Shown here: positions 1 to 45,187 of the stretch, piece by piece
Position numbering within the stretch: position 1 is the stretch's first letter
Layout: each line of letters opens with the position of its first letter
NCBI GenBank assembly: GCA_964430885.1
Contig: CAYSHM010000017.1
Coordinates: 1 to 45,187 of the forward strand
Direction of reading: 5' to 3'
DNA: 45,187 nucleotides
Source: an uncultured archaeon
GTDB lineage: Archaea > Thermoplasmatota > Penumbrarchaeia > JASLWR01
Notes under the pieces: generated by a model
Databases searched by the model: none
What the model saw: the letters and a program-made list of their open reading frames with translations, nothing else
What the model was told of the DNA's origin: nothing
Program-made: the position numbers and the translations under genes

Positions 1-323
1 ATTTTGCCAAATCCAATTAATCTATATAAAATTCCAATTCATTAAAATTTCAAATAACATATGAAAATATAATTAAATCCATGCAACATTAAATTTGAAA
101 TTAAAAGGATGGAAAACAATTTTTATTTTTATAAATATTAACATAAATTTTATCATAAGTTGACCTCCTTTATTTATCCTCTAATGTTCCTTTCCAAATC
201 AGGCTTTCCGAATAGCTATTTAGTTCTTAAAGGTGAAAACTTTAAAATCTGTAAATGAGTATCTATACTCCATAATCAGTTAATATCAAGCTTTACAGCT
301 AAACCTGCCGACTACTCGTAGGG

Positions 324-1112
324 GTGATATTGTTGAAAATCGGACTTTCAACTAGCATATTCAAGGGTGAATCCCTGAAGTTCATACTCAAAATGGCCAC
401 ATATCTGGAAATGGATTGGATCGAACTGAAGACTGAGCTTCTCAAGGAAGATCTGACCCAGGCAGCGGATATTATCAATTCAAAACCTGATTATTCAGAG
501 ATCAGTAACTTCTCCATACATTCCGCCCACAAAGGTATGAACCTGATGAACATGTCAGATGAACAGATAAGAAGACATGAAGAAGACCTTGATCTTGCCA
601 AATCCTTGGGTGCTGACAGGGTCATATTTCACGCAGGTTACTCGGAGGGCGGGGAGCATTATGAGGAATTGGATAATGTGATACCTGTTATAGAGCACTA
701 TCTGGATTACACGGAAGATACCAGTATAATGATCCTTGTTGAAAACACAATGTTCGGCAGAAATAAGCTCTGCAGCGATCCCAGGGAACTTAAGCACGTT
801 CTGAAGACCATCAACCACCCCCGGTTGGGCGCAACATTGGATATAATAAATCTTCTGGGTATAGAGGAGGACAAGTTAAAGAAACGATACAAGAAGATAA
901 GGAAATGGGTCAGACACATACATATCAATTCGACCCCCGTCTATGAAGGGGAACTGAAGATGAAGAAGTATGTCAAGCTCTTTCTAAAAGAACTCAAACT
1001 CAAGAAAAGGATCAAGAAGGAAAAGTACAAGATCCCTGTCATACTGGAGGGAAAAACCTCTCTGGCCAGGGAAATGCAGTTCTATAATGATCTAAAAAGA
1101 AAGCTCAAATGA
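324..1112 (+). CDS. Sugar phosphate isomerase/epimerase family (AP endonuclease 2 / xylose isomerase-like TIM barrel) protein
   Basis: Motifs WIEL, SIHSA, IFHAG, LVENT, TLD, HIHI and ILEG occur in the order typical of the family. GTG start. Confidence 0.75.
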   Translation: MILLKIGLSTSIFKGESLKFILKMATYLEMDWIELKTELLKEDLTQAADIINSKPDYSEISNFSIHSAHKGMNLMNMSDEQIRRHEEDLDLAKSLGADRVIFHAGYSEGGEHYEELDNVIPVIEHYLDYTEDTSIMILVENTMFGRNKLCSDPRELKHVLKTINHPRLGATLDIINLLGIEEDKLKKRYKKIRKWVRHIHINSTPVYEGELKMKKYVKLFLKELKLKKRIKKEKYKIPVILEGKTSLAREMQFYNDLKRKLK

Positions 1113-1145
1113 GGGTTGGTTCAGTTTAGACTTCTGATCCTACAC

Positions 1146-2501
1146 TCATTCAGGAGGCAAACCTATAAAACCATTGTCCATGAGCATGCGGGTCTTGTCC
1201 CGGGAATCGGTAATACTTTTCCTGGCCCTTTCCCTTATCTCCTCTGCTGTCAATATCTTTCGGGCAACTCCCTGTTCTATAGCTTTCAAACCTACATACT
1301 CCGCTTCCCTGATGAAAACCTCGTAGTCATCCATCGTGGGAACAATATAGTCTTCATGTATACCCTTCTCCACAGCTGTTTGGGCTATTGCCTCTGCTGC
1401 TGCAATGGCCATCTCGTCTGTTATGGTAGTAGCCATTACATCAAGAGCACCTCTGAAAATACCCGGGAAACCCAATGAGTTGTTGATCTGATTCGGAAAA
1501 TCGCTCCTTCCGGTTCCCACTATCCTTGCTCCGGCCTCCTTGGCTTCCCATGGCCAAATCTCGGGTACTGGATTGGCAACCGGAAATACAATGGCATCTT
1601 CAGCCATTGTCTCGATCCATTCCTTCTTAATAATCCCCGGGCCCGGTTTTGACGCTGCGACAAGAACATCGATTCCTCTGACCGCCTCCCCTATCCCTCC
1701 TGTCAGTCCATGGGGATTGGTGGTAGAGGCAAAGTCGTACTTCCAAGGATTGGTCTCTCTCATAGTGGGCAGATCCTCACGGTTCCCATGAATGATGCCC
1801 CGGCTGTCCACAAGAATAATATTACTTCTCTTGGCACCGTACTTGGTAAGAACGCGAAGATATGCTACATTTGCTGCTCCCACACCTACAATGGCGAACT
1901 TTGCTTTCTTGATATCTTTTCCCACAACACGAAGTGCATTAATCGTACCCGCTAGCTGTATACTGGCCGTTCCCTGCTGATCATCATGCCATACAGGAAT
2001 GTCCATCTCCTCCCTCAATCTTTCCAGAATATGGAAACAATTGGGATTGGATATGTCCTCCAGGTTGATCCCTCCGAATGTGGGTTCAAGGAGTTTGACC
2101 GTCTCGATGAACTTCTCAGGGTCCTTTGTGTCTATCATCAAGGGCTGTGCGTCAACGCCGCCGAGATATTTGAATAAAAGGGCTTTCCCCTCCATTACCG
2201 GCAATCCTGCATAAGGGCCTATATCACCCAGACCCAAAACCCTGGTGCCGTTGCTTGCCACTGCAATGGTGTTCCATCGATTGGTAAGCTGATTGACCTT
2301 TTCCCTATCTTCCTCGATAGCCCTGCAGGGAGAGGCCACACCCGGAGTGTACCATACGGAAAAGTCGTCAAAGCTGCGGACCGAACATTTGGGAATTACC
2401 TCTATCTTTCCCTTGAAATGTGCATGCCAAGGCACACCTTTCTTAGCAGGTTCCATTGAACGGCGGAGTCTTTCAGAATCACTATTGTTCACATTTGTCA
2501 T
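1146..2501 (-). CDS. NAD(P)-dependent malic enzyme
   Basis: YTPGVA, GTRVLGLGDIG, PVMEGKALLFK, INLEDI, HDDQQGTA, GVGAA, ANPVPEI and TGRSDFPNQINN motifs. Confidence 0.95.
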   Translation of the reverse strand: MTNVNNSDSERLRRSMEPAKKGVPWHAHFKGKIEVIPKCSVRSFDDFSVWYTPGVASPCRAIEEDREKVNQLTNRWNTIAVASNGTRVLGLGDIGPYAGLPVMEGKALLFKYLGGVDAQPLMIDTKDPEKFIETVKLLEPTFGGINLEDISNPNCFHILERLREEMDIPVWHDDQQGTASIQLAGTINALRVVGKDIKKAKFAIVGVGAANVAYLRVLTKYGAKRSNIILVDSRGIIHGNREDLPTMRETNPWKYDFASTTNPHGLTGGIGEAVRGIDVLVAASKPGPGIIKKEWIETMAEDAIVFPVANPVPEIWPWEAKEAGARIVGTGRSDFPNQINNSLGFPGIFRGALDVMATTITDEMAIAAAEAIAQTAVEKGIHEDYIVPTMDDYEVFIREAEYVGLKAIEQGVARKILTAEEIRERARKSITDSRDKTRMLMDNGFIGLPPE

Positions 2502-2648
2502 AGTATCTGCCTTACCTTATAGGGATTGAATTTTCTATTGGTTTAAGTAAATTTAAGGTTGGAAAACCGATCTCAAATGGTAATAATGCTTTTTGATGAG
2601 TAATTGTTGATCGTATAACAAATGGGATGAAATCTTCAGTTATTTGGT

Positions 2649-4058
2649 TCAGGTTCCGGTATTCAGGTTGTTAAGAATACCTCTTGCCGCCAGAAGACCG
2701 GTTGCTGATGCATTTACTATATCCCCAGATAGCCCCGCACCGTCACCTGCAGCATAAAGACCCCTTATGCTTGTGCGCATGTTGGAATCAACAGCCACTT
2801 TCATGGAATAGAACTTTATCTCCGGTGCATACAGAAGGGTTGAATCGGACATCACCCCTGGTATAACCTCATCAAGCTTGTCTAGGCCCTCGATGATGTC
2901 GGTGACTATACGGTGGGGAAGCGCCATTGATATGTCTCCAGGAGTAAGACTTCGGAGTGTATTTTTCACATGTCCTCTCTTGAGCCTTTTGGATGTGGTC
3001 CTTCTTCCTTTTTTGAGATCTCCAATCCTTTGAACAATGGGATCTCCTCCACCGATGGTGCTGGCAAGTTTGGCTATGGATTTACCGTACTTGGTCGTGT
3101 TCTCCATAGGTTCCGTTAGATTAATGTGTACAAGAAATGCAAAATTGGTATTTACTGATTCCTTCTCCTTGTGGGAATGACCGTTGACCCCTATGAATCC
3201 CTTGTACTTTTCCTTGACAACAAAGCCGTGGCAGTTGGTACAGAAGGTCCTGATAAAATCATCGTAGGTCTTTGTCCTAATATGGAACTTAGGGTCCCGG
3301 TTAATGGAGGTAATGCCATCCATTATTATTGCTGGCACTTCTACCCGGACACCCACGTCTATTCCCCCGTAACTGGCCTTAACCGGATGCAGGTCGATTA
3401 TCTTCTCTATCCAGCTTATACCTCCCCTTCCAGGACTGATGAGGACAGTTTTGGATCTGATTTCCAGTCCATCCTTGCCCTTGATCCTGACACCCTTGCA
3501 GACACCCTTCTCAATAATAAGGTCCTCCACCTTAGTGCCCAGTCTTACATCCACACCCATGGATCTGATCTCCTCAGAGAAGATCTTCAGCAGAAGTGGC
3601 GCCTTATCTGAACCTATATGCCTTTGGGGAATATCTATGAACCTAACTCCCGCAGATGCAGCCTTGAGTTTCAGCTCCCGTACCTTCTTGGTATTGTTTT
3701 TATTAGCCAGATCACTGGGGGCACCGAATTTCAGAAATATTTCATCAACTTCTATGATAAGTTCCTCGGCTTCGGAAATATCTGTGGCATACTTCGAAAG
3801 ATCCCCTCCAATGTCATATCTGAGATTAAGGGTCCCGTCGGAAAATATGCCTGCTCCTCCCTCTCCGCACATGATATCGCATACAGGGCATTGTACGCAA
3901 ACTCCGGTTTCCAGAGCGGTACAGGACCTCATATCCACACTCTTCCCCCTATCTATCATTAGTATTTTCAAATGAGGGGCCTTCTTTATGAGCTTATAGG
4001 CGGCGAACATACCTGCCGGTCCCATTCCAATGATTATTATATCCCATTCCTTATCCAT
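2649..4058 (-). CDS. FAD/NAD(P)-dependent oxidoreductase (uncharacterised dehydrogenase family) with an N-terminal Cys cluster
   Basis: Rossmann GMGPAG; C-x7-C-x2-C-x2-C; GEGGAGIFSDG; RHIGSD; GVRVE; RTFC; VNGHS; YAPEIKFYS; GDGAG. Confidence 0.88.
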   Translation of the reverse strand: MDKEWDIIIIGMGPAGMFAAYKLIKKAPHLKILMIDRGKSVDMRSCTALETGVCVQCPVCDIMCGEGGAGIFSDGTLNLRYDIGGDLSKYATDISEAEELIIEVDEIFLKFGAPSDLANKNNTKKVRELKLKAASAGVRFIDIPQRHIGSDKAPLLLKIFSEEIRSMGVDVRLGTKVEDLIIEKGVCKGVRIKGKDGLEIRSKTVLISPGRGGISWIEKIIDLHPVKASYGGIDVGVRVEVPAIIMDGITSINRDPKFHIRTKTYDDFIRTFCTNCHGFVVKEKYKGFIGVNGHSHKEKESVNTNFAFLVHINLTEPMENTTKYGKSIAKLASTIGGGDPIVQRIGDLKKGRRTTSKRLKRGHVKNTLRSLTPGDISMALPHRIVTDIIEGLDKLDEVIPGVMSDSTLLYAPEIKFYSMKVAVDSNMRTSIRGLYAAGDGAGLSGDIVNASATGLLAARGILNNLNTGT

Positions 4059-4196
4059 GGATACACACCTAAATGACCTATGGCCTTTCCTTCATGTAAA
4101 CCTTTGTTTATATAGATATTATCCCCGGCTATCGATTTTTTCAAACGATCAAAGGTCTGAAAAGATTTTTCTAATCCCCTAACCATACCATTAAGC

Positions 4197-4631
4197 ATGT
4201 TCATCACCCAGGCTGAGCTCGAAGACGCGGAAGAGCTTCAGTACGTAATATCGGAAATACTTGAGCAGTATCACACCGAGGAGATATTGACCCTGATCCT
4301 CCAAGAATGGCCTGAAGGCAGTCTGGTAGTCAGACATGGACACAATATCGAGGGTTTTCTAATGGGGAACAGATTGGAAAATAATACAGCTAGGGTTTTC
4401 GCCTTCGGAGTGAGCGATAGATTCAGGTCCATGGGATTCGGCACCAAAATGCTGAAGATGTTTCTGGACAGATGCAGAATGAATGCCATTTTCAAGGTCG
4501 TTCTTGAGGTAAAGGTTCAAAACATCAGGACCCAGAGGCTCTACAGGAGGTTCGGTTTCATGAAACAGGGACTGCTTGAGGATTTTTACAACGATGGAAG
4601 CAACGCTTTCTCCTACATCAAGTTCCTATGA
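4197..4631 (+). CDS. GNAT N-acetyltransferase, RimI/Ard1-like
   Basis: Acetyl-CoA motif FRSMGFG, then LEVxxxNxxxxxLYxxFGF and C-terminal YNDGSNA. Confidence 0.85.
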   Translation: MFITQAELEDAEELQYVISEILEQYHTEEILTLILQEWPEGSLVVRHGHNIEGFLMGNRLENNTARVFAFGVSDRFRSMGFGTKMLKMFLDRCRMNAIFKVVLEVKVQNIRTQRLYRRFGFMKQGLLEDFYNDGSNAFSYIKFL

Positions 4632-4720
4632 AAGCCAGAACACCAGTCATAAAGATTGCAAAACGGGTGAAAATTGTTATTAACCATAAGGAATCATCGA
4701 TGAAATGATCTAAGTGAAAA

Positions 4721-5494
4721 ATGGGGTTTTTCAATATGCTCATAGGAGTTGACGAGGCAGGGCGCGGGCCCATAATAGGTCCGCTGATCATTGGTGCTGC
4801 GGCAGTTGAAGATGAGAGTTTTCTTAAGGACATCAAAGTACGGGATTCAAAGGCCTATACTCCTCGATTAAGAGAGAGAACCTTTGAGAAGCTTGTTGGG
4901 AATATAGTTTTTTCCCATATATGCTACAGTTCTGAGGATGTTGATGAGGCGGTCAAGTCAAGCAACCTTAATTGGTTGGAAGTGAAAGGTTTTTCCCAAG
5001 CCATTTTGGGAATATATCACAAGTTGAGACCTCGGTTCAATGGTTTCTGGGATTTCATTGGTAAGAGCCGAATTTTTCTGGATTCATGCGATGTCAAGGA
5101 GGAAAGGTTCGGAAAGAATGTGGCACAAGCCCTGATTGATAACTGTATGAAAGAGGGGATCCTGAAAAACTGCTTAAATGATGAGATCACTGAGCTGACT
5201 GAACATGTCCAAGGTATTATAGTATCCAAGCATAAAGCGGACGACATATTTCCGGTGGTTTCCGCTGCTTCGGTAATCGCTAAGTCCTTCAGGGAGCGTG
5301 AGGTTGAGAGTATTAAAAAAGAGCTAGGGGCGAATTTCGGGAGCGGTTATCCCTCAGATGCCAGAACCCGGAAGTATCTTGAGCGGTATTATAAAAAGAA
5401 CAGGAAATTTCCAAAGCATACCCGGCTCTCATGGAAAACAACCAATAAGATCATCTCCAAGGTCAGCACATCCCCATTGGATCGATATTTCTAA
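4721..5494 (+). CDS. rnhB: Ribonuclease HII (start may be ATG 4736)
   Basis: GVDEAGRGP, DSK, HKAD, VSAASVIAK, GSGYPSD and RLSWKT motifs; PIP-like C-terminus SPLDRYF. Confidence 0.96.
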   Translation: MGFFNMLIGVDEAGRGPIIGPLIIGAAAVEDESFLKDIKVRDSKAYTPRLRERTFEKLVGNIVFSHICYSSEDVDEAVKSSNLNWLEVKGFSQAILGIYHKLRPRFNGFWDFIGKSRIFLDSCDVKEERFGKNVAQALIDNCMKEGILKNCLNDEITELTEHVQGIIVSKHKADDIFPVVSAASVIAKSFREREVESIKKELGANFGSGYPSDARTRKYLERYYKKNRKFPKHTRLSWKTTNKIISKVSTSPLDRYF

Positions 5495-5497
5495 GAT

Positions 5498-6286
5498 CTA
5501 ATCTTCGAAGGTCTCCTTCAGTACTGCAATGTCCTCCAAGGGGCATATGTCAAGTTTCAATGGTGTGATCACAACAGCCCCTTTCTTGCTCAGCCACCAC
5601 CAGTCCTTTCCCTTTTCCATGGGTTGCTCCTCGATACTGCCGAGCCAGAAGTAATGGTTTCCAGTGGGGTCTTTCCCGAATTGCGGATTGTTCACAAGTT
5701 TCAGCATCTGGGGTACTGCCACCCTCACTGGGGTCTTTGGAGATATTTCGGCGGGCAGATTCACAGACAGTAGTTTTGTATTGGATGGAAAACCCTTATC
5801 CAGCACCTTACTGATGATTTTCCTGATGATGAAAAGGGAATGATCGGGTACACCGGAGCCTGAACTGCAGAACCATCTGTCGGGTGGGGTTTCATAGGAA
5901 AACGCTACTGCTGGAAGACCATAGAGGGAAGCCTGAAAACACGCGCCCAAGGTTCCCGATGAGAAAATGGAATGATAGGTTGTATTATCCCCGAAGTTAA
6001 CCCCTGAGACAAGAAGATCATATTTTTTACCGCTGTCCGAGAGGGCGAACATAACGCAGTCAGCGGGGGTTCCGGAAACAGTCTCTACCAATATCTCCTT
6101 ATCCCCGAGAACAAGGCCTCGTTCACCTTTTCTAAGTACCGAATCAAAGGTAAGGGATTTTGATACCCCGCTCTGGGGAGTCCGCGGGGCTACTATTCGG
6201 ATATCATACAGAGGCATCAGGGATTCGGCTAACATTTTCAATCCTATACTGTTATAACCGTCATCGTTGGTGATCAGAATTGTCAA
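5498..6286 (-). CDS. surE: 5'/3'-nucleotidase SurE
   Basis: ILITNDDG, QSGVS, GTPADC, SGVNFGDN, SGTLGA and ITPL motifs. TTG start preceded by GAGGTGA. Confidence 0.95.
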   Translation of the reverse strand: MTILITNDDGYNSIGLKMLAESLMPLYDIRIVAPRTPQSGVSKSLTFDSVLRKGERGLVLGDKEILVETVSGTPADCVMFALSDSGKKYDLLVSGVNFGDNTTYHSIFSSGTLGACFQASLYGLPAVAFSYETPPDRWFCSSGSGVPDHSLFIIRKIISKVLDKGFPSNTKLLSVNLPAEISPKTPVRVAVPQMLKLVNNPQFGKDPTGNHYFWLGSIEEQPMEKGKDWWWLSKKGAVVITPLKLDICPLEDIAVLKETFED

Positions 6287-6292
6287 AAGTAT

Positions 6293-6299
6293 TCACCTC
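6293..6299 (-). promoter_or_regulatory. Shine-Dalgarno site for surE overlapping the polB stop codon
   Basis: Minus-strand GAGGTGA lies 6 nt before the surE TTG and overlaps the polB TGA (6298-6300), which suggests translational coupling. Confidence 0.7.
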
Positions 6300-8820
6300 A
6301 CATAAAATCCAATAGGGTTTTTTTCCCTTCCTTCACATTCTCAGAATCCTCGGACGAACCGGTATTGCTCTCCCTGCTCCTTGTAATCTCCTTTGAACTC
6401 ACGGAAACTCCGTCTGCATTTACAGTCCCCACCCATCCGTCAATGGAGCTTTGATGTTCGGATTCAAGAAGATATTTCATATCGTATCCAAAAACCTCGG
6501 TTACACGGGAAAGTGATTTCGCCAGCCTGTTGGAATAATAGTCCATATCGGGTTTGATGGAAATATTCCGTTCATCGGTAACAGGCTCAACTTCCTGGGG
6601 ATTTCTGGAGCTGTCTGTTACTATATAAGCGACCTTCATTCCAGGGGTGAACTCCGGATCCTTTTTCATCAATTTCTTCATTGCCTGAACATGGGGGAGA
6701 CGATCCGGAAACTTGTAGTGGGACTCGGATTTGACTGTCTTTGATATCAACAATTTCTTCTTATCCACTTCACCCCTTCTCAATCTTTGGACGACCTCCC
6801 TGACCTCTTTCAGCATCTTTTTTACACTCTTCTCCTCATCCTCCCCGGATAAAATGATATTAAAAACCTTCTTAAGGGTGTCAGAAAGCAGATCAAAACT
6901 GTCGCTCCTTCTGATCTCATAACCCCTCACCAGAATATCCTCTTCAGGCCAGATTATTTTCCCCGCATATCTTTTTTTTACCCCGTGGGCAAAGAAGCTT
7001 GACAGTATATTCTCGAATTCCAGTACTGCTCCGGCTTTGGAATATCTCTTTGACAGATCCTTCCCGAAGGATATGGTTTCCTCAAGATGCAGAAAAGGGG
7101 ATTTGATGAAAATGGAATCCGTATCGGAATAAAGAACGCTAATCCCCTCTTTCTGAAGCTCGTTTATAATACTGGTGATGTTCTTCCGGGCAAGACCAGT
7201 TATGGCGCTCCCTATGTTCTTGTCAGTGAACCTGTAGAAATTGGATGCGAAAATTCCGTAAAATGCGTTCATGAGGATCTTGATAGCATACTGAAAACCT
7301 TCGTAGTACTCCTTCTCTTCCTTACCCCTTGCCGACTGGGCCATTCTCTTTGCGGCCTCTCTTTCCATCATCAATTTCTCCAAAAGCGCAGGCAGAATAC
7401 CTCTCTTTATCTCCGATCTTATGAACCTGGCTCCATTGGGGGCTACTATGAAACTATCGGTATCCTTTGTCCTGTTCGGAGAATCTAGATGCGATTTTAA
7501 AAGGGTGGTGAAACAGATATTGTTTGCTATCATGATCATTGGATACATGGATTTGAAATCAAGAACACATACCCAATGATAAAGACCCGGCTGCATGCTG
7601 TGGACATAACCGCCTACAATGTTCTTGCCCCCGGCGGAATGTGAGGTCATGGGTACCCCGATACCCTTTGCATCAGCCTCTCTTATCAATAGCGAATCGA
7701 TCAGCACAGAGGTCCGGCCCCTCACAACTTCTGCCAGTGGAAGCCTGCTCACCTGGGCAAGATCAACGCTCTTCTGGAGCACTCCAATCCTCTCCAGAAG
7801 CTTCATGGGGAGAAGAGCATCCCTCTTACAGTATTCGATCACTTTTTCGGAATTATTGCTCCATTCCTCATCGATATTGGAGGCGTCCACATCTAATTTA
7901 TCAAGACCCAGGAGCTTTGAGGACACATAAGATAGGGTTTCTCTTTTGGGTTTGACCTCTATCTTGACCTGCCACCATGCATCCATGACGCACCGGCCCG
8001 TACATCTCCAAGGCTGTCCTTTGTCCCTGCTCATGCCAGAATTGTTTCTTCCGAGGATGAGTTCGGTCCCGATATGATTGTGCGCCATCCGGTCTATTAT
8101 ATAGGGTATATCGTAGTTCTCGATATTGTAGCCAGTCAGGATATCCGGGTCCTCACGCTTTACAAGGTGGATGAAATCAGTGATAATGCTCTCCTCGTCA
8201 CCGGTAAAAACATGATATTCAACATCCCTTTGTCCCTGCTTTACAGCACAGCAAATACACAGTATTCGCCCCATCTTTATGGAATTCTCCAAATCAAAAC
8301 TTAATATCTTAAGATCCGTCTTGAAAGATGGTGAGGCTTCGATCTCAGCTACCTGAAATACCGAATCCGTGGTATAATAATGCTGATGGTCATCCTCCAT
8401 GAGATAGTTTCCTCTAACCTTGACCACTGATCCCAGATCGAAATCGAAGAAAAACCTCTGAACAAATGGTATGTCGGCTGCCAGGAATTTGAAGCTCTTT
8501 CCGTATTTTCTCTTGTAAGAGGGTACGTCAAATGGGCGCTTTATAGTGACCTTGAAACAATTCTGGTCGATATTATCGACGTTCAGGATCTTCTTTTGAA
8601 GTGAAATGACATTGTCGTCTTCCCTGAGTTCCCCCAGAACATCACTGTCCGGGGAGATAATATAGAAATATGGGAAGAAACCCTTGTGAACCAAGGTCAC
8701 GGAGCTTCCGTCCTTGGCCCTTCCGAATAACTCCACCCTTACACTGCCCCTCTCCACGGAATAGGTTCCGTCAATGATCCTTACTAATATCTCATCCATA
8801 GAAAATCCCGTTCCGACCAT
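6298..8820 (-). CDS. polB: Family B DNA polymerase with 3'-5' exonuclease domain, no intein
   Basis: Exonuclease motifs SFDLE, GYNIENYDIPY and YCKRD; polymerase motifs DFKSMYP, KILMNAFYG, YSDTDS and KKRYA; C-terminal PIP-like box. Confidence 0.97.
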   Translation of the reverse strand: MVGTGFSMDEILVRIIDGTYSVERGSVRVELFGRAKDGSSVTLVHKGFFPYFYIISPDSDVLGELREDDNVISLQKKILNVDNIDQNCFKVTIKRPFDVPSYKRKYGKSFKFLAADIPFVQRFFFDFDLGSVVKVRGNYLMEDDHQHYYTTDSVFQVAEIEASPSFKTDLKILSFDLENSIKMGRILCICCAVKQGQRDVEYHVFTGDEESIITDFIHLVKREDPDILTGYNIENYDIPYIIDRMAHNHIGTELILGRNNSGMSRDKGQPWRCTGRCVMDAWWQVKIEVKPKRETLSYVSSKLLGLDKLDVDASNIDEEWSNNSEKVIEYCKRDALLPMKLLERIGVLQKSVDLAQVSRLPLAEVVRGRTSVLIDSLLIREADAKGIGVPMTSHSAGGKNIVGGYVHSMQPGLYHWVCVLDFKSMYPMIMIANNICFTTLLKSHLDSPNRTKDTDSFIVAPNGARFIRSEIKRGILPALLEKLMMEREAAKRMAQSARGKEEKEYYEGFQYAIKILMNAFYGIFASNFYRFTDKNIGSAITGLARKNITSIINELQKEGISVLYSDTDSIFIKSPFLHLEETISFGKDLSKRYSKAGAVLEFENILSSFFAHGVKKRYAGKIIWPEEDILVRGYEIRRSDSFDLLSDTLKKVFNIILSGEDEEKSVKKMLKEVREVVQRLRRGEVDKKKLLISKTVKSESHYKFPDRLPHVQAMKKLMKKDPEFTPGMKVAYIVTDSSRNPQEVEPVTDERNISIKPDMDYYSNRLAKSLSRVTEVFGYDMKYLLESEHQSSIDGWVGTVNADGVSVSSKEITRSRESNTGSSEDSENVKEGKKTLLDFM

Positions 8821-8882
8821 AGAGAGTTTCTCATATATATAAGGATATATACGGCGTTAGCCGAGGTCATTCTAATTCTGTT

Positions 8883-9452
8883 TCACGGTTTGGGAATGGG
8901 TGTGAAATCTTCTTCAACCTTTATCTTGCGTTTCAGGGGCCGGTTCTCTATAACAGCATGAGGAATTATCAGTAATACAAAAAGGAGGGCCAGAAATAGA
9001 TTGGCAAAGGATGAGGTAAAAAGGGCCAGTCCCAGGAGCATAAGGAAAAAACCTATGTCCTCAGGATGATAGAGGTGCTTGTAAATCGAGCGGTCAACAA
9101 CCTCGATATTGGGTCTGTAGAAATTAATGCAGAGCGACCTTTTAAGGCCTAACGCGCTGAATCCCCAACCAGCCAAACACAATCCGTTCAGAGACACCAC
9201 CAGCCCGAAATATGAGAGGAGAACATTGCTGTGAAAATGTTGGTTTTCCTGAAACTGCAATAAAAAAAGGGCGGCCAAGAACAAGGCCCAAAGTGAACAT
9301 GTTACTGCAACGTGGACCTTAAAACCACTCCGTCCAAACATTTTCGTAATCTTTCTACCTTTGAGCTGCACATAGAGTAGTATTGACTCTATTAATATTG
9401 TTGCGCAAAGAATCAGCAGGGTGATGAACAGCACGATTTCCATTCTTACCAT
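8883..9452 (-). CDS. PEMT/ICMT-like integral membrane methyltransferase family protein
   Basis: About 5 hydrophobic helices; YKHLYHPEDIG resembles the family Y..+RHP.Y.G motif; E follows the last helix. Confidence 0.6.
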   Translation of the reverse strand: MVRMEIVLFITLLILCATILIESILLYVQLKGRKITKMFGRSGFKVHVAVTCSLWALFLAALFLLQFQENQHFHSNVLLSYFGLVVSLNGLCLAGWGFSALGLKRSLCINFYRPNIEVVDRSIYKHLYHPEDIGFFLMLLGLALFTSSFANLFLALLFVLLIIPHAVIENRPLKRKIKVEEDFTPIPKP

Positions 9453-9753
9453 TTCCCTTTCTGTATGGTTAAATATGGATGATTATAGTTGGGCAGTAAT
9501 TAATGAACGATTATAATAGAAAAAAGGAGGGATATAAATTATATTGTAAAAACTTCATAAATAATATCTCAACCATCGAAATGATGAAAAGATAAATTCA
9601 ATGAAAATCAGCGCTGTCAGCATATTATGTCTTTGGTAATGAAAATTGGAATTAGTCTTGCTTATGGTGGGATGTTATGGAAAATAATTTATATCTGTGA
9701 GCTTATATTTTCCAAGCAGATATTTGATTCCTAAACTTCTGGAGTGAGTTATT

Positions 9754-12039
9754 ATGAGAAATGAAAAAAGGCTTGAGCTATTGATCATGGGCATTCTCCT
9801 GATTTTTCTCTTCGCCAATATTCCGTCTGTTCCCGTGGAGGGAACCACCCATATACATGTGGTTGTCACCTCTCCGGGAAATGACGGTGAGATAAGCGGA
9901 GAGGTGGATGTAAAGGGGCATGCAGATTCTGAAATGGAGATGATCTCGGTCTTGAAATTCCGGGTTGATGATTATCTCTGGCAGAATATAAGTTTTGAAG
10001 AAAGTAAGAGCGTTCAGTGGAATTTTACCCTGGATACCAGTGCATACCGCAACGGCAAACACAACATCTCCGTCAAGGCAGCGGATGCCCAGGATAGAGA
10101 GACCGTAATCCAAAAGGAATTTAGATTCTTCAACCGCGATGCACCAAACACTTTACCAATGATAACCCTTGATATCAACCCCGACGCCATGAATGTAACT
10201 GACGATCTCAATATGCATATAGTTGTAAAGGACCCGGATAGAAACATGGTAGGGGGCAGATGGAGATTGGGCGGATTCTCTTGGACAGAGTTCATTCTGG
10301 ATTGGGGGGCCACACTTGTGGACCGGAATCTGAGCTGGGACAGCTCCGATATTGCCAACGGGTATTACCAGCTGGTTCTAGAGGCAATTGATGCAGAGGG
10401 TAGTTCAGAGGTATCCATGCAGATATATATCAATAACGGTAACCAAAATATGGGGCCCACTCTTCAGATTACCTCACCTGAAAACAACACCCTTTTGAAG
10501 GAGGAAAGCATTGATATCAATGGTACCACCTCAGATCCTGACGGATATGTCTCATCTCTTCGCTTCATGATAAATGATGGTATTTGGATAGATATTGAGA
10601 TCAATAACGATAACCAGAGCCGCCAGCCCGGGGATGTCCTGTTTTGGGGAAAGACCATTCCCATATCATTTCTGGATACAGGGGACAATCAGCTGGGTTT
10701 CAAAGCAAGGGACAATCTCGGAAAATGGTCAGGCGTCAGATCCATCCATATTAAAAAGGGACATCTTAACAGGGCCGAAGCCAGGGTGATGGATCCGCCG
10801 CACGTTCTCCCTGTTGATACACTCCATACTTTTGACGGCTCACACTCGGATCCAAGTTTCGGATATGATATTGTGGAATTCAAGTGGACCCTCTATAGAT
10901 TCGGTGACGTCGTCTGGAACGTATCAGGTGAGGTAGTGGCCTACTACTTTTCCCAATGGGGTATCTATAATCTGACCCTGGAGGTGCTGGATTCCAATGA
11001 TATCCAGGACAATACCTCCTACATTTTCAGGATCGGGAACATTATCAATCTTTCAGATATCAAGGTCGAAATTGGAAAAGCCGGGTTTGTCAAGATCAAT
11101 TTCTCTCGTTATATCACCGGATTCTATCAGGGTATAGTTAATATCGAATGGGTGCTGGAGCATGGGGGGCCGAATAACAGAACCAATTCAAGTTTATCAA
11201 CCGGTACGGAGGATATGAATAACCTCATTTTTAACTACACCCATACTGGAAGTTTCAATCTTACACTGCTCATAGACACTGATCGGGGCCGCTTCACCCA
11301 AACCAGTGTTGTGATCGTCGAACCGGTAAAGAAATACTTCGATAGGCCTCCCAGGATCAAGATCATTCTGGAGGACGGTCTAGATGGTAAAGGAATAATA
11401 CAGAACAGAACCTTCACCCTCAACGCTTCCGATTCCTTTGATCCGGATGGTTATCCCCTTATTTTTGAATGGCTTCACATATACAAAGAGAACCTTGTTT
11501 CTCTGGATCCAGCCTCCATGGGAAAAGGAAACCATCCAGAAGGAAAATTCATCACACTCTCACTTCACCAGCCTGGTGAACATATCTTCAATCTAACAAT
11601 AACGGATATGAACGGTTCAGTGAATTACTCCGAGATGAGGATCACCATTAAAGAGGATACAACAGATTTCAGCCATTGGGGGGACCCAGTGACCTGGAGT
11701 CAGGAAGTAGAAGATAGGTGGAATGATACCTTCGGCAAATATGCTCTGCCCCCTCTTGGTGATATTGACGGAGATGGAGAGTTCAATTTCAGGGATACCG
11801 ACATGGACGGAGACGGTTTCTGGAACCAGGAAGAATTGGACAGAGGTTCAGATCCCACAGACCCGCTTTCAGTGCCCAGAGATCAAAAGGAAGATCAAAG
11901 CATACTGGTCTATTTACTGGGCGGTTTGATATTGGTCCTTATAATTTTTATAATGATCATCCTTCTGTTTCGAAGCCGCAAGAAGAAGGAATCACTTTAC
12001 TACAGGACCAGATATTCCAAGGATTGGGACTTTTTCTAA
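9754..12039 (+). CDS. Cell-surface protein with Ig-like/PKD domains, a DxDxDG Ca-binding-like motif and a C-terminal membrane anchor
   Basis: N-terminal signal peptide; ITSP...G...D Ig-like repeats; PKD-like FDGSHSDP and LNASDSFDPDG; many N-x-S/T sequons; DIDGDG/DMDGDG; TM helix followed by RSRKKK. Confidence 0.8.
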   Translation: MRNEKRLELLIMGILLIFLFANIPSVPVEGTTHIHVVVTSPGNDGEISGEVDVKGHADSEMEMISVLKFRVDDYLWQNISFEESKSVQWNFTLDTSAYRNGKHNISVKAADAQDRETVIQKEFRFFNRDAPNTLPMITLDINPDAMNVTDDLNMHIVVKDPDRNMVGGRWRLGGFSWTEFILDWGATLVDRNLSWDSSDIANGYYQLVLEAIDAEGSSEVSMQIYINNGNQNMGPTLQITSPENNTLLKEESIDINGTTSDPDGYVSSLRFMINDGIWIDIEINNDNQSRQPGDVLFWGKTIPISFLDTGDNQLGFKARDNLGKWSGVRSIHIKKGHLNRAEARVMDPPHVLPVDTLHTFDGSHSDPSFGYDIVEFKWTLYRFGDVVWNVSGEVVAYYFSQWGIYNLTLEVLDSNDIQDNTSYIFRIGNIINLSDIKVEIGKAGFVKINFSRYITGFYQGIVNIEWVLEHGGPNNRTNSSLSTGTEDMNNLIFNYTHTGSFNLTLLIDTDRGRFTQTSVVIVEPVKKYFDRPPRIKIILEDGLDGKGIIQNRTFTLNASDSFDPDGYPLIFEWLHIYKENLVSLDPASMGKGNHPEGKFITLSLHQPGEHIFNLTITDMNGSVNYSEMRITIKEDTTDFSHWGDPVTWSQEVEDRWNDTFGKYALPPLGDIDGDGEFNFRDTDMDGDGFWNQEELDRGSDPTDPLSVPRDQKEDQSILVYLLGGLILVLIIFIMIILLFRSRKKKESLYYRTRYSKDWDFF

Positions 12040-12135
12040 GCTGTTCTAGAATTTACACCCGTTAAACCTAAACCTGATACTATTATCACTGCACAGCAAG
12101 AAGAAGATATTAACGTAGGCATACTGTTCATAGGT

Positions 12136-12996
12136 TTACATGAAATGATGAGGACAATCGGGGTTCAGCTCGAGCTCCAGCTCATCGCTCATATTGTTTA
12201 TCCCGTGATAGTAGAACATGTTGCTTATACATTTCTCTGAATTCCCGGATATGATCTTGATTGCCTCCTTCACCTGGACCGCCGATACTATGGATGTTGT
12301 TGTGATCTCTGCCGGCATCTTGTCCTCAAAAAAAGTAACATCTGTTCCGGTGCATGAGAATCTCTTGCGCAGTACCTTGAAATGGGTCTTGTTCATGGTG
12401 CATTCCAAACAGGGGGTCTTTGGGGGCAGAACAACCTGGACCTTGCCTATAAATCCGTTTGTGGCTGCGTCTATATAGGGAACCTTGGAATAATAGCTGT
12501 GGGCATTGACATGCAGTCTTGCATCGATATTATCAAGGCAGCCGAACACCATATTGAACTGGGGTATGAAATCCTCCCCTAGATCCTGGATCATGCCGTT
12601 GTAGGTTGTTACGTTTATGCTAGGATCGAGGTCCAAAGCACCTCTCTCCACCACGTCAGTTTTGAGAGATTTCGTATTGGCATCAATATCCCTGAAGAAA
12701 ATACAGCGGTTAAGATTCGACCGGACAATATAATCCATATCCACAAGATGCAGTTCCCGAAAACCTGAAAGTACAAGATTCTTTACTGTTTCATTACCAA
12801 TCGCGCCCAGACCTACCACTAGAACCTTTGATTTCTGTATTGCATCGATGTCAATGTTCTTTATTCTTTTGGACCTCTCGAACTTGTCGTCGTTGAGGGA
12901 TCCTATCTTCAGTAGTGCTGAACCTTTATTTGCATCCACCTTGGCAACCGTTTCGGTCTTTCCCTTATCTTCTGCACCAACTATATTAATGGACAT
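12136..12996 (-). CDS. ThiF/MoeB/E1-like adenylyltransferase (ubiquitin-like activating enzyme family)
   Basis: VVGLGAIGNE, DMDYIVRSNLNR, GCLDNIDAR, PCLEC, candidate catalytic Cys in FSCTG, terminal CPHH. GGTGA SD at 13001-13005. Confidence 0.9.
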   Translation of the reverse strand: MSINIVGAEDKGKTETVAKVDANKGSALLKIGSLNDDKFERSKRIKNIDIDAIQKSKVLVVGLGAIGNETVKNLVLSGFRELHLVDMDYIVRSNLNRCIFFRDIDANTKSLKTDVVERGALDLDPSINVTTYNGMIQDLGEDFIPQFNMVFGCLDNIDARLHVNAHSYYSKVPYIDAATNGFIGKVQVVLPPKTPCLECTMNKTHFKVLRKRFSCTGTDVTFFEDKMPAEITTTSIVSAVQVKEAIKIISGNSEKCISNMFYYHGINNMSDELELELNPDCPHHFM

Positions 12997-13023
12997 ATCA
13001 TCACCCTTATGGATTTTTTCAAA

Positions 13024-13557
13024 TCATTGAGTTCCTTTCCTTAAATATTTAACTTTATCTTTTAACCAAAATACCATATGAAAGATATTCGATACTGATA
13101 GGGACAGTAGTATTATCCCCACGCCTATGTACACCCATGCATCCACATTCTCCTCAAGATGAAAGGACGACCCTGCTACAATAGTAATATAAGACACACC
13201 TCCGATTATGGAAAAAAGTCTATGGGATCGGTCGTGGGAAAAAATTGCAGTCATGCCTATTATGGATATTACCGCCAGGATCACTGCCGAAATCATCAGC
13301 GGGTTGGAGATCACCTGGAACCAGTTATCCACCGAGGTAAGGTTAAAGGTTTCATTGGGGAGACGGGGTTTGGTTTCATCCATCCCCTGCTTTAACAGGA
13401 GGATTATAGTGCCGTCTATAAAACCGAACAATATACAGAAAAGCCTTGCAAGCCATGGGCTTTTGTCAGGAGTTGTGAGTATCTTCTTCCGGGTATTTTT
13501 TATCCTGTTCTTTACCCTATCGACCCCCCTCCTTTCCCTGGCCTCTTTTTTACTCAT
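13024..13557 (-). CDS. Hypothetical membrane protein (4 TM, basic N-terminus)
   Basis: Four hydrophobic segments; ATGA 4-nt overlap with the upstream gene. Confidence 0.7.
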   Translation of the reverse strand: MSKKEARERRGVDRVKNRIKNTRKKILTTPDKSPWLARLFCILFGFIDGTIILLLKQGMDETKPRLPNETFNLTSVDNWFQVISNPLMISAVILAVISIIGMTAIFSHDRSHRLFSIIGGVSYITIVAGSSFHLEENVDAWVYIGVGIILLSLSVSNIFHMVFWLKDKVKYLRKGTQ

Positions 13558-13946
13558 ATCACACCCACCCCGTGAATGACAATTAATAAAACACCCATGG
13601 AAACGCCGAATATCGATATCAGGTCTGATTTTGCTATTGGCTCGTTATTGATCAATCTGGATGACAAGGCCTGAGAAGGATAGACAAATGCCAGCACCGG
13701 GCCTATAACCGATACCTTTGCCTCGGACAATGCCACAATGAAGACCGCTCCGGAAAATATCTTTAAAAGGGTTCCAGCGTATAGATAGGGACTCTTGAGA
13801 AGCTTCAGCAGCCTGTCCTTAGTGAGGTTGGATAAAATGATAGGGCCTGTTGTCCGGGTGATACGCTTGAATAATGTAGGGGACAGCCCCCAGCTTATGG
13901 AGGCGATTATTGCCATAATTACCGCTGCTGCTGTGGAGATCTGCAT
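13554..13946 (-). CDS. EamA/DMT-like small membrane transporter (half-size)
   Basis: 130 aa with 4 TM; SWG....F.+ at the N-terminus; AL..AKVSVIGP...YP and NEPI pattern typical of EamA repeats. Confidence 0.6.
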   Translation of the reverse strand: MQISTAAAVIMAIIASISWGLSPTLFKRITRTTGPIILSNLTKDRLLKLLKSPYLYAGTLLKIFSGAVFIVALSEAKVSVIGPVLAFVYPSQALSSRLINNEPIAKSDLISIFGVSMGVLLIVIHGVGVI

Positions 13947-14050
13947 CTTAATTCATTCCGTATTGGTTGTATGTCTAATGGTGCAGGCAATGTGCCGTTG
14001 AGATGTATAGCAGAATGGTTCCGAAAATACTTTTAACATTCAGGAGTAAT

Positions 14051-15502
14051 TCATTCAAATTCCACACCGCAGCTTGGGCAGGCGGGGCTATCCTCCCTCA
14101 TCTTGGCACCGCACACCGCGCATATGGAATAACTGCTTTCAGACTCCCTTTGATCCCAGGATCCCTGATATTTCCGTTCCCTATCAGACCTTTCCTTACG
14201 TTGGACCTTTTCGGGATCTGTTATACGCTGTTTCCTGTATTTCTTTTTAATAACTGTCCTTTTTACTGATTCATCTCCGGATGACCCCCTAGATTTCCCG
14301 GGTCTGTTATCGATCCCTTTTCTTCCGAAATCCCGGCCTGAAGGCGGGGGGTTGAACTGCTCGCCGCATCTGGGGCAGAAATTGTAATCGCTTAATTTGG
14401 CTTCACTGCATTTCGGACATCGGTCTAAGACCGGCATCCTTTCGTCATAACCACTCTGGCTGGGTCTGTAGGGATCACCGGGAATGCTTTTCTGGGGATA
14501 ATTCAGCGTTCCCTTCTTTTTTCTCTTCCTCCGCTGGTAGGCTACAATAATATTGTTAATTATTGACAGTAGGAACAGGATCACGAGCACCAGGAAGGGA
14601 ATGAAGCAGCATTGGTCCTCATACCAGGCCTCATCGTCTGATTTGTCCCTTTTATCCTCGTTGGTCCCAGAAATGAAAAAATTGAAAACGCCTTCCTGGG
14701 TCCCGTAATAGGTAGTATTGTCAATGTGCACAGCGGGATAAAATGAATGAAAACCTGGGCTGAAATATGTATCTATTTTGGATGTATTCACGTAGAAATA
14801 TACCCCTTTCCGATAGCTCCCTCCCAATTTTTCATTTTTCATAAGATAATGAGTGGTGTTGTCAATCACGGCCCAAACATAGTCAGGTTCCAATCCTATT
14901 GGGTCCTCAAAGCGCATCTTGAAATATAGGATCGAATTGGTAGTTCCGCTGTAAGGGTCCACCCTGAAGGTCACCACTGGCAGAGTTATGTTGAAACTGC
15001 CCTTGACCTCACAGGTACCGTTAAGAATTGAAATATTGAACGCGAACGAATAACTGCCCGGCCCCAAAGCTGCAGGACCCTTTAGCCAATAGTAATAGGT
15101 GCCGTTCTCATTCTCATCAGCATGGAGCTCATCATTGAAAATGATATCTCCAAGAAGGCTGTTTGTAAGGGTGAATATATTGGCTGCAGGGTAGGTAGAA
15201 TTAGCAGATGTATTCCCTGACTGCCAGAACCTAAATATATGAGGATAGAAATAACTGCAGTTATCTGGGATATCGTGCTCTAGGGATAGGGTAGATGATG
15301 AGTTCACTCTAGTGCAGATGCCATGACCCATTTCCCTATGAATCCAGGTATTGGCTTGAACATGAGCACATGATGAGATATGAACACTGAAAACCGGAAA
15401 GATAGAAAATAGGACCATCAGTACCGGTAGCAATGAAGCTGAAGCGGCATGCCCGGCAGCAGATCTTTTGTTTCCCGGTGTGCTCTTATCATTATTGACC
15501 AT
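14051..15502 (-). CDS. Single-pass membrane protein with an extracellular beta-rich domain and two cytoplasmic Zn ribbons
   Basis: Signal peptide; many sequons; TM followed by RRKRKKK; CPKC-x8-FCPRCG and CAVCG-x8-CPSCG. GAGGAG SD at 15508-15513. Confidence 0.8.
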   Translation of the reverse strand: MVNNDKSTPGNKRSAAGHAASASLLPVLMVLFSIFPVFSVHISSCAHVQANTWIHREMGHGICTRVNSSSTLSLEHDIPDNCSYFYPHIFRFWQSGNTSANSTYPAANIFTLTNSLLGDIIFNDELHADENENGTYYYWLKGPAALGPGSYSFAFNISILNGTCEVKGSFNITLPVVTFRVDPYSGTTNSILYFKMRFEDPIGLEPDYVWAVIDNTTHYLMKNEKLGGSYRKGVYFYVNTSKIDTYFSPGFHSFYPAVHIDNTTYYGTQEGVFNFFISGTNEDKRDKSDDEAWYEDQCCFIPFLVLVILFLLSIINNIIVAYQRRKRKKKGTLNYPQKSIPGDPYRPSQSGYDERMPVLDRCPKCSEAKLSDYNFCPRCGEQFNPPPSGRDFGRKGIDNRPGKSRGSSGDESVKRTVIKKKYRKQRITDPEKVQRKERSDRERKYQGSWDQRESESSYSICAVCGAKMREDSPACPSCGVEFE

Positions 15503-15698
15503 TGGATCTCCTCATTATGTCCGTGGGAACCCGGATATATTGTTCCAACACATATTTTATTTTTGGGTGCAATGATATATCAGTTTATTTTATGACACCG
15601 CTATTTGATTATCATGTTACATGATTATTTTTTGCGATGTATGACTCGATAATAATAATATTCCCCGGGCTTATTACCCAATATCTAAAATTAAAAAT

Positions 15699-16217
15699 AT
15701 GATCAACATGGCAATAGATATATTGGAACCATGCACCCTAAAGCCAGGCCTATTGCGCCAATTCTCTCATACCGCTGATGTGGGAATAATAGCCAATAAT
15801 AATAAGCTGGCAAGCCTATTTGACCACTGTCTAACAGGGATGCTCCATATCATAACCGACAGGAATGAAACCGAGTTCTGCAGGCTGATCAATTCCAGAT
15901 CGGTCAGAGAAAGAGAAAACAATCACCTGGAGGTAGTGATAGATGGAATGGATCTTGAAAGTCTTCTGGTGAACTATCTCACCGAGGTACTCTACCTTTT
16001 TGAGGCCGAAAACCTCTTGGTCCTGAACTCGGAGATATTGAGCAGGGAGGATGAACTAATAAATAATAAAAGACTTGCCTCCCGATTCTGGACAATGGAA
16101 TATGATCCGCATATCTTCGGTCACCCCACAGAGATAAAGGCAGTCACTTACCACATGATCACTGTAAAAAAATGCGGTGATGACAGTTGGGGAGCTAGAT
16201 TGATATTCGACCTTTGA
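15699..16217 (+). CDS. Archease (RtcB cofactor family); start uncertain
   Basis: HTADVG, LESLLVNYLTEVLYL, EIKAVTYH and terminal IFDL. Confidence 0.93.
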   Translation: MINMAIDILEPCTLKPGLLRQFSHTADVGIIANNNKLASLFDHCLTGMLHIITDRNETEFCRLINSRSVRERENNHLEVVIDGMDLESLLVNYLTEVLYLFEAENLLVLNSEILSREDELINNKRLASRFWTMEYDPHIFGHPTEIKAVTYHMITVKKCGDDSWGARLIFDL

Positions 16218-16435
16218 AAATTCATGGTTTGAAAGATAGAAATAAATGGCAATCTAGCTTATAGATGGTCTTAAAAATAATATGATATATTTTTTATCAT
16301 TTGAATAGGGTAATTATAATAACAAAAACCTTCATAATATATTATTATATCTTTACACTGAATCATTCGCAATCCGATTCATTTAATAGAAGATCTGCTA
16401 TGATGTGTTTAAAAAGAACCTCCAAGGTTGAACCG

Positions 16436-19400
16436 ATGTCGGAAAAGGATAAAAAAACGGCCGCCCGCAGTTCCGCTTCCAAAAGAACAGTCAGGAAGCG
16501 TGTAGTTAAAAAGAAAAGGACTGTTGATACTGATAAAAAATATATTGAAGAAAACCAGAGGATAACCGCAGAGAAGGAAAAAAAGAGCGAGGATGGGGTT
16601 TCAGATGAAGAATTGGAAGTAGGGGGCAAGGAAGAGGAAATTGATCCGAATAGTGCAGAGGACGAGACCACCGCAGAAGAGATGGAAAGGTGGAAGCGTA
16701 TTGAGGAGATGGCAGGTATCAAACTAAGTGATGTCCAGGTCCCGGAAGAGGAGCCAACTGATACCAAAGAAGGAATGGAGACTCAAGGATCTTCTAAAAA
16801 GAAACTAAGCTCTTCAAAGGGTCTTGTGCTTCCTCAGATAGATATCGGCCATATTCACAGAGAGAGAGGGCAGAAGGGTACAGGCAGGAAATACAATGTT
16901 TACATAGTCACCATAATAGTAGCCATCATCGTAGGTCTGTCCATATTCTCATACATCAGATATTCGGTCCCGCCCACCTCTTATGATACAGATGACGACG
17001 GTATGCCTGACAAATGGGAAAACCTCTACGGATTGGATGTCAGGGATTCCAAGGATAGAAATAAAGATATGGACGGAGACGGTCTGAGCAATATTGACGA
17101 GTATAAGGAGGATACCCTACCGGATAATCCTGATACCGACGGAGATAAGATACCGGACGGTTGGGAAGCACTCCATAACATGAACCCGAAGATTTCCTCC
17201 GATTGGATTCTGGACCTGGATTCAGACGGTGTGGAATACACGGTCAATAATATTACCCTCCAGATAAACTTCACCGCCAGAGATGAGTATATCGCTGGAA
17301 CTGATCCCAACGATCCAGATTCCGATGACGACATCATGTTGGACGGATGGGAGAATTATTTCAAACTGGATCCTCGGGATGGGTCAGATTCCGGCGAGGA
17401 TAACGACGGAGACAGCCTCACCAATATAGAGGAGTACGAAATGGGCACCAATCCCTCTTCAAAGGATACTGATTCTGATGAGCTGGACGATCTGGTGGAA
17501 ATTGTGACTTGGAAAACCGACCCTTTAAATTCAGATACAGACGGAGATCTTATCTTTGACGGATGGGAAGTAAAGAACAAAATGGATCCTCTTGACAGAA
17601 AGGATGCAAATCTCGACCCTGACAATGACAACCTCACAAGCTGGAGAGAGTTCCTCCATGGAACTGACCCCAACAATCCTGATAGCGACGGGGATGGAAT
17701 GCCTGACGGATGGGAAATAGATTGGGGAAGGAACTCCACCACAGGTGTCCTAGAGGTAGACCCCTCCAAGAACGATGGGAATCTGGATGCGGACAATGAT
17801 CTTCTGCCAAATGTCTGGGAGTTCAATAAGGGCACGGATCCCCTTAACCCCGACAGCGATAATGACGGTCTTTCAGACGGTGCTGAATGTTTTGTGGGCC
17901 ACCGTGGAAAGCTTCTGGGAGGGATATATTTTACCGAAGATCCGGATTGGATATATTTCACCGATCCCTTGGACCAGGACACCGATGGGGACGGGCTGTC
18001 TGATCATTTTGAGATCAACAATGGGATCAATGCGTCCAATGAAGATACTGATAATGACGAATTGGAGGATTTCGAAGAGATCAATACCATTCATACCTTT
18101 CCTTTCAGGGAAGACAGCGATAGTGACGGACTGAATGACCGTGAAGAGGTCAGAGGGACTTACGGTTATCTGACCAATCCTCTTCTAAATGATACCGATG
18201 AGGACGGACTTCATGACGGGGTGGAGGTACTGAACGACCATTTACCCTTCAGGGGTTCAACGGGACCTTTCGGCGTTCATTCCACAAATCCAACCATCAA
18301 GGATACCGACGGGGATAGTATTTTTGACGGATGGGAAACTGATAACGGTGCTACAAGAAAGATCACCTTAATTGAACGCTTCAACGGTGATGTGGGATTG
18401 GACACCTGGTTTGAGAGGGAATATGTCAATCTGAAATACAATTGGAACGGAACGGATTGGAAAGAGTTCCTGGATAAAGACGGTGACGGCCTTGTTGATC
18501 AGGATCTTCCCGCTGTCAACATAATAAATCCTCTGCTCTCTGAGGATAAACTGCTGGATCCCGACGGGGACGATCTCCCCAACTACATGGAGTTCTCATC
18601 ATATTCCGACAAAACAGGACTGCCATTTTCCACTGACCCTTTACTTGTGGACACCGATTCCGACGGAATGCCTGACGGATGGGAGCTGACCTATATTACC
18701 TATCTGGACGATCTGAAGGTTTGGATGCCGGATCCGCTTAAATGGGACGCACAGGAAGACCCCGACAGGGACGGCCATAATTACGAGATAGATGGATTGG
18801 AATATTATCATCCATTCGTGAATATTGAGGAATATTGGTGGTCGAATTTCTATCCCGATCATTGTGATCCCGTGGATCCAGATGTTGATTCAAACAGCGT
18901 GACCGACGGATCCGAGATATGGCAGCATTCCTATGACGGTAACATAGCTGAGGGCGATGGGCTGCCCAATGGTTGGGAATGTCTTTTCAGCGGATACAAC
19001 ATATACATTTACGGACCCAACGATTATATTCCCGAGAATATCATGACAGCCCTGTTCAATCCTTTTGAGGGTGACAGCGACAATGACGGGATTATGGACG
19101 GCAATGCTGACCCCGATGAGGACGATCACATCAACCTTGAGGAATTCCTTAGAAAGACAGATCCAACGGATCCGAACAGTGTTCCGAGCAGAACTAGACA
19201 TGGAAGGGATAGACATGCGGTAGAGCTAAGCCTTTCGCTCTCGAACCCAGGTGATGCGTCACTCAGGGGAACGGTTCAAAAGCCTTCGGAAACCGCTTCG
19301 GAACCTTTTACAGTGAGCGACCCCTACAGTAAGACTGCAGGCCGCAATGACCACACTCCAGTTTATTCCTTGATCATGCTTGTAATATTCGTCATTTTCA

Positions 19401-19456
19401 CTATAGAACTGGCAGTTCAGGAATTGCTTAGATCCTCTGCCTCTGGGAATCCGTGA
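16436..19456 (+). CDS. Membrane-anchored protein with many thrombospondin type-3-like (DxDxDGxxDxxE) Ca-binding repeats
   Basis: More than 20 D-x-D-x-D-G-x-x-D-x-x-E...DP repeats; charged N-terminus then a TM; second hydrophobic helix near the C-terminus. ATG 16436 is preferred over TTG 16301 because the upstream part is AT-rich and AGGTTGA precedes 16436. Confidence 0.85.
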   Translation: MSEKDKKTAARSSASKRTVRKRVVKKKRTVDTDKKYIEENQRITAEKEKKSEDGVSDEELEVGGKEEEIDPNSAEDETTAEEMERWKRIEEMAGIKLSDVQVPEEEPTDTKEGMETQGSSKKKLSSSKGLVLPQIDIGHIHRERGQKGTGRKYNVYIVTIIVAIIVGLSIFSYIRYSVPPTSYDTDDDGMPDKWENLYGLDVRDSKDRNKDMDGDGLSNIDEYKEDTLPDNPDTDGDKIPDGWEALHNMNPKISSDWILDLDSDGVEYTVNNITLQINFTARDEYIAGTDPNDPDSDDDIMLDGWENYFKLDPRDGSDSGEDNDGDSLTNIEEYEMGTNPSSKDTDSDELDDLVEIVTWKTDPLNSDTDGDLIFDGWEVKNKMDPLDRKDANLDPDNDNLTSWREFLHGTDPNNPDSDGDGMPDGWEIDWGRNSTTGVLEVDPSKNDGNLDADNDLLPNVWEFNKGTDPLNPDSDNDGLSDGAECFVGHRGKLLGGIYFTEDPDWIYFTDPLDQDTDGDGLSDHFEINNGINASNEDTDNDELEDFEEINTIHTFPFREDSDSDGLNDREEVRGTYGYLTNPLLNDTDEDGLHDGVEVLNDHLPFRGSTGPFGVHSTNPTIKDTDGDSIFDGWETDNGATRKITLIERFNGDVGLDTWFEREYVNLKYNWNGTDWKEFLDKDGDGLVDQDLPAVNIINPLLSEDKLLDPDGDDLPNYMEFSSYSDKTGLPFSTDPLLVDTDSDGMPDGWELTYITYLDDLKVWMPDPLKWDAQEDPDRDGHNYEIDGLEYYHPFVNIEEYWWSNFYPDHCDPVDPDVDSNSVTDGSEIWQHSYDGNIAEGDGLPNGWECLFSGYNIYIYGPNDYIPENIMTALFNPFEGDSDNDGIMDGNADPDEDDHINLEEFLRKTDPTDPNSVPSRTRHGRDRHAVELSLSLSNPGDASLRGTVQKPSETASEPFTVSDPYSKTAGRNDHTPVYSLIMLVIFVIFTIELAVQELLRSSASGNP

Positions 19457-19659
19457 TTTTTTTGCTATCATATAATTAATATTGGACCTATACTCCTCTT
19501 CAATTCATTTGACTATTTTCTTATAATGTTATCAATCCATCAATGATATTTTTAACGATACTATAATGGAAGATTTTATAAAACCTTCTGATAATAACCC
19601 ATCAGCCTTTTTGAACGTAAATCAGAGTACGGCGAATAATATGAATTGGTGGAATATCA

Positions 19660-20703
19660 ATGGCTTCAAAAATACGGAAATGCGTTGTTTTGTCCTGTGA
19701 AAAGAATCTGCAAAGTATCAAGGCGGATCTGGAAACTGTCTCCAAACTAGGTGCGGACCTGATCGAACTGAGAATTGATGAATACATGAGTTATGACCCA
19801 ACCGAGGATATTAAAAGGGCAGAGGAGAAGAAGAAACAGGCTGAAGAGAGTGCTGCAGAGACCAAAGATGAATCCGAAGAACCTAGTGAATCAGAGGACG
19901 AGCAGGAAAAGGCTGCCAAGACCGAGAGTTCCGAGGTCAATATGGAGAAGACCGGCAGCGACGATAATGATAAGGATGAAAAGAAGAGCAATGAGAAAAA
20001 GATCGCTGATAAAGATGGAGACGAAAAGGCATCTACTGATGAAGAAGAGGAAATCGAAGATTGGGGTGAGCCGGACCTTGCTGTTGATACTGAGATAATT
20101 GAGGAAGATCCCGAAGAGATATTCAAAAAACCTGAACTGAGCGACATAGAAGAACTCATCAAGTCAAGCTCCATTCCGGTAATACTTGGTTTTCGTGATC
20201 TGGGAGAGGACTCATCCAAAGAAGCTGCTCAAAGAGCTGAATTGCTCAAAAAGGTTCTGGCAGGTTCACCAGCCTATATTGACATAAATATCGACGATTA
20301 CAAGAACGAAAGTTTTGAGGAAATTAAAAAAATTGCCAATGGTTCGGGTATCAAAATAATACTTTCCAGCAACTCGCGAAAGGATCCTATTGAAGAGGAC
20401 GAGCTTGTTGAAGATTTCGATATCATAGCAGACCAGAAGGCAGAACTCTACAAACTCGTATGCGATGTGGACGATCACAGTTCCTTGGCAGAGGTATTTG
20501 GCGCGGCCGATACAATAGTGGAGAAGAAAATTCCCTTTACCGTCTACGGGATAGGAAGCTTGGGACATATAAGCTCCACTTATGCTGAAATGCTTCAAAT
20601 AAAAATTGCCTACTGCAGTTACGGCAGACACAGTGATAGGACAAAACCTGCACTGGACCTTTCCAAAATGATCGAGGACTGGAACCTGCTGAAGAAGAAA
20701 TGA
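19660..20703 (+). CDS. Type I 3-dehydroquinate dehydratase-like (AroD-like) protein with a large acidic insertion; possibly inactive
   Basis: GADLIELRID, IPVILGFR, YIDI, IILS, Schiff-base-position Lys in ELYKLV, GIGSLGHIS. Catalytic His and APGQ motif not evident. Confidence 0.75.
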   Translation: MASKIRKCVVLSCEKNLQSIKADLETVSKLGADLIELRIDEYMSYDPTEDIKRAEEKKKQAEESAAETKDESEEPSESEDEQEKAAKTESSEVNMEKTGSDDNDKDEKKSNEKKIADKDGDEKASTDEEEEIEDWGEPDLAVDTEIIEEDPEEIFKKPELSDIEELIKSSSIPVILGFRDLGEDSSKEAAQRAELLKKVLAGSPAYIDINIDDYKNESFEEIKKIANGSGIKIILSSNSRKDPIEEDELVEDFDIIADQKAELYKLVCDVDDHSSLAEVFGAADTIVEKKIPFTVYGIGSLGHISSTYAEMLQIKIAYCSYGRHSDRTKPALDLSKMIEDWNLLKKK

Positions 20704-20934
20704 TCTTGCACCTCCAATCTTCCGATCATAACAATCATTATCAGTCGGCACCGTTCATCTTGTTCATAGATGAAATTCAAAGCTGAAATAGGATTTTACA
20801 AAAGCTAAGCTTTTTTCGATTAAAGCTTTTTAGGTCCCGTATCAACCGGGATTGAATATTTATTTATATTATACCAATATATACCTGGGTTGAGGGAATA
20901 TTTTTCAAAACTTCTCCTTCCAATGGGTGTGAAA

Positions 20935-21906
20935 ATGGAACTTTTCTCCATAATAACCGTTCTTGAGATAGTACTCATTCTAATTGCCGTATTGATCCTG
21001 CCTTCCAAGAAAAAGACCATGGTAGCGATGATATTGGCAATCGGGAATCTCCTGATCTTCATCACCCATGTGATCCATGAACCGAAACTGCTGTCGGGTT
21101 CGGTTTCGTTGATATCCCGGGACGGACCTTCCGCTCACCTTTTGATCTGGGATGAACTGGGATACCGGATCCTTGATATTATTAAAGGAGATGAACTCTA
21201 TACCTTGGTCACTGCTCTTTTCATCCATGCAAACCTGGTCCACATATTCGCAAATATGCTTGTGCTCCTTCTTCTCGGCGTTCCCTTTGAAGAAAAGATC
21301 GGGGCCCGGAATTTTGCCATTCTGTTCTTCGGTGCTGGAATAGGGGCCGCTTTGCTTAAACTGTTTTATTATGCGCTTATGGGTGAATTTCCCGGTCTTT
21401 CTGCAGGAGCGAATGGGATCGGAGCGTCAGGAGCAATTTTCGGTGTTCTAGGTGCATTTGTTGCCCTTTATCCTAGAGAGAAGGTGATGTTCCCCCTCGG
21501 CTTCATTCTAAGACCATGGCCGGTATATATTATCGCTCTGCTGTATGGAGCTATTGAAAGCTTCTCGGTCCTTGGCGGTGTATCGGATGGTGTGGGTCAT
21601 GTAACCCATTTCAACGGTCTTCTAGTAGGCATAGGGCTAGCTCTTATAATGAAGAAAGCGGGTCTCCTTGAGAAGAAAAAGAAGATGATAAAGATAAAAT
21701 ACTCCGAAAAGGAGCTTAATGAGATAGCATCAACTCCCAAACTGCAGAAGCTCCTTGCAAAGATAAAAATGGAAGAGATCCCTGAAATCAAACAAGCCTG
21801 GTTGGAGAAGCTCATTGAGACTGCCGTCTGTCCGAAGTGCAGTGAACAATTAGAGGAAAAGAGACGCAGATGCAAGTGCGGATATCTCAATAGGAGAAAA
21901 CTGTAA
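20935..21906 (+). CDS. Rhomboid intramembrane serine protease with a C-terminal Zn ribbon
   Basis: HANLVHIFANM, catalytic GASG, catalytic His in HVTHFNG, about 7 TM, terminal CPKC-x9-CKCG. Start could also be 20923 or 20890. Confidence 0.93.
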   Translation: MELFSIITVLEIVLILIAVLILPSKKKTMVAMILAIGNLLIFITHVIHEPKLLSGSVSLISRDGPSAHLLIWDELGYRILDIIKGDELYTLVTALFIHANLVHIFANMLVLLLLGVPFEEKIGARNFAILFFGAGIGAALLKLFYYALMGEFPGLSAGANGIGASGAIFGVLGAFVALYPREKVMFPLGFILRPWPVYIIALLYGAIESFSVLGGVSDGVGHVTHFNGLLVGIGLALIMKKAGLLEKKKKMIKIKYSEKELNEIASTPKLQKLLAKIKMEEIPEIKQAWLEKLIETAVCPKCSEQLEEKRRRCKCGYLNRRKL

Positions 21907-22017
21907 TCCCTAGGTTTGTTCCTTTAGGTAGTTGGAAAGGGGAGGTAGAATTAAATGCAGGGTAAATAGAAGGCTTCCATGAGATATCCCCAACCATGGG
22001 CAGTATAAATTGGCGGA

Positions 22018-23457
22018 TCAGATATCGATTAAAGATCTAAGGGTCTCAATTGTTTCAGAAAAATGGATTATTGTTTCCTTCTCAAAGCTCGTCTTGTAGA
22101 TATACCCGTTATCAACTTCAAAGATACCGTTGTTTGCAGGATAGGCTATTTCCTCAATAACCTTATCGTAGGCAAGATCGAACTCGGTATTATCATTTGC
22201 CGTGTCCCATGCTGTGTAGAACACCCAGAGGATTTCTCCGTTACTCCCTGTATAATGATATAATCTGTCGCCACCCCAACCCTGTGCAGCATCTTCGGCT
22301 TCCTGGGACAATACGCCGGTAGTGCCGGAAAGCAGTTCAGAGACCTGGATGTCCTCAATATCCCCCAGATACTGGTCAAGCATCTGCTGTATGAATGCTT
22401 CCCCCATTGTTTCAGAGAAATCAAGGATGAAATTATCAATTGGAATTTCGAATGATATTTCCACCGGGAGCTCGTCTGACCTGTATTTCTCATAGTGCAG
22501 AATCTGCTCACTGGATACCGGAGGTTCCATATACAGGTCGTTCACTCCGTCCCAGCCGCGTCCTGAATAGATCTGCTCTACGAAAAAGAGCCCTTGAATA
22601 TAGGGGAACAAAGTAAGGGTGGAAAGTGCTTTGCTTGAAACCCCGCCAGTTTGGGAGGTAATGGAGGATATTGAGGTGAACCCTGCATCGAGGTTCATTA
22701 ATAACAGATCCTCCCAGCTCATATCAGCCTGATATTTTGTCATGACAAGGCTTGCGTCACCCTCCACAACAGACAGTCGGGCAAGTGACTCGTCGAAGGA
22801 ATAATTGTTCCAAAGGTAGTTATCCAGTTCAAAATGCTGGTCCTGAAGAGCATGGGTATACTCATGGGACAGAATATAGTTCACATAGGGCTCGAAATGA
22901 CTTCCGATCACGTACATCTCCTTAGTGTCCGGATCATAGAATCCAGCGATCTGGTCCGCAGCAGAGTCAAGGGAGCCGTTGAAGAGATCTGCTTCCTCAT
23001 CTATAATGAACAGGTCCTTGTAGATCCGCTCCTCTCGATGAAAATCCTCAAGATCCTCGGGAGTGATGGAATCCTGGAGATAATCTTTCAATCTTGACTT
23101 GGACATGGTTCTCTGGGGAATAGTTTCCTTCGCTTCCAAACCCCTGATATGGCCAACATCGTTTATATCAACATAATCTGCCTCGGTGTTCTTGGTCCAA
23201 TAATAATATAGAGAACCGGATATCAGGAGCAGAAGAACAACGGCTATTCCCGCAAGAATTGGAATGTTCTTCTTCCTGCGTTTTCGGTCCCTTAGGTTTT
23301 TTCGGCGGTGTTCCTTTTTCTTATCTGAATACCTGAAATATATATTGCAGCTGGGGCAGTATTTGTCATCATTCAAGGGATCGTTCCCTTCACCCTGAAA
23401 ATTGATCCCGGGCTTACTGCACTCGGGACACTTTACCGCAATATTGATCTCATTCAT
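22018..23457 (-). CDS. Membrane-anchored HEXXH zincin-like protein with an N-terminal Zn ribbon
   Basis: CPEC...CPSC, basic run, TM, then IRGL, AGFYDP, HEYTHALQDQ, VEGDA, FPY.QG, P.SSEQILH and AAQGWGGD. Alternative start 23496. Confidence 0.75.
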   Translation of the reverse strand: MNEINIAVKCPECSKPGINFQGEGNDPLNDDKYCPSCNIYFRYSDKKKEHRRKNLRDRKRRKKNIPILAGIAVVLLLLISGSLYYYWTKNTEADYVDINDVGHIRGLEAKETIPQRTMSKSRLKDYLQDSITPEDLEDFHREERIYKDLFIIDEEADLFNGSLDSAADQIAGFYDPDTKEMYVIGSHFEPYVNYILSHEYTHALQDQHFELDNYLWNNYSFDESLARLSVVEGDASLVMTKYQADMSWEDLLLMNLDAGFTSISSITSQTGGVSSKALSTLTLFPYIQGLFFVEQIYSGRGWDGVNDLYMEPPVSSEQILHYEKYRSDELPVEISFEIPIDNFILDFSETMGEAFIQQMLDQYLGDIEDIQVSELLSGTTGVLSQEAEDAAQGWGGDRLYHYTGSNGEILWVFYTAWDTANDNTEFDLAYDKVIEEIAYPANNGIFEVDNGYIYKTSFEKETIIHFSETIETLRSLIDI

Positions 23458-23562
23458 AAGCTCACATCTCGTTTGCTTAGATAAAGAATAGAACATTCAT
23501 CTTATACAAAATATTGGAAATTTTTAATTGGTTCCATTATTGAAGATCTGATAATAGTTCTC

Positions 23563-26500
23563 CTACTTGATATCTTCAAGCTGGTACTTGGTCAGACCTG
23601 ATAGGATATCATCCTTGTTTCCGTTCACCGCGTCTATGAATATCTGCCTCGGTCCTCTCTTTCCCTTTATTGAAATAATGAAATAGGGATAATAAACCAC
23701 ATCCTCAGAATCCAAAGACAGCCCGTCCCCAAGGGTATCTATGATACTCTTGATATCGTTAGTCTTGTATTCTGGCTTAAGGGCCTCGGTCTTTATATCC
23801 CCTTCCCTTATGTAAGGTAGGTCCGGTACAGCTCTTGTGAACTTTGAAGGCACATTCAGATCAATATCCCTGGCATACCTGTAACCTCCATCGCCTGAAA
23901 CCTCCTTGTTGACCAGTCCTTCCTTTTCCAGGTTCTTCAAGGCCCGGTTGAGATCCTGAGCCCGTAGAGATGTTTTCAGCTTGAGCTCAGTGTCCATGAG
24001 AAAGGCGCTTCTCCTCAGGTAATAGAGTGTTTTGATTTCAGAGACGCTTCTACCGAAAAGATGCCAGAGGTTCATGGTTCTTTTAAGACCCTTCTTGTAT
24101 CTCGTGACCAGTTCTCCAGTTACCGGATCGAAGAAAAGGGTATAGTTTTTCTTTTTCCTGCGGATAAGACCCTCTGTTCGGCTCACGGTCAGCCGCATCA
24201 GCGGAAGGAAGGTTATCTGGGATCCGGTTACCATTTCTATTCTCTTTTTCTTTATCAGGCCTTTGGTCTCAAGATCCGACATTGCCGAACTCTCCGCACG
24301 TGAATCAGTTATCTGGGGTTCCACAACAAGGTGCCTGCTACCGGGGGCCAAGAAATCGAATTCCGGCTGATCGTAATCTTCGTATATATCTTCTCTGGCA
24401 GGCGGTTCGGATTCGGTTATTGATCCAGGTTCATCCCGACCAACAGGAATCTCGGTTCCTGACAACTCTGTACTTCGGGCAATTTCAGCCGCCAATTCCT
24501 CACGATGAACCTTATCTGCAAATTCGGATTCAGTTATTCTTTGGGACGACTCCATTTCAGGTCGAAGATCCAGTACCTTCCTGGGCTTGACCATTCTCTT
24601 CAAGGGTTCTCCTGGTCTTCTTCTTGCAACCATCTCTTCTCTGGGGGAAGGTCCAGGAGCAGGCAGATGAACTTTCTGAATGTCCTCCTCCCTGATATTA
24701 CGTCCCTGCAGGGTTCTGCGGAGATAATCCTGGTTGAACCTGATATCCGGCCATCCCATTCCCTGATTCGGGTCCCTTACCTGCCCTCCTGGAAAATGGC
24801 GATATCCCGCAGCTGGCATTCCGGCATCGTCTCGGTGTTCATCATTCTCATCCACCTTTATGACATATGTAATGCCGTTCTCATTCTCCTCTATATCCAC
24901 GTTGCCATCCTCTTCCACCCATTCCTCGATAAACCTCTCTTTCTTCTCATCAAGGACATCCTCCTTGATCTTGAAAACCACTCCGCTTTCATCCTTCTCG
25001 ATAACCACACCTTCCTCCTCCTCCGCCCATTTTGGTACCTCCTTCACCTTCTCCTTGAGCGACTCCTTAATCGAAAGTTCATCATTGGCTAACACTTCCT
25101 CGATCCTGTGGACCCCTGCCTCAGGATCTACTTCATCATCATTCTCGGCAGCGTCAGAATCCAGTTCCCAATCCACTGAATCATCACTGGATGCTCCTTT
25201 ATCTTCTGCTTTATTCAGATCAGCTTCGGCTTCCGCCTTCTTTTTGGACCTATCATCCTTGGTTTCTGCTTTCTCACCTTCAGCGTCCATTTTTCCAACA
25301 TCATCATCAAAATCTTCTTCTTCTTCTTCTGAGACGATTTCAGCAGCACTAGCATCTTCAAGGGAAACTTCTGATTCCGGCCCAGGTTCTGCTGAAATAC
25401 CCGTTTGGGTTTTTTCCGGAATTTCATAGGTTTCATACTCTGTCCCTTCAATAAGCTCTCTGTCAAAGACCTTGTCCATTTCCATTTCCAGAAGCAGAAG
25501 CTGTTTCTCATCGAGTACACGGGACATGACGTTGAAAACCACCACTCCTTTAAGTACCAGGGCGATCTCATGAATACACTGGACAACCTCGATCATGGCC
25601 TTGAATCCCTTTACGGTCATAATATATTCCAATCCGTTGATATATACAAATCCCGGGGAATTCTCCTTGAGGAACTCGGCAATCTTTCCAACCATGTTCC
25701 AGAGGTCATTTGGATCAAGACTGTTCTTAATGGGAGTACGTGATAACCAATAATAAATGACATCCTTCTTTGAAAATTCGCCCAATACTTTGGATCGGGG
25801 AATACGGGAGATCAGAAGTACCTTTTTCCGGTCTTGGAGACTATCCTCTTCTTCCCCCTCTTCACTGTCCTCGGTATCCTCTTCTGGCTGCTTATCATCC
25901 ATCAGGTCCTTCAGGAACTCGATTGCCCTCTTACCCCTTTCGTCTTTGAAAAGAAAATGAGGTCCTTCCTCAAGGGCCTTGATTAGAAGTTCAGATCCCT
26001 CAATATCATCGATATTTCTTTCTTCCAGGTCCATTTGGGTTATGACACTGTGAATATCCAATTCCCTCTTCTCAGGTACAGCAGTGGGAGCGGTAGGTTT
26101 CTCTTCAGCCGGGACTTCAGTGGTTTCTTTCTCATCAGCCTGCTCTTCCTGGTAAGGCGTGTTTTCCTCAACCAATACATCCACTTCTGCCTTTTCCTCT
26201 GGTCCAGGTTCTATCGAATCCTCAGGTTTCCCCTCCATTTCCTCTTCTTCCGGTATTTGTACTGATTCATCATCAATATCAACATCATCTGCAGGTCCTT
26301 CCTCTCTATCCGACTTATCTTCATTCTTTTCCTCTACCGGGGTATCAAGTTCCTTTAGATCGACCTCACCGTCCTTCATCATATCCTCTACGGTAAAAAC
26401 CTTGGATGGAGCCAAGTGATCAATATCCTCATAAGACCTGACGGATTCCACAGCTTTCTCTTCCGTTGTCACCTTCTCCTCCTCGATCTCCTCATCTTTC

Positions 26501-28530
26501 TGAATTTGGGGAAGGTCTTGGTCACTGACATGCTCTAGAGCTTCTTCAATGGCCTTTTCTTTCCCGGATTTTATTATCGGGTCTTTCTTTTCAGGTGGTT
26601 CCACCATAATTTCTTTTACCCTGCCTCTCTGCCGGCTCTTTCTGGCCAGATCGGAGAAAGTGACAATCCCCGAGCCACTTCGCTGGATTTCGCGGTCATC
26701 CGCTTTAATTTCTCCCTGCTCTTTTTTCCTATCCTCGGGATGTTCAGATCTGAATTCTGGAGGGAACGGATCTTCAAGAAGACTGTCATTTACATGTTCA
26801 TCACCAAGTATCTCCCCTCCATGCTCCTTGGAAGCGCTTTCATCTTCAACAAGGGCTTTCCTCATTTTGGGTTCCAAACCTGCATGGCCAACCACAAAAA
26901 CCGGTCTGGTATCCTCCTCCTTTTTCTCTTCAGGGGAATCAATATGGACAAACATCTTCTCCACATTGATAGATGGGGTCAGCACCGAGGAGCCGCCTGC
27001 CTTGAACTTAGGGGTAACGGATTCAGGTACAGGTGCATAAGAAACACTCTCCCTGGAATCCACGATGTTCTGGGGGGTTGCAGCTTTCCCTGAATGATAT
27101 GACTGCCGGGGTCTGAACTTGGCGAATAAGGTCCTCTGCTGGGTCTTCTGATCGGCAATAATGCCCATTCCCGTAGGTATGGACCTTATGAAATCAGTGT
27201 TCATCAGTACATTTGGCGCCTTTGCGGGTATTCTCTTTTTCAGGGCCTGTATATCATCCTTCAGAGCTAAATTATGACTGAGCATCATGTCCACCTGGGA
27301 AAGTACCTCGTCATCGGTGGATGCCGGTCTCTGGGTAGCAAGGACAAGAGCGCAGCCGGGCCTCCGGCCTAGTTTTGCATACTCGATAAGAGCGGATGTT
27401 GCAGGGGTGCTCTTCCTGTGAGGCAGAATCAGATGCGCCTCATCTATCAGAAGCCAGGTAACTGGAATGGACTCGCCTCGAGAGACGTTCAATCCCATGG
27501 AAATGGCCTCTTCTCTTTTGGAGGCCTGTATTCGCCCTTCAAGGATCTTACGAGCCAGAATTCCAACGATTAGGGCTCTCTTGTCATCGTCGAGCTTGGG
27601 ATGTGAAACGTCGATGACAGTTACCCTGTTGGCTTTGATAAGCTGGGTTATGGGGGTTCCATCAACCGAGAATATCCCCCAATTTCCAGCTGCCAAGAAT
27701 CTAGCCCCCATTGACCTTCTGGTGGAAACCGCGTAACCTTTCTTTTTGGATTGAAAATCAATATCATGCTCTATGCATTGAATTATATCGCCTATGGAGT
27801 AAGCATTGTCCTTACCAGGCATCTCAACCTTTCTCTCCCCGTATAGAGCAATATAACCTTCTCTTACCTTGTTGATGACATCACCAATTAAAAGACCCTG
27901 AGCCTTGAAACGGTTGACATCGAACATTGTACACCAGTCACCAGCGCTCATTTCATGTATCGCTATTGAAAAATTATCATCTATTACGGCTTCCATTCCG
28001 TCCTCGTATCCCATGGGAGTATATACATCGACATTATGAAAACCGCGGGCTTCCAATCCGAAGGACCTCAGCTGCTCTATCTCTTTATCTGACCTGTTCT
28101 TCCTTTTCATAGACCAGAATATCCCTATTGGATCAATGAGCACCGTTCCTATGCCCTGTTCTCCCTTGGCCAGTTCTTCGGCTATGGTTCCCAGTGTATA
28201 GGATTTTCCGCTTCCCCTTTTCCCGCAGATGAATATGATATGAGGGAACTGGTTATCGATCATTATCTGTCTTGCAAGATGATTGTCACCTGAAAGCTGT
28301 GTTTCCGCTACCACCCCAATATCCATTAGTCCCGTGTTCCCGATCTCCTGGTGTTCACTTCTTCTTCTTCCAAGGACTATGTAATCGTTCTCAGTATCTA
28401 TAAGTGGGTTCAGCGGGCTCTCTATCTCGGGCACATAATTGAAAAGATAACTTTCATCCTCTCTAACCTCTTCGTCAAGCCCATTTTCTATTTGGATGTC
28501 ATTGATATCGATATCCTTCATAACTTCCAC
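23563..28530 (-). CDS. HerA/DUF87-type P-loop ATPase fused to acidic linkers, a DUF835 domain and a winged-helix-containing C-terminus
   Basis: Walker A GKRGSGKS (28201-28224); IDPIG; Walker B LLIDEAH; GRRPG; ATQRP; DUF835 signature WLS...DP..L...I.EFL...INGLEY...GF...LLE.E; wHTH LNRALKNLEKEGLV. Start may be ATG 28521. Confidence 0.85.
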   Translation of the reverse strand: MEVMKDIDINDIQIENGLDEEVREDESYLFNYVPEIESPLNPLIDTENDYIVLGRRRSEHQEIGNTGLMDIGVVAETQLSGDNHLARQIMIDNQFPHIIFICGKRGSGKSYTLGTIAEELAKGEQGIGTVLIDPIGIFWSMKRKNRSDKEIEQLRSFGLEARGFHNVDVYTPMGYEDGMEAVIDDNFSIAIHEMSAGDWCTMFDVNRFKAQGLLIGDVINKVREGYIALYGERKVEMPGKDNAYSIGDIIQCIEHDIDFQSKKKGYAVSTRRSMGARFLAAGNWGIFSVDGTPITQLIKANRVTVIDVSHPKLDDDKRALIVGILARKILEGRIQASKREEAISMGLNVSRGESIPVTWLLIDEAHLILPHRKSTPATSALIEYAKLGRRPGCALVLATQRPASTDDEVLSQVDMMLSHNLALKDDIQALKKRIPAKAPNVLMNTDFIRSIPTGMGIIADQKTQQRTLFAKFRPRQSYHSGKAATPQNIVDSRESVSYAPVPESVTPKFKAGGSSVLTPSINVEKMFVHIDSPEEKKEEDTRPVFVVGHAGLEPKMRKALVEDESASKEHGGEILGDEHVNDSLLEDPFPPEFRSEHPEDRKKEQGEIKADDREIQRSGSGIVTFSDLARKSRQRGRVKEIMVEPPEKKDPIIKSGKEKAIEEALEHVSDQDLPQIQKDEEIEEEKVTTEEKAVESVRSYEDIDHLAPSKVFTVEDMMKDGEVDLKELDTPVEEKNEDKSDREEGPADDVDIDDESVQIPEEEEMEGKPEDSIEPGPEEKAEVDVLVEENTPYQEEQADEKETTEVPAEEKPTAPTAVPEKRELDIHSVITQMDLEERNIDDIEGSELLIKALEEGPHFLFKDERGKRAIEFLKDLMDDKQPEEDTEDSEEGEEEDSLQDRKKVLLISRIPRSKVLGEFSKKDVIYYWLSRTPIKNSLDPNDLWNMVGKIAEFLKENSPGFVYINGLEYIMTVKGFKAMIEVVQCIHEIALVLKGVVVFNVMSRVLDEKQLLLLEMEMDKVFDRELIEGTEYETYEIPEKTQTGISAEPGPESEVSLEDASAAEIVSEEEEEDFDDDVGKMDAEGEKAETKDDRSKKKAEAEADLNKAEDKGASSDDSVDWELDSDAAENDDEVDPEAGVHRIEEVLANDELSIKESLKEKVKEVPKWAEEEEGVVIEKDESGVVFKIKEDVLDEKKERFIEEWVEEDGNVDIEENENGITYVIKVDENDEHRDDAGMPAAGYRHFPGGQVRDPNQGMGWPDIRFNQDYLRRTLQGRNIREEDIQKVHLPAPGPSPREEMVARRRPGEPLKRMVKPRKVLDLRPEMESSQRITESEFADKVHREELAAEIARSTELSGTEIPVGRDEPGSITESEPPAREDIYEDYDQPEFDFLAPGSRHLVVEPQITDSRAESSAMSDLETKGLIKKKRIEMVTGSQITFLPLMRLTVSRTEGLIRRKKKNYTLFFDPVTGELVTRYKKGLKRTMNLWHLFGRSVSEIKTLYYLRRSAFLMDTELKLKTSLRAQDLNRALKNLEKEGLVNKEVSGDGGYRYARDIDLNVPSKFTRAVPDLPYIREGDIKTEALKPEYKTNDIKSIIDTLGDGLSLDSEDVVYYPYFIISIKGKRGPRQIFIDAVNGNKDDILSGLTKYQLEDIK

Positions 28531-28954
28531 GCTCGTTATTTGTTGCTATCTATCACTGATGAGCTGATACGTTTTCGGTAAATAACCGGAAAGGCATCTA
28601 AGGCAGAAGGGGTAAAATGTTATACCATCAATAATGGGTTGATAGTATCAACTCTATCAGAGAACAGTTCTGTTCCTAATCAAGCAAAATAACCCCCTCA
28701 GGTCAAATGTAGATTCAATTTATGTTATATAGTAATTATTTATATATATTACTGTTTCAGGTATTATTGGGATTTTTGTTAATATGTATTCTGTCATAGA
28801 AAAAATAATTATAAAGTCCAGATAATAAAAAAAAGGTTTTCAGTGAACTTAAGGTCCAGAAAAAAATACAATTCAGTGCAATTATGGAAAATGAACCGCA
28901 TTTCATTAAAAATTATTGTAAACTAAATAAAGCAAATGACAGGTTGGATCATCG

Positions 28955-30355
28955 ATGTCGGATATTCTATTGAAAAACATTCATACCATGGGTCTTGACC
29001 TTGGTGAGAGGAAAAAGATGAAAAACGCACATATCCATATTCAGGATAATCTGATCATGGAGATATCACCTTACCCATTGGAGGTTGAGGCAGAGCATAT
29101 CCTAGACTGCTCCGGGATGGTAGTTATGCCGGGAATGGTCAACACACACCACCACATGTACCAGACCATGCAGAGAGCTGTACCCCTGGTACAGAACTCA
29201 AAGCTCTTTCACTGGCTGACGAACCTGTACGAGATATGGACCGAGGTGGATGCTGAAATTGTACATACATCGGCAAAAATAGCGATGGCGGAGCTGATGC
29301 TCACCGGATGCACCACTGCAAGTGACCAGTTCTACGTCTTCCCTCGGAATGAAAAGGGACTTCTGGAAGCGGAAATCAAGGCGGCGGATCAGATGGGTAT
29401 AAGATTTCATCCCTGCAGGGGGTCCATGTCCAGAGGAAAATCAAACGGCGGGCTTCCTCCAGACCACGTGGTGCAGTCAGAAAAGGACATTCTTAGAGAT
29501 TCCGAGGTTGCCATCAGGAAATTCCATGATCCGGATCCCTTGTCTATGCGAAGGATAGTAATATCCCCTTGTTCGCCCTTCTCAGTCACATCAGAGCTTA
29601 TGAGGAGCTCAGCGGAACTGGCTAGAAAATATGGAGTACAGCTCCATACCCATCTTGCGGAAACAAAGGACGAGGAGGATTTCTGTGTTGACATGCATTG
29701 TCTAAGACCCTTTGATTATATGAAGGAAGTTGACTGGGTCGGGGAAGATGTATGGTTTGCGCACAGCATATATATGAATGATAAGGAAATAAGGGAAATG
29801 GCCAAAACCGGTACAGGTATGTCCCATTGTCCTACGTCGAACATGAGACTTGGTTCGGGAATTGCTCCCATAAGAAAGATGCTTGATGAGGGTGTCAAGG
29901 TATCCCTGGGTGTTGACGGCAGCGCTTCCAATGATTCATCCAACATGATCAATGAAGCGAGGATGGCTATGATGCTGCAGAGAGTCAAGTACGGAGAAGA
30001 CGCTTTCACACCCTACGAGGCATTGGCCTGTGCCACAACCGGAGGGGCTAGGGTCCTGGAACGTGATGATGTGGGCATAATAGAGGAGGGGAGGGGTGCC
30101 GATATTATCGGGTTCCGGTTGGATCAACTTCCCTTTGCAGGCGGATTGCACGATCCATTGGCATCGCTTGTTCTATGTGGTCCTATGAATGTTGATCTGA
30201 ATATAATCAACGGAGAACCCCAGATAATGGATGGCAGATTTTTAAATCTGGATCTCAGAGATACCATAGATAAACAGAACCTACTTGCTGCAGAGATGGT
30301 AGAAAAAGCTTCTGAGAGGACTGGGATAGATTTCATGAGTCTAGAATTAGGGTAA
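28955..30355 (+). CDS. 8-oxoguanine deaminase-like amidohydrolase
   Basis: NTHHH, RFHPCRGSM, PCSPFS, HTHLAET, HCPTSNMRLGSG and GVDGSASND motifs. Confidence 0.88.
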   Translation: MSDILLKNIHTMGLDLGERKKMKNAHIHIQDNLIMEISPYPLEVEAEHILDCSGMVVMPGMVNTHHHMYQTMQRAVPLVQNSKLFHWLTNLYEIWTEVDAEIVHTSAKIAMAELMLTGCTTASDQFYVFPRNEKGLLEAEIKAADQMGIRFHPCRGSMSRGKSNGGLPPDHVVQSEKDILRDSEVAIRKFHDPDPLSMRRIVISPCSPFSVTSELMRSSAELARKYGVQLHTHLAETKDEEDFCVDMHCLRPFDYMKEVDWVGEDVWFAHSIYMNDKEIREMAKTGTGMSHCPTSNMRLGSGIAPIRKMLDEGVKVSLGVDGSASNDSSNMINEARMAMMLQRVKYGEDAFTPYEALACATTGGARVLERDDVGIIEEGRGADIIGFRLDQLPFAGGLHDPLASLVLCGPMNVDLNIINGEPQIMDGRFLNLDLRDTIDKQNLLAAEMVEKASERTGIDFMSLELG

Positions 30356-30511
30356 TTTTAATGAGGTAACTACAAAAGATATATATGCTTAAAATATACC
30401 GCCAAAATGGTAATTTCAATAAACTTGATATAATAGCCAATATTATAGTCAATTGCCAATGTAAAAGTGTTTCGAACATATGATATATCTAACATATATC
30501 TCCCGGCAGGG

Positions 30512-30519
30512 TTTATATA
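30512..30519 (+). promoter_or_regulatory. Candidate TATA box for the downstream surface-protein gene
   Basis: TTTATATA about 25 nt upstream of the GGAGG SD (30543-30547) that precedes ATG 30556. Confidence 0.55.
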
Positions 30520-30555
30520 CTCCCCAATCGGTTTTTTATTATGGAGGCTGAAAAA

Positions 30556-33057
30556 ATGATCACAAAAAAACGAATAATAATATCATCGATCTTGTGTATG
30601 GTATTGCTTCTGAGTGCATCAATGACAACTATGGGTTCGTCAGAGAGGGACGAGGATGCGAGAGGCGGTATCAATCATGTGAACATCATTGTGTTTGATC
30701 TAGAGGAGAACGATCTCCTTCCAGATACATTGCTGAAATTCTTTAGGGTAGAGCCCAATGGAAATGAAGAATTCTTGGGTGAGCATTTTACCGATGAGAA
30801 TGGAACATTCTCCGGGAGGCTGGAGAACGGCACTTATCTGGTGGAAGCTCATCACCGCGGTCATGAACCGGGGCATATCATGTTCGATACCCACGGAATG
30901 AACCAATCATTGAACTTTGAAATTGGCCTTATGCCCATTCACCACCCTGAACCAGTTATGGTCAAGATCATTCCATTGTCCGTTGAGGGTGAGATAATTC
31001 ACGAGGCAGTGGCATCGTTGATCAACATTGAGACAGGCGATGGTTTCAGGGAACACATGGAGAATGAAAGATGTATTGAGTTGGAAGTTCCAGAAGGAGA
31101 ATATGTGATGGAGGTCTTTGCTGAGGGGTACGAGGGATTTGACGATATCATTGAACTTTGGGATATTCCTGACTTCACCATCACTGTGGAACTTATTCCT
31201 GAAGAGGAGGAAAATGAAGAGGCTCTGGTAACTATTGAATTCCTTCTTGAGAATTCGGATGAACTGGTTCATCACGGCAGAGTTGAGATGATCAATACGG
31301 AGACCGGAGAAGTCTATTGGGGTGAGATCGTTGACGGGTTCACAATTCTCGTACTTCCGTGGGGCCATTACAAACTGATTGCAGAAATACCAGATCATAA
31401 ACCTGTGGAAGATGGATATGAGATCTTTGAATGTGTAGACTTCTTTATTACCATAGTCTTCGGACATATGGAGGAGGAATTTGGTTTCATAGAAGGCAAA
31501 ATATTTGATATTGAGTCAGGAAAACCCCTGCCTGAAACTTATATCTTCATTGAATCCCAGGAATACTGGATGGAGGATGATGTTCCCTGTGACGATGGTG
31601 AATTCTACAATAATGAAAATTGCGGGAAGTGGTTCTTCTTCGAGACCTGGACCGGGGAGAATGGTGAATTCTATTTCGATGAGATACCCATGGGTGAGTA
31701 CATTATTTACATCGAACATCCCGGTTTCCATGAGATCAGGGAGGAGTTCAAGGTCTTTGAAGAAATGTTATTCCTGGAATTCGGTTTGAGACCATTCGAA
31801 GATGTGAAACCTGAAGAATTTATCCTAATAACTGGAAACGTGTTTGACGGGTTCAGCGGAGAGGGAATTCCCCATGCATTAATATCTTTCCATCCATATC
31901 AAGAAGAACCCCATCATCCAGAATACAGACCTCACATATTATTCGAGTATTATGACGGCGACAGTGACGGTAATCCCGAGATCATGCTCTTGAAGGCTGA
32001 TTTCGATGGTGATGGAAAGGTAGACCTTCATTATGTCTACATTGACGAGAACAGCGATGGTAACCCTGAATGGATCAAGGTTGAGGCTTCATGGATGTTC
32101 CCGGGTTTCCACATGGAACTTCCCGGACTCATGGAATATTTAGAGCTCATGGGATACGGATGGGACCACTATGAGGATGAGGAATGGGAGGAATGGGACG
32201 AAGAAGAAGAATGGTGGGATGAGGACGAGGATTGGGAAGACGAAGATGAATGGGAAGATGAGGACAGGACAAGAGGAGGAAAAGAATGCAAAGGGGAGCA
32301 CAAAGAGAAGGAATATAAGGAGGAGGGAAAGGAACACTGCCCACCCGACCCTGAGTGTGAGTTTTTAAAGGTAAAGACTGACGATACTGGCTTCTTTGAG
32401 ATCAAGGTTCCCATGGGTGTTTATACTGTCACGGTTGAAGCTGAAGGCTATCATCCGTTCAAGGAGGTCTATATGATTTTCCCGGAAATGGAGGATAAAG
32501 AGGAATACGACAATGAGGAAATTCCCTCCATGGAACTCATCTTTGAACTCCGCCCCTACGGTGAAGATGAAGAAGCCATGAATATTGTAATGGATGAGAA
32601 CGAGAACTATGATAAAAAAGATATCATAGGGACCGAGAAGGAAGAAATCGGCAGTCTTGACATGGATTCCCTTGTGGATAGGTTCTTGGAGAACGATGAC
32701 TATGATGTGGATATCGAACCCTTCAAGGAAGTATTATCCGATGCAAAGGATAATACGGCTGGAGAGAAGAAGAACTCCTCAACAAACACTGAAGGAGCTG
32801 AAAGCACGGTCAGCTATACTTCAGGAACCACTGGAAGCATTATAAATCTCGGTGCGGCCTTGGGTATTCTGCTAATTCTCTTGGCTCTTCTCCTGGTATT
32901 GAAGAAAAGAAACAGCAATAAGAAAGAGAGGAATCCTCAAAAGGATGATAAAATGGAAATACCACCTAGAAGACCTGAATACGATTTCAAACCATTAGCT
33001 CCCAGCCCAAAGGTCAGGACCGTGAGGGTAACAAGGAGAAGACAGCTGAAAAGGTAA
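30556..33057 (+). CDS. Acidic cell-surface protein with carboxypeptidase-regulatory-like (CnaB/transthyretin-like) beta-sandwich repeats and a C-terminal TM anchor
   Basis: Signal peptide; repeated TDxNG.F....P.G.Y.+.+.AEGY/HPGF units; DxDxDG loops; TM followed by KKR. ORF track start is 30541. Confidence 0.8.
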   Translation: MITKKRIIISSILCMVLLLSASMTTMGSSERDEDARGGINHVNIIVFDLEENDLLPDTLLKFFRVEPNGNEEFLGEHFTDENGTFSGRLENGTYLVEAHHRGHEPGHIMFDTHGMNQSLNFEIGLMPIHHPEPVMVKIIPLSVEGEIIHEAVASLINIETGDGFREHMENERCIELEVPEGEYVMEVFAEGYEGFDDIIELWDIPDFTITVELIPEEEENEEALVTIEFLLENSDELVHHGRVEMINTETGEVYWGEIVDGFTILVLPWGHYKLIAEIPDHKPVEDGYEIFECVDFFITIVFGHMEEEFGFIEGKIFDIESGKPLPETYIFIESQEYWMEDDVPCDDGEFYNNENCGKWFFFETWTGENGEFYFDEIPMGEYIIYIEHPGFHEIREEFKVFEEMLFLEFGLRPFEDVKPEEFILITGNVFDGFSGEGIPHALISFHPYQEEPHHPEYRPHILFEYYDGDSDGNPEIMLLKADFDGDGKVDLHYVYIDENSDGNPEWIKVEASWMFPGFHMELPGLMEYLELMGYGWDHYEDEEWEEWDEEEEWWDEDEDWEDEDEWEDEDRTRGGKECKGEHKEKEYKEEGKEHCPPDPECEFLKVKTDDTGFFEIKVPMGVYTVTVEAEGYHPFKEVYMIFPEMEDKEEYDNEEIPSMELIFELRPYGEDEEAMNIVMDENENYDKKDIIGTEKEEIGSLDMDSLVDRFLENDDYDVDIEPFKEVLSDAKDNTAGEKKNSSTNTEGAESTVSYTSGTTGSIINLGAALGILLILLALLLVLKKRNSNKKERNPQKDDKMEIPPRRPEYDFKPLAPSPKVRTVRVTRRRQLKR

Positions 33058-33107
33058 AATCTGACCATTTCTACATTATAAAAGGCTGAAACTGATAAAA
33101 GTTACAT

Positions 33108-33147
33108 AAAAAAGAGAAGGGCCCGCCCTTCTCAATTTTTCTTTTTT
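33108..33147. terminator. Bidirectional hairpin terminator between convergent genes
   Basis: GAGAAGGG-CCCG-CCCTTCTC stem-loop (33114-33133) flanked by an A6 run upstream and T runs downstream. Confidence 0.7.
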
Positions 33148-33196
33148 ATTATTTTTTTCAAAACTCAATATTTGATATCCATTTTCATTAATCTTC

Positions 33197-33997
33197 TTAA
33201 AGAGGCCAACCACAGAAAAAATCCACCGGCATACTGTTCCGAGCAAATCCCAGCAGTGAAAAGGCCCAATCAAGCTTCTTAGCTTTTAACCTTATCTCTT
33301 TTGAACTTACATCCGGTTTGTTCCCCACAGTGTTCATATTAAATCCCACAAGTATCACCCCCTTCACTCCCATTTCCTGAGAGAAAAAGACCGCTCTATC
33401 CCCATCGGTAAATCCACCAAAATTCCTTACGATAGATACCGGATCGCATTGGCAAGTGGGTATGATGCTTCCTTTGATATGCGGAACCCAATCCTTGAGA
33501 ACGGCCATATTATCACCGTGAGCATGGACCGCCATGATAGCACCCTTTTCAACAGCTTCTATCTGGGAGCAAATATCGCCATCCAGATCAGTAACGATAA
33601 AATCAGGGATAATGCCTCTGTCCATTAGCTTCTGAGTGGTGCCGTCTGCGGTGATCTTGACGATATCCCGCTTCCATTTGGGAGTCGGGATGGTTCTGGT
33701 AAAATCCGCCGCCTTATTGTATATGGTTTCAGGTGTGAGATCGAAAAGACCTATTTTCTCTATCATGTCCAATTCCTTTTCAAGATTAGGTCCTCCTCCG
33801 AAAACATATGCTTTCTTCCTGGATAACCGTTCTCCTGCCGAAATCAATGTCCTTTCGATGTCCTCCAATCTTCCTGAATCAACACCTTCCTCAATTAAAC
33901 CTGCCAAGAGTTTTGCTGATTCCTGGTCCTTCTTTTCACTGAAATTAAAATCCTTGGTAATCTCTCTGTAGAACGGCTTCCAAATCTCAAATCTCAT
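33197..33997 (-). CDS. mptE: 6-hydroxymethyl-7,8-dihydropterin pyrophosphokinase MptE (DUF115)
   Basis: W...Y..I..DF, GGGPNL, ADG, VTDLDG, HAHGDN, NFGGFTDGDRA, LVGF and KKL.WA motifs. Confidence 0.88.
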   Translation of the reverse strand: MRFEIWKPFYREITKDFNFSEKKDQESAKLLAGLIEEGVDSGRLEDIERTLISAGERLSRKKAYVFGGGPNLEKELDMIEKIGLFDLTPETIYNKAADFTRTIPTPKWKRDIVKITADGTTQKLMDRGIIPDFIVTDLDGDICSQIEAVEKGAIMAVHAHGDNMAVLKDWVPHIKGSIIPTCQCDPVSIVRNFGGFTDGDRAVFFSQEMGVKGVILVGFNMNTVGNKPDVSSKEIRLKAKKLDWAFSLLGFARNSMPVDFFCGWPL

Positions 33998-34145
33998 ACC
34001 ATTTCGAGATTAATATCATTATTAATTAGTTTTTCTCATTCAAGATATGTGATGAATAGATTGATGGGGAAAGTGGATCCCCTGCTCTTCTTTGGAAAAT
34101 TAGGGTCATAATACGTTTAAATCATGGAATAGATAACACAGCCGA

Positions 34146-37100
34146 ATGACCTCAAATAATGAATTGGACCCAAGAGGCTGGAGGATAATGTTAGATCGGG
34201 GAGGCACCTTTACTGATATAGTGGGTATCGATCCTGCAGGTTATGTAAGGATCAAAAAGATTCTTTCCGGAGAAGAAGAGGAAAAGGTCCGATTGACTGA
34301 GGCCATCAAGGAACTTATTTGTGGGAATAAGGAAGAAACCATTCCCAAGGGGACCATATATGAGATCAGGATGGGTACCACAATAGGTACCAATGCTCTT
34401 CTGGAGAGGAAAGGCGAGAAATGCGCCCTCATGATCACAAAAGGATTCGGAGACCTTCTTGAGATAGGTTATCAGGACAGACCAGAACTTTTCTCTTTAC
34501 AGATAATCAAACCTTCCATGCTCTACAAGAAAGTCGTTGAATTGATTGAGCGGATTGGTCCCGACGGCAGCACCATAACACCTCTTGACAAATTTGATGC
34601 TAGAATAAAATTGGAAAGACTCTACAATGAAGGCTATAGAACCCTTGCAGTAGCATGTATGCACTCATTCGCTTTTCCTGAAAATGAAAAAAAAGTTGGA
34701 GAGCTGGCAGAAGAGATCGGTTTTAATCACATATCTCTTTCCCACAAGGTCATACCTCTCATGAAGTTGGTAAGCCGGGGCGATACTACCGTTCTTGATG
34801 CTTATCTGACTCCTTTGCTTAATAATTATTTATTGAATATTCAGAGCGCCATTTCAAGGGATCTAACAGGTGGACCCTGTCAAGAGAACAATTATGAACC
34901 AAGGACCCCTAAGGATACTAATAGCGCCTATATGGACCCAAATAGCGGTCCGGACCTGCTTTTTATGCAGTCAAACGGAGGCCTCATCTCGGGAAATGAG
35001 TTCCGAGGTAAGAATTGCATTCTATCTGGACCTGCCGGAGGGGTCATTGGTGCAGTTGAGATATCTAGGGAAATAGGGGAGAACAGAATAATCACATTCG
35101 ATATGGGGGGCACCTCTACCGATGTTTCTCACTTTAGAGGAGAGCTTGAAAGAAGCTATGAGCGGAAAATATCTGGAGTCAGAATTAGAGCTCCCATGCT
35201 GAACATCAAGACCATAGCATCTGGCGGGGGATCAGTACTGCATTATAGGGACAGTAGATTCATTGTAGGGCCGGATTCAGCTGGATCGGACCCGGGTCCA
35301 AAATGCTACCGAAAAGGCGGACCACTGACCTTGACAGATGCAAATCTGTTTCTGGGAAGAATTCAGCCGGATCATTTCCCTAAGATTTTCGGTATGAACG
35401 GCGATGAAGCTGTGGATATTGAAGCTGTGGAAACACAATTCCACCTTCTGACAGACCGGATAAACATTGAACATGAGATAAAGAAGGATCCATATGAGGT
35501 TGCCCAGGGGTTTCTAGATGTGGCAGTGGAGAACATGGCGCAGGCTATCAAATCAATAACACTCAGAAAAGGATATGATGTAAAGGAATATCTACTATGC
35601 TGTTTTGGAGGGGCCGGAGGACAGCATGTCTGCAGAGTGGCCGATTCCATGGGGGTTAAAAGAATTTTAGTACATCCTTTGGCTAGTGTTCTATCTGCTT
35701 ACGGTATGGGCCTGTCAGCAAGAAGGTCTATAAGGGAATGCAGTATTGAAACGAACCTGAACGCTAAAACATTGAAAATTATTTATGAAAGTTTTATTGA
35801 GCTGGAAAATGAGGTAAAGAAAGAATTGGGGATCTCCTCCCGGAAATTAGGGGGTGATACAGCCCATAGCATCAGTATCAAGCGTAGGGTTAAATTAAAA
35901 TTCACAGGTACGGATACAAGTATTGAAGTGGATCTGAAAGATGTAGATGGAATGAAAGCTGATTTCCTGAAGATGCATAGGATACAGTTCGGATTCATCT
36001 ATACGGACAGGGAGCTTTCTGTAGACAGTATATCTGTGGAAGCTGTTGAAAGAGAGGAAATGCTCAATGTCGCTTCAGTTAGAAAAAACCCCGCTCCAGC
36101 CATAGCAATTGACCAAGTTGAGGTATATTTTGATGGGAAATGGATGAAATGTCCGGCATATCAGAGAAGCAGAATTTCTCCGGGTGAAGTAATCAACGGG
36201 CCGGCTCTGGTTATTGAGGATAATACTACCACTGTTATCTATAGGGGCTGGCAGGGGAGGGGCCTGGAAAACGGCTGTTTGATTATGGAGACGGCAGCAG
36301 CTGAATCTGCCGCTCTTAAAGATATCTCTGAAGCCGACCCGATCCAACTCCAGATATTCAGCAATATTTTTGCATCAATAGCCGAGAGAATGGGTTATGT
36401 TCTGATGAACACTTCCACATCGGTCAATATCAGAGAAAGGAGGGATTTCTCCTGCGCCATCTTCGATCCCCTAGGGAATCTCGTAGCAAATGCACCGCAT
36501 ATACCGGTTCATTTAGGGTCAATGTCCCATGCAGTCAAATCCCTGAAAAGGAAATTCACCTTCAGACCAGGAGATGTATATATGGTGAACTCTCCCTATG
36601 ACGGAGGTACACATCTTCCGGATATTACTGTTGTTGATCCGGTATTCGATAAGTATAATGATGAAATACTCTTCTTTGTTGCCTCTAGGGGACATCATTC
36701 GGATATAGGTGGTATCAGTCCCGGCTCAATGCCCGCCTTAAGTAAGCACATAGATGAAGAAGGATTCATTACTTCCGGATTTTTACTGCAGGACCGCGAT
36801 GGCCTCAGGGAAAAGGAATTATTGGAACTGTTCTCAAGGAGCAAATATCCCCCGAGAGACCCACTAAGTAACATCGCAGATCTGAAAGCCCAAATGGCTG
36901 CCAATATCAAAGGGATCCAAGAGATTAATTTGCTGATATCCCAATACGGTAAGGAAATGATTCACGCCTATATGAATTTCATCAGGGAAAATGCTAAACA
37001 GTCTGTAATATCATCCCTGGAGGGATTCGAGGATAGAGGATTCACTCTAAGAATGGATAATGGTGGTAAAATAAAATTTACCATTAATCTGAAAAAGGAC

Positions 37101-37895
37101 AATAATGCATCTAATAAAAAAGCTGAGAACTCATTTCTTTGTATTGATTTGGATGGGAGTTCGAATATAAGCGGGGATAATTTCAATGCACCTATTCCAG
37201 TTCTCGAGGCTTCTGTATTATACACAATCAGAACCATAATAAACCGGGATATTCCTCTTAATCAGGGTTGTTTGGAACCTATTCGAATCCAAATACCGTC
37301 AAACAGCTTTCTGAATCCTGCCTATCCAAGTGCTGTCGCTGCAGGAAATGTTGAAACCTCCCAGGCTTTGGTAAACGCACTCATGGGTGCCCTGGATATT
37401 CAAGCTGGTTCACAGGGAACTATGAATAACATTGCTTTCGGTAATGATAACATCCAGTACTATGAAACAATCTGCGGGGGAACTGGAGCCGGAAAAGGCT
37501 ATGACGGCTGTTCTGCTATCCATTCTCATATGACCAATACAAGGATCACTGATCCCGAGGTAATAGAGCATAATTATCCCGTTATATTGGAGGAGTTCTC
37601 AATAAGAAGAGGAAGCGGCGGAAGAGGGGCATTTGAAGGGGGCAATGGGGTGGTGAGGAAGATCCGTTTCCTAGAAAACGTTATCCTATCGGTGATCACA
37701 TCCAACAGGAAGGAATCCCCTTTTGGTATTAAGGGCGGTCAAAATGGTAAACCTGGTGAAAACATCCTTATACGAAAAAATGAAAAAAAAATGATCATGG
37801 GAAGCTCTTTCCAGGAAGAATTGGAAGCTGGAGACAAAATAGTGATCAAAACACCAGGTGGCGGCGGATACGGAAGGCAAACCAAAAATTTTTGA
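34146..37895 (+). CDS. ATP-dependent 5-oxoprolinase / hydantoinase, fused A+B
   Basis: DRGGTFTD, GTTIGTNALLERKG, SGPAGG, DMGGTSTD, GPDSAGSDPGP, SVNIRERRDFSCA, HIPVHLGSM, GGTHLPD, GNVETSQ, YYETICGG and TPGGGGYG motifs. Confidence 0.95.
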   Translation: MTSNNELDPRGWRIMLDRGGTFTDIVGIDPAGYVRIKKILSGEEEEKVRLTEAIKELICGNKEETIPKGTIYEIRMGTTIGTNALLERKGEKCALMITKGFGDLLEIGYQDRPELFSLQIIKPSMLYKKVVELIERIGPDGSTITPLDKFDARIKLERLYNEGYRTLAVACMHSFAFPENEKKVGELAEEIGFNHISLSHKVIPLMKLVSRGDTTVLDAYLTPLLNNYLLNIQSAISRDLTGGPCQENNYEPRTPKDTNSAYMDPNSGPDLLFMQSNGGLISGNEFRGKNCILSGPAGGVIGAVEISREIGENRIITFDMGGTSTDVSHFRGELERSYERKISGVRIRAPMLNIKTIASGGGSVLHYRDSRFIVGPDSAGSDPGPKCYRKGGPLTLTDANLFLGRIQPDHFPKIFGMNGDEAVDIEAVETQFHLLTDRINIEHEIKKDPYEVAQGFLDVAVENMAQAIKSITLRKGYDVKEYLLCCFGGAGGQHVCRVADSMGVKRILVHPLASVLSAYGMGLSARRSIRECSIETNLNAKTLKIIYESFIELENEVKKELGISSRKLGGDTAHSISIKRRVKLKFTGTDTSIEVDLKDVDGMKADFLKMHRIQFGFIYTDRELSVDSISVEAVEREEMLNVASVRKNPAPAIAIDQVEVYFDGKWMKCPAYQRSRISPGEVINGPALVIEDNTTTVIYRGWQGRGLENGCLIMETAAAESAALKDISEADPIQLQIFSNIFASIAERMGYVLMNTSTSVNIRERRDFSCAIFDPLGNLVANAPHIPVHLGSMSHAVKSLKRKFTFRPGDVYMVNSPYDGGTHLPDITVVDPVFDKYNDEILFFVASRGHHSDIGGISPGSMPALSKHIDEEGFITSGFLLQDRDGLREKELLELFSRSKYPPRDPLSNIADLKAQMAANIKGIQEINLLISQYGKEMIHAYMNFIRENAKQSVISSLEGFEDRGFTLRMDNGGKIKFTINLKKDNNASNKKAENSFLCIDLDGSSNISGDNFNAPIPVLEASVLYTIRTIINRDIPLNQGCLEPIRIQIPSNSFLNPAYPSAVAAGNVETSQALVNALMGALDIQAGSQGTMNNIAFGNDNIQYYETICGGTGAGKGYDGCSAIHSHMTNTRITDPEVIEHNYPVILEEFSIRRGSGGRGAFEGGNGVVRKIRFLENVILSVITSNRKESPFGIKGGQNGKPGENILIRKNEKKMIMGSSFQEELEAGDKIVIKTPGGGGYGRQTKNF

Positions 37896-37951
37896 TATCC
37901 CTGTAAAATGATACCATCATTAAGAAATATCTGAATATCAATGTTCATTCA

Positions 37952-38731
37952 ATGGTCCTTAGAACCGTTTTCAACCCATTAACCTTCGGATTAGATAAAT
38001 GCAAGAAAAGATTTCCACGTTTCACAAGGTATTTCCAATTCATTCTATACCGATATTATAATTTTGGTAGGTTCTGCAGCACCATAGTGATAAGAAAAAC
38101 TGTAAAAAAATATGTGAGGTCGATCTCGTATATCGATTTCAAGAACAAATATGGTTATTCTCCCATCCTGAATAACCTACTCAGGGATCATAGAGAATAT
38201 GAGAGATGCGGGGTTCCAGTTCCTAACCTTATCAGATTTTCCGGAAGAAAGAAACACCCGGTGTTCTACTTCGAGAGAGCAAGTGACCTTGATCATCCCA
38301 CCCTGAGAGAAAAAATACCCGAAATATTAGATATTGCTTTTAAGATGTTATCAAACGGATATCATTTCGACATATCGCCTACTAATTTTGGGCTTTGCTC
38401 CCGAAAACTGGTTTTCAGAGATACCTTCGGTCTAAAGAAAATGAAAAAAACAAAGGTAGAAACAGAGAGCATGGTCCGAAAAATAATAGACTATGAGAAA
38501 ATGGTGTTCAAGAAGAAGCGCAGGGATAACCTAGAATTCGAAAGCGAGCTTAGGGTTCTGATCCTGAATAGGTTCAATGAAGAAATGACGGGAGAAGTTT
38601 CAGAAACCGGAAATGGGAAATCCAAGCCTAATGAGATAAATATCACCCATGACGAGGGAAAGCAAAGGGCAATAATCCTTAATAAAAAAGCGTTTAAGAG
38701 CCATGTTTCCTTAAAAACACAAAAAATATGA
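37952..38731 (+). CDS. Hypothetical basic protein with a protein-kinase-like fold (RIO/Kdo/Bud32-like)
   Basis: FGRFCS (P-loop-like), VKK, GVPVP, FERA (hinge), HFDISPTNF (HxDxxxxN catalytic loop) and FRDTFG (DFG-like). Confidence 0.55.
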   Translation: MVLRTVFNPLTFGLDKCKKRFPRFTRYFQFILYRYYNFGRFCSTIVIRKTVKKYVRSISYIDFKNKYGYSPILNNLLRDHREYERCGVPVPNLIRFSGRKKHPVFYFERASDLDHPTLREKIPEILDIAFKMLSNGYHFDISPTNFGLCSRKLVFRDTFGLKKMKKTKVETESMVRKIIDYEKMVFKKKRRDNLEFESELRVLILNRFNEEMTGEVSETGNGKSKPNEINITHDEGKQRAIILNKKAFKSHVSLKTQKI

Positions 38732-38991
38732 ATCGCTTACCATTTATATTTGACCTTTTTTATTGGGGTATAACGGTTTTTTTCGGTCAATATGGCCGGG
38801 AACAATTTTGATATAGTATTTGAGATGAAAAAGTAATAAATATAATAAGGTATTTTTAAGTCGGGAATATATACCCAACTAACATCTGATAAAATAATGC
38901 TGATATATGTTAATTTTATAGGCAGAATAGAATATCGAACGCAACTTCTTTCTGCTGTTTTTTTGCAGTCAAACCAAGAGATGTGAATCCA

Positions 38992-41900
38992 ATGGTACCG
39001 GAAGATAATACACAAAGTGAATCTCAGACAGAGAATTCATATACGCCAGACAAGGTCCAAGCAATAATCACCAAAGTGGAGACCTTGGTAGATCAGAGCA
39101 ACCAAGAGACTTTGAAGGAAAAGGCCCTAAAATACCTTGTTAAATCCAAAGAAGAACTTGGTAAGGACCTGAAACGTTCCCTTTTATTAGCACTTAAAGC
39201 TAAACAGATTCTTCAGGAGGGGAAACCGACCGAGGAAGAAAGCACATCAGAGGAGAAGAAAGAAACTGAAACCCCATTAAAGAAAGCCGAAACGAGTGAA
39301 CAGGTGGAGAAAAAGGAAGAAAAAATCCCGGAAGGAATAACAAAACCGGCGGCTTTGGAGCGAGAAGCAGTACCGGGACTGTCTCCTGAACTGAACGATT
39401 TATTCTACAATGTAAAGGATAGGTTGGAAGTGTGCAAAGGCTTGGGTGCAGACGTTTCTGAACCAGAGGAGCTACTTGACCTTGCCCATAAGGAAATAAG
39501 ATTGGAACAATTCATATTCCTTAAAGAACATCTCAAAAACGCAATTGAGCTTCTGGATACCATTCAGATAGAGTTCTGTGATAAGAAAATTGCTGAGATC
39601 AAGAGTATCCAAGATGATATAGATCCCATTATTCAGAAGATAGAGGAGAGGGAAGGGGATGTGGTAAGTCTTAAAGAAAGGCGCAATGAAATGGTATCTC
39701 TGACCAATGACAGGAAATTCGATAAGGCAAATGAAATGGGCTCTGTATTATTGGCAGATGCGGCTAGATTATTGGAAAGAACCCTTATCCTCACCAATAA
39801 ACAGGAGATCGTCAATCTGAAGAAGGAATTCGATGAATTCCAAGAAATGACCTCAAAGAAGAACCCTGATCTATTGGACCTGCTGAGAGGGGCGGTTTTA
39901 GCCCTGAAGAACAAGGAGCATCAGAAGGTCAATGAGATTGTCGGCGAGTTCAAGATAGGATTCGAAAAATCCCAACAAAGACATCGGAAAAGCCTGCTTA
40001 TTGAACAGCTCGACGGATTGGAGCAGGAGCTGACCTTGGCATTTGAACTAGGGCTCGATGAGACAGAGATAGAAAGCAACCTTCAGCTTATCAAGAATAA
40101 GATGGAAGAGAATGAGCTTGGCCCCATACCAGATCTGATAAAAGGAATAAATGAGAAGATAGAGAAGATCAAAAAGGAAGGAGCAAAGGAGTTCACGGAA
40201 ATGGTCCTTAAAGAGGTCATTGAGCTGGAAAATGAACTGAATGAGAACGAGATATCCATCGATCCTGAAGAGAGGGGAGCTATCGACGGGAGATTGTCCA
40301 AGGCTAAGGAGGCTATGGAAAACAAGTTTTTCCTGGAAGCATACCGATCATCCAGCAAGGCAAAAGAGATATTGGAGGAAAAATGGAGGAATTACAGAGG
40401 TGAAACCGTTGCTCTTGAGATCGAGAAGATAAAGGAATTTCTGGAAAGAAGCCAGGATTATGATTTTGTCGCTCAGAAAGATATTGACGAAATTAGAACA
40501 AATCATCAGAAGGTCATGGAAACCTATGATGAAGGGGACATAGAGAAGGCTTACGACCAGCTCATGGGTATAGAAGGCCTTGTCAAGCTTCAGAGAAATC
40601 TCATCACTGATTTTAATAAATCGGAATCCATGCTGGTGAAGACTCGAGAGCTGATAGAGACTTGTAAACAGGTGGATATTGACACATCTCAGGAAGAAGA
40701 GTTTCTAGAACAGGCCGGAACGTTGTTTGAATCAAGAAGCGATATAAGCAAGACCCTTCAGATACTTCGGAATACCTATAAACTGCTTGAAAGTAAAATG
40801 GAGGACATTAACCGGAGGAAAGCCGATGAAACATTCCAGAAGGCAAAAGGAATGATAGAAAATTATAAGGATCTTCTCGATAACACCGAAGGGTTTACCA
40901 ATGCACTCAACGAGGCAAAGGTTGCCTTTGATGAAAAGGATTATCCCAAAGTACTTGATCTGGCTGGCAACGTGATATCAGATATTGAGCTCATTATCAA
41001 GAGCGGAAGAAAGGAAGCAATAGAGAAAATGCTTTCAATATGTGAAGAACTTATCGAGAAGAACGAGAAATTGAACATCGATATGATGATGACAGAGGCT
41101 CTGATATTCAGAGCTAGAAAGGCGATCAGAACTTCAAATCTGATGATGGCTGACGAATATGCCAATAAAGCCAGAGAAAACGCAAAGAGCGCTCGAAATG
41201 ACTATTTCAAGAATCGGTTGGCAAATAACTTCAAACAATCTGTAGAACAGATAGCTTTCGGCAGGGAACTAGGTTTGGAACTGGACGCAGTATCTAGTGA
41301 GATTGACGAACTGAGTAAAAAGCAGGGGAGCACACCTCCTGAGGATCTGTATCAGGAATTAATAAAGGTCACTGATGAACTGAATACCAAGACCCAATCC
41401 ATTCTCATGGAGATGCTGAACAAAGAGGAGGAGGGGATAAAGGAGCTGCTTGCGGAATCTAGAGAAGAAGGACTGCAGATTGAGGGAGATGGGGGTCTTT
41501 CAGTGATCGAAGTCATGAAGGAGAAGGAGGAACTGCGGGAAGCTTTAGACCTTGCTAAAATATCCAGGGAGTCTCTAACCCGAAAATTCAATTCATTCAT
41601 GAAGATCAAATATAGTTCTCTGATAGGAGATTACAAGGTTGAGATAACAGCGGTTGAAACTGAGATAGGCAGTGAACAGCCAGAGCTTCAGGTTCATTTG
41701 ATGGAGATAAACGATGCTTATGAGGACGGGAATTTTAAAAAGCTTAAGGCGGCTGTGAATGAATATAAGAACACAAAGACGAATCTCCGAAATCAATTCA
41801 ATGCTGAAAAATATTCAAAGGAACTGAAGCTGATAGATGAGGAGAGCGCACCCCTCAAGGACCTGAACCTGGACATATCCCAGCTTCTGTCCTTGACGGC

Positions 41901-44900
41901 ATTGGCTTTTGAGAAGGTCAACTCTCTTGAACTGGATGATATGAAAGGTCTTCTAAATGAAATAAAGGACCAGATGGAAATTATCAGATCGGTCAAATCA
42001 AAGAGCCTTGCCGGGACCATGATAGCTAGAACCAAAGTGCTCATGGATGAAGCCAGTAAAATGAATCTCAGCTTGGACAGGGCATCCGCCCTAATAAAAG
42101 ATGCTGCTGAATCCATCAAGAAAGGGAACTATATCAAGGGATGCATTATCTCCAGTACGGTCCACAAAGAGATAGAGGAAAGAAAGAAGGATGCATATCT
42201 CCAGAATTCACTTACTTCTCTCAGGGAATGTCAAAAACTTCTAGGTGTGGCCACAGATCTCAGTCTTGACGTTACTGATATACTTGGAAGTTTGGCCGAT
42301 GCAAAGGACCTCTTCGACAAGGAAGAATATCAGCCTGCTTATGAGACTGCCCAGATTGTTGTCACCTCCCTTCAGGGAAGGATCAATGAGAAGATGGAAA
42401 CATTAGTCACCGGCAACAAGGATAAATTGGAGGAACTTATTGCAAAATTGGAAACAATGGATATGGATATGAAAGGGTTCACACAAGAGCTTATGGAGAT
42501 CTCCCAGTTATGTTCGGATGGCGATTTCAACAGATGCAGGGAGCTCATTACAGGATTTGAGACGAAATTAATGGAAAGCTTTGGGGAGTATTATATCCAA
42601 ATGAGAAAGACAGATAGGAACAACCTTGTCACTCTCAGAGAAAAAGGAGGTAAGGACACCGCCTTCCTAGAAGAGCTTCAGGAAGATATCAACAAAGCTT
42701 TCAAGATCCAGGATATTACGAAAATGAGTGAACTCTATATGCGGTTCAAGGAAGAATATCAAAAATTAGAACTTTCCTATCTTGCTGTTGCCTACAAAGA
42801 AACAATCGCCGATCTGGAGAAGGAAATTGACGGACTTGAGAAAATGGGATTGGATGTCAAGGATATCAAAGATAACTTCAATTCTGCAGCTGAACTTCTG
42901 GAAGAGGAGGATTTTGGCGGATTCAAGACTGTTATGGATGAATTGAAAAAGGGCCTAGACACCCTGAAATCCCAGGGTTCGGCAGATACCTTAAAGATCT
43001 TAGATGTGGAGATACAGCAGCTGTTGACCCAATTGACCAAGGCAGAGGTGGAATTGACAGAAGAAATACAGATGGTAAAACGGTATCAGTCACTGCAGTC
43101 CATCGGAAAACATTTCGAGGCGCTCCAGCTAGCTAATGGAACCAAAGAGGAACTCAGGAAAGCGGAAAGGGAATATTATATCGAGATGAGCACAATCTCC
43201 ATGAATGAAGCAAAGAAACTTCTCAATGAAGCTGATGAACTGGAATTGGATGTGGAGTTCATTACCGAGATGGTAAGCAAGAGCAAGCAGTATTTCGAAC
43301 AGGAGAAATTCCAGGAAGCAAATCAGTTTGCCAATAGAGGAAACCGGTTCCTAAAAGAGATTATCGAGAGCAAGCGGTTTAAGATGATCAATTCGGAAAG
43401 AAGAAAGATCAATGGGCTCATCAAAAGATCCGAGGACGAAGGTGTTGATATTTCCAAGGAAATGGAGATCGCTGACCAGTTCGACAACATGCTCAAGGAA
43501 GAACGCTACCGTGACCTTGTTATCATCATGGGAAAAACAAAGGAGAGTATACTCAACAAGATAAATTCAATATCCGAACAATTCATCCCTCTTATTAATA
43601 ACACTGCTGATAGTTTCCTTGAGCTTAAATCATTGACCGCTGAAGAATATCCTGCACTCCAAAACGATATTGAAGCCGCAGGAACTATGCTGGATGCACT
43701 CAAGTACGAACATTTCAAGAATAAATTGGAAAAAATCAACGGCCAGATAAAGGAAAGAAAGGAGTCCTTCCTAACCGAAAAATACAGCCAGATGCTGGAC
43801 TTGGCCGAGAAGCGGCTGGAGGAGATTTCGGTCCTCGGACTGAATGTAGCCGGCAAGATCGATGTTATCGGAACAGCTAGAAAAGCCATTGCAGAAGGTA
43901 AATATGATCAGGCGGGCAAGATCTGCAGCCAGTTGGAGGAGATGATAAGGGATACAATAAACGAGGATGTCAAGAGGTATTCCCTGGATATAACAAAGGA
44001 AGTAAAGGACATCATATCAGAACTGAAGGAAACCGACATTGACATTTCCAAGGAAATGGAAAGCTATAAGGCTGCTATATTGGTACTCAAGGAAAGGAAA
44101 TTCGTGGAAGCTGGAAATCAGATACGGGCGATAAAGGGGGCCCTGGAAGGCTTTATCAAGGAGCAGAAGGTAGCCAAGGTTTCCCAGACCGTTAATTCCA
44201 TTCAGACCCTAATGTTGAAGGGTATTGAGATGGGACTGGATGTCACCTTTGCTGTGGAATGTCTCGGGGACAGCAGATCGTTGATAGACCAGGAGAAGCT
44301 TGATGAGGCCATTGAACTCACATCAAATGCAAAGAAAAGGATAGTTGAACTGCTTGACAATAAACTGGACGGATTGATTGGCAAGGAAATCAAGAACATC
44401 GAGGATTTGAGTGCAGTTGCCAAGGAGAATAATATACAAGTGGATGCCGAGCTTGATGAATATTTGGATTGTGTTGGTAAAAGGGAGAGAGGCGAACTGG
44501 ATGATCCTCTGCCCCTTTTCAAAGAGCTATATGCAAAGTTCAAACTGAGGATATCCGACTATTTCAGGAACCGCATCAATACCGCCAAGGATGAACTGAA
44601 AGGAATTGAACATGAAGCAGGTGAGGAATTGACTCTAATGGAGGGATATATTACTCAAGCTGAGAACAATCTATTAATGTCCAATTACAATGACATCGAA
44701 ACAGCACTTGATCATTTCCGAATCGAATTACAGAAAAAAATGGAATCCTCAAAGGTGTCTGGCCATCTCAAGGAGCTAAATGATGTTCAGGCGGATATTG
44801 CAAAATATTACGACCTTGGTTTGGATATGACTGAGACAATGGAATTGATGCTCACCGCAAAGAAGCATCTTGATAACGAAGATCTTTCTTCCTACAAGAC

Positions 44901-45187
44901 CCTGGAACCTGTTATCGCGGAGAAAGTCGCAGAGATGAAGGGGGCCAAGATCAAGGATTACATCAAGGAACTGGTAAATAAATCCAAGGAACTGATGAAC
45001 TCTTTGAAGGAATTGAAAGTGAACCTTTCAGTTGAACAAAAAAAGTTCAAGGAAATTGTTCTCATTATCAAGGAGAAGGATTTCCTCAAGGGTGCTAAAG
45101 GGTTATTAGACCTAACTAGCAATCTGGAGGTGATATCCGAACAATTCATCCCTCTTATTAATAACACTGCTGATAGTTTCCTTGAGC
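38992..45187 (+). CDS. Giant alpha-helical repeat protein (>2060 aa, 3' end outside the window)
   Basis: ATG at 38992 (MVPEDNTQSESQ...). Every frame-1 segment I translated is open, and the track has no stop-terminated ORF in this frame, consistent with an ORF running off the window. E/K/L-rich with a 66-aa period. Confidence 0.92.
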   Translation, partial: MVPEDNTQSESQTENSYTPDKVQAIITKVETLVDQSNQETLKEKALKYLVKSKEELGKDLKRSLLLALKAKQILQEGKPTEEESTSEEKKETETPLKKAETSEQVEKKEEKIPEGITKPAALEREAVPGLSPELNDLFYNVKDRLEVCKGLGADVSEPEELLDLAHKEIRLEQFIFLKEHLKNAIELLDTIQIEFCDKKIAEIKSIQDDIDPIIQKIEEREGDVVSLKERRNEMVSLTNDRKFDKANEMGSVLLADAARLLERTLILTNKQEIVNLKKEFDEFQEMTSKKNPDLLDLLRGAVLALKNKEHQKVNEIVGEFKIGFEKSQQRHRKSLLIEQLDGLEQELTLAFELGLDETEIESNLQLIKNKMEENELGPIPDLIKGINEKIEKIKKEGAKEFTEMVLKEVIELENELNENEISIDPEERGAIDGRLSKAKEAMENKFFLEAYRSSSKAKEILEEKWRNYRGETVALEIEKIKEFLERSQDYDFVAQKDIDEIRTNHQKVMETYDEGDIEKAYDQLMGIEGLVKLQRNLITDFNKSESMLVKTRELIETCKQVDIDTSQEEEFLEQAGTLFESRSDISKTLQILRNTYKLLESKMEDINRRKADETFQKAKGMIENYKDLLDNTEGFTNALNEAKVAFDEKDYPKVLDLAGNVISDIELIIKSGRKEAIEKMLSICEELIEKNEKLNIDMMMTEALIFRARKAIRTSNLMMADEYANKARENAKSARNDYFKNRLANNFKQSVEQIAFGRELGLELDAVSSEIDELSKKQGSTPPEDLYQELIKVTDELNTKTQSILMEMLNKEEEGIKELLAESREEGLQIEGDGGLSVIEVMKEKEELREALDLAKISRESLTRKFNSFMKIKYSSLIGDYKVEITAVETEIGSEQPELQVHLMEINDAYEDGNFKKLKAAVNEYKNTKTNLRNQFNAEKYSKELKLIDEESAPLKDLNLDISQLLSLTALAFEKVNSLELDDMKGLLNEIKDQMEIIRSVKSKSLAGTMIARTKVLMDEASKMNLSLDRASALIKDAAESIKKGNYIKGCIISSTVHKEIEERKKDAYLQNSLTSLRECQKLLGVATDLSLDVTDILGSLADAKDLFDKEEYQPAYETAQIVVTSLQGRINEKMETLVTGNKDKLEELIAKLETMDMDMKGFTQELMEISQLCSDGDFNRCRELITGFETKLMESFGEYYIQMRKTDRNNLVTLREKGGKDTAFLEELQEDINKAFKIQDITKMSELYMRFKEEYQKLELSYLAVAYKETIADLEKEIDGLEKMGLDVKDIKDNFNSAAELLEEEDFGGFKTVMDELKKGLDTLKSQGSADTLKILDVEIQQLLTQLTKAEVELTEEIQMVKRYQSLQSIGKHFEALQLANGTKEELRKAEREYYIEMSTISMNEAKKLLNEADELELDVEFITEMVSKSKQYFEQEKFQEANQFANRGNRFLKEIIESKRFKMINSERRKINGLIKRSEDEGVDISKEMEIADQFDNMLKEERYRDLVIIMGKTKESILNKINSISEQFIPLINNTADSFLELKSLTAEEYPALQNDIEAAGTMLDALKYEHFKNKLEKINGQIKERKESFLTEKYSQMLDLAEKRLEEISVLGLNVAGKIDVIGTARKAIAEGKYDQAGKICSQLEEMIRDTINEDVKRYSLDITKEVKDIISELKETDIDISKEMESYKAAILVLKERKFVEAGNQIRAIKGALEGFIKEQKVAKVSQTVNSIQTLMLKGIEMGLDVTFAVECLGDSRSLIDQEKLDEAIELTSNAKKRIVELLDNKLDGLIGKEIKNIEDLSAVAKENNIQVDAELDEYLDCVGKRERGELDDPLPLFKELYAKFKLRISDYFRNRINTAKDELKGIEHEAGEELTLMEGYITQAENNLLMSNYNDIETALDHFRIELQKKMESSKVSGHLKELNDVQADIAKYYDLGLDMTETMELMLTAKKHLDNEDLSSYKTLEPVIAEKVAEMKGAKIKDYIKELVNKSKELMNSLKELKVNLSVEQKKFKEIVLIIKEKDFLKGAKGLLDLTSNLEVISEQFIPLINNTADSFLE
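39445..45120 (+). repeat. About 29 degenerate 198-bp (66-aa) coding repeats
   Basis: The G/N/D-h-D-h turn recurs at 41074, 41272, 41470, 41668, 41866, 42064, 42262, 42460, 42649, 42847, 43045, 43243, 43441, 43639, 43837, 44035, 44233, 44431, 44620, 44818 and 45016, and less regularly from 39445. Confidence 0.8.
43570..43624 (+). repeat. 55-bp exact direct repeat, copy 1
   Basis: ATATCCGAACAATTCATCCCTCTTATTAATAACACTGCTGATAGTTTCCTTGAGC is identical to 45133-45187. Confidence 0.95.
45133..45187 (+). repeat. 55-bp exact direct repeat, copy 2 (end of window)
   Basis: Identical to 43570-43624; the 1563-nt offset is in frame. Confidence 0.95.

Follow-up and report, generated by a model that had tools for sequence, protein, structure and literature searches.

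A near-universal HerA/FtsK-superfamily ATPase with an internal DUF835 domain and a winged-helix tail: a candidate chromosome motor in a class of Thermoplasmatota

The window analysed here, a whole stretch of 45,187 nucleotides from an uncultured archaeon of the thermoplasmatotal class Penumbrarchaeia (contig CAYSHM010000017.1), carries on its reverse strand a single intact frame that opens with GTG and stays open over 1655 codons (Table 1). A public copy of the protein (P0002) is 100% identical, comprises 1652 aa and starts at an ATG three codons inside the GTG. The 1655-aa protein has a net charge of -127, and we found in it no membrane anchor of the FtsK kind; its best 19-residue hydrophobic window (1.72) falls within the folded DUF835 core. 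Since a fusion of this length could stem from misassembly, as a preliminary description had considered, the locus was compared with the contigs of individual sequencing runs. Contigs from two runs span the entire 5.3 kb stretch without differences, joints or loose ends, and identical fragments, linker DNA included, occur in two additional runs from that same study; no RNA data set was among the runs listed as carrying the sequence. The gene is real, neither a one-off nor a misassembly, with the reservation that independent support for the assembly is weak because all four runs belong to one study and two of them are possibly its source. The window otherwise holds ordinary metabolic and surface genes. 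The gene 66 bp downstream (22018-23496) encodes a protein of 492 aa with an HEYTH motif, a zinc ribbon and a single hydrophobic helix; we rejected it as an operon partner, as Pfam gives nothing for it at E ≤ 0.001 and it lies beside none of the relatives.

Table 1. Features of the 1655-aa protein and its gene (window positions; AF2, AlphaFold2)
Feature	Residues (aa)	Positions	Strand	Basis or remark
Whole ORF	1-1655	23563..28530	-	1655 aa from GTG; ATG at 28521 is the likely true start, giving 1652 aa
HerA/FtsK-superfamily ATPase core	40-490	27061..28413	-	Pfam DUF87; family core HMM E 1.8e-230
Walker A, GKRGSGKS	103-110	28201..28224	-	Sequence read; invariant in 50 sequences
Walker B, LLIDEAH	360-366	27433..27453	-	D363, E364 and H366 invariant in 50 sequences
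Linker 1, acidic, non-conserved	496-840	26011..27045	-	29% Asp+Glu; matches P0002 only
DUF835 (inactivated KaiC-like)	856-1024	25459..25965	-	Pfam; AF2 core; without Walker A
Linker 2, acidic, non-conserved	1036-1396	24343..25425	-	29% Asp+Glu; matches P0002 only
Tail unit A, beta/alpha, ends FFDPVTG	1397-1487	24070..24342	-	AF2 pLDDT 95; homologous to unit B
Winged helix-turn-helix	1488-1558	23857..24069	-	VIA-align Z 10.9 to MarR 3cjn; Foldseek E 2.4e-3
Tail unit B, beta/alpha, YYPYF...FIDAVNG	1571-1655	23566..23820	-	AF2 model; homologous to unit A

The preliminary description had divided the protein into a HerA/DUF87 ATPase, a DUF835 domain, two acidic linkers and two similar beta modules around a winged helix, and Pfam, AF2 and hhalign agree with this division. 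Pfam DUF87 covers aa 101-329 with 40.3 bits (cut-off 23.2). The Walker A and Walker B motifs, a Gln and an Arg after the sensor strand (ATQRP at aa 398) and the HMM match place the core in the HerA/FtsK P-loop superfamily. Because the residues of Walker A, Walker B and ATQRP show no variation across 50 aligned relatives, the motor looks active. Indeed, the core is by far the most conserved region of the protein, with 42-70% identity to its relatives. The closest solved relative by sequence is HerA 4d2i (E 2.2e-7), in a match that covers aa 288-415 only.

Is the protein simply a canonical HerA, the double-strand-break repair helicase, merely decorated with additional domains? Both belong to the same P-loop superfamily, and such an assignment would fit the DUF87 match and table S9 of Makarova et al. 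2024 (PMC10936438), in which relatives from Asgard archaea are listed as 'HerA helicase' (arCOG00280). We nevertheless consider it highly improbable. The NCBIfam equivalogs HerA_Thermprot and helicase_HerA score only 42.6 and 25.8 bits against cut-offs of 800 and 970, and the HAS barrel (PF09378) is not listed at E ≤ 1, whereas it is present in the same genome's own 526-aa HerA (on C2). Against the family core HMM, this 526-aa HerA in turn scores no better than E 9.9e-27, whereas members range from 1e-140 to 1e-239. NurA, Mre11 and Rad50, already noted as missing from the window, were found neither in the 24 other ORFs scanned there nor, across 76 loci of relatives, in the conserved neighbourhood. 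The 1655-aa protein thus differs from canonical HerA in its separate and very long branch, in the missing NurA partner and in the addition of DUF835, linkers and tail.

The two acidic linkers contain no tandem repeats and are the longest among family members. At the position of linker 2, after DUF835, 38 of the 50 relatives show a SAP-like motif in an alignment read by eye, and a precomputed Pfam SAP call exists for 10 of the relatives found in the protein search; the motif is missing in the clade of the 1655-aa protein. The domain between the linkers, previously placed at about 25460-25960, is indeed DUF835: PF05763 matches aa 898-1018 (nt 25477-25839) with 79.7 bits against a cut-off of 33.1, in agreement with a six-frame search of the genome. 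The core of its AF2 model has a pLDDT above 90, while the first ~65 residues are poorly modelled and in part misaligned. In Foldseek the model matched FlaH (4yds; E 1.6e-3, TM 0.41) best, followed by many KaiC chains, none at E ≤ 0.001, and by direct reading aa 841-1035 contain no P-loop of the form GxxxxGK[ST]. This fits the earlier view of DUF835 as a degenerate KaiC-like domain and its entry as 'iKaiC' (inactivated KaiC) in the tabulation of Galperin et al. 2018 (PMC5847659), where a REC-DUF835 architecture is listed as well. What the protein shares with other DUF835/iKaiC proteins is a clear DUF835, for which the model suggests a KaiC/FlaH-like fold and in which no P-loop was seen. The setting of the domain, however, differs, as it is here internal and joined to a motor. 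The same genome has four further DUF835 ORFs (PAS-PAS-, V4R-, HEAT- and beta-propeller-DUF835), and in all of them the domain is C-terminal. The PAS-PAS-DUF835 protein also shows a weak HTH match. The position behind sensor-type domains in the four paralogues makes an output or docking module likelier than the input domain that had been proposed, and DUF835 looks more like a module of this shared kind.

The company of DUF835 in sensor-type proteins, one of them the PAS-PAS protein with its weak HTH match, together with the MarR-like character of the winged helix described below, could also suggest a signal-controlled regulator of transcription or chromatin, in which winged helix and DUF835 act and the ATPase drives only assembly or turnover. 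We regard such a regulator as quite unlikely, since conservation is highest in the ATPase and drops to 22-31% identity in the DUF835 stretch and to none in the linkers, and since the Hadarchaeota and DPANN forms of the family keep ATPase and tail while DUF835 is missing.

The last 259 aa are predicted by AF2 with a mean pLDDT of 95 as a beta/alpha unit, a winged helix and a second beta/alpha unit. In the model, the winged helix superposes on MarR-type 3cjn with an rmsd of 1.8 Å across 67 residues; 3cjn is also the only PDB entry matched by sequence (E 0.88), and Pfam MarR_2 scores 15.4 bits at aa 1515-1547, below its cut-off of 27. According to hhalign, the units on either side of the winged helix are homologues (probability 94.5%, E 7.7e-8). 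Fold searches with the whole tail returned winged-helix proteins only, so that the flanking units were barely probed by them; in such a whole-tail search the PepSY-like YpeB (5boi) reached a Foldseek probability of 0.08. PepSY (PF03413) has no Pfam match in the 1655-aa protein, and unit B of the relative P0143 scores 22.2 bits against it (cut-off 24). The tail is the sole basic region of the protein, with 18% Lys+Arg versus 14% Asp+Glu. It was found in 68 proteins in a search of 1.84 billion representatives, and it is common to the Hadarchaeota and DPANN forms of the ATPase family. Among the 40 of the 68 proteins that were scanned for domains, 17 carry DUF87, 16 of them with an only distantly related ATPase, one carries Mrr_cat and one HSDR_N together with DUF87. 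The MarR-like winged helix, the basic charge, the SAP-like motif of the relatives and the co-occurring domains point to DNA as the partner of the tail.

FtsK is a ring-shaped DNA pump with a long unstructured linker and, at its C-terminus, a winged helix for reading DNA. The combination of a putative ring motor, a long linker and a winged helix, along with the ATQRP motif, resembles FtsK/SpoIIIE by analogy only. The order is reversed in the 1655-aa protein, with the motor first and no membrane domain, its winged helix resembles MarR and has a beta/alpha unit on either side, and Pfam FtsK_SpoIIIE (PF01580) is not among its matches at E ≤ 1.

How widespread is this ATPase? DUF87 and DUF835 occur together in 47 other protein clusters. 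Of 36 other genomes sampled from the class, 32 have the ATPase, each as a single gene (the copy in G190 is split in two), and the four genomes without it are 69-82% complete. From the rest of the phylum Thermoplasmatota, only 8 of 264 sampled genomes contain it, and because it is absent from most Thermoplasmatota the gene cannot be a universal requirement. In a quick IQ-TREE phylogeny, which left out seven rows with partial core matches and a duplicate (L034_c, identical to P0057), the core belongs to a separate clade, remote from canonical HerA; this clade has further members in Hadarchaeota, DPANN and Asgard archaea, and the groups in the tree follow phyla. Taken together, the distribution looks like that of a housekeeping gene. 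The suggestion of an undescribed machine holds in so far as we found no discussion of the DUF87-DUF835 architecture in the literature searched; the protein is, however, not singular, but one of a family that nearly all sampled genomes of the class carry as a single copy.

HerA-type ATPases also serve in anti-virus systems such as Sir2-HerA and DUF4297-HerA, and a defence or mobile-element ATPase of this type would be in line with the PADLOC matches (HerA models E 3.6e-16, mad8 6.1e-15) and with the tail accompanying Mrr_cat and HSDR_N in other proteins. These matches are, however, generic and partial, and unrelated HerA-type proteins equal or beat them. Moreover, 23 genes of the window were looked for in the 76 loci, and not one of them reappeared next to a relative, so that no conserved effector partner emerged from this neighbourhood analysis, and the synteny that was seen, within one family only, concerns unrelated genes (TPR, EMC6, transglutaminase, QueC). 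Given in addition the single-copy, near-universal occurrence in the class and the phylum-wise tree, we judge a defence role to be very unlikely.

A recurrent gene context was found in the Asgard archaea. The Asgard ATPase cores are 42-47% identical and fall in the same clade (SH-aLRT 97). Of the 25 Asgard loci, 18 have Snf7/ESCRT-III genes flanking the orthologue, at most 3.7 kb away and in the same orientation, and six of the seven loci without a neighbouring Snf7 have short flanks. In one locus (L039), Vps4 and UEV/Vps23 genes adjoin the orthologue, and one open frame joins a partial Snf7 match (aa 31-133) to the ATPase. Outside the orthologous core, the Asgard forms differ: they have a ~250-aa N-terminal extension, a different C-terminus and no DUF835. 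The tail was not detected in them either (hhalign by group, probability ≤ 0.4%), nor did their N- and C-terminal regions show similarity to it, and in the ESM Atlas the N-terminal 255 aa reached a best score of 0.81, under the level that shuffled proteins attain a third of the time. As the Asgard orthologues lack the tail, their substrate could differ. Genes of this kind in the ESCRT loci of Asgard archaea have been tabulated before under the name 'HerA helicase', as asCOG cog.002297, cog.002299 and cog.002300 (PMC10936438, table S9), where the row Hel_GB_B 50169..52940 corresponds exactly to the orthologue in one of our loci (L055); the ESCRT-component column is blank for these genes, and HerA, FtsK and DUF87 appear nowhere in the main text.

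Could the family then remodel membranes, or translocate proteins, by acting on ESCRT-III-like polymers or on other proteins? The Snf7 genes in most Asgard loci and the locus with the Snf7-ATPase frame beside Vps4 and UEV/Vps23 argue for such an activity. A winged helix can also bind protein, as in ESCRT-II, and could do so here. In the host genome (91.6% complete), however, we found no MIT domain, no Snf7 by six-frame Pfam search (the control for this Pfam model was weak, with a signal in Sulfolobus only, and there below the cut-off) and no Snf7 at E ≤ 10 when an HMM derived from the neighbours of the Asgard genes was used. Because Snf7 and MIT are not detectable in this genome, the ESCRT link is not directly transferable to the host. 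In addition, the MarR-like winged helix of the Thermoplasmatota, Hadarchaeota and DPANN forms, the SAP-like motif of most Thermoplasmatota forms and the fusion of the tail to nuclease-type domains (Mrr, HSDR_N) in other proteins favour DNA, and we consider the membrane or protein substrate unlikely. Small downstream ORFs in Hadarchaeota and a 525-aa coiled-coil neighbour in Thermoplasmatota were examined as divergent ESCRT-III and rejected (hhalign probability against the Snf7 alignment ≤ 0.2%).

Based on these observations, we infer a housekeeping translocase or remodeller of double-stranded chromosomal DNA, a proposal to which we assign about an even chance. The protein would be soluble, a P-loop motor of the HerA/FtsK superfamily that assembles into a ring and is held on DNA by its basic C-terminal tail; most relatives add the SAP-like motif. 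Its work would likely consist in the clearing, segregation or resolution of DNA, probably coupled to cell division, and it would act neither as an end-resection helicase nor as a defence ATPase. DUF835, suspended between two presumably floppy acidic linkers, would most likely be a docking or oligomerisation adaptor and could couple the motor to the other DUF835 proteins of the same genome with their sensor domains. The function is hinted at most strongly by two findings beyond the preliminary description: the tail turns up again on other HerA-type ATPases, and the Asgard orthologues have ESCRT-III genes as neighbours. We further speculate, as a possible though doubtful extension, that the whole clade corresponds in archaea to FtsK, as a chromosome pump coupled to division, with a lineage-specific plug-in: ESCRT-III in Asgard archaea, the winged-helix tail and a DUF835 sensor network in the class of Thermoplasmatota studied here.

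To our knowledge, no equivalent of FtsK has been assigned for the movement and clearing of chromosomes at division in most archaea. With its apparently active motor, its predicted DNA-binding tail, its single-copy and near-universal presence in the class and its ESCRT-III context in Asgard archaea, which among archaea are most closely related to eukaryotes, the family provides a concrete candidate for an archaeal chromosome motor. It also places DUF835, a widespread domain, for the first time next to an enzyme. Should the ESCRT-III link prove functional, the ESCRT loci of Asgard archaea would contain, in addition to Vps4, a second ATPase that has gone unrecognised.

The gene is read from the window as one unbroken frame of 1655 codons with a GTG start, and its 100% identical public copy (P0002) begins at an ATG three codons downstream, giving 1652 aa. 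Two matches in the protein lie above the curated Pfam cut-offs, DUF87 (the HerA central domain) and DUF835. The coordinates and the domain list proposed in the preliminary description are correct, as is the assignment of the central domain to DUF835. HerA_C (17 bits) stayed under its cut-off. The Walker A, Walker B and ATQRP motifs show no variation across 50 aligned relatives. The protein carries a net charge of -127, with the C-terminal tail as its sole basic part; no tandem repeats were found at the DNA level in either linker, and each linker, used as a family query, matched P0002 alone. Linker 2 holds two brief similar stretches, GVVIEKDESGVVFKIKED and NVDIEENENGITYVIKVDE, which may form two small beta hairpins and show no conservation in relatives.

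Features of the ATPase protein, of its surroundings and of related loci
Feature	Residues (aa)	Location (strand)	Description
ATPase gene	1-1655	window 23563..28530 (-)	
DUF87	101-329		Pfam 40.3 bits, curated cut-off 23.2
Walker A	103		GKRGSGKS
Walker B	360		LLIDEAH
ATQRP motif	398		
Linker 1	496-840		Asp+Glu 29%
DUF835	898-1018		Pfam 79.7 bits, curated cut-off 33.1
Linker 2	1036-1396		Asp+Glu 29%
Similar stretches	1172-1222	window 24865-25017 (-)	
Tail	1397-1655		
MarR_2 match	1515-1547		Pfam 15.4 bits, under its cut-off
Orphan protein		window 22018-23496 (-)	492 aa, 66 bp downstream of the ATPase gene
Large repeat proteins		window 9754-12039, 16301-19456, 30541-33057 (+)	Big_7/PKD, TSP3, CarboxypepD_reg repeats
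Open frame		window 38983-45186 (+)	>2068 aa, runs off the window end
HerA-type ATPase, third kind		window genome, C10:98212-100452 (-) (L092)	746 aa
Split orthologue	36-269, 266-491	genome G190, C22:22172-23534	two adjacent matches
Snf7-ATPase frame		L039:6519-10028	1169 aa, partial Snf7 match at aa 31-133
Protein after ATPase		L035:8802-9839	~345 aa

Is this architecture a misassembled fusion or a one-off? The whole 5.3 kb is present in contigs of two public runs with zero differences, joints or loose ends, and two further runs of the same study contain identical low-depth fragments, linker DNA among them. Since the supporting runs all belong to one study and two of them are possibly the source of the assembly, the comparative argument is the stronger one: relatives share the architecture. 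The 107 proteins found by a word-indexed protein search are 910-2897 aa long, and 47 clusters among them, not counting the window's own copy, carry both DUF87 (PF01935) and DUF835 (PF05763). As separate queries, the ATPase segment matched 107 proteins, the DUF835 segment 47 and the C-terminal 255 aa 55, the latter two counts including P0002. No family member is longer than the window protein. By our reading of the alignment, a SAP-like motif follows DUF835 in 38 of the 50 aligned relatives (the precomputed Pfam SAP call is on 10 matches of the protein search), and the clade of the window protein (P0001, P0003-P0008) has lost it. The gene is a genuine, conserved member of a distinct clade of HerA/FtsK-superfamily ATPases.

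Using a profile of the ATPase core (aa 40-490), we obtained E-values of 1e-225 to 1e-239 for Thermoplasmatota members, about 1e-205 for the Hadarchaeota-type, 1e-157 to 1e-177 for Asgard and 1e-140 to 1e-151 for a DPANN group, followed by about 1e-90 for core-only proteins of ~440 aa (DPANN and Methanosarcinales) and 1e-27 for the canonical HerA of the window's own genome. The difference from canonical HerA is also seen in the NCBIfam HerA equivalogs, which give the window protein 25.8-42.6 bits against cut-offs of 800-970; PADLOC models gave generic matches common to unrelated HerA-type proteins. In a quick IQ-TREE search (63 rows; seven partial rows and one duplicate omitted), the first four groups form a single clade (SH-aLRT 97), separated by a branch of length 1.9 from the core-only group, with canonical HerA far beyond. 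The tail profile was positive in Thermoplasmatota, in two Hadarchaeota loci (L031 and L033), in protein P0138 and in all 10 DPANN rows, and among Asgard rows gave a weak partial match in P0070 only. The ancestral form was likely core plus tail, with DUF835 and the SAP-like motif likely inserted in Thermoplasmatota and the termini replaced in Asgard. The core-only ATPase (L063-L076) adjoins a SurA-like PPIase, a 438-aa unknown protein and a Toprim protein in seven loci. The window's genome encodes a third kind of HerA-type ATPase, with an N-terminal TFIIB-like ribbon, DUF87 and four C-terminal zinc ribbons.

When 300 further genomes sampled from the phylum were surveyed (E<=1e-60), the ATPase was found as a single match in 32 of 36 genomes of the same class, the four without it being 69-82% complete; in G190 the orthologue appears as two adjacent matches, which suggests a frameshift or broken copy. 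Outside the class, 8 of 264 genomes gave a match, three to long forms and five to core-only proteins (~425-448 aa, E about 1e-61 to 1e-64). Across GTDB (one genome per species), 512 stretches encode a relative. Near-universal single-copy presence in the class and rarity elsewhere in the phylum fit a housekeeping gene passed on vertically within particular lineages rather than a defence gene.

Judging from its domain context, DUF835 more probably serves as a shared module for docking or output than as an input sensor. The window's genome has five DUF835 ORFs, and in the other four (PAS-PAS-, HEAT-, V4R- and beta-propeller-DUF835) it always comes last, after other domains. 'DUF835 (iKaiC)' is listed with REC-DUF835 architectures in Galperin et al. 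2018 (PMC5847659). Direct reading of the region revealed no P-loop motif. In a model of aa 835-1040 only aa ~899-1024 exceed pLDDT 90, the N-terminal third being poor, in part through its alignment by MAFFT to the P-loop region of HerA; no structural match reached E<=0.001, the best being FlaH, the archaellum KaiC-like protein (4yds, E 1.6e-3), and many KaiC chains.

The last 259 aa, modelled from a 59-row alignment (mean pLDDT 95, pTM 0.89), fold into a beta/alpha unit, a three-helix winged helix and a second beta/alpha unit. The winged helix resembles MarR (3cjn; Foldseek E 2.4e-3; exhaustive VIA-align Z 10.9, rmsd 1.8 A over 67 residues); both whole-tail searches recognised this part only and barely probed the flanking units. 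A comparison of these units, earlier described as two similar beta modules, confirms their homology (hhalign probability 94.5%, E 7.7e-8). A PepSY relationship is a weak lead (22.2 bits against a cut-off of 24 in P0143; YpeB at probability 0.08 in the tail structure search). The tail was found in 68 proteins when 1.84 billion representatives were searched exhaustively with HMMER, and we scanned with Pfam the 40 outside known family members. A DUF87 ATPase precedes the tail in 17 of these, 16 of them 506-732 aa long, and the ATPases of these shorter proteins, where tested, match the family core profile at E 1e-3 to 1e-5 only. One protein carries Mrr_cat, one HSDR_N with DUF87, and four have DUF835(+SAP) and the tail without an ATPase, which may be truncated gene calls. 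HerA-type ATPases and nuclease-type domains have thus acquired the tail on more than one occasion, which is the best evidence that it would serve as a DNA-handling accessory of HerA-type motors.

Neighbourhood analysis yielded no partner: in 76 loci of relatives, not one of the other 23 genes of the window turned up again as a neighbour, PolB and ThiF alone giving matches at unrelated positions (1 and 2 loci). One Thermoplasmatota family is syntenic with genes for a coiled-coil/zinc-ribbon protein, TPR, EMC6, transglutaminase, PTPS and QueC, which we read as shared ancestry, not function. The 492-aa orphan gave no Pfam match at E<=0.001, and its gene is not a conserved neighbour of the relatives. 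It combines a CxxC...CxxC zinc ribbon at the N-terminus with a single hydrophobic helix and a HEYTH (HExxH-type) motif, features that suggest a membrane-anchored metalloprotease. The >2068-aa frame, likewise without a Pfam match at that threshold, lies where GC skew and AT skew are both strongly positive and is possibly a giant surface protein. Genes for three large repeat proteins, which are probably secreted or displayed at the surface, lie around ordinary housekeeping genes (PolB, RNase HII, SurE, archease).

The context stands out in Asgard-type loci: in 18 of 25, the ATPase gene shares its strand with one or two Snf7/ESCRT-III genes no more than 3.7 kb away, which in most cases are its direct neighbours. 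Of the other seven loci, six have short flanks; L059 alone has room yet lacks Snf7. The ATPase gene of the Helarchaeota locus L039 adjoins Vps4 and a UEV/Vps23-core gene. The same locus holds a frame in which a partial Snf7 match runs into a HerA-like ATPase (the published annotation starts later, at L039:7413), for which a real fusion, a decayed Snf7 and an assembly error are the candidate readings. A conserved protein of ~345-360 aa without a Pfam match directly follows the ATPase, before the second Snf7 gene, in 16 loci (L035 and 15 other Asgard-type loci). The window's genome has three FtsZ/tubulin genes, and neither Snf7 nor an MIT domain was found in it.

In the literature searched, DUF835 occurred in one paper and no text paired DUF87 with ESCRT-III; among the matches listed for ESCRT, HerA and Asgard none is apparently on this gene, by titles and abstracts, and those listed for HerA and Snf7 were unrelated papers. 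The main text of Makarova et al. 2024 (PMC10936438) has no 'HerA', 'FtsK', 'DUF87', 'P-loop', 'translocase' or 'helicase', and Hatano et al. 2022 no 'HerA', 'DUF87' or 'P-loop'. Supplementary table S9 of the former (mBio version) records these ATPase genes of Asgard ESCRT loci by the name 'HerA helicase' (arCOG00280; cog.002297, cog.002299 and cog.002300), with the ESCRT-component column blank in the 30 rows examined of 46; the Hel_GB_B row 50169..52940 is exactly the gene of locus L055. The other supplements gave no match. The Asgard orthologue has so been catalogued but not discussed in the literature searched.

In summary, we infer every functional step of the following scheme. Most likely, the protein would work as a hexameric motor that its winged-helix tail keeps on the DNA; its task would be to handle the chromosome, and DUF835 would act as the adaptor. 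We consider a DNA-tethered housekeeping motor an evenly balanced proposition, and a division-coupled, FtsK-like role specifically rather unlikely. The significance of the family rests on the ESCRT-III link in orthologues and on the recurrent pairing of motor and tail.

Follow-up and report, generated by a model that had tools for sequence, protein, structure and literature searches.

A giant gene for a 66-residue helical repeat protein and its coupled paralogue in an archaeon of the phylum Thermoplasmatota

The analyzed stretch of DNA (45,187 nt, referred to below as the window) ends within a giant repeat-protein gene, whose window part occupies positions 38992..45187 of the forward strand and continues past the window end. 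In the ORF listing, the frame 38983..45186 (+) encodes 2068 aa and is open at its 3' end; the start candidates are an in-frame GTG at 38983 and the first ATG at 38992. Translation of the frame revealed no in-frame stop codon up to the window end, in agreement with the preliminary description of this DNA, which had reported an open frame of more than 2060 codons starting with ATG 38992. The gene is preceded by an AT-rich intergenic region recognized by sequence inspection (38732..38991, +), which probably holds a putative promoter and the 5' leader. A metatranscriptome contig from run X3 (177 nt, one letter different) corresponds to contig positions 38876-39052 and spans part of this upstream region and the start codon of the giant gene; the transcript start cannot be read from such contigs. 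Seven RNA-library contigs with at least 99% identity match along the gene, and orthologues with 24-28% identity are encoded in three of three genomes of the same family. The open frame, the orthologues and the RNA-library contigs together indicate that the giant gene is real.

Searches of Pfam, NCBIfam and PDB sequences with the giant protein gave no match. Its N-terminal part contains a stretch dense in invariant columns among four orthologues (39160..39549, +; alignment A7), which corresponds to residues 57-186 counted from the ATG; both the first full unit and a low-complexity linker of acidic character fall within it. Among the invariant residues of A7 are G57, L60, K61, K167, E168, I169, R170, L171, F174 and E186. 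The most conserved stretches of alignment A3 are E[GE]L[FLY][ED]LA[QH]K and EIRL[KE][EQ]F[KI][YF].

The window end coincides with the start of a 100-N scaffold gap (contig positions 45188-45287) located inside a collapsed tandem repeat, which corrects the earlier view that the stop codon merely lies outside the window. According to Logan contig depth, positions 43570..45132 (+) represent one copy of a 1563-nt block (521 aa, about 8 units). The Logan contig covering 43570-45148 has a depth of 38.6 as compared with 13 for the flanks in run X1, and of 52.8 as compared with 16.9 in run X2. A 44-nt loop-back contig (45119-45162; depth 32.2 and 39.8) connects the block end to the block start. The last 55 nt of the window (45133..45187, +), at which the assembly breaks, are the first 55 nt of a second tandem copy and show 100% identity to 43570-43624. 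Past the gap, the sequence 45288-45342 duplicates 45094-45148 and then exits the repeat in an unchanged frame; since 1563 = 3 x 521, the tandem repeat is in frame. The block is thus present in about three tandem copies in the genome and in one copy in the assembly, the copy number being based on contig depth in two runs that are possibly the assembly's own source. Due to the threefold depth of the block and the loop-back junction contig, the size of the giant protein is estimated at about 3,900 aa and its unit number at about 59, versus about 2,060 aa in the window; about 1,000 residues are absent from the assembly because of the collapse of identical repeat blocks. Taken for the whole protein, the previously given size (more than 2060 codons, about 29 repeats) was an underestimate by almost half.

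Downstream of the giant gene lies a gene encoding a 1502-aa paralogue. Its ATG is located 8 nt after AGGAGG and overlaps the stop codon of the giant gene by 14 nt; the two genes are translationally coupled. In the partner protein, an acidic leader gives way to a highly conserved long helix, and a zinc ribbon (PF13240, residues 1480-1502) forms the C-terminus. The partner is orthologous over its full length (34% identity across 1511 aa) to the product of the last gene in the three-gene operon of relatives, within which gene fusion and splitting are seen. The neighbours outside the operon differ between the host genome and its relatives, so the gene context gives no functional hint.

The repeat structure of the giant protein was assessed by several methods. 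BLOSUM62 autocorrelation of the window part, compared with 30 shuffles, showed peaks at 66, 132, 198, 264 and 330 aa (z = 8.1, 8.3, 6.5, 6.0 and 7.4, respectively) and an additional peak at 327 aa (z 9.9). The iterated unit HMM detected 42 units in the gap-bridged protein, with starts mostly 65-66 aa apart. Unit HMM matches and spacings, column frequencies and autocorrelation place the array of 66-residue helical units at 39352..45187 (+), from where it runs past the window end; 30 of the 42 units begin within the window part, including one weaker unit upstream of 39352. Both the 66-aa period and the number of about 29 repeats suggested for the window were therefore borne out. The same is true for the turn motif and the A...h....Y/F..A pattern as judged by column frequencies across the 42 units: G occurs at unit position 40 in 18 units, D at position 42 in 22 (D, E or N in 34), A at position 53 in 20, Y, F or L at position 62 in 34, and A at position 65 in 16 of the 18 units having a residue there. 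The units are highly diverged, as had been noted, with a mean pairwise identity of 14.7% and a maximum of 31.2%.

The spacing of 66 aa is the commonest one in nearly all family proteins examined, members of 1,750-7,300 aa included. In a paralogue fragment of 5,910 aa, 53 of 72 spacings equal 66, and among the best 150 library matches this spacing was counted 672 times, followed by a spacing of 62 (n = 323). That the spacing is kept across the family at about 15% unit identity supports the earlier suggestion of selection on geometry.

To model the fold, AlphaFold2 was applied to six units (43126..44310, +; residues 1382-1776 from the GTG). The first model (pLDDT 93.9, pTM 0.72) was based on an alignment of 74 repeat windows, which are paralogous and were partly staggered by MAFFT. 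It contains helices at model residues 2-38, 44-58, 62-104, 110-124, 128-171, 176-190, 194-235, 242-256, 260-301, 308-322, 326-368 and 374-388. The second model (pLDDT 89.5), obtained with an alignment of five true orthologues, agrees with the first. Over both models, each 66-aa unit comprises two helices, of which the long one spans 31-51 aa, in most cases about 43, and the short one 12-16 aa. Single three-helix bundles of 60-70 residues superpose with rmsd of 1.5-2 A on stretches, such as model residues 213-280 and 281-348, that begin in the final part of a long helix, run through the short helix and finish in the first part of the long helix that follows. A Foldseek search with the models found nothing at E <= 0.001, the best E-values for the PDB being above 2, and the best structural alignment (Z 10.8) is within the stated background for helical models. 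The predicted fold is a series of three-helix bundles linked by continuous helices, that is, a spectrin-like topology in a 66-aa unit; the two models and the single-bundle alignments fit the chain of helical bundles envisaged in the preliminary description.

Rods of linked three-helix bundles are known in eukaryotic spectrins, bacterial EzrA and some bacterial surface proteins. With spectrin, alpha-actinin, dystrophin and nesprins (PF00435), the giant protein would share tandem bundles, a helix running on into the next bundle, and a long rod. Spectrin repeats likewise keep their length while their sequence diverges. The spectrin repeat has 106 aa per ~5 nm, and the ratio of residues per nm in the giant protein (66 aa per an inferred ~3.2 nm) would be close to it. 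Beta2-spectrin and the alpha-actinin rod are among the weak Foldseek rows. The differences are that the unit of the giant protein has 66 aa instead of ~106 and a middle helix of only 12-16 residues, that its host is an archaeon, and that actin-binding or EF-hand ends are absent, the only such module being the zinc ribbon of the partner. Membership in PF00435 by sequence was rejected: no match was found in the window protein (E up to 1), its continuation or the partner. The same profile was unmatched in six paralogues and 20 library relatives, and it is missing from the list of the 25 families matched most often by 74 six-unit segments.

Similarly to what is predicted for the giant protein, EzrA (4uy3, 4uxv) is prokaryotic and cytoplasmic and consists of connected three-helix bundles. 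The chain 4uy3_A is the best VIA-align row (Z 10.8, 128 residues aligned, rmsd 8.9 A), and an Atlas cluster with 19% EzrA-family members was listed at a score of 0.81; with 4uxv, the rmsd is 26 A over 339 residues, and only single bundles superpose. Unlike the giant protein, EzrA is membrane-anchored and contains a few repeats instead of dozens. Assignment to its family (PF06160) was rejected because the giant protein, its continuation and the partner have no profile match, a hydrophobic segment is lacking, and the structural match covers approximately two bundles. The adhesins Ebh/EbhA and BibA (2dgj, 6poo) are also giant or long strings of three-helix bundles on long helices. Neither match was significant (2dgj, Foldseek E 4.6; 6poo, Z 7.6 with 233 residues aligned), and the Pfam scans showed no sequence relation to the giant protein. 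Ebh and BibA are secreted, cell-wall-attached bacterial proteins with other repeat lengths.

Two assignments that the preliminary description had named as conflicting with its proposal, SMC proteins and a simple coiled coil, do not fit. The Pfam and NCBIfam scans covering the giant protein, its continuation and the partner gave no SMC, AAA or ABC match, which speaks against SMC/Rad50, and an unbroken coiled coil of the SMC type is rejected owing to the predicted helix-loop-helix in every 66 aa. YfdX (PF10938) was rejected as well: the window protein has no match, and hhalign with E. coli YfdX gave a probability of 1.3% over 20 columns. Within the family, YfdX matches were weak in 13 of 74 segments, and two library relatives scored 39.2 and 33.5 bits (cut-off 26.6).

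Judging by its unit profile and the modal spacing of 66, the giant protein is a member of an archaeal family of 66-residue repeats. A search with the unit profile detected the family in all 36 sampled genomes of the host class, and 24 of 24 genomes of the family f7 contain the repeat. The curated libraries (Pfam, NCBIfam) do not cover the repeat family, and a full-text literature search returned no description of a family of linked three-helix-bundle rods in archaea. The host genome contains at least nine ORFs with at least four units, totalling 18,022 aa, or 1.7% of genome bases. The longest member of the family has 7,686 residues, and a member of ~1,750 aa occupies a conserved position in 8/8 loci analyzed in other families of the class; the number and size of the genes vary widely between related genomes. 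On contig C5 of the host genome, a 2,314-aa ORF matches the unit HMMs (6-12 units detected). This paralogue adjoins an ORF of 964 aa, in which about 13 hydrophobic segments are seen, whereas the window gene forms an operon with a zinc-ribbon paralogue. A CxxC...CxxC pattern near the N- or C-end was seen in roughly 30 of the best 150 family matches, and zinc ribbons are carried by two further paralogues in the host genome. Of 20 family members scanned, five have CARDB domains, three have true TPR arrays fused at one end, and in one an N-terminal hydrophobic segment precedes LamG, PEGA and a beta-propeller; the CARDB domains and the latter architecture suggest that some relatives may be extracellular.

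The giant protein and its operon show the family traits of acidity, lack of a signal peptide or transmembrane segment, and a zinc ribbon ending the last protein of the operon. By Kyte-Doolittle hydropathy with 19-residue windows, the highest mean was 1.22 and none exceeded 1.6, so that neither a signal peptide nor a transmembrane segment was detected in the giant protein, as previously stated for its visible part. Zinc ribbons are intracellular modules. Together with the net charge of -153 and the zinc ribbons on the partner and paralogues, the lack of hydrophobic segments fits the cytoplasmic location proposed earlier.

The boundary between the giant and partner genes coincides with conserved "tail" and "head" modules. 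The giant protein terminates right after a short helix, its last bundle being predicted to lack one helix. The giant protein and the products of genes 1 and 2 of the related genome G001, which are the operon proteins scanned that have a partner downstream, each contain only one copy of the motif G[LIVM]x[LIVM]P[ST][DE], located C-terminally; the motif is absent from both scanned last proteins ending in a zinc ribbon. A tail HMM built from these C-ends gave 103-116 bits at the C-ends of two orthologues in G003 and of the upstream ORF in G002. Across five sequences, 23 positions of the head module are invariant; they include the stripe I37, L41, A42, M50, A54, I58, T61, which lies on the first half of its first helix. 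Tail and head unit types adjoin within fused paralogues of 5,000-7,700 aa. In nine long single-chain paralogues, a head-like unit follows exactly 70-72 aa after 26 of 33 tail-like units, a count that is not independent evidence since the nine include near-identical orthologues and the internal head and tail matches are weak (11-50 bits). The other seven tail-like units have no head-like unit within 330 aa. One relative has a duplicated head module that follows an acidic proline-rich linker of 100-140 aa instead of a tail, indicating that a covalently adjacent tail is not required.

On balance, the evidence leans towards a cytoplasmic acidic rod that docks with the 1502-aa paralogue and acts as a fixed-length structural element. 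In each unit, a G-h-D-h loop would connect the long helix to the short one, and a G-x-Y/F turn would follow the short helix; a bundle would form where the C-terminal half of one long helix packs with the short helix and with the N-terminal half of the long helix of the next unit. With every long helix split between two bundles, adjoining bundles would share a continuous helix. Helix lengths suggest a rise of about 3-3.2 nm per unit and roughly 190 nm for the extended giant protein. Its tail may dock on the head of the partner, giving one polar rod of about 260 nm with the conserved N-terminal module at one end and the zinc ribbon at the other. Spectrin chains join by completing a partial repeat, which resembles the proposed joining of tail and head. 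The rod could serve as a spacer, a tether or part of a membrane or cell skeleton, and its length may evolve through block duplication; a role of the giant protein as a scaffold, ruler or tether would agree with the earlier proposal.

A rather unlikely alternative is an interaction platform, that is, a TPR-like adaptor with many client sites, in which the 66-aa period would be a mere folding constraint and neither length nor stiffness would be selected. The pattern A...L..G.Y..A, which runs from the short helix into the beginning of the long one, resembles the junction of helices A and B in TPR, and weak matches to ANAPC3 and TPR_2 were obtained for 12 (best E 1.5e-7) and 7 of 74 six-unit family segments, respectively. 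Among PDB chains, the unit profile also catches designer PPR and consensus TPR proteins, on stretches of 17-22 residues, none of them significant alone. True TPR arrays are fused to the three scanned members mentioned above, and a TPR protein adjoins the class-wide ~1,750-aa relative at the one locus scanned. However, the six-unit segment of the window has no TPR match (PF00515, PF07719), its period is 66 instead of 34-35, and the predicted second helix, at about 43 aa, is three times longer than in TPR and does not fit a 34-aa solenoid. Moreover, a strict unit length combined with poorly conserved unit surfaces, as judged from the sequences, fits geometry better than conserved client sites.

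It is improbable that the protein is a nucleoid or chromosome organiser whose zinc ribbon binds DNA, while the acidic rod spaces or bridges loci, or DNA and the membrane. The recurrence of terminal zinc ribbons in the family, on the partner and on two host paralogues would suit such a function, as would the chromosomal region of the giant gene, which includes PolB, RNase HII and Cdc6; yet these replication genes are not conserved as neighbours in relatives, the net charge would repel DNA, and ATPase heads, a hinge and any DNA-binding domain besides the small ribbon are missing. Slightly less probable still is a fast-evolving conflict or defence family, in which copy and repeat numbers shift under pressure from viruses or mobile elements. 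The recent identical triplication of the 8-unit block, the expansion of the family in the host genome, the wide variation of related genomes in the number and size of these genes and the fusion and splitting of operon genes could be read in this way, but the operon encodes no nuclease, NTPase, protease or other effector domain, its surroundings are of a chromosomal housekeeping type, and the conservation of the ~1,750-aa member and of the repeat throughout f7 looks like that of a core gene. The least probable reading, a surface fibre or adhesin exported without a signal peptide, draws on the CARDB and LamG/PEGA/beta-propeller members and on weak structural matches to the surface proteins Ebh and BibA, but disagrees with the absence of hydrophobic segments from the giant protein and its partner, with the intracellular nature of zinc ribbons and with the lack of secretion genes beside the operon.

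Within the favored reading of a fixed-length cytoplasmic rod, a more speculative proposal, put forward tentatively, is that such rods form an archaeal version of the spectrin skeleton, each being polar, 0.2-0.35 micrometre long and made from one to three gene products. They would assemble by tail-to-head completion of a bundle, be anchored through terminal zinc ribbons, and define distances or lend stiffness to the envelope of marine Thermoplasmatota, with their length tuned on a short evolutionary time scale by duplication of whole 5- or 8-unit blocks. The giant gene is an example of how short-read assembly conceals the real size of repeat genes. If the function is structural, the rods would represent a cytoskeletal element of a new class in archaea and a natural case of a length-programmable protein rod.

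The frame encoding the giant repeat protein starts at GTG 38983 of the forward strand (first ATG at 38992) and contains no stop codon through the last base of the window, which leaves 2068 codons open. BLOSUM62 self-comparison of the translated window part against 30 shuffles revealed autocorrelation peaks at 66, 132, 198, 264 and 330 residues (z of 8.1, 8.3, 6.5, 6.0 and 7.4, respectively), bearing out the 66-residue periodicity proposed in the preliminary description; an additional peak was found at 327 residues (z 9.9). According to the analysis with an iterated unit HMM, the gap-bridged protein contains 42 helical repeat units, mostly spaced by 65–66 residues from start to start, and 30 of the 42 start in the window part. 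The recurring turn-and-helix motif noticed earlier proved to be the consensus of these units. Column counts show G at unit position 40 (18 of 42 units), D at position 42 (22 of 42), A at position 53 (20 of 42), Y, F or L at position 62 (34 of 42), and A at position 65 in 16 of the 18 units having a residue there. Identity between units averages 14.7%, with a maximum of 31.2%. The protein is rich in charged residues (35%, net charge −153). Its highest Kyte-Doolittle mean over 19 residues is 1.22 and no window reaches 1.6, in agreement with the reported absence of transmembrane segments from the visible part.

Searches of Pfam, NCBIfam and PDB sequences with the giant protein returned nothing above noise. 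The preliminary description had proposed modeling fragments of several repeats and comparing them with known structures. The AlphaFold2 model of residues 1382–1776 (pLDDT 93.9, pTM 0.72), based on an alignment of 74 in-register six-unit windows from family proteins, shows long helices, mostly of about 43 residues, and short ones of about 15 residues in alternation. The same alternation is seen in a second model, built for the C-terminal 200 residues from an alignment of just five orthologous rows (pLDDT 89.5), in which the chain ends just past a short helix. As for the comparison, Foldseek found no PDB match at E ≤ 0.001 for either model. In the VIA-align program, three-helix bundles of 60–70 residues fit stretches of the model such as 213–280 and 281–348 at an rmsd of 1.5–2 Å. 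Since each superposed stretch runs from the middle of one long helix through a short helix to the middle of the next, every long helix of the model would be common to two bundles, which is the spectrin arrangement. The best VIA-align Z values, 10.8 for EzrA and 10.3 for PRC1, lie inside the background stated by the tool for helical models, and neither Foldseek nor VIA-align gave a significant multi-unit match.

The giant would work as a spectrin-type rod according to its predicted fold, but it is not a member of the spectrin family by the tests run. The same tests placed it in none of the EzrA, TPR, YfdX and SMC families, and no full-length assignment to a characterised family, such as SMC, was obtained. 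A relationship to YfdX was rejected on the basis of hhalign, and a phmmer search of PDB with a YfdX-positive relative found nothing.

The window makes up the leading 45,187 bases of a scaffold of 64,130 bases; directly past its end, scaffold bases 45188–45287 form a gap of 100 N. The window's final 55 bases repeat positions 43570–43624 exactly, and the first 55 bases beyond the gap likewise repeat positions 45094–45148; the same frame then stays open over 838 codons, with its stop at contig position 47804. The stretch 43570–45148 forms a separate contig of 1,579 nt, with a depth of 38.6 versus 13 in the flanks in DNA run X1 and 52.8 versus 16.9 in DNA run X2, both runs being possibly the source of the assembly itself. 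In addition, a 44-nt contig (45119–45162; depth 32.2 and 39.8) links the end of this stretch to its own beginning, and the downstream contig starting at 45313 represents the other exit of the stretch. The depth of the stretch in the two DNA runs, together with the loop-back contig, indicates that a block of 1563 nt (521 residues, ~8 units, in frame) is present in ~3 tandem copies, as derived from depth ratios of 2.97 and 3.12, and was collapsed to one copy in the assembly. The possibility that the last 39 nt of the window are an assembly chimera was rejected, as the depth and the junction contig identify them as the true start of the second repeat copy.

Merged through the overlaps, the giant comprises 2,875 residues; with two further copies of the block, its length rises to about 3,917 residues and its unit number to about 59. 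From the predicted helix lengths, we infer a rod rise of ~3.2 nm per unit, which would give ~190 nm for 59 units. Since the collapsed repeat surrounds the N gap, the annotated gene in the public assembly would be split or truncated. Seven short contigs (163–204 nt) with at least 99% identity were found along the giant gene in two metatranscriptome runs of the same study, one of them covering its start codon (contig positions 38876–39052). This shows the presence of the gene in RNA libraries and is silent on strand, level and transcript ends. The contigs cover 9 of 30 bins of the gene in run X3 and 3 of 30 in run X4, and bins without coverage carry no information either way.

The 3′ end of the giant gene overlaps the gene of a partner, a 1502-residue paralogue, by 14 nt at the giant's stop, and the partner start lies 8 nt after AGGAGG located within the last codons of the giant. 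The C-terminal end of the partner is a zinc ribbon (PF13240). The corresponding locus in two relatives contains three genes encoding about 1,480, 644 and 1,706–1,709 residues, separated by stop-ATC-ATG with GGAGG just upstream. Of these three, it is the third gene whose product is orthologous to the partner, with 34% identity across 1,511 residues. The giant matches the other two, gene 1 with its N-terminal part and the end of gene 2 with its C-terminal part.

Operon proteins preceding a partner end in a conserved tail module with the motif G[LIVM]x[LIVM]P[ST][DE] followed by a short helix, and the last proteins, which end in the zinc ribbon, have no such module. In the five sequences aligned, the downstream protein opens, past an acidic leader, with a strongly conserved head module. 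This module has 23 positions invariant in all five, and ten of them line up as a stripe along the first half of its first long helix. By the bundle rule, the last bundle of the upstream protein would lack its third helix, and the first half-helix of the downstream protein would lack its two partners. Tail-like units number 33 in nine long single-chain paralogues; a head-like unit stands exactly one unit after 26 of them, and the other seven have no head-like unit within 330 residues. This set of paralogues includes near-identical orthologues, and the tail-like and head-like matches are weak. Based on the complementary incomplete bundles at the boundary and the tail-then-head order in single-chain paralogues, we propose that the giant tail and the partner head dock non-covalently, which would restore a continuous rod. 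Complex prediction for the last 200 residues of the giant and the first 220 of the partner gave 0.01 against a mark of 0.32, and the tool's verdict of 'no answer' speaks neither for nor against docking. One relative has a duplicated head that comes after a disordered linker, not after a tail. The 2,197-aa protein of locus L031 (G002:C130) carries long acidic proline-rich linkers, probably disordered, at residues 27–151 and 602–715, before each of two head copies; its orthologue in genome G001 has a single such leader of about 200 residues.

Whole-protein six-frame searches detected relatives in 28 of 41 related genomes. The survey with a repeat HMM envisaged in the preliminary description was run as a 150-unit profile over 301 genomes of the phylum; 68 were positive. 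Every one of the 36 genomes sampled from the same class was among them, as were 31 of the 264 others. Open frames in the three same-family genomes extend to 7,295, 7,294 and 7,028 residues. In a library of 1.84 billion representative proteins, the unit profile gave 1,279 matches at E ≤ 1e-3 and 169 at E ≤ 1e-30, which are upper bounds, since unit-profile E-values are inflated on repeats and an unrelated insect-allergen repeat protein also scored 2.9e-56. The longest library protein found is 7,686 residues in length and matches the profile in 101 stretches. A word-indexed homology search with the window protein passed E 1e-3 for 0 of 7,999 scored candidates; this outcome stems from applying such a method to a repeat of low identity and not from an absence of relatives, which the six-frame and profile searches did find. 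A related-locus search with the single giant protein found nothing, and with the orthologue alignment A3 it found two loci.

The modal spacing is 66 in nearly all family members examined; a subfamily of about 1,450–1,510 residues (library proteins P0017–P0148) has a period of 62 instead. In one scanned member of the latter, a CARDB domain occurs together with a prokaryotic RING finger close to the C-terminal end. The genome under study has nine ORFs with at least four units, totalling 18,022 residues. One of them is the 2,314-residue ORF in the region 98352–108296 of contig C5 (reverse strand); ahead of it, in the same orientation, comes a 964-aa ORF with some 13 hydrophobic segments. In locus L015 (contig C18, 10469–29073, reverse strand), family members of 2,744 and 3,278 aa lie side by side; the zinc ribbon ends the upstream member and so lies between two rods, not at the operon end.

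Outside the operon, the gene neighbourhood is not conserved between this genome and relatives. The 259-aa gene just upstream (37952–38731, forward strand) encodes a basic (net +26), Phe-rich protein belonging to no Pfam or NCBIfam family, with 41–42% identity in all three same-family genomes; a further 37 genomes yielded no match. Its link to the giant operon was rejected, because it is located on other contigs in all three. Directly upstream of it, a single 1,249-aa ORF (34146–37895, forward strand) encodes fused hydantoinase/oxoprolinase A and B domains. The ORF at 23563–28530 (reverse strand; 1,655 aa) is an unusual giant fusion of a HerA/DUF87 ATPase region (residues 101–329) and DUF835 (898–1018). 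Three large forward-strand ORFs (9754–12039, 16301–19456 and 30541–33057) with PKD/Big_7, bacterial TSP3 and CarboxypepD_reg/PEGA domains are probably cell-surface proteins.

In five loci of other families, a KaiC-like gene (PF06745, 227–232 aa) lies two genes upstream of a relative of ~1,750–3,100 aa. The order of a 227–232-aa gene, an unknown gene of 250–1,441 aa and this relative is conserved in L034–L041 (genomes G035, G011, G009, G015, G025, G017, G007 and G008); the first gene encodes the KaiC-like ATPase in all five loci scanned, and the neighbour on the other side of the relative is a TPR protein in the one locus scanned. This arrangement has no equivalent in the present genome. A link between the KaiC-like ATPase and the giant was dropped, as the two KaiC-like matches of this genome are located elsewhere and the relative has no clear orthologue here.

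The strictly kept unit length with free sequence drift, the polar ends of the system (the conserved N-terminal module and the terminal zinc ribbon) and the class-wide presence in 36 of 36 genomes are in favour of a putative structural rod. Rival readings would make the giant an interaction platform, a nucleoid factor, a conflict system or a surface fibre. Full-text searching of the literature found no description of a 66-residue archaeal repeat family, and passages of a preprint on giant genes (bioRxiv 10.1101/2023.11.21.568195) do not describe it. We rate these archaeal proteins as a new family of 66-residue repeats whose topology is spectrin-like; the analysis adds the true size of the giant gene, the recent triplication of its block and the split or fused tail-head organisation.
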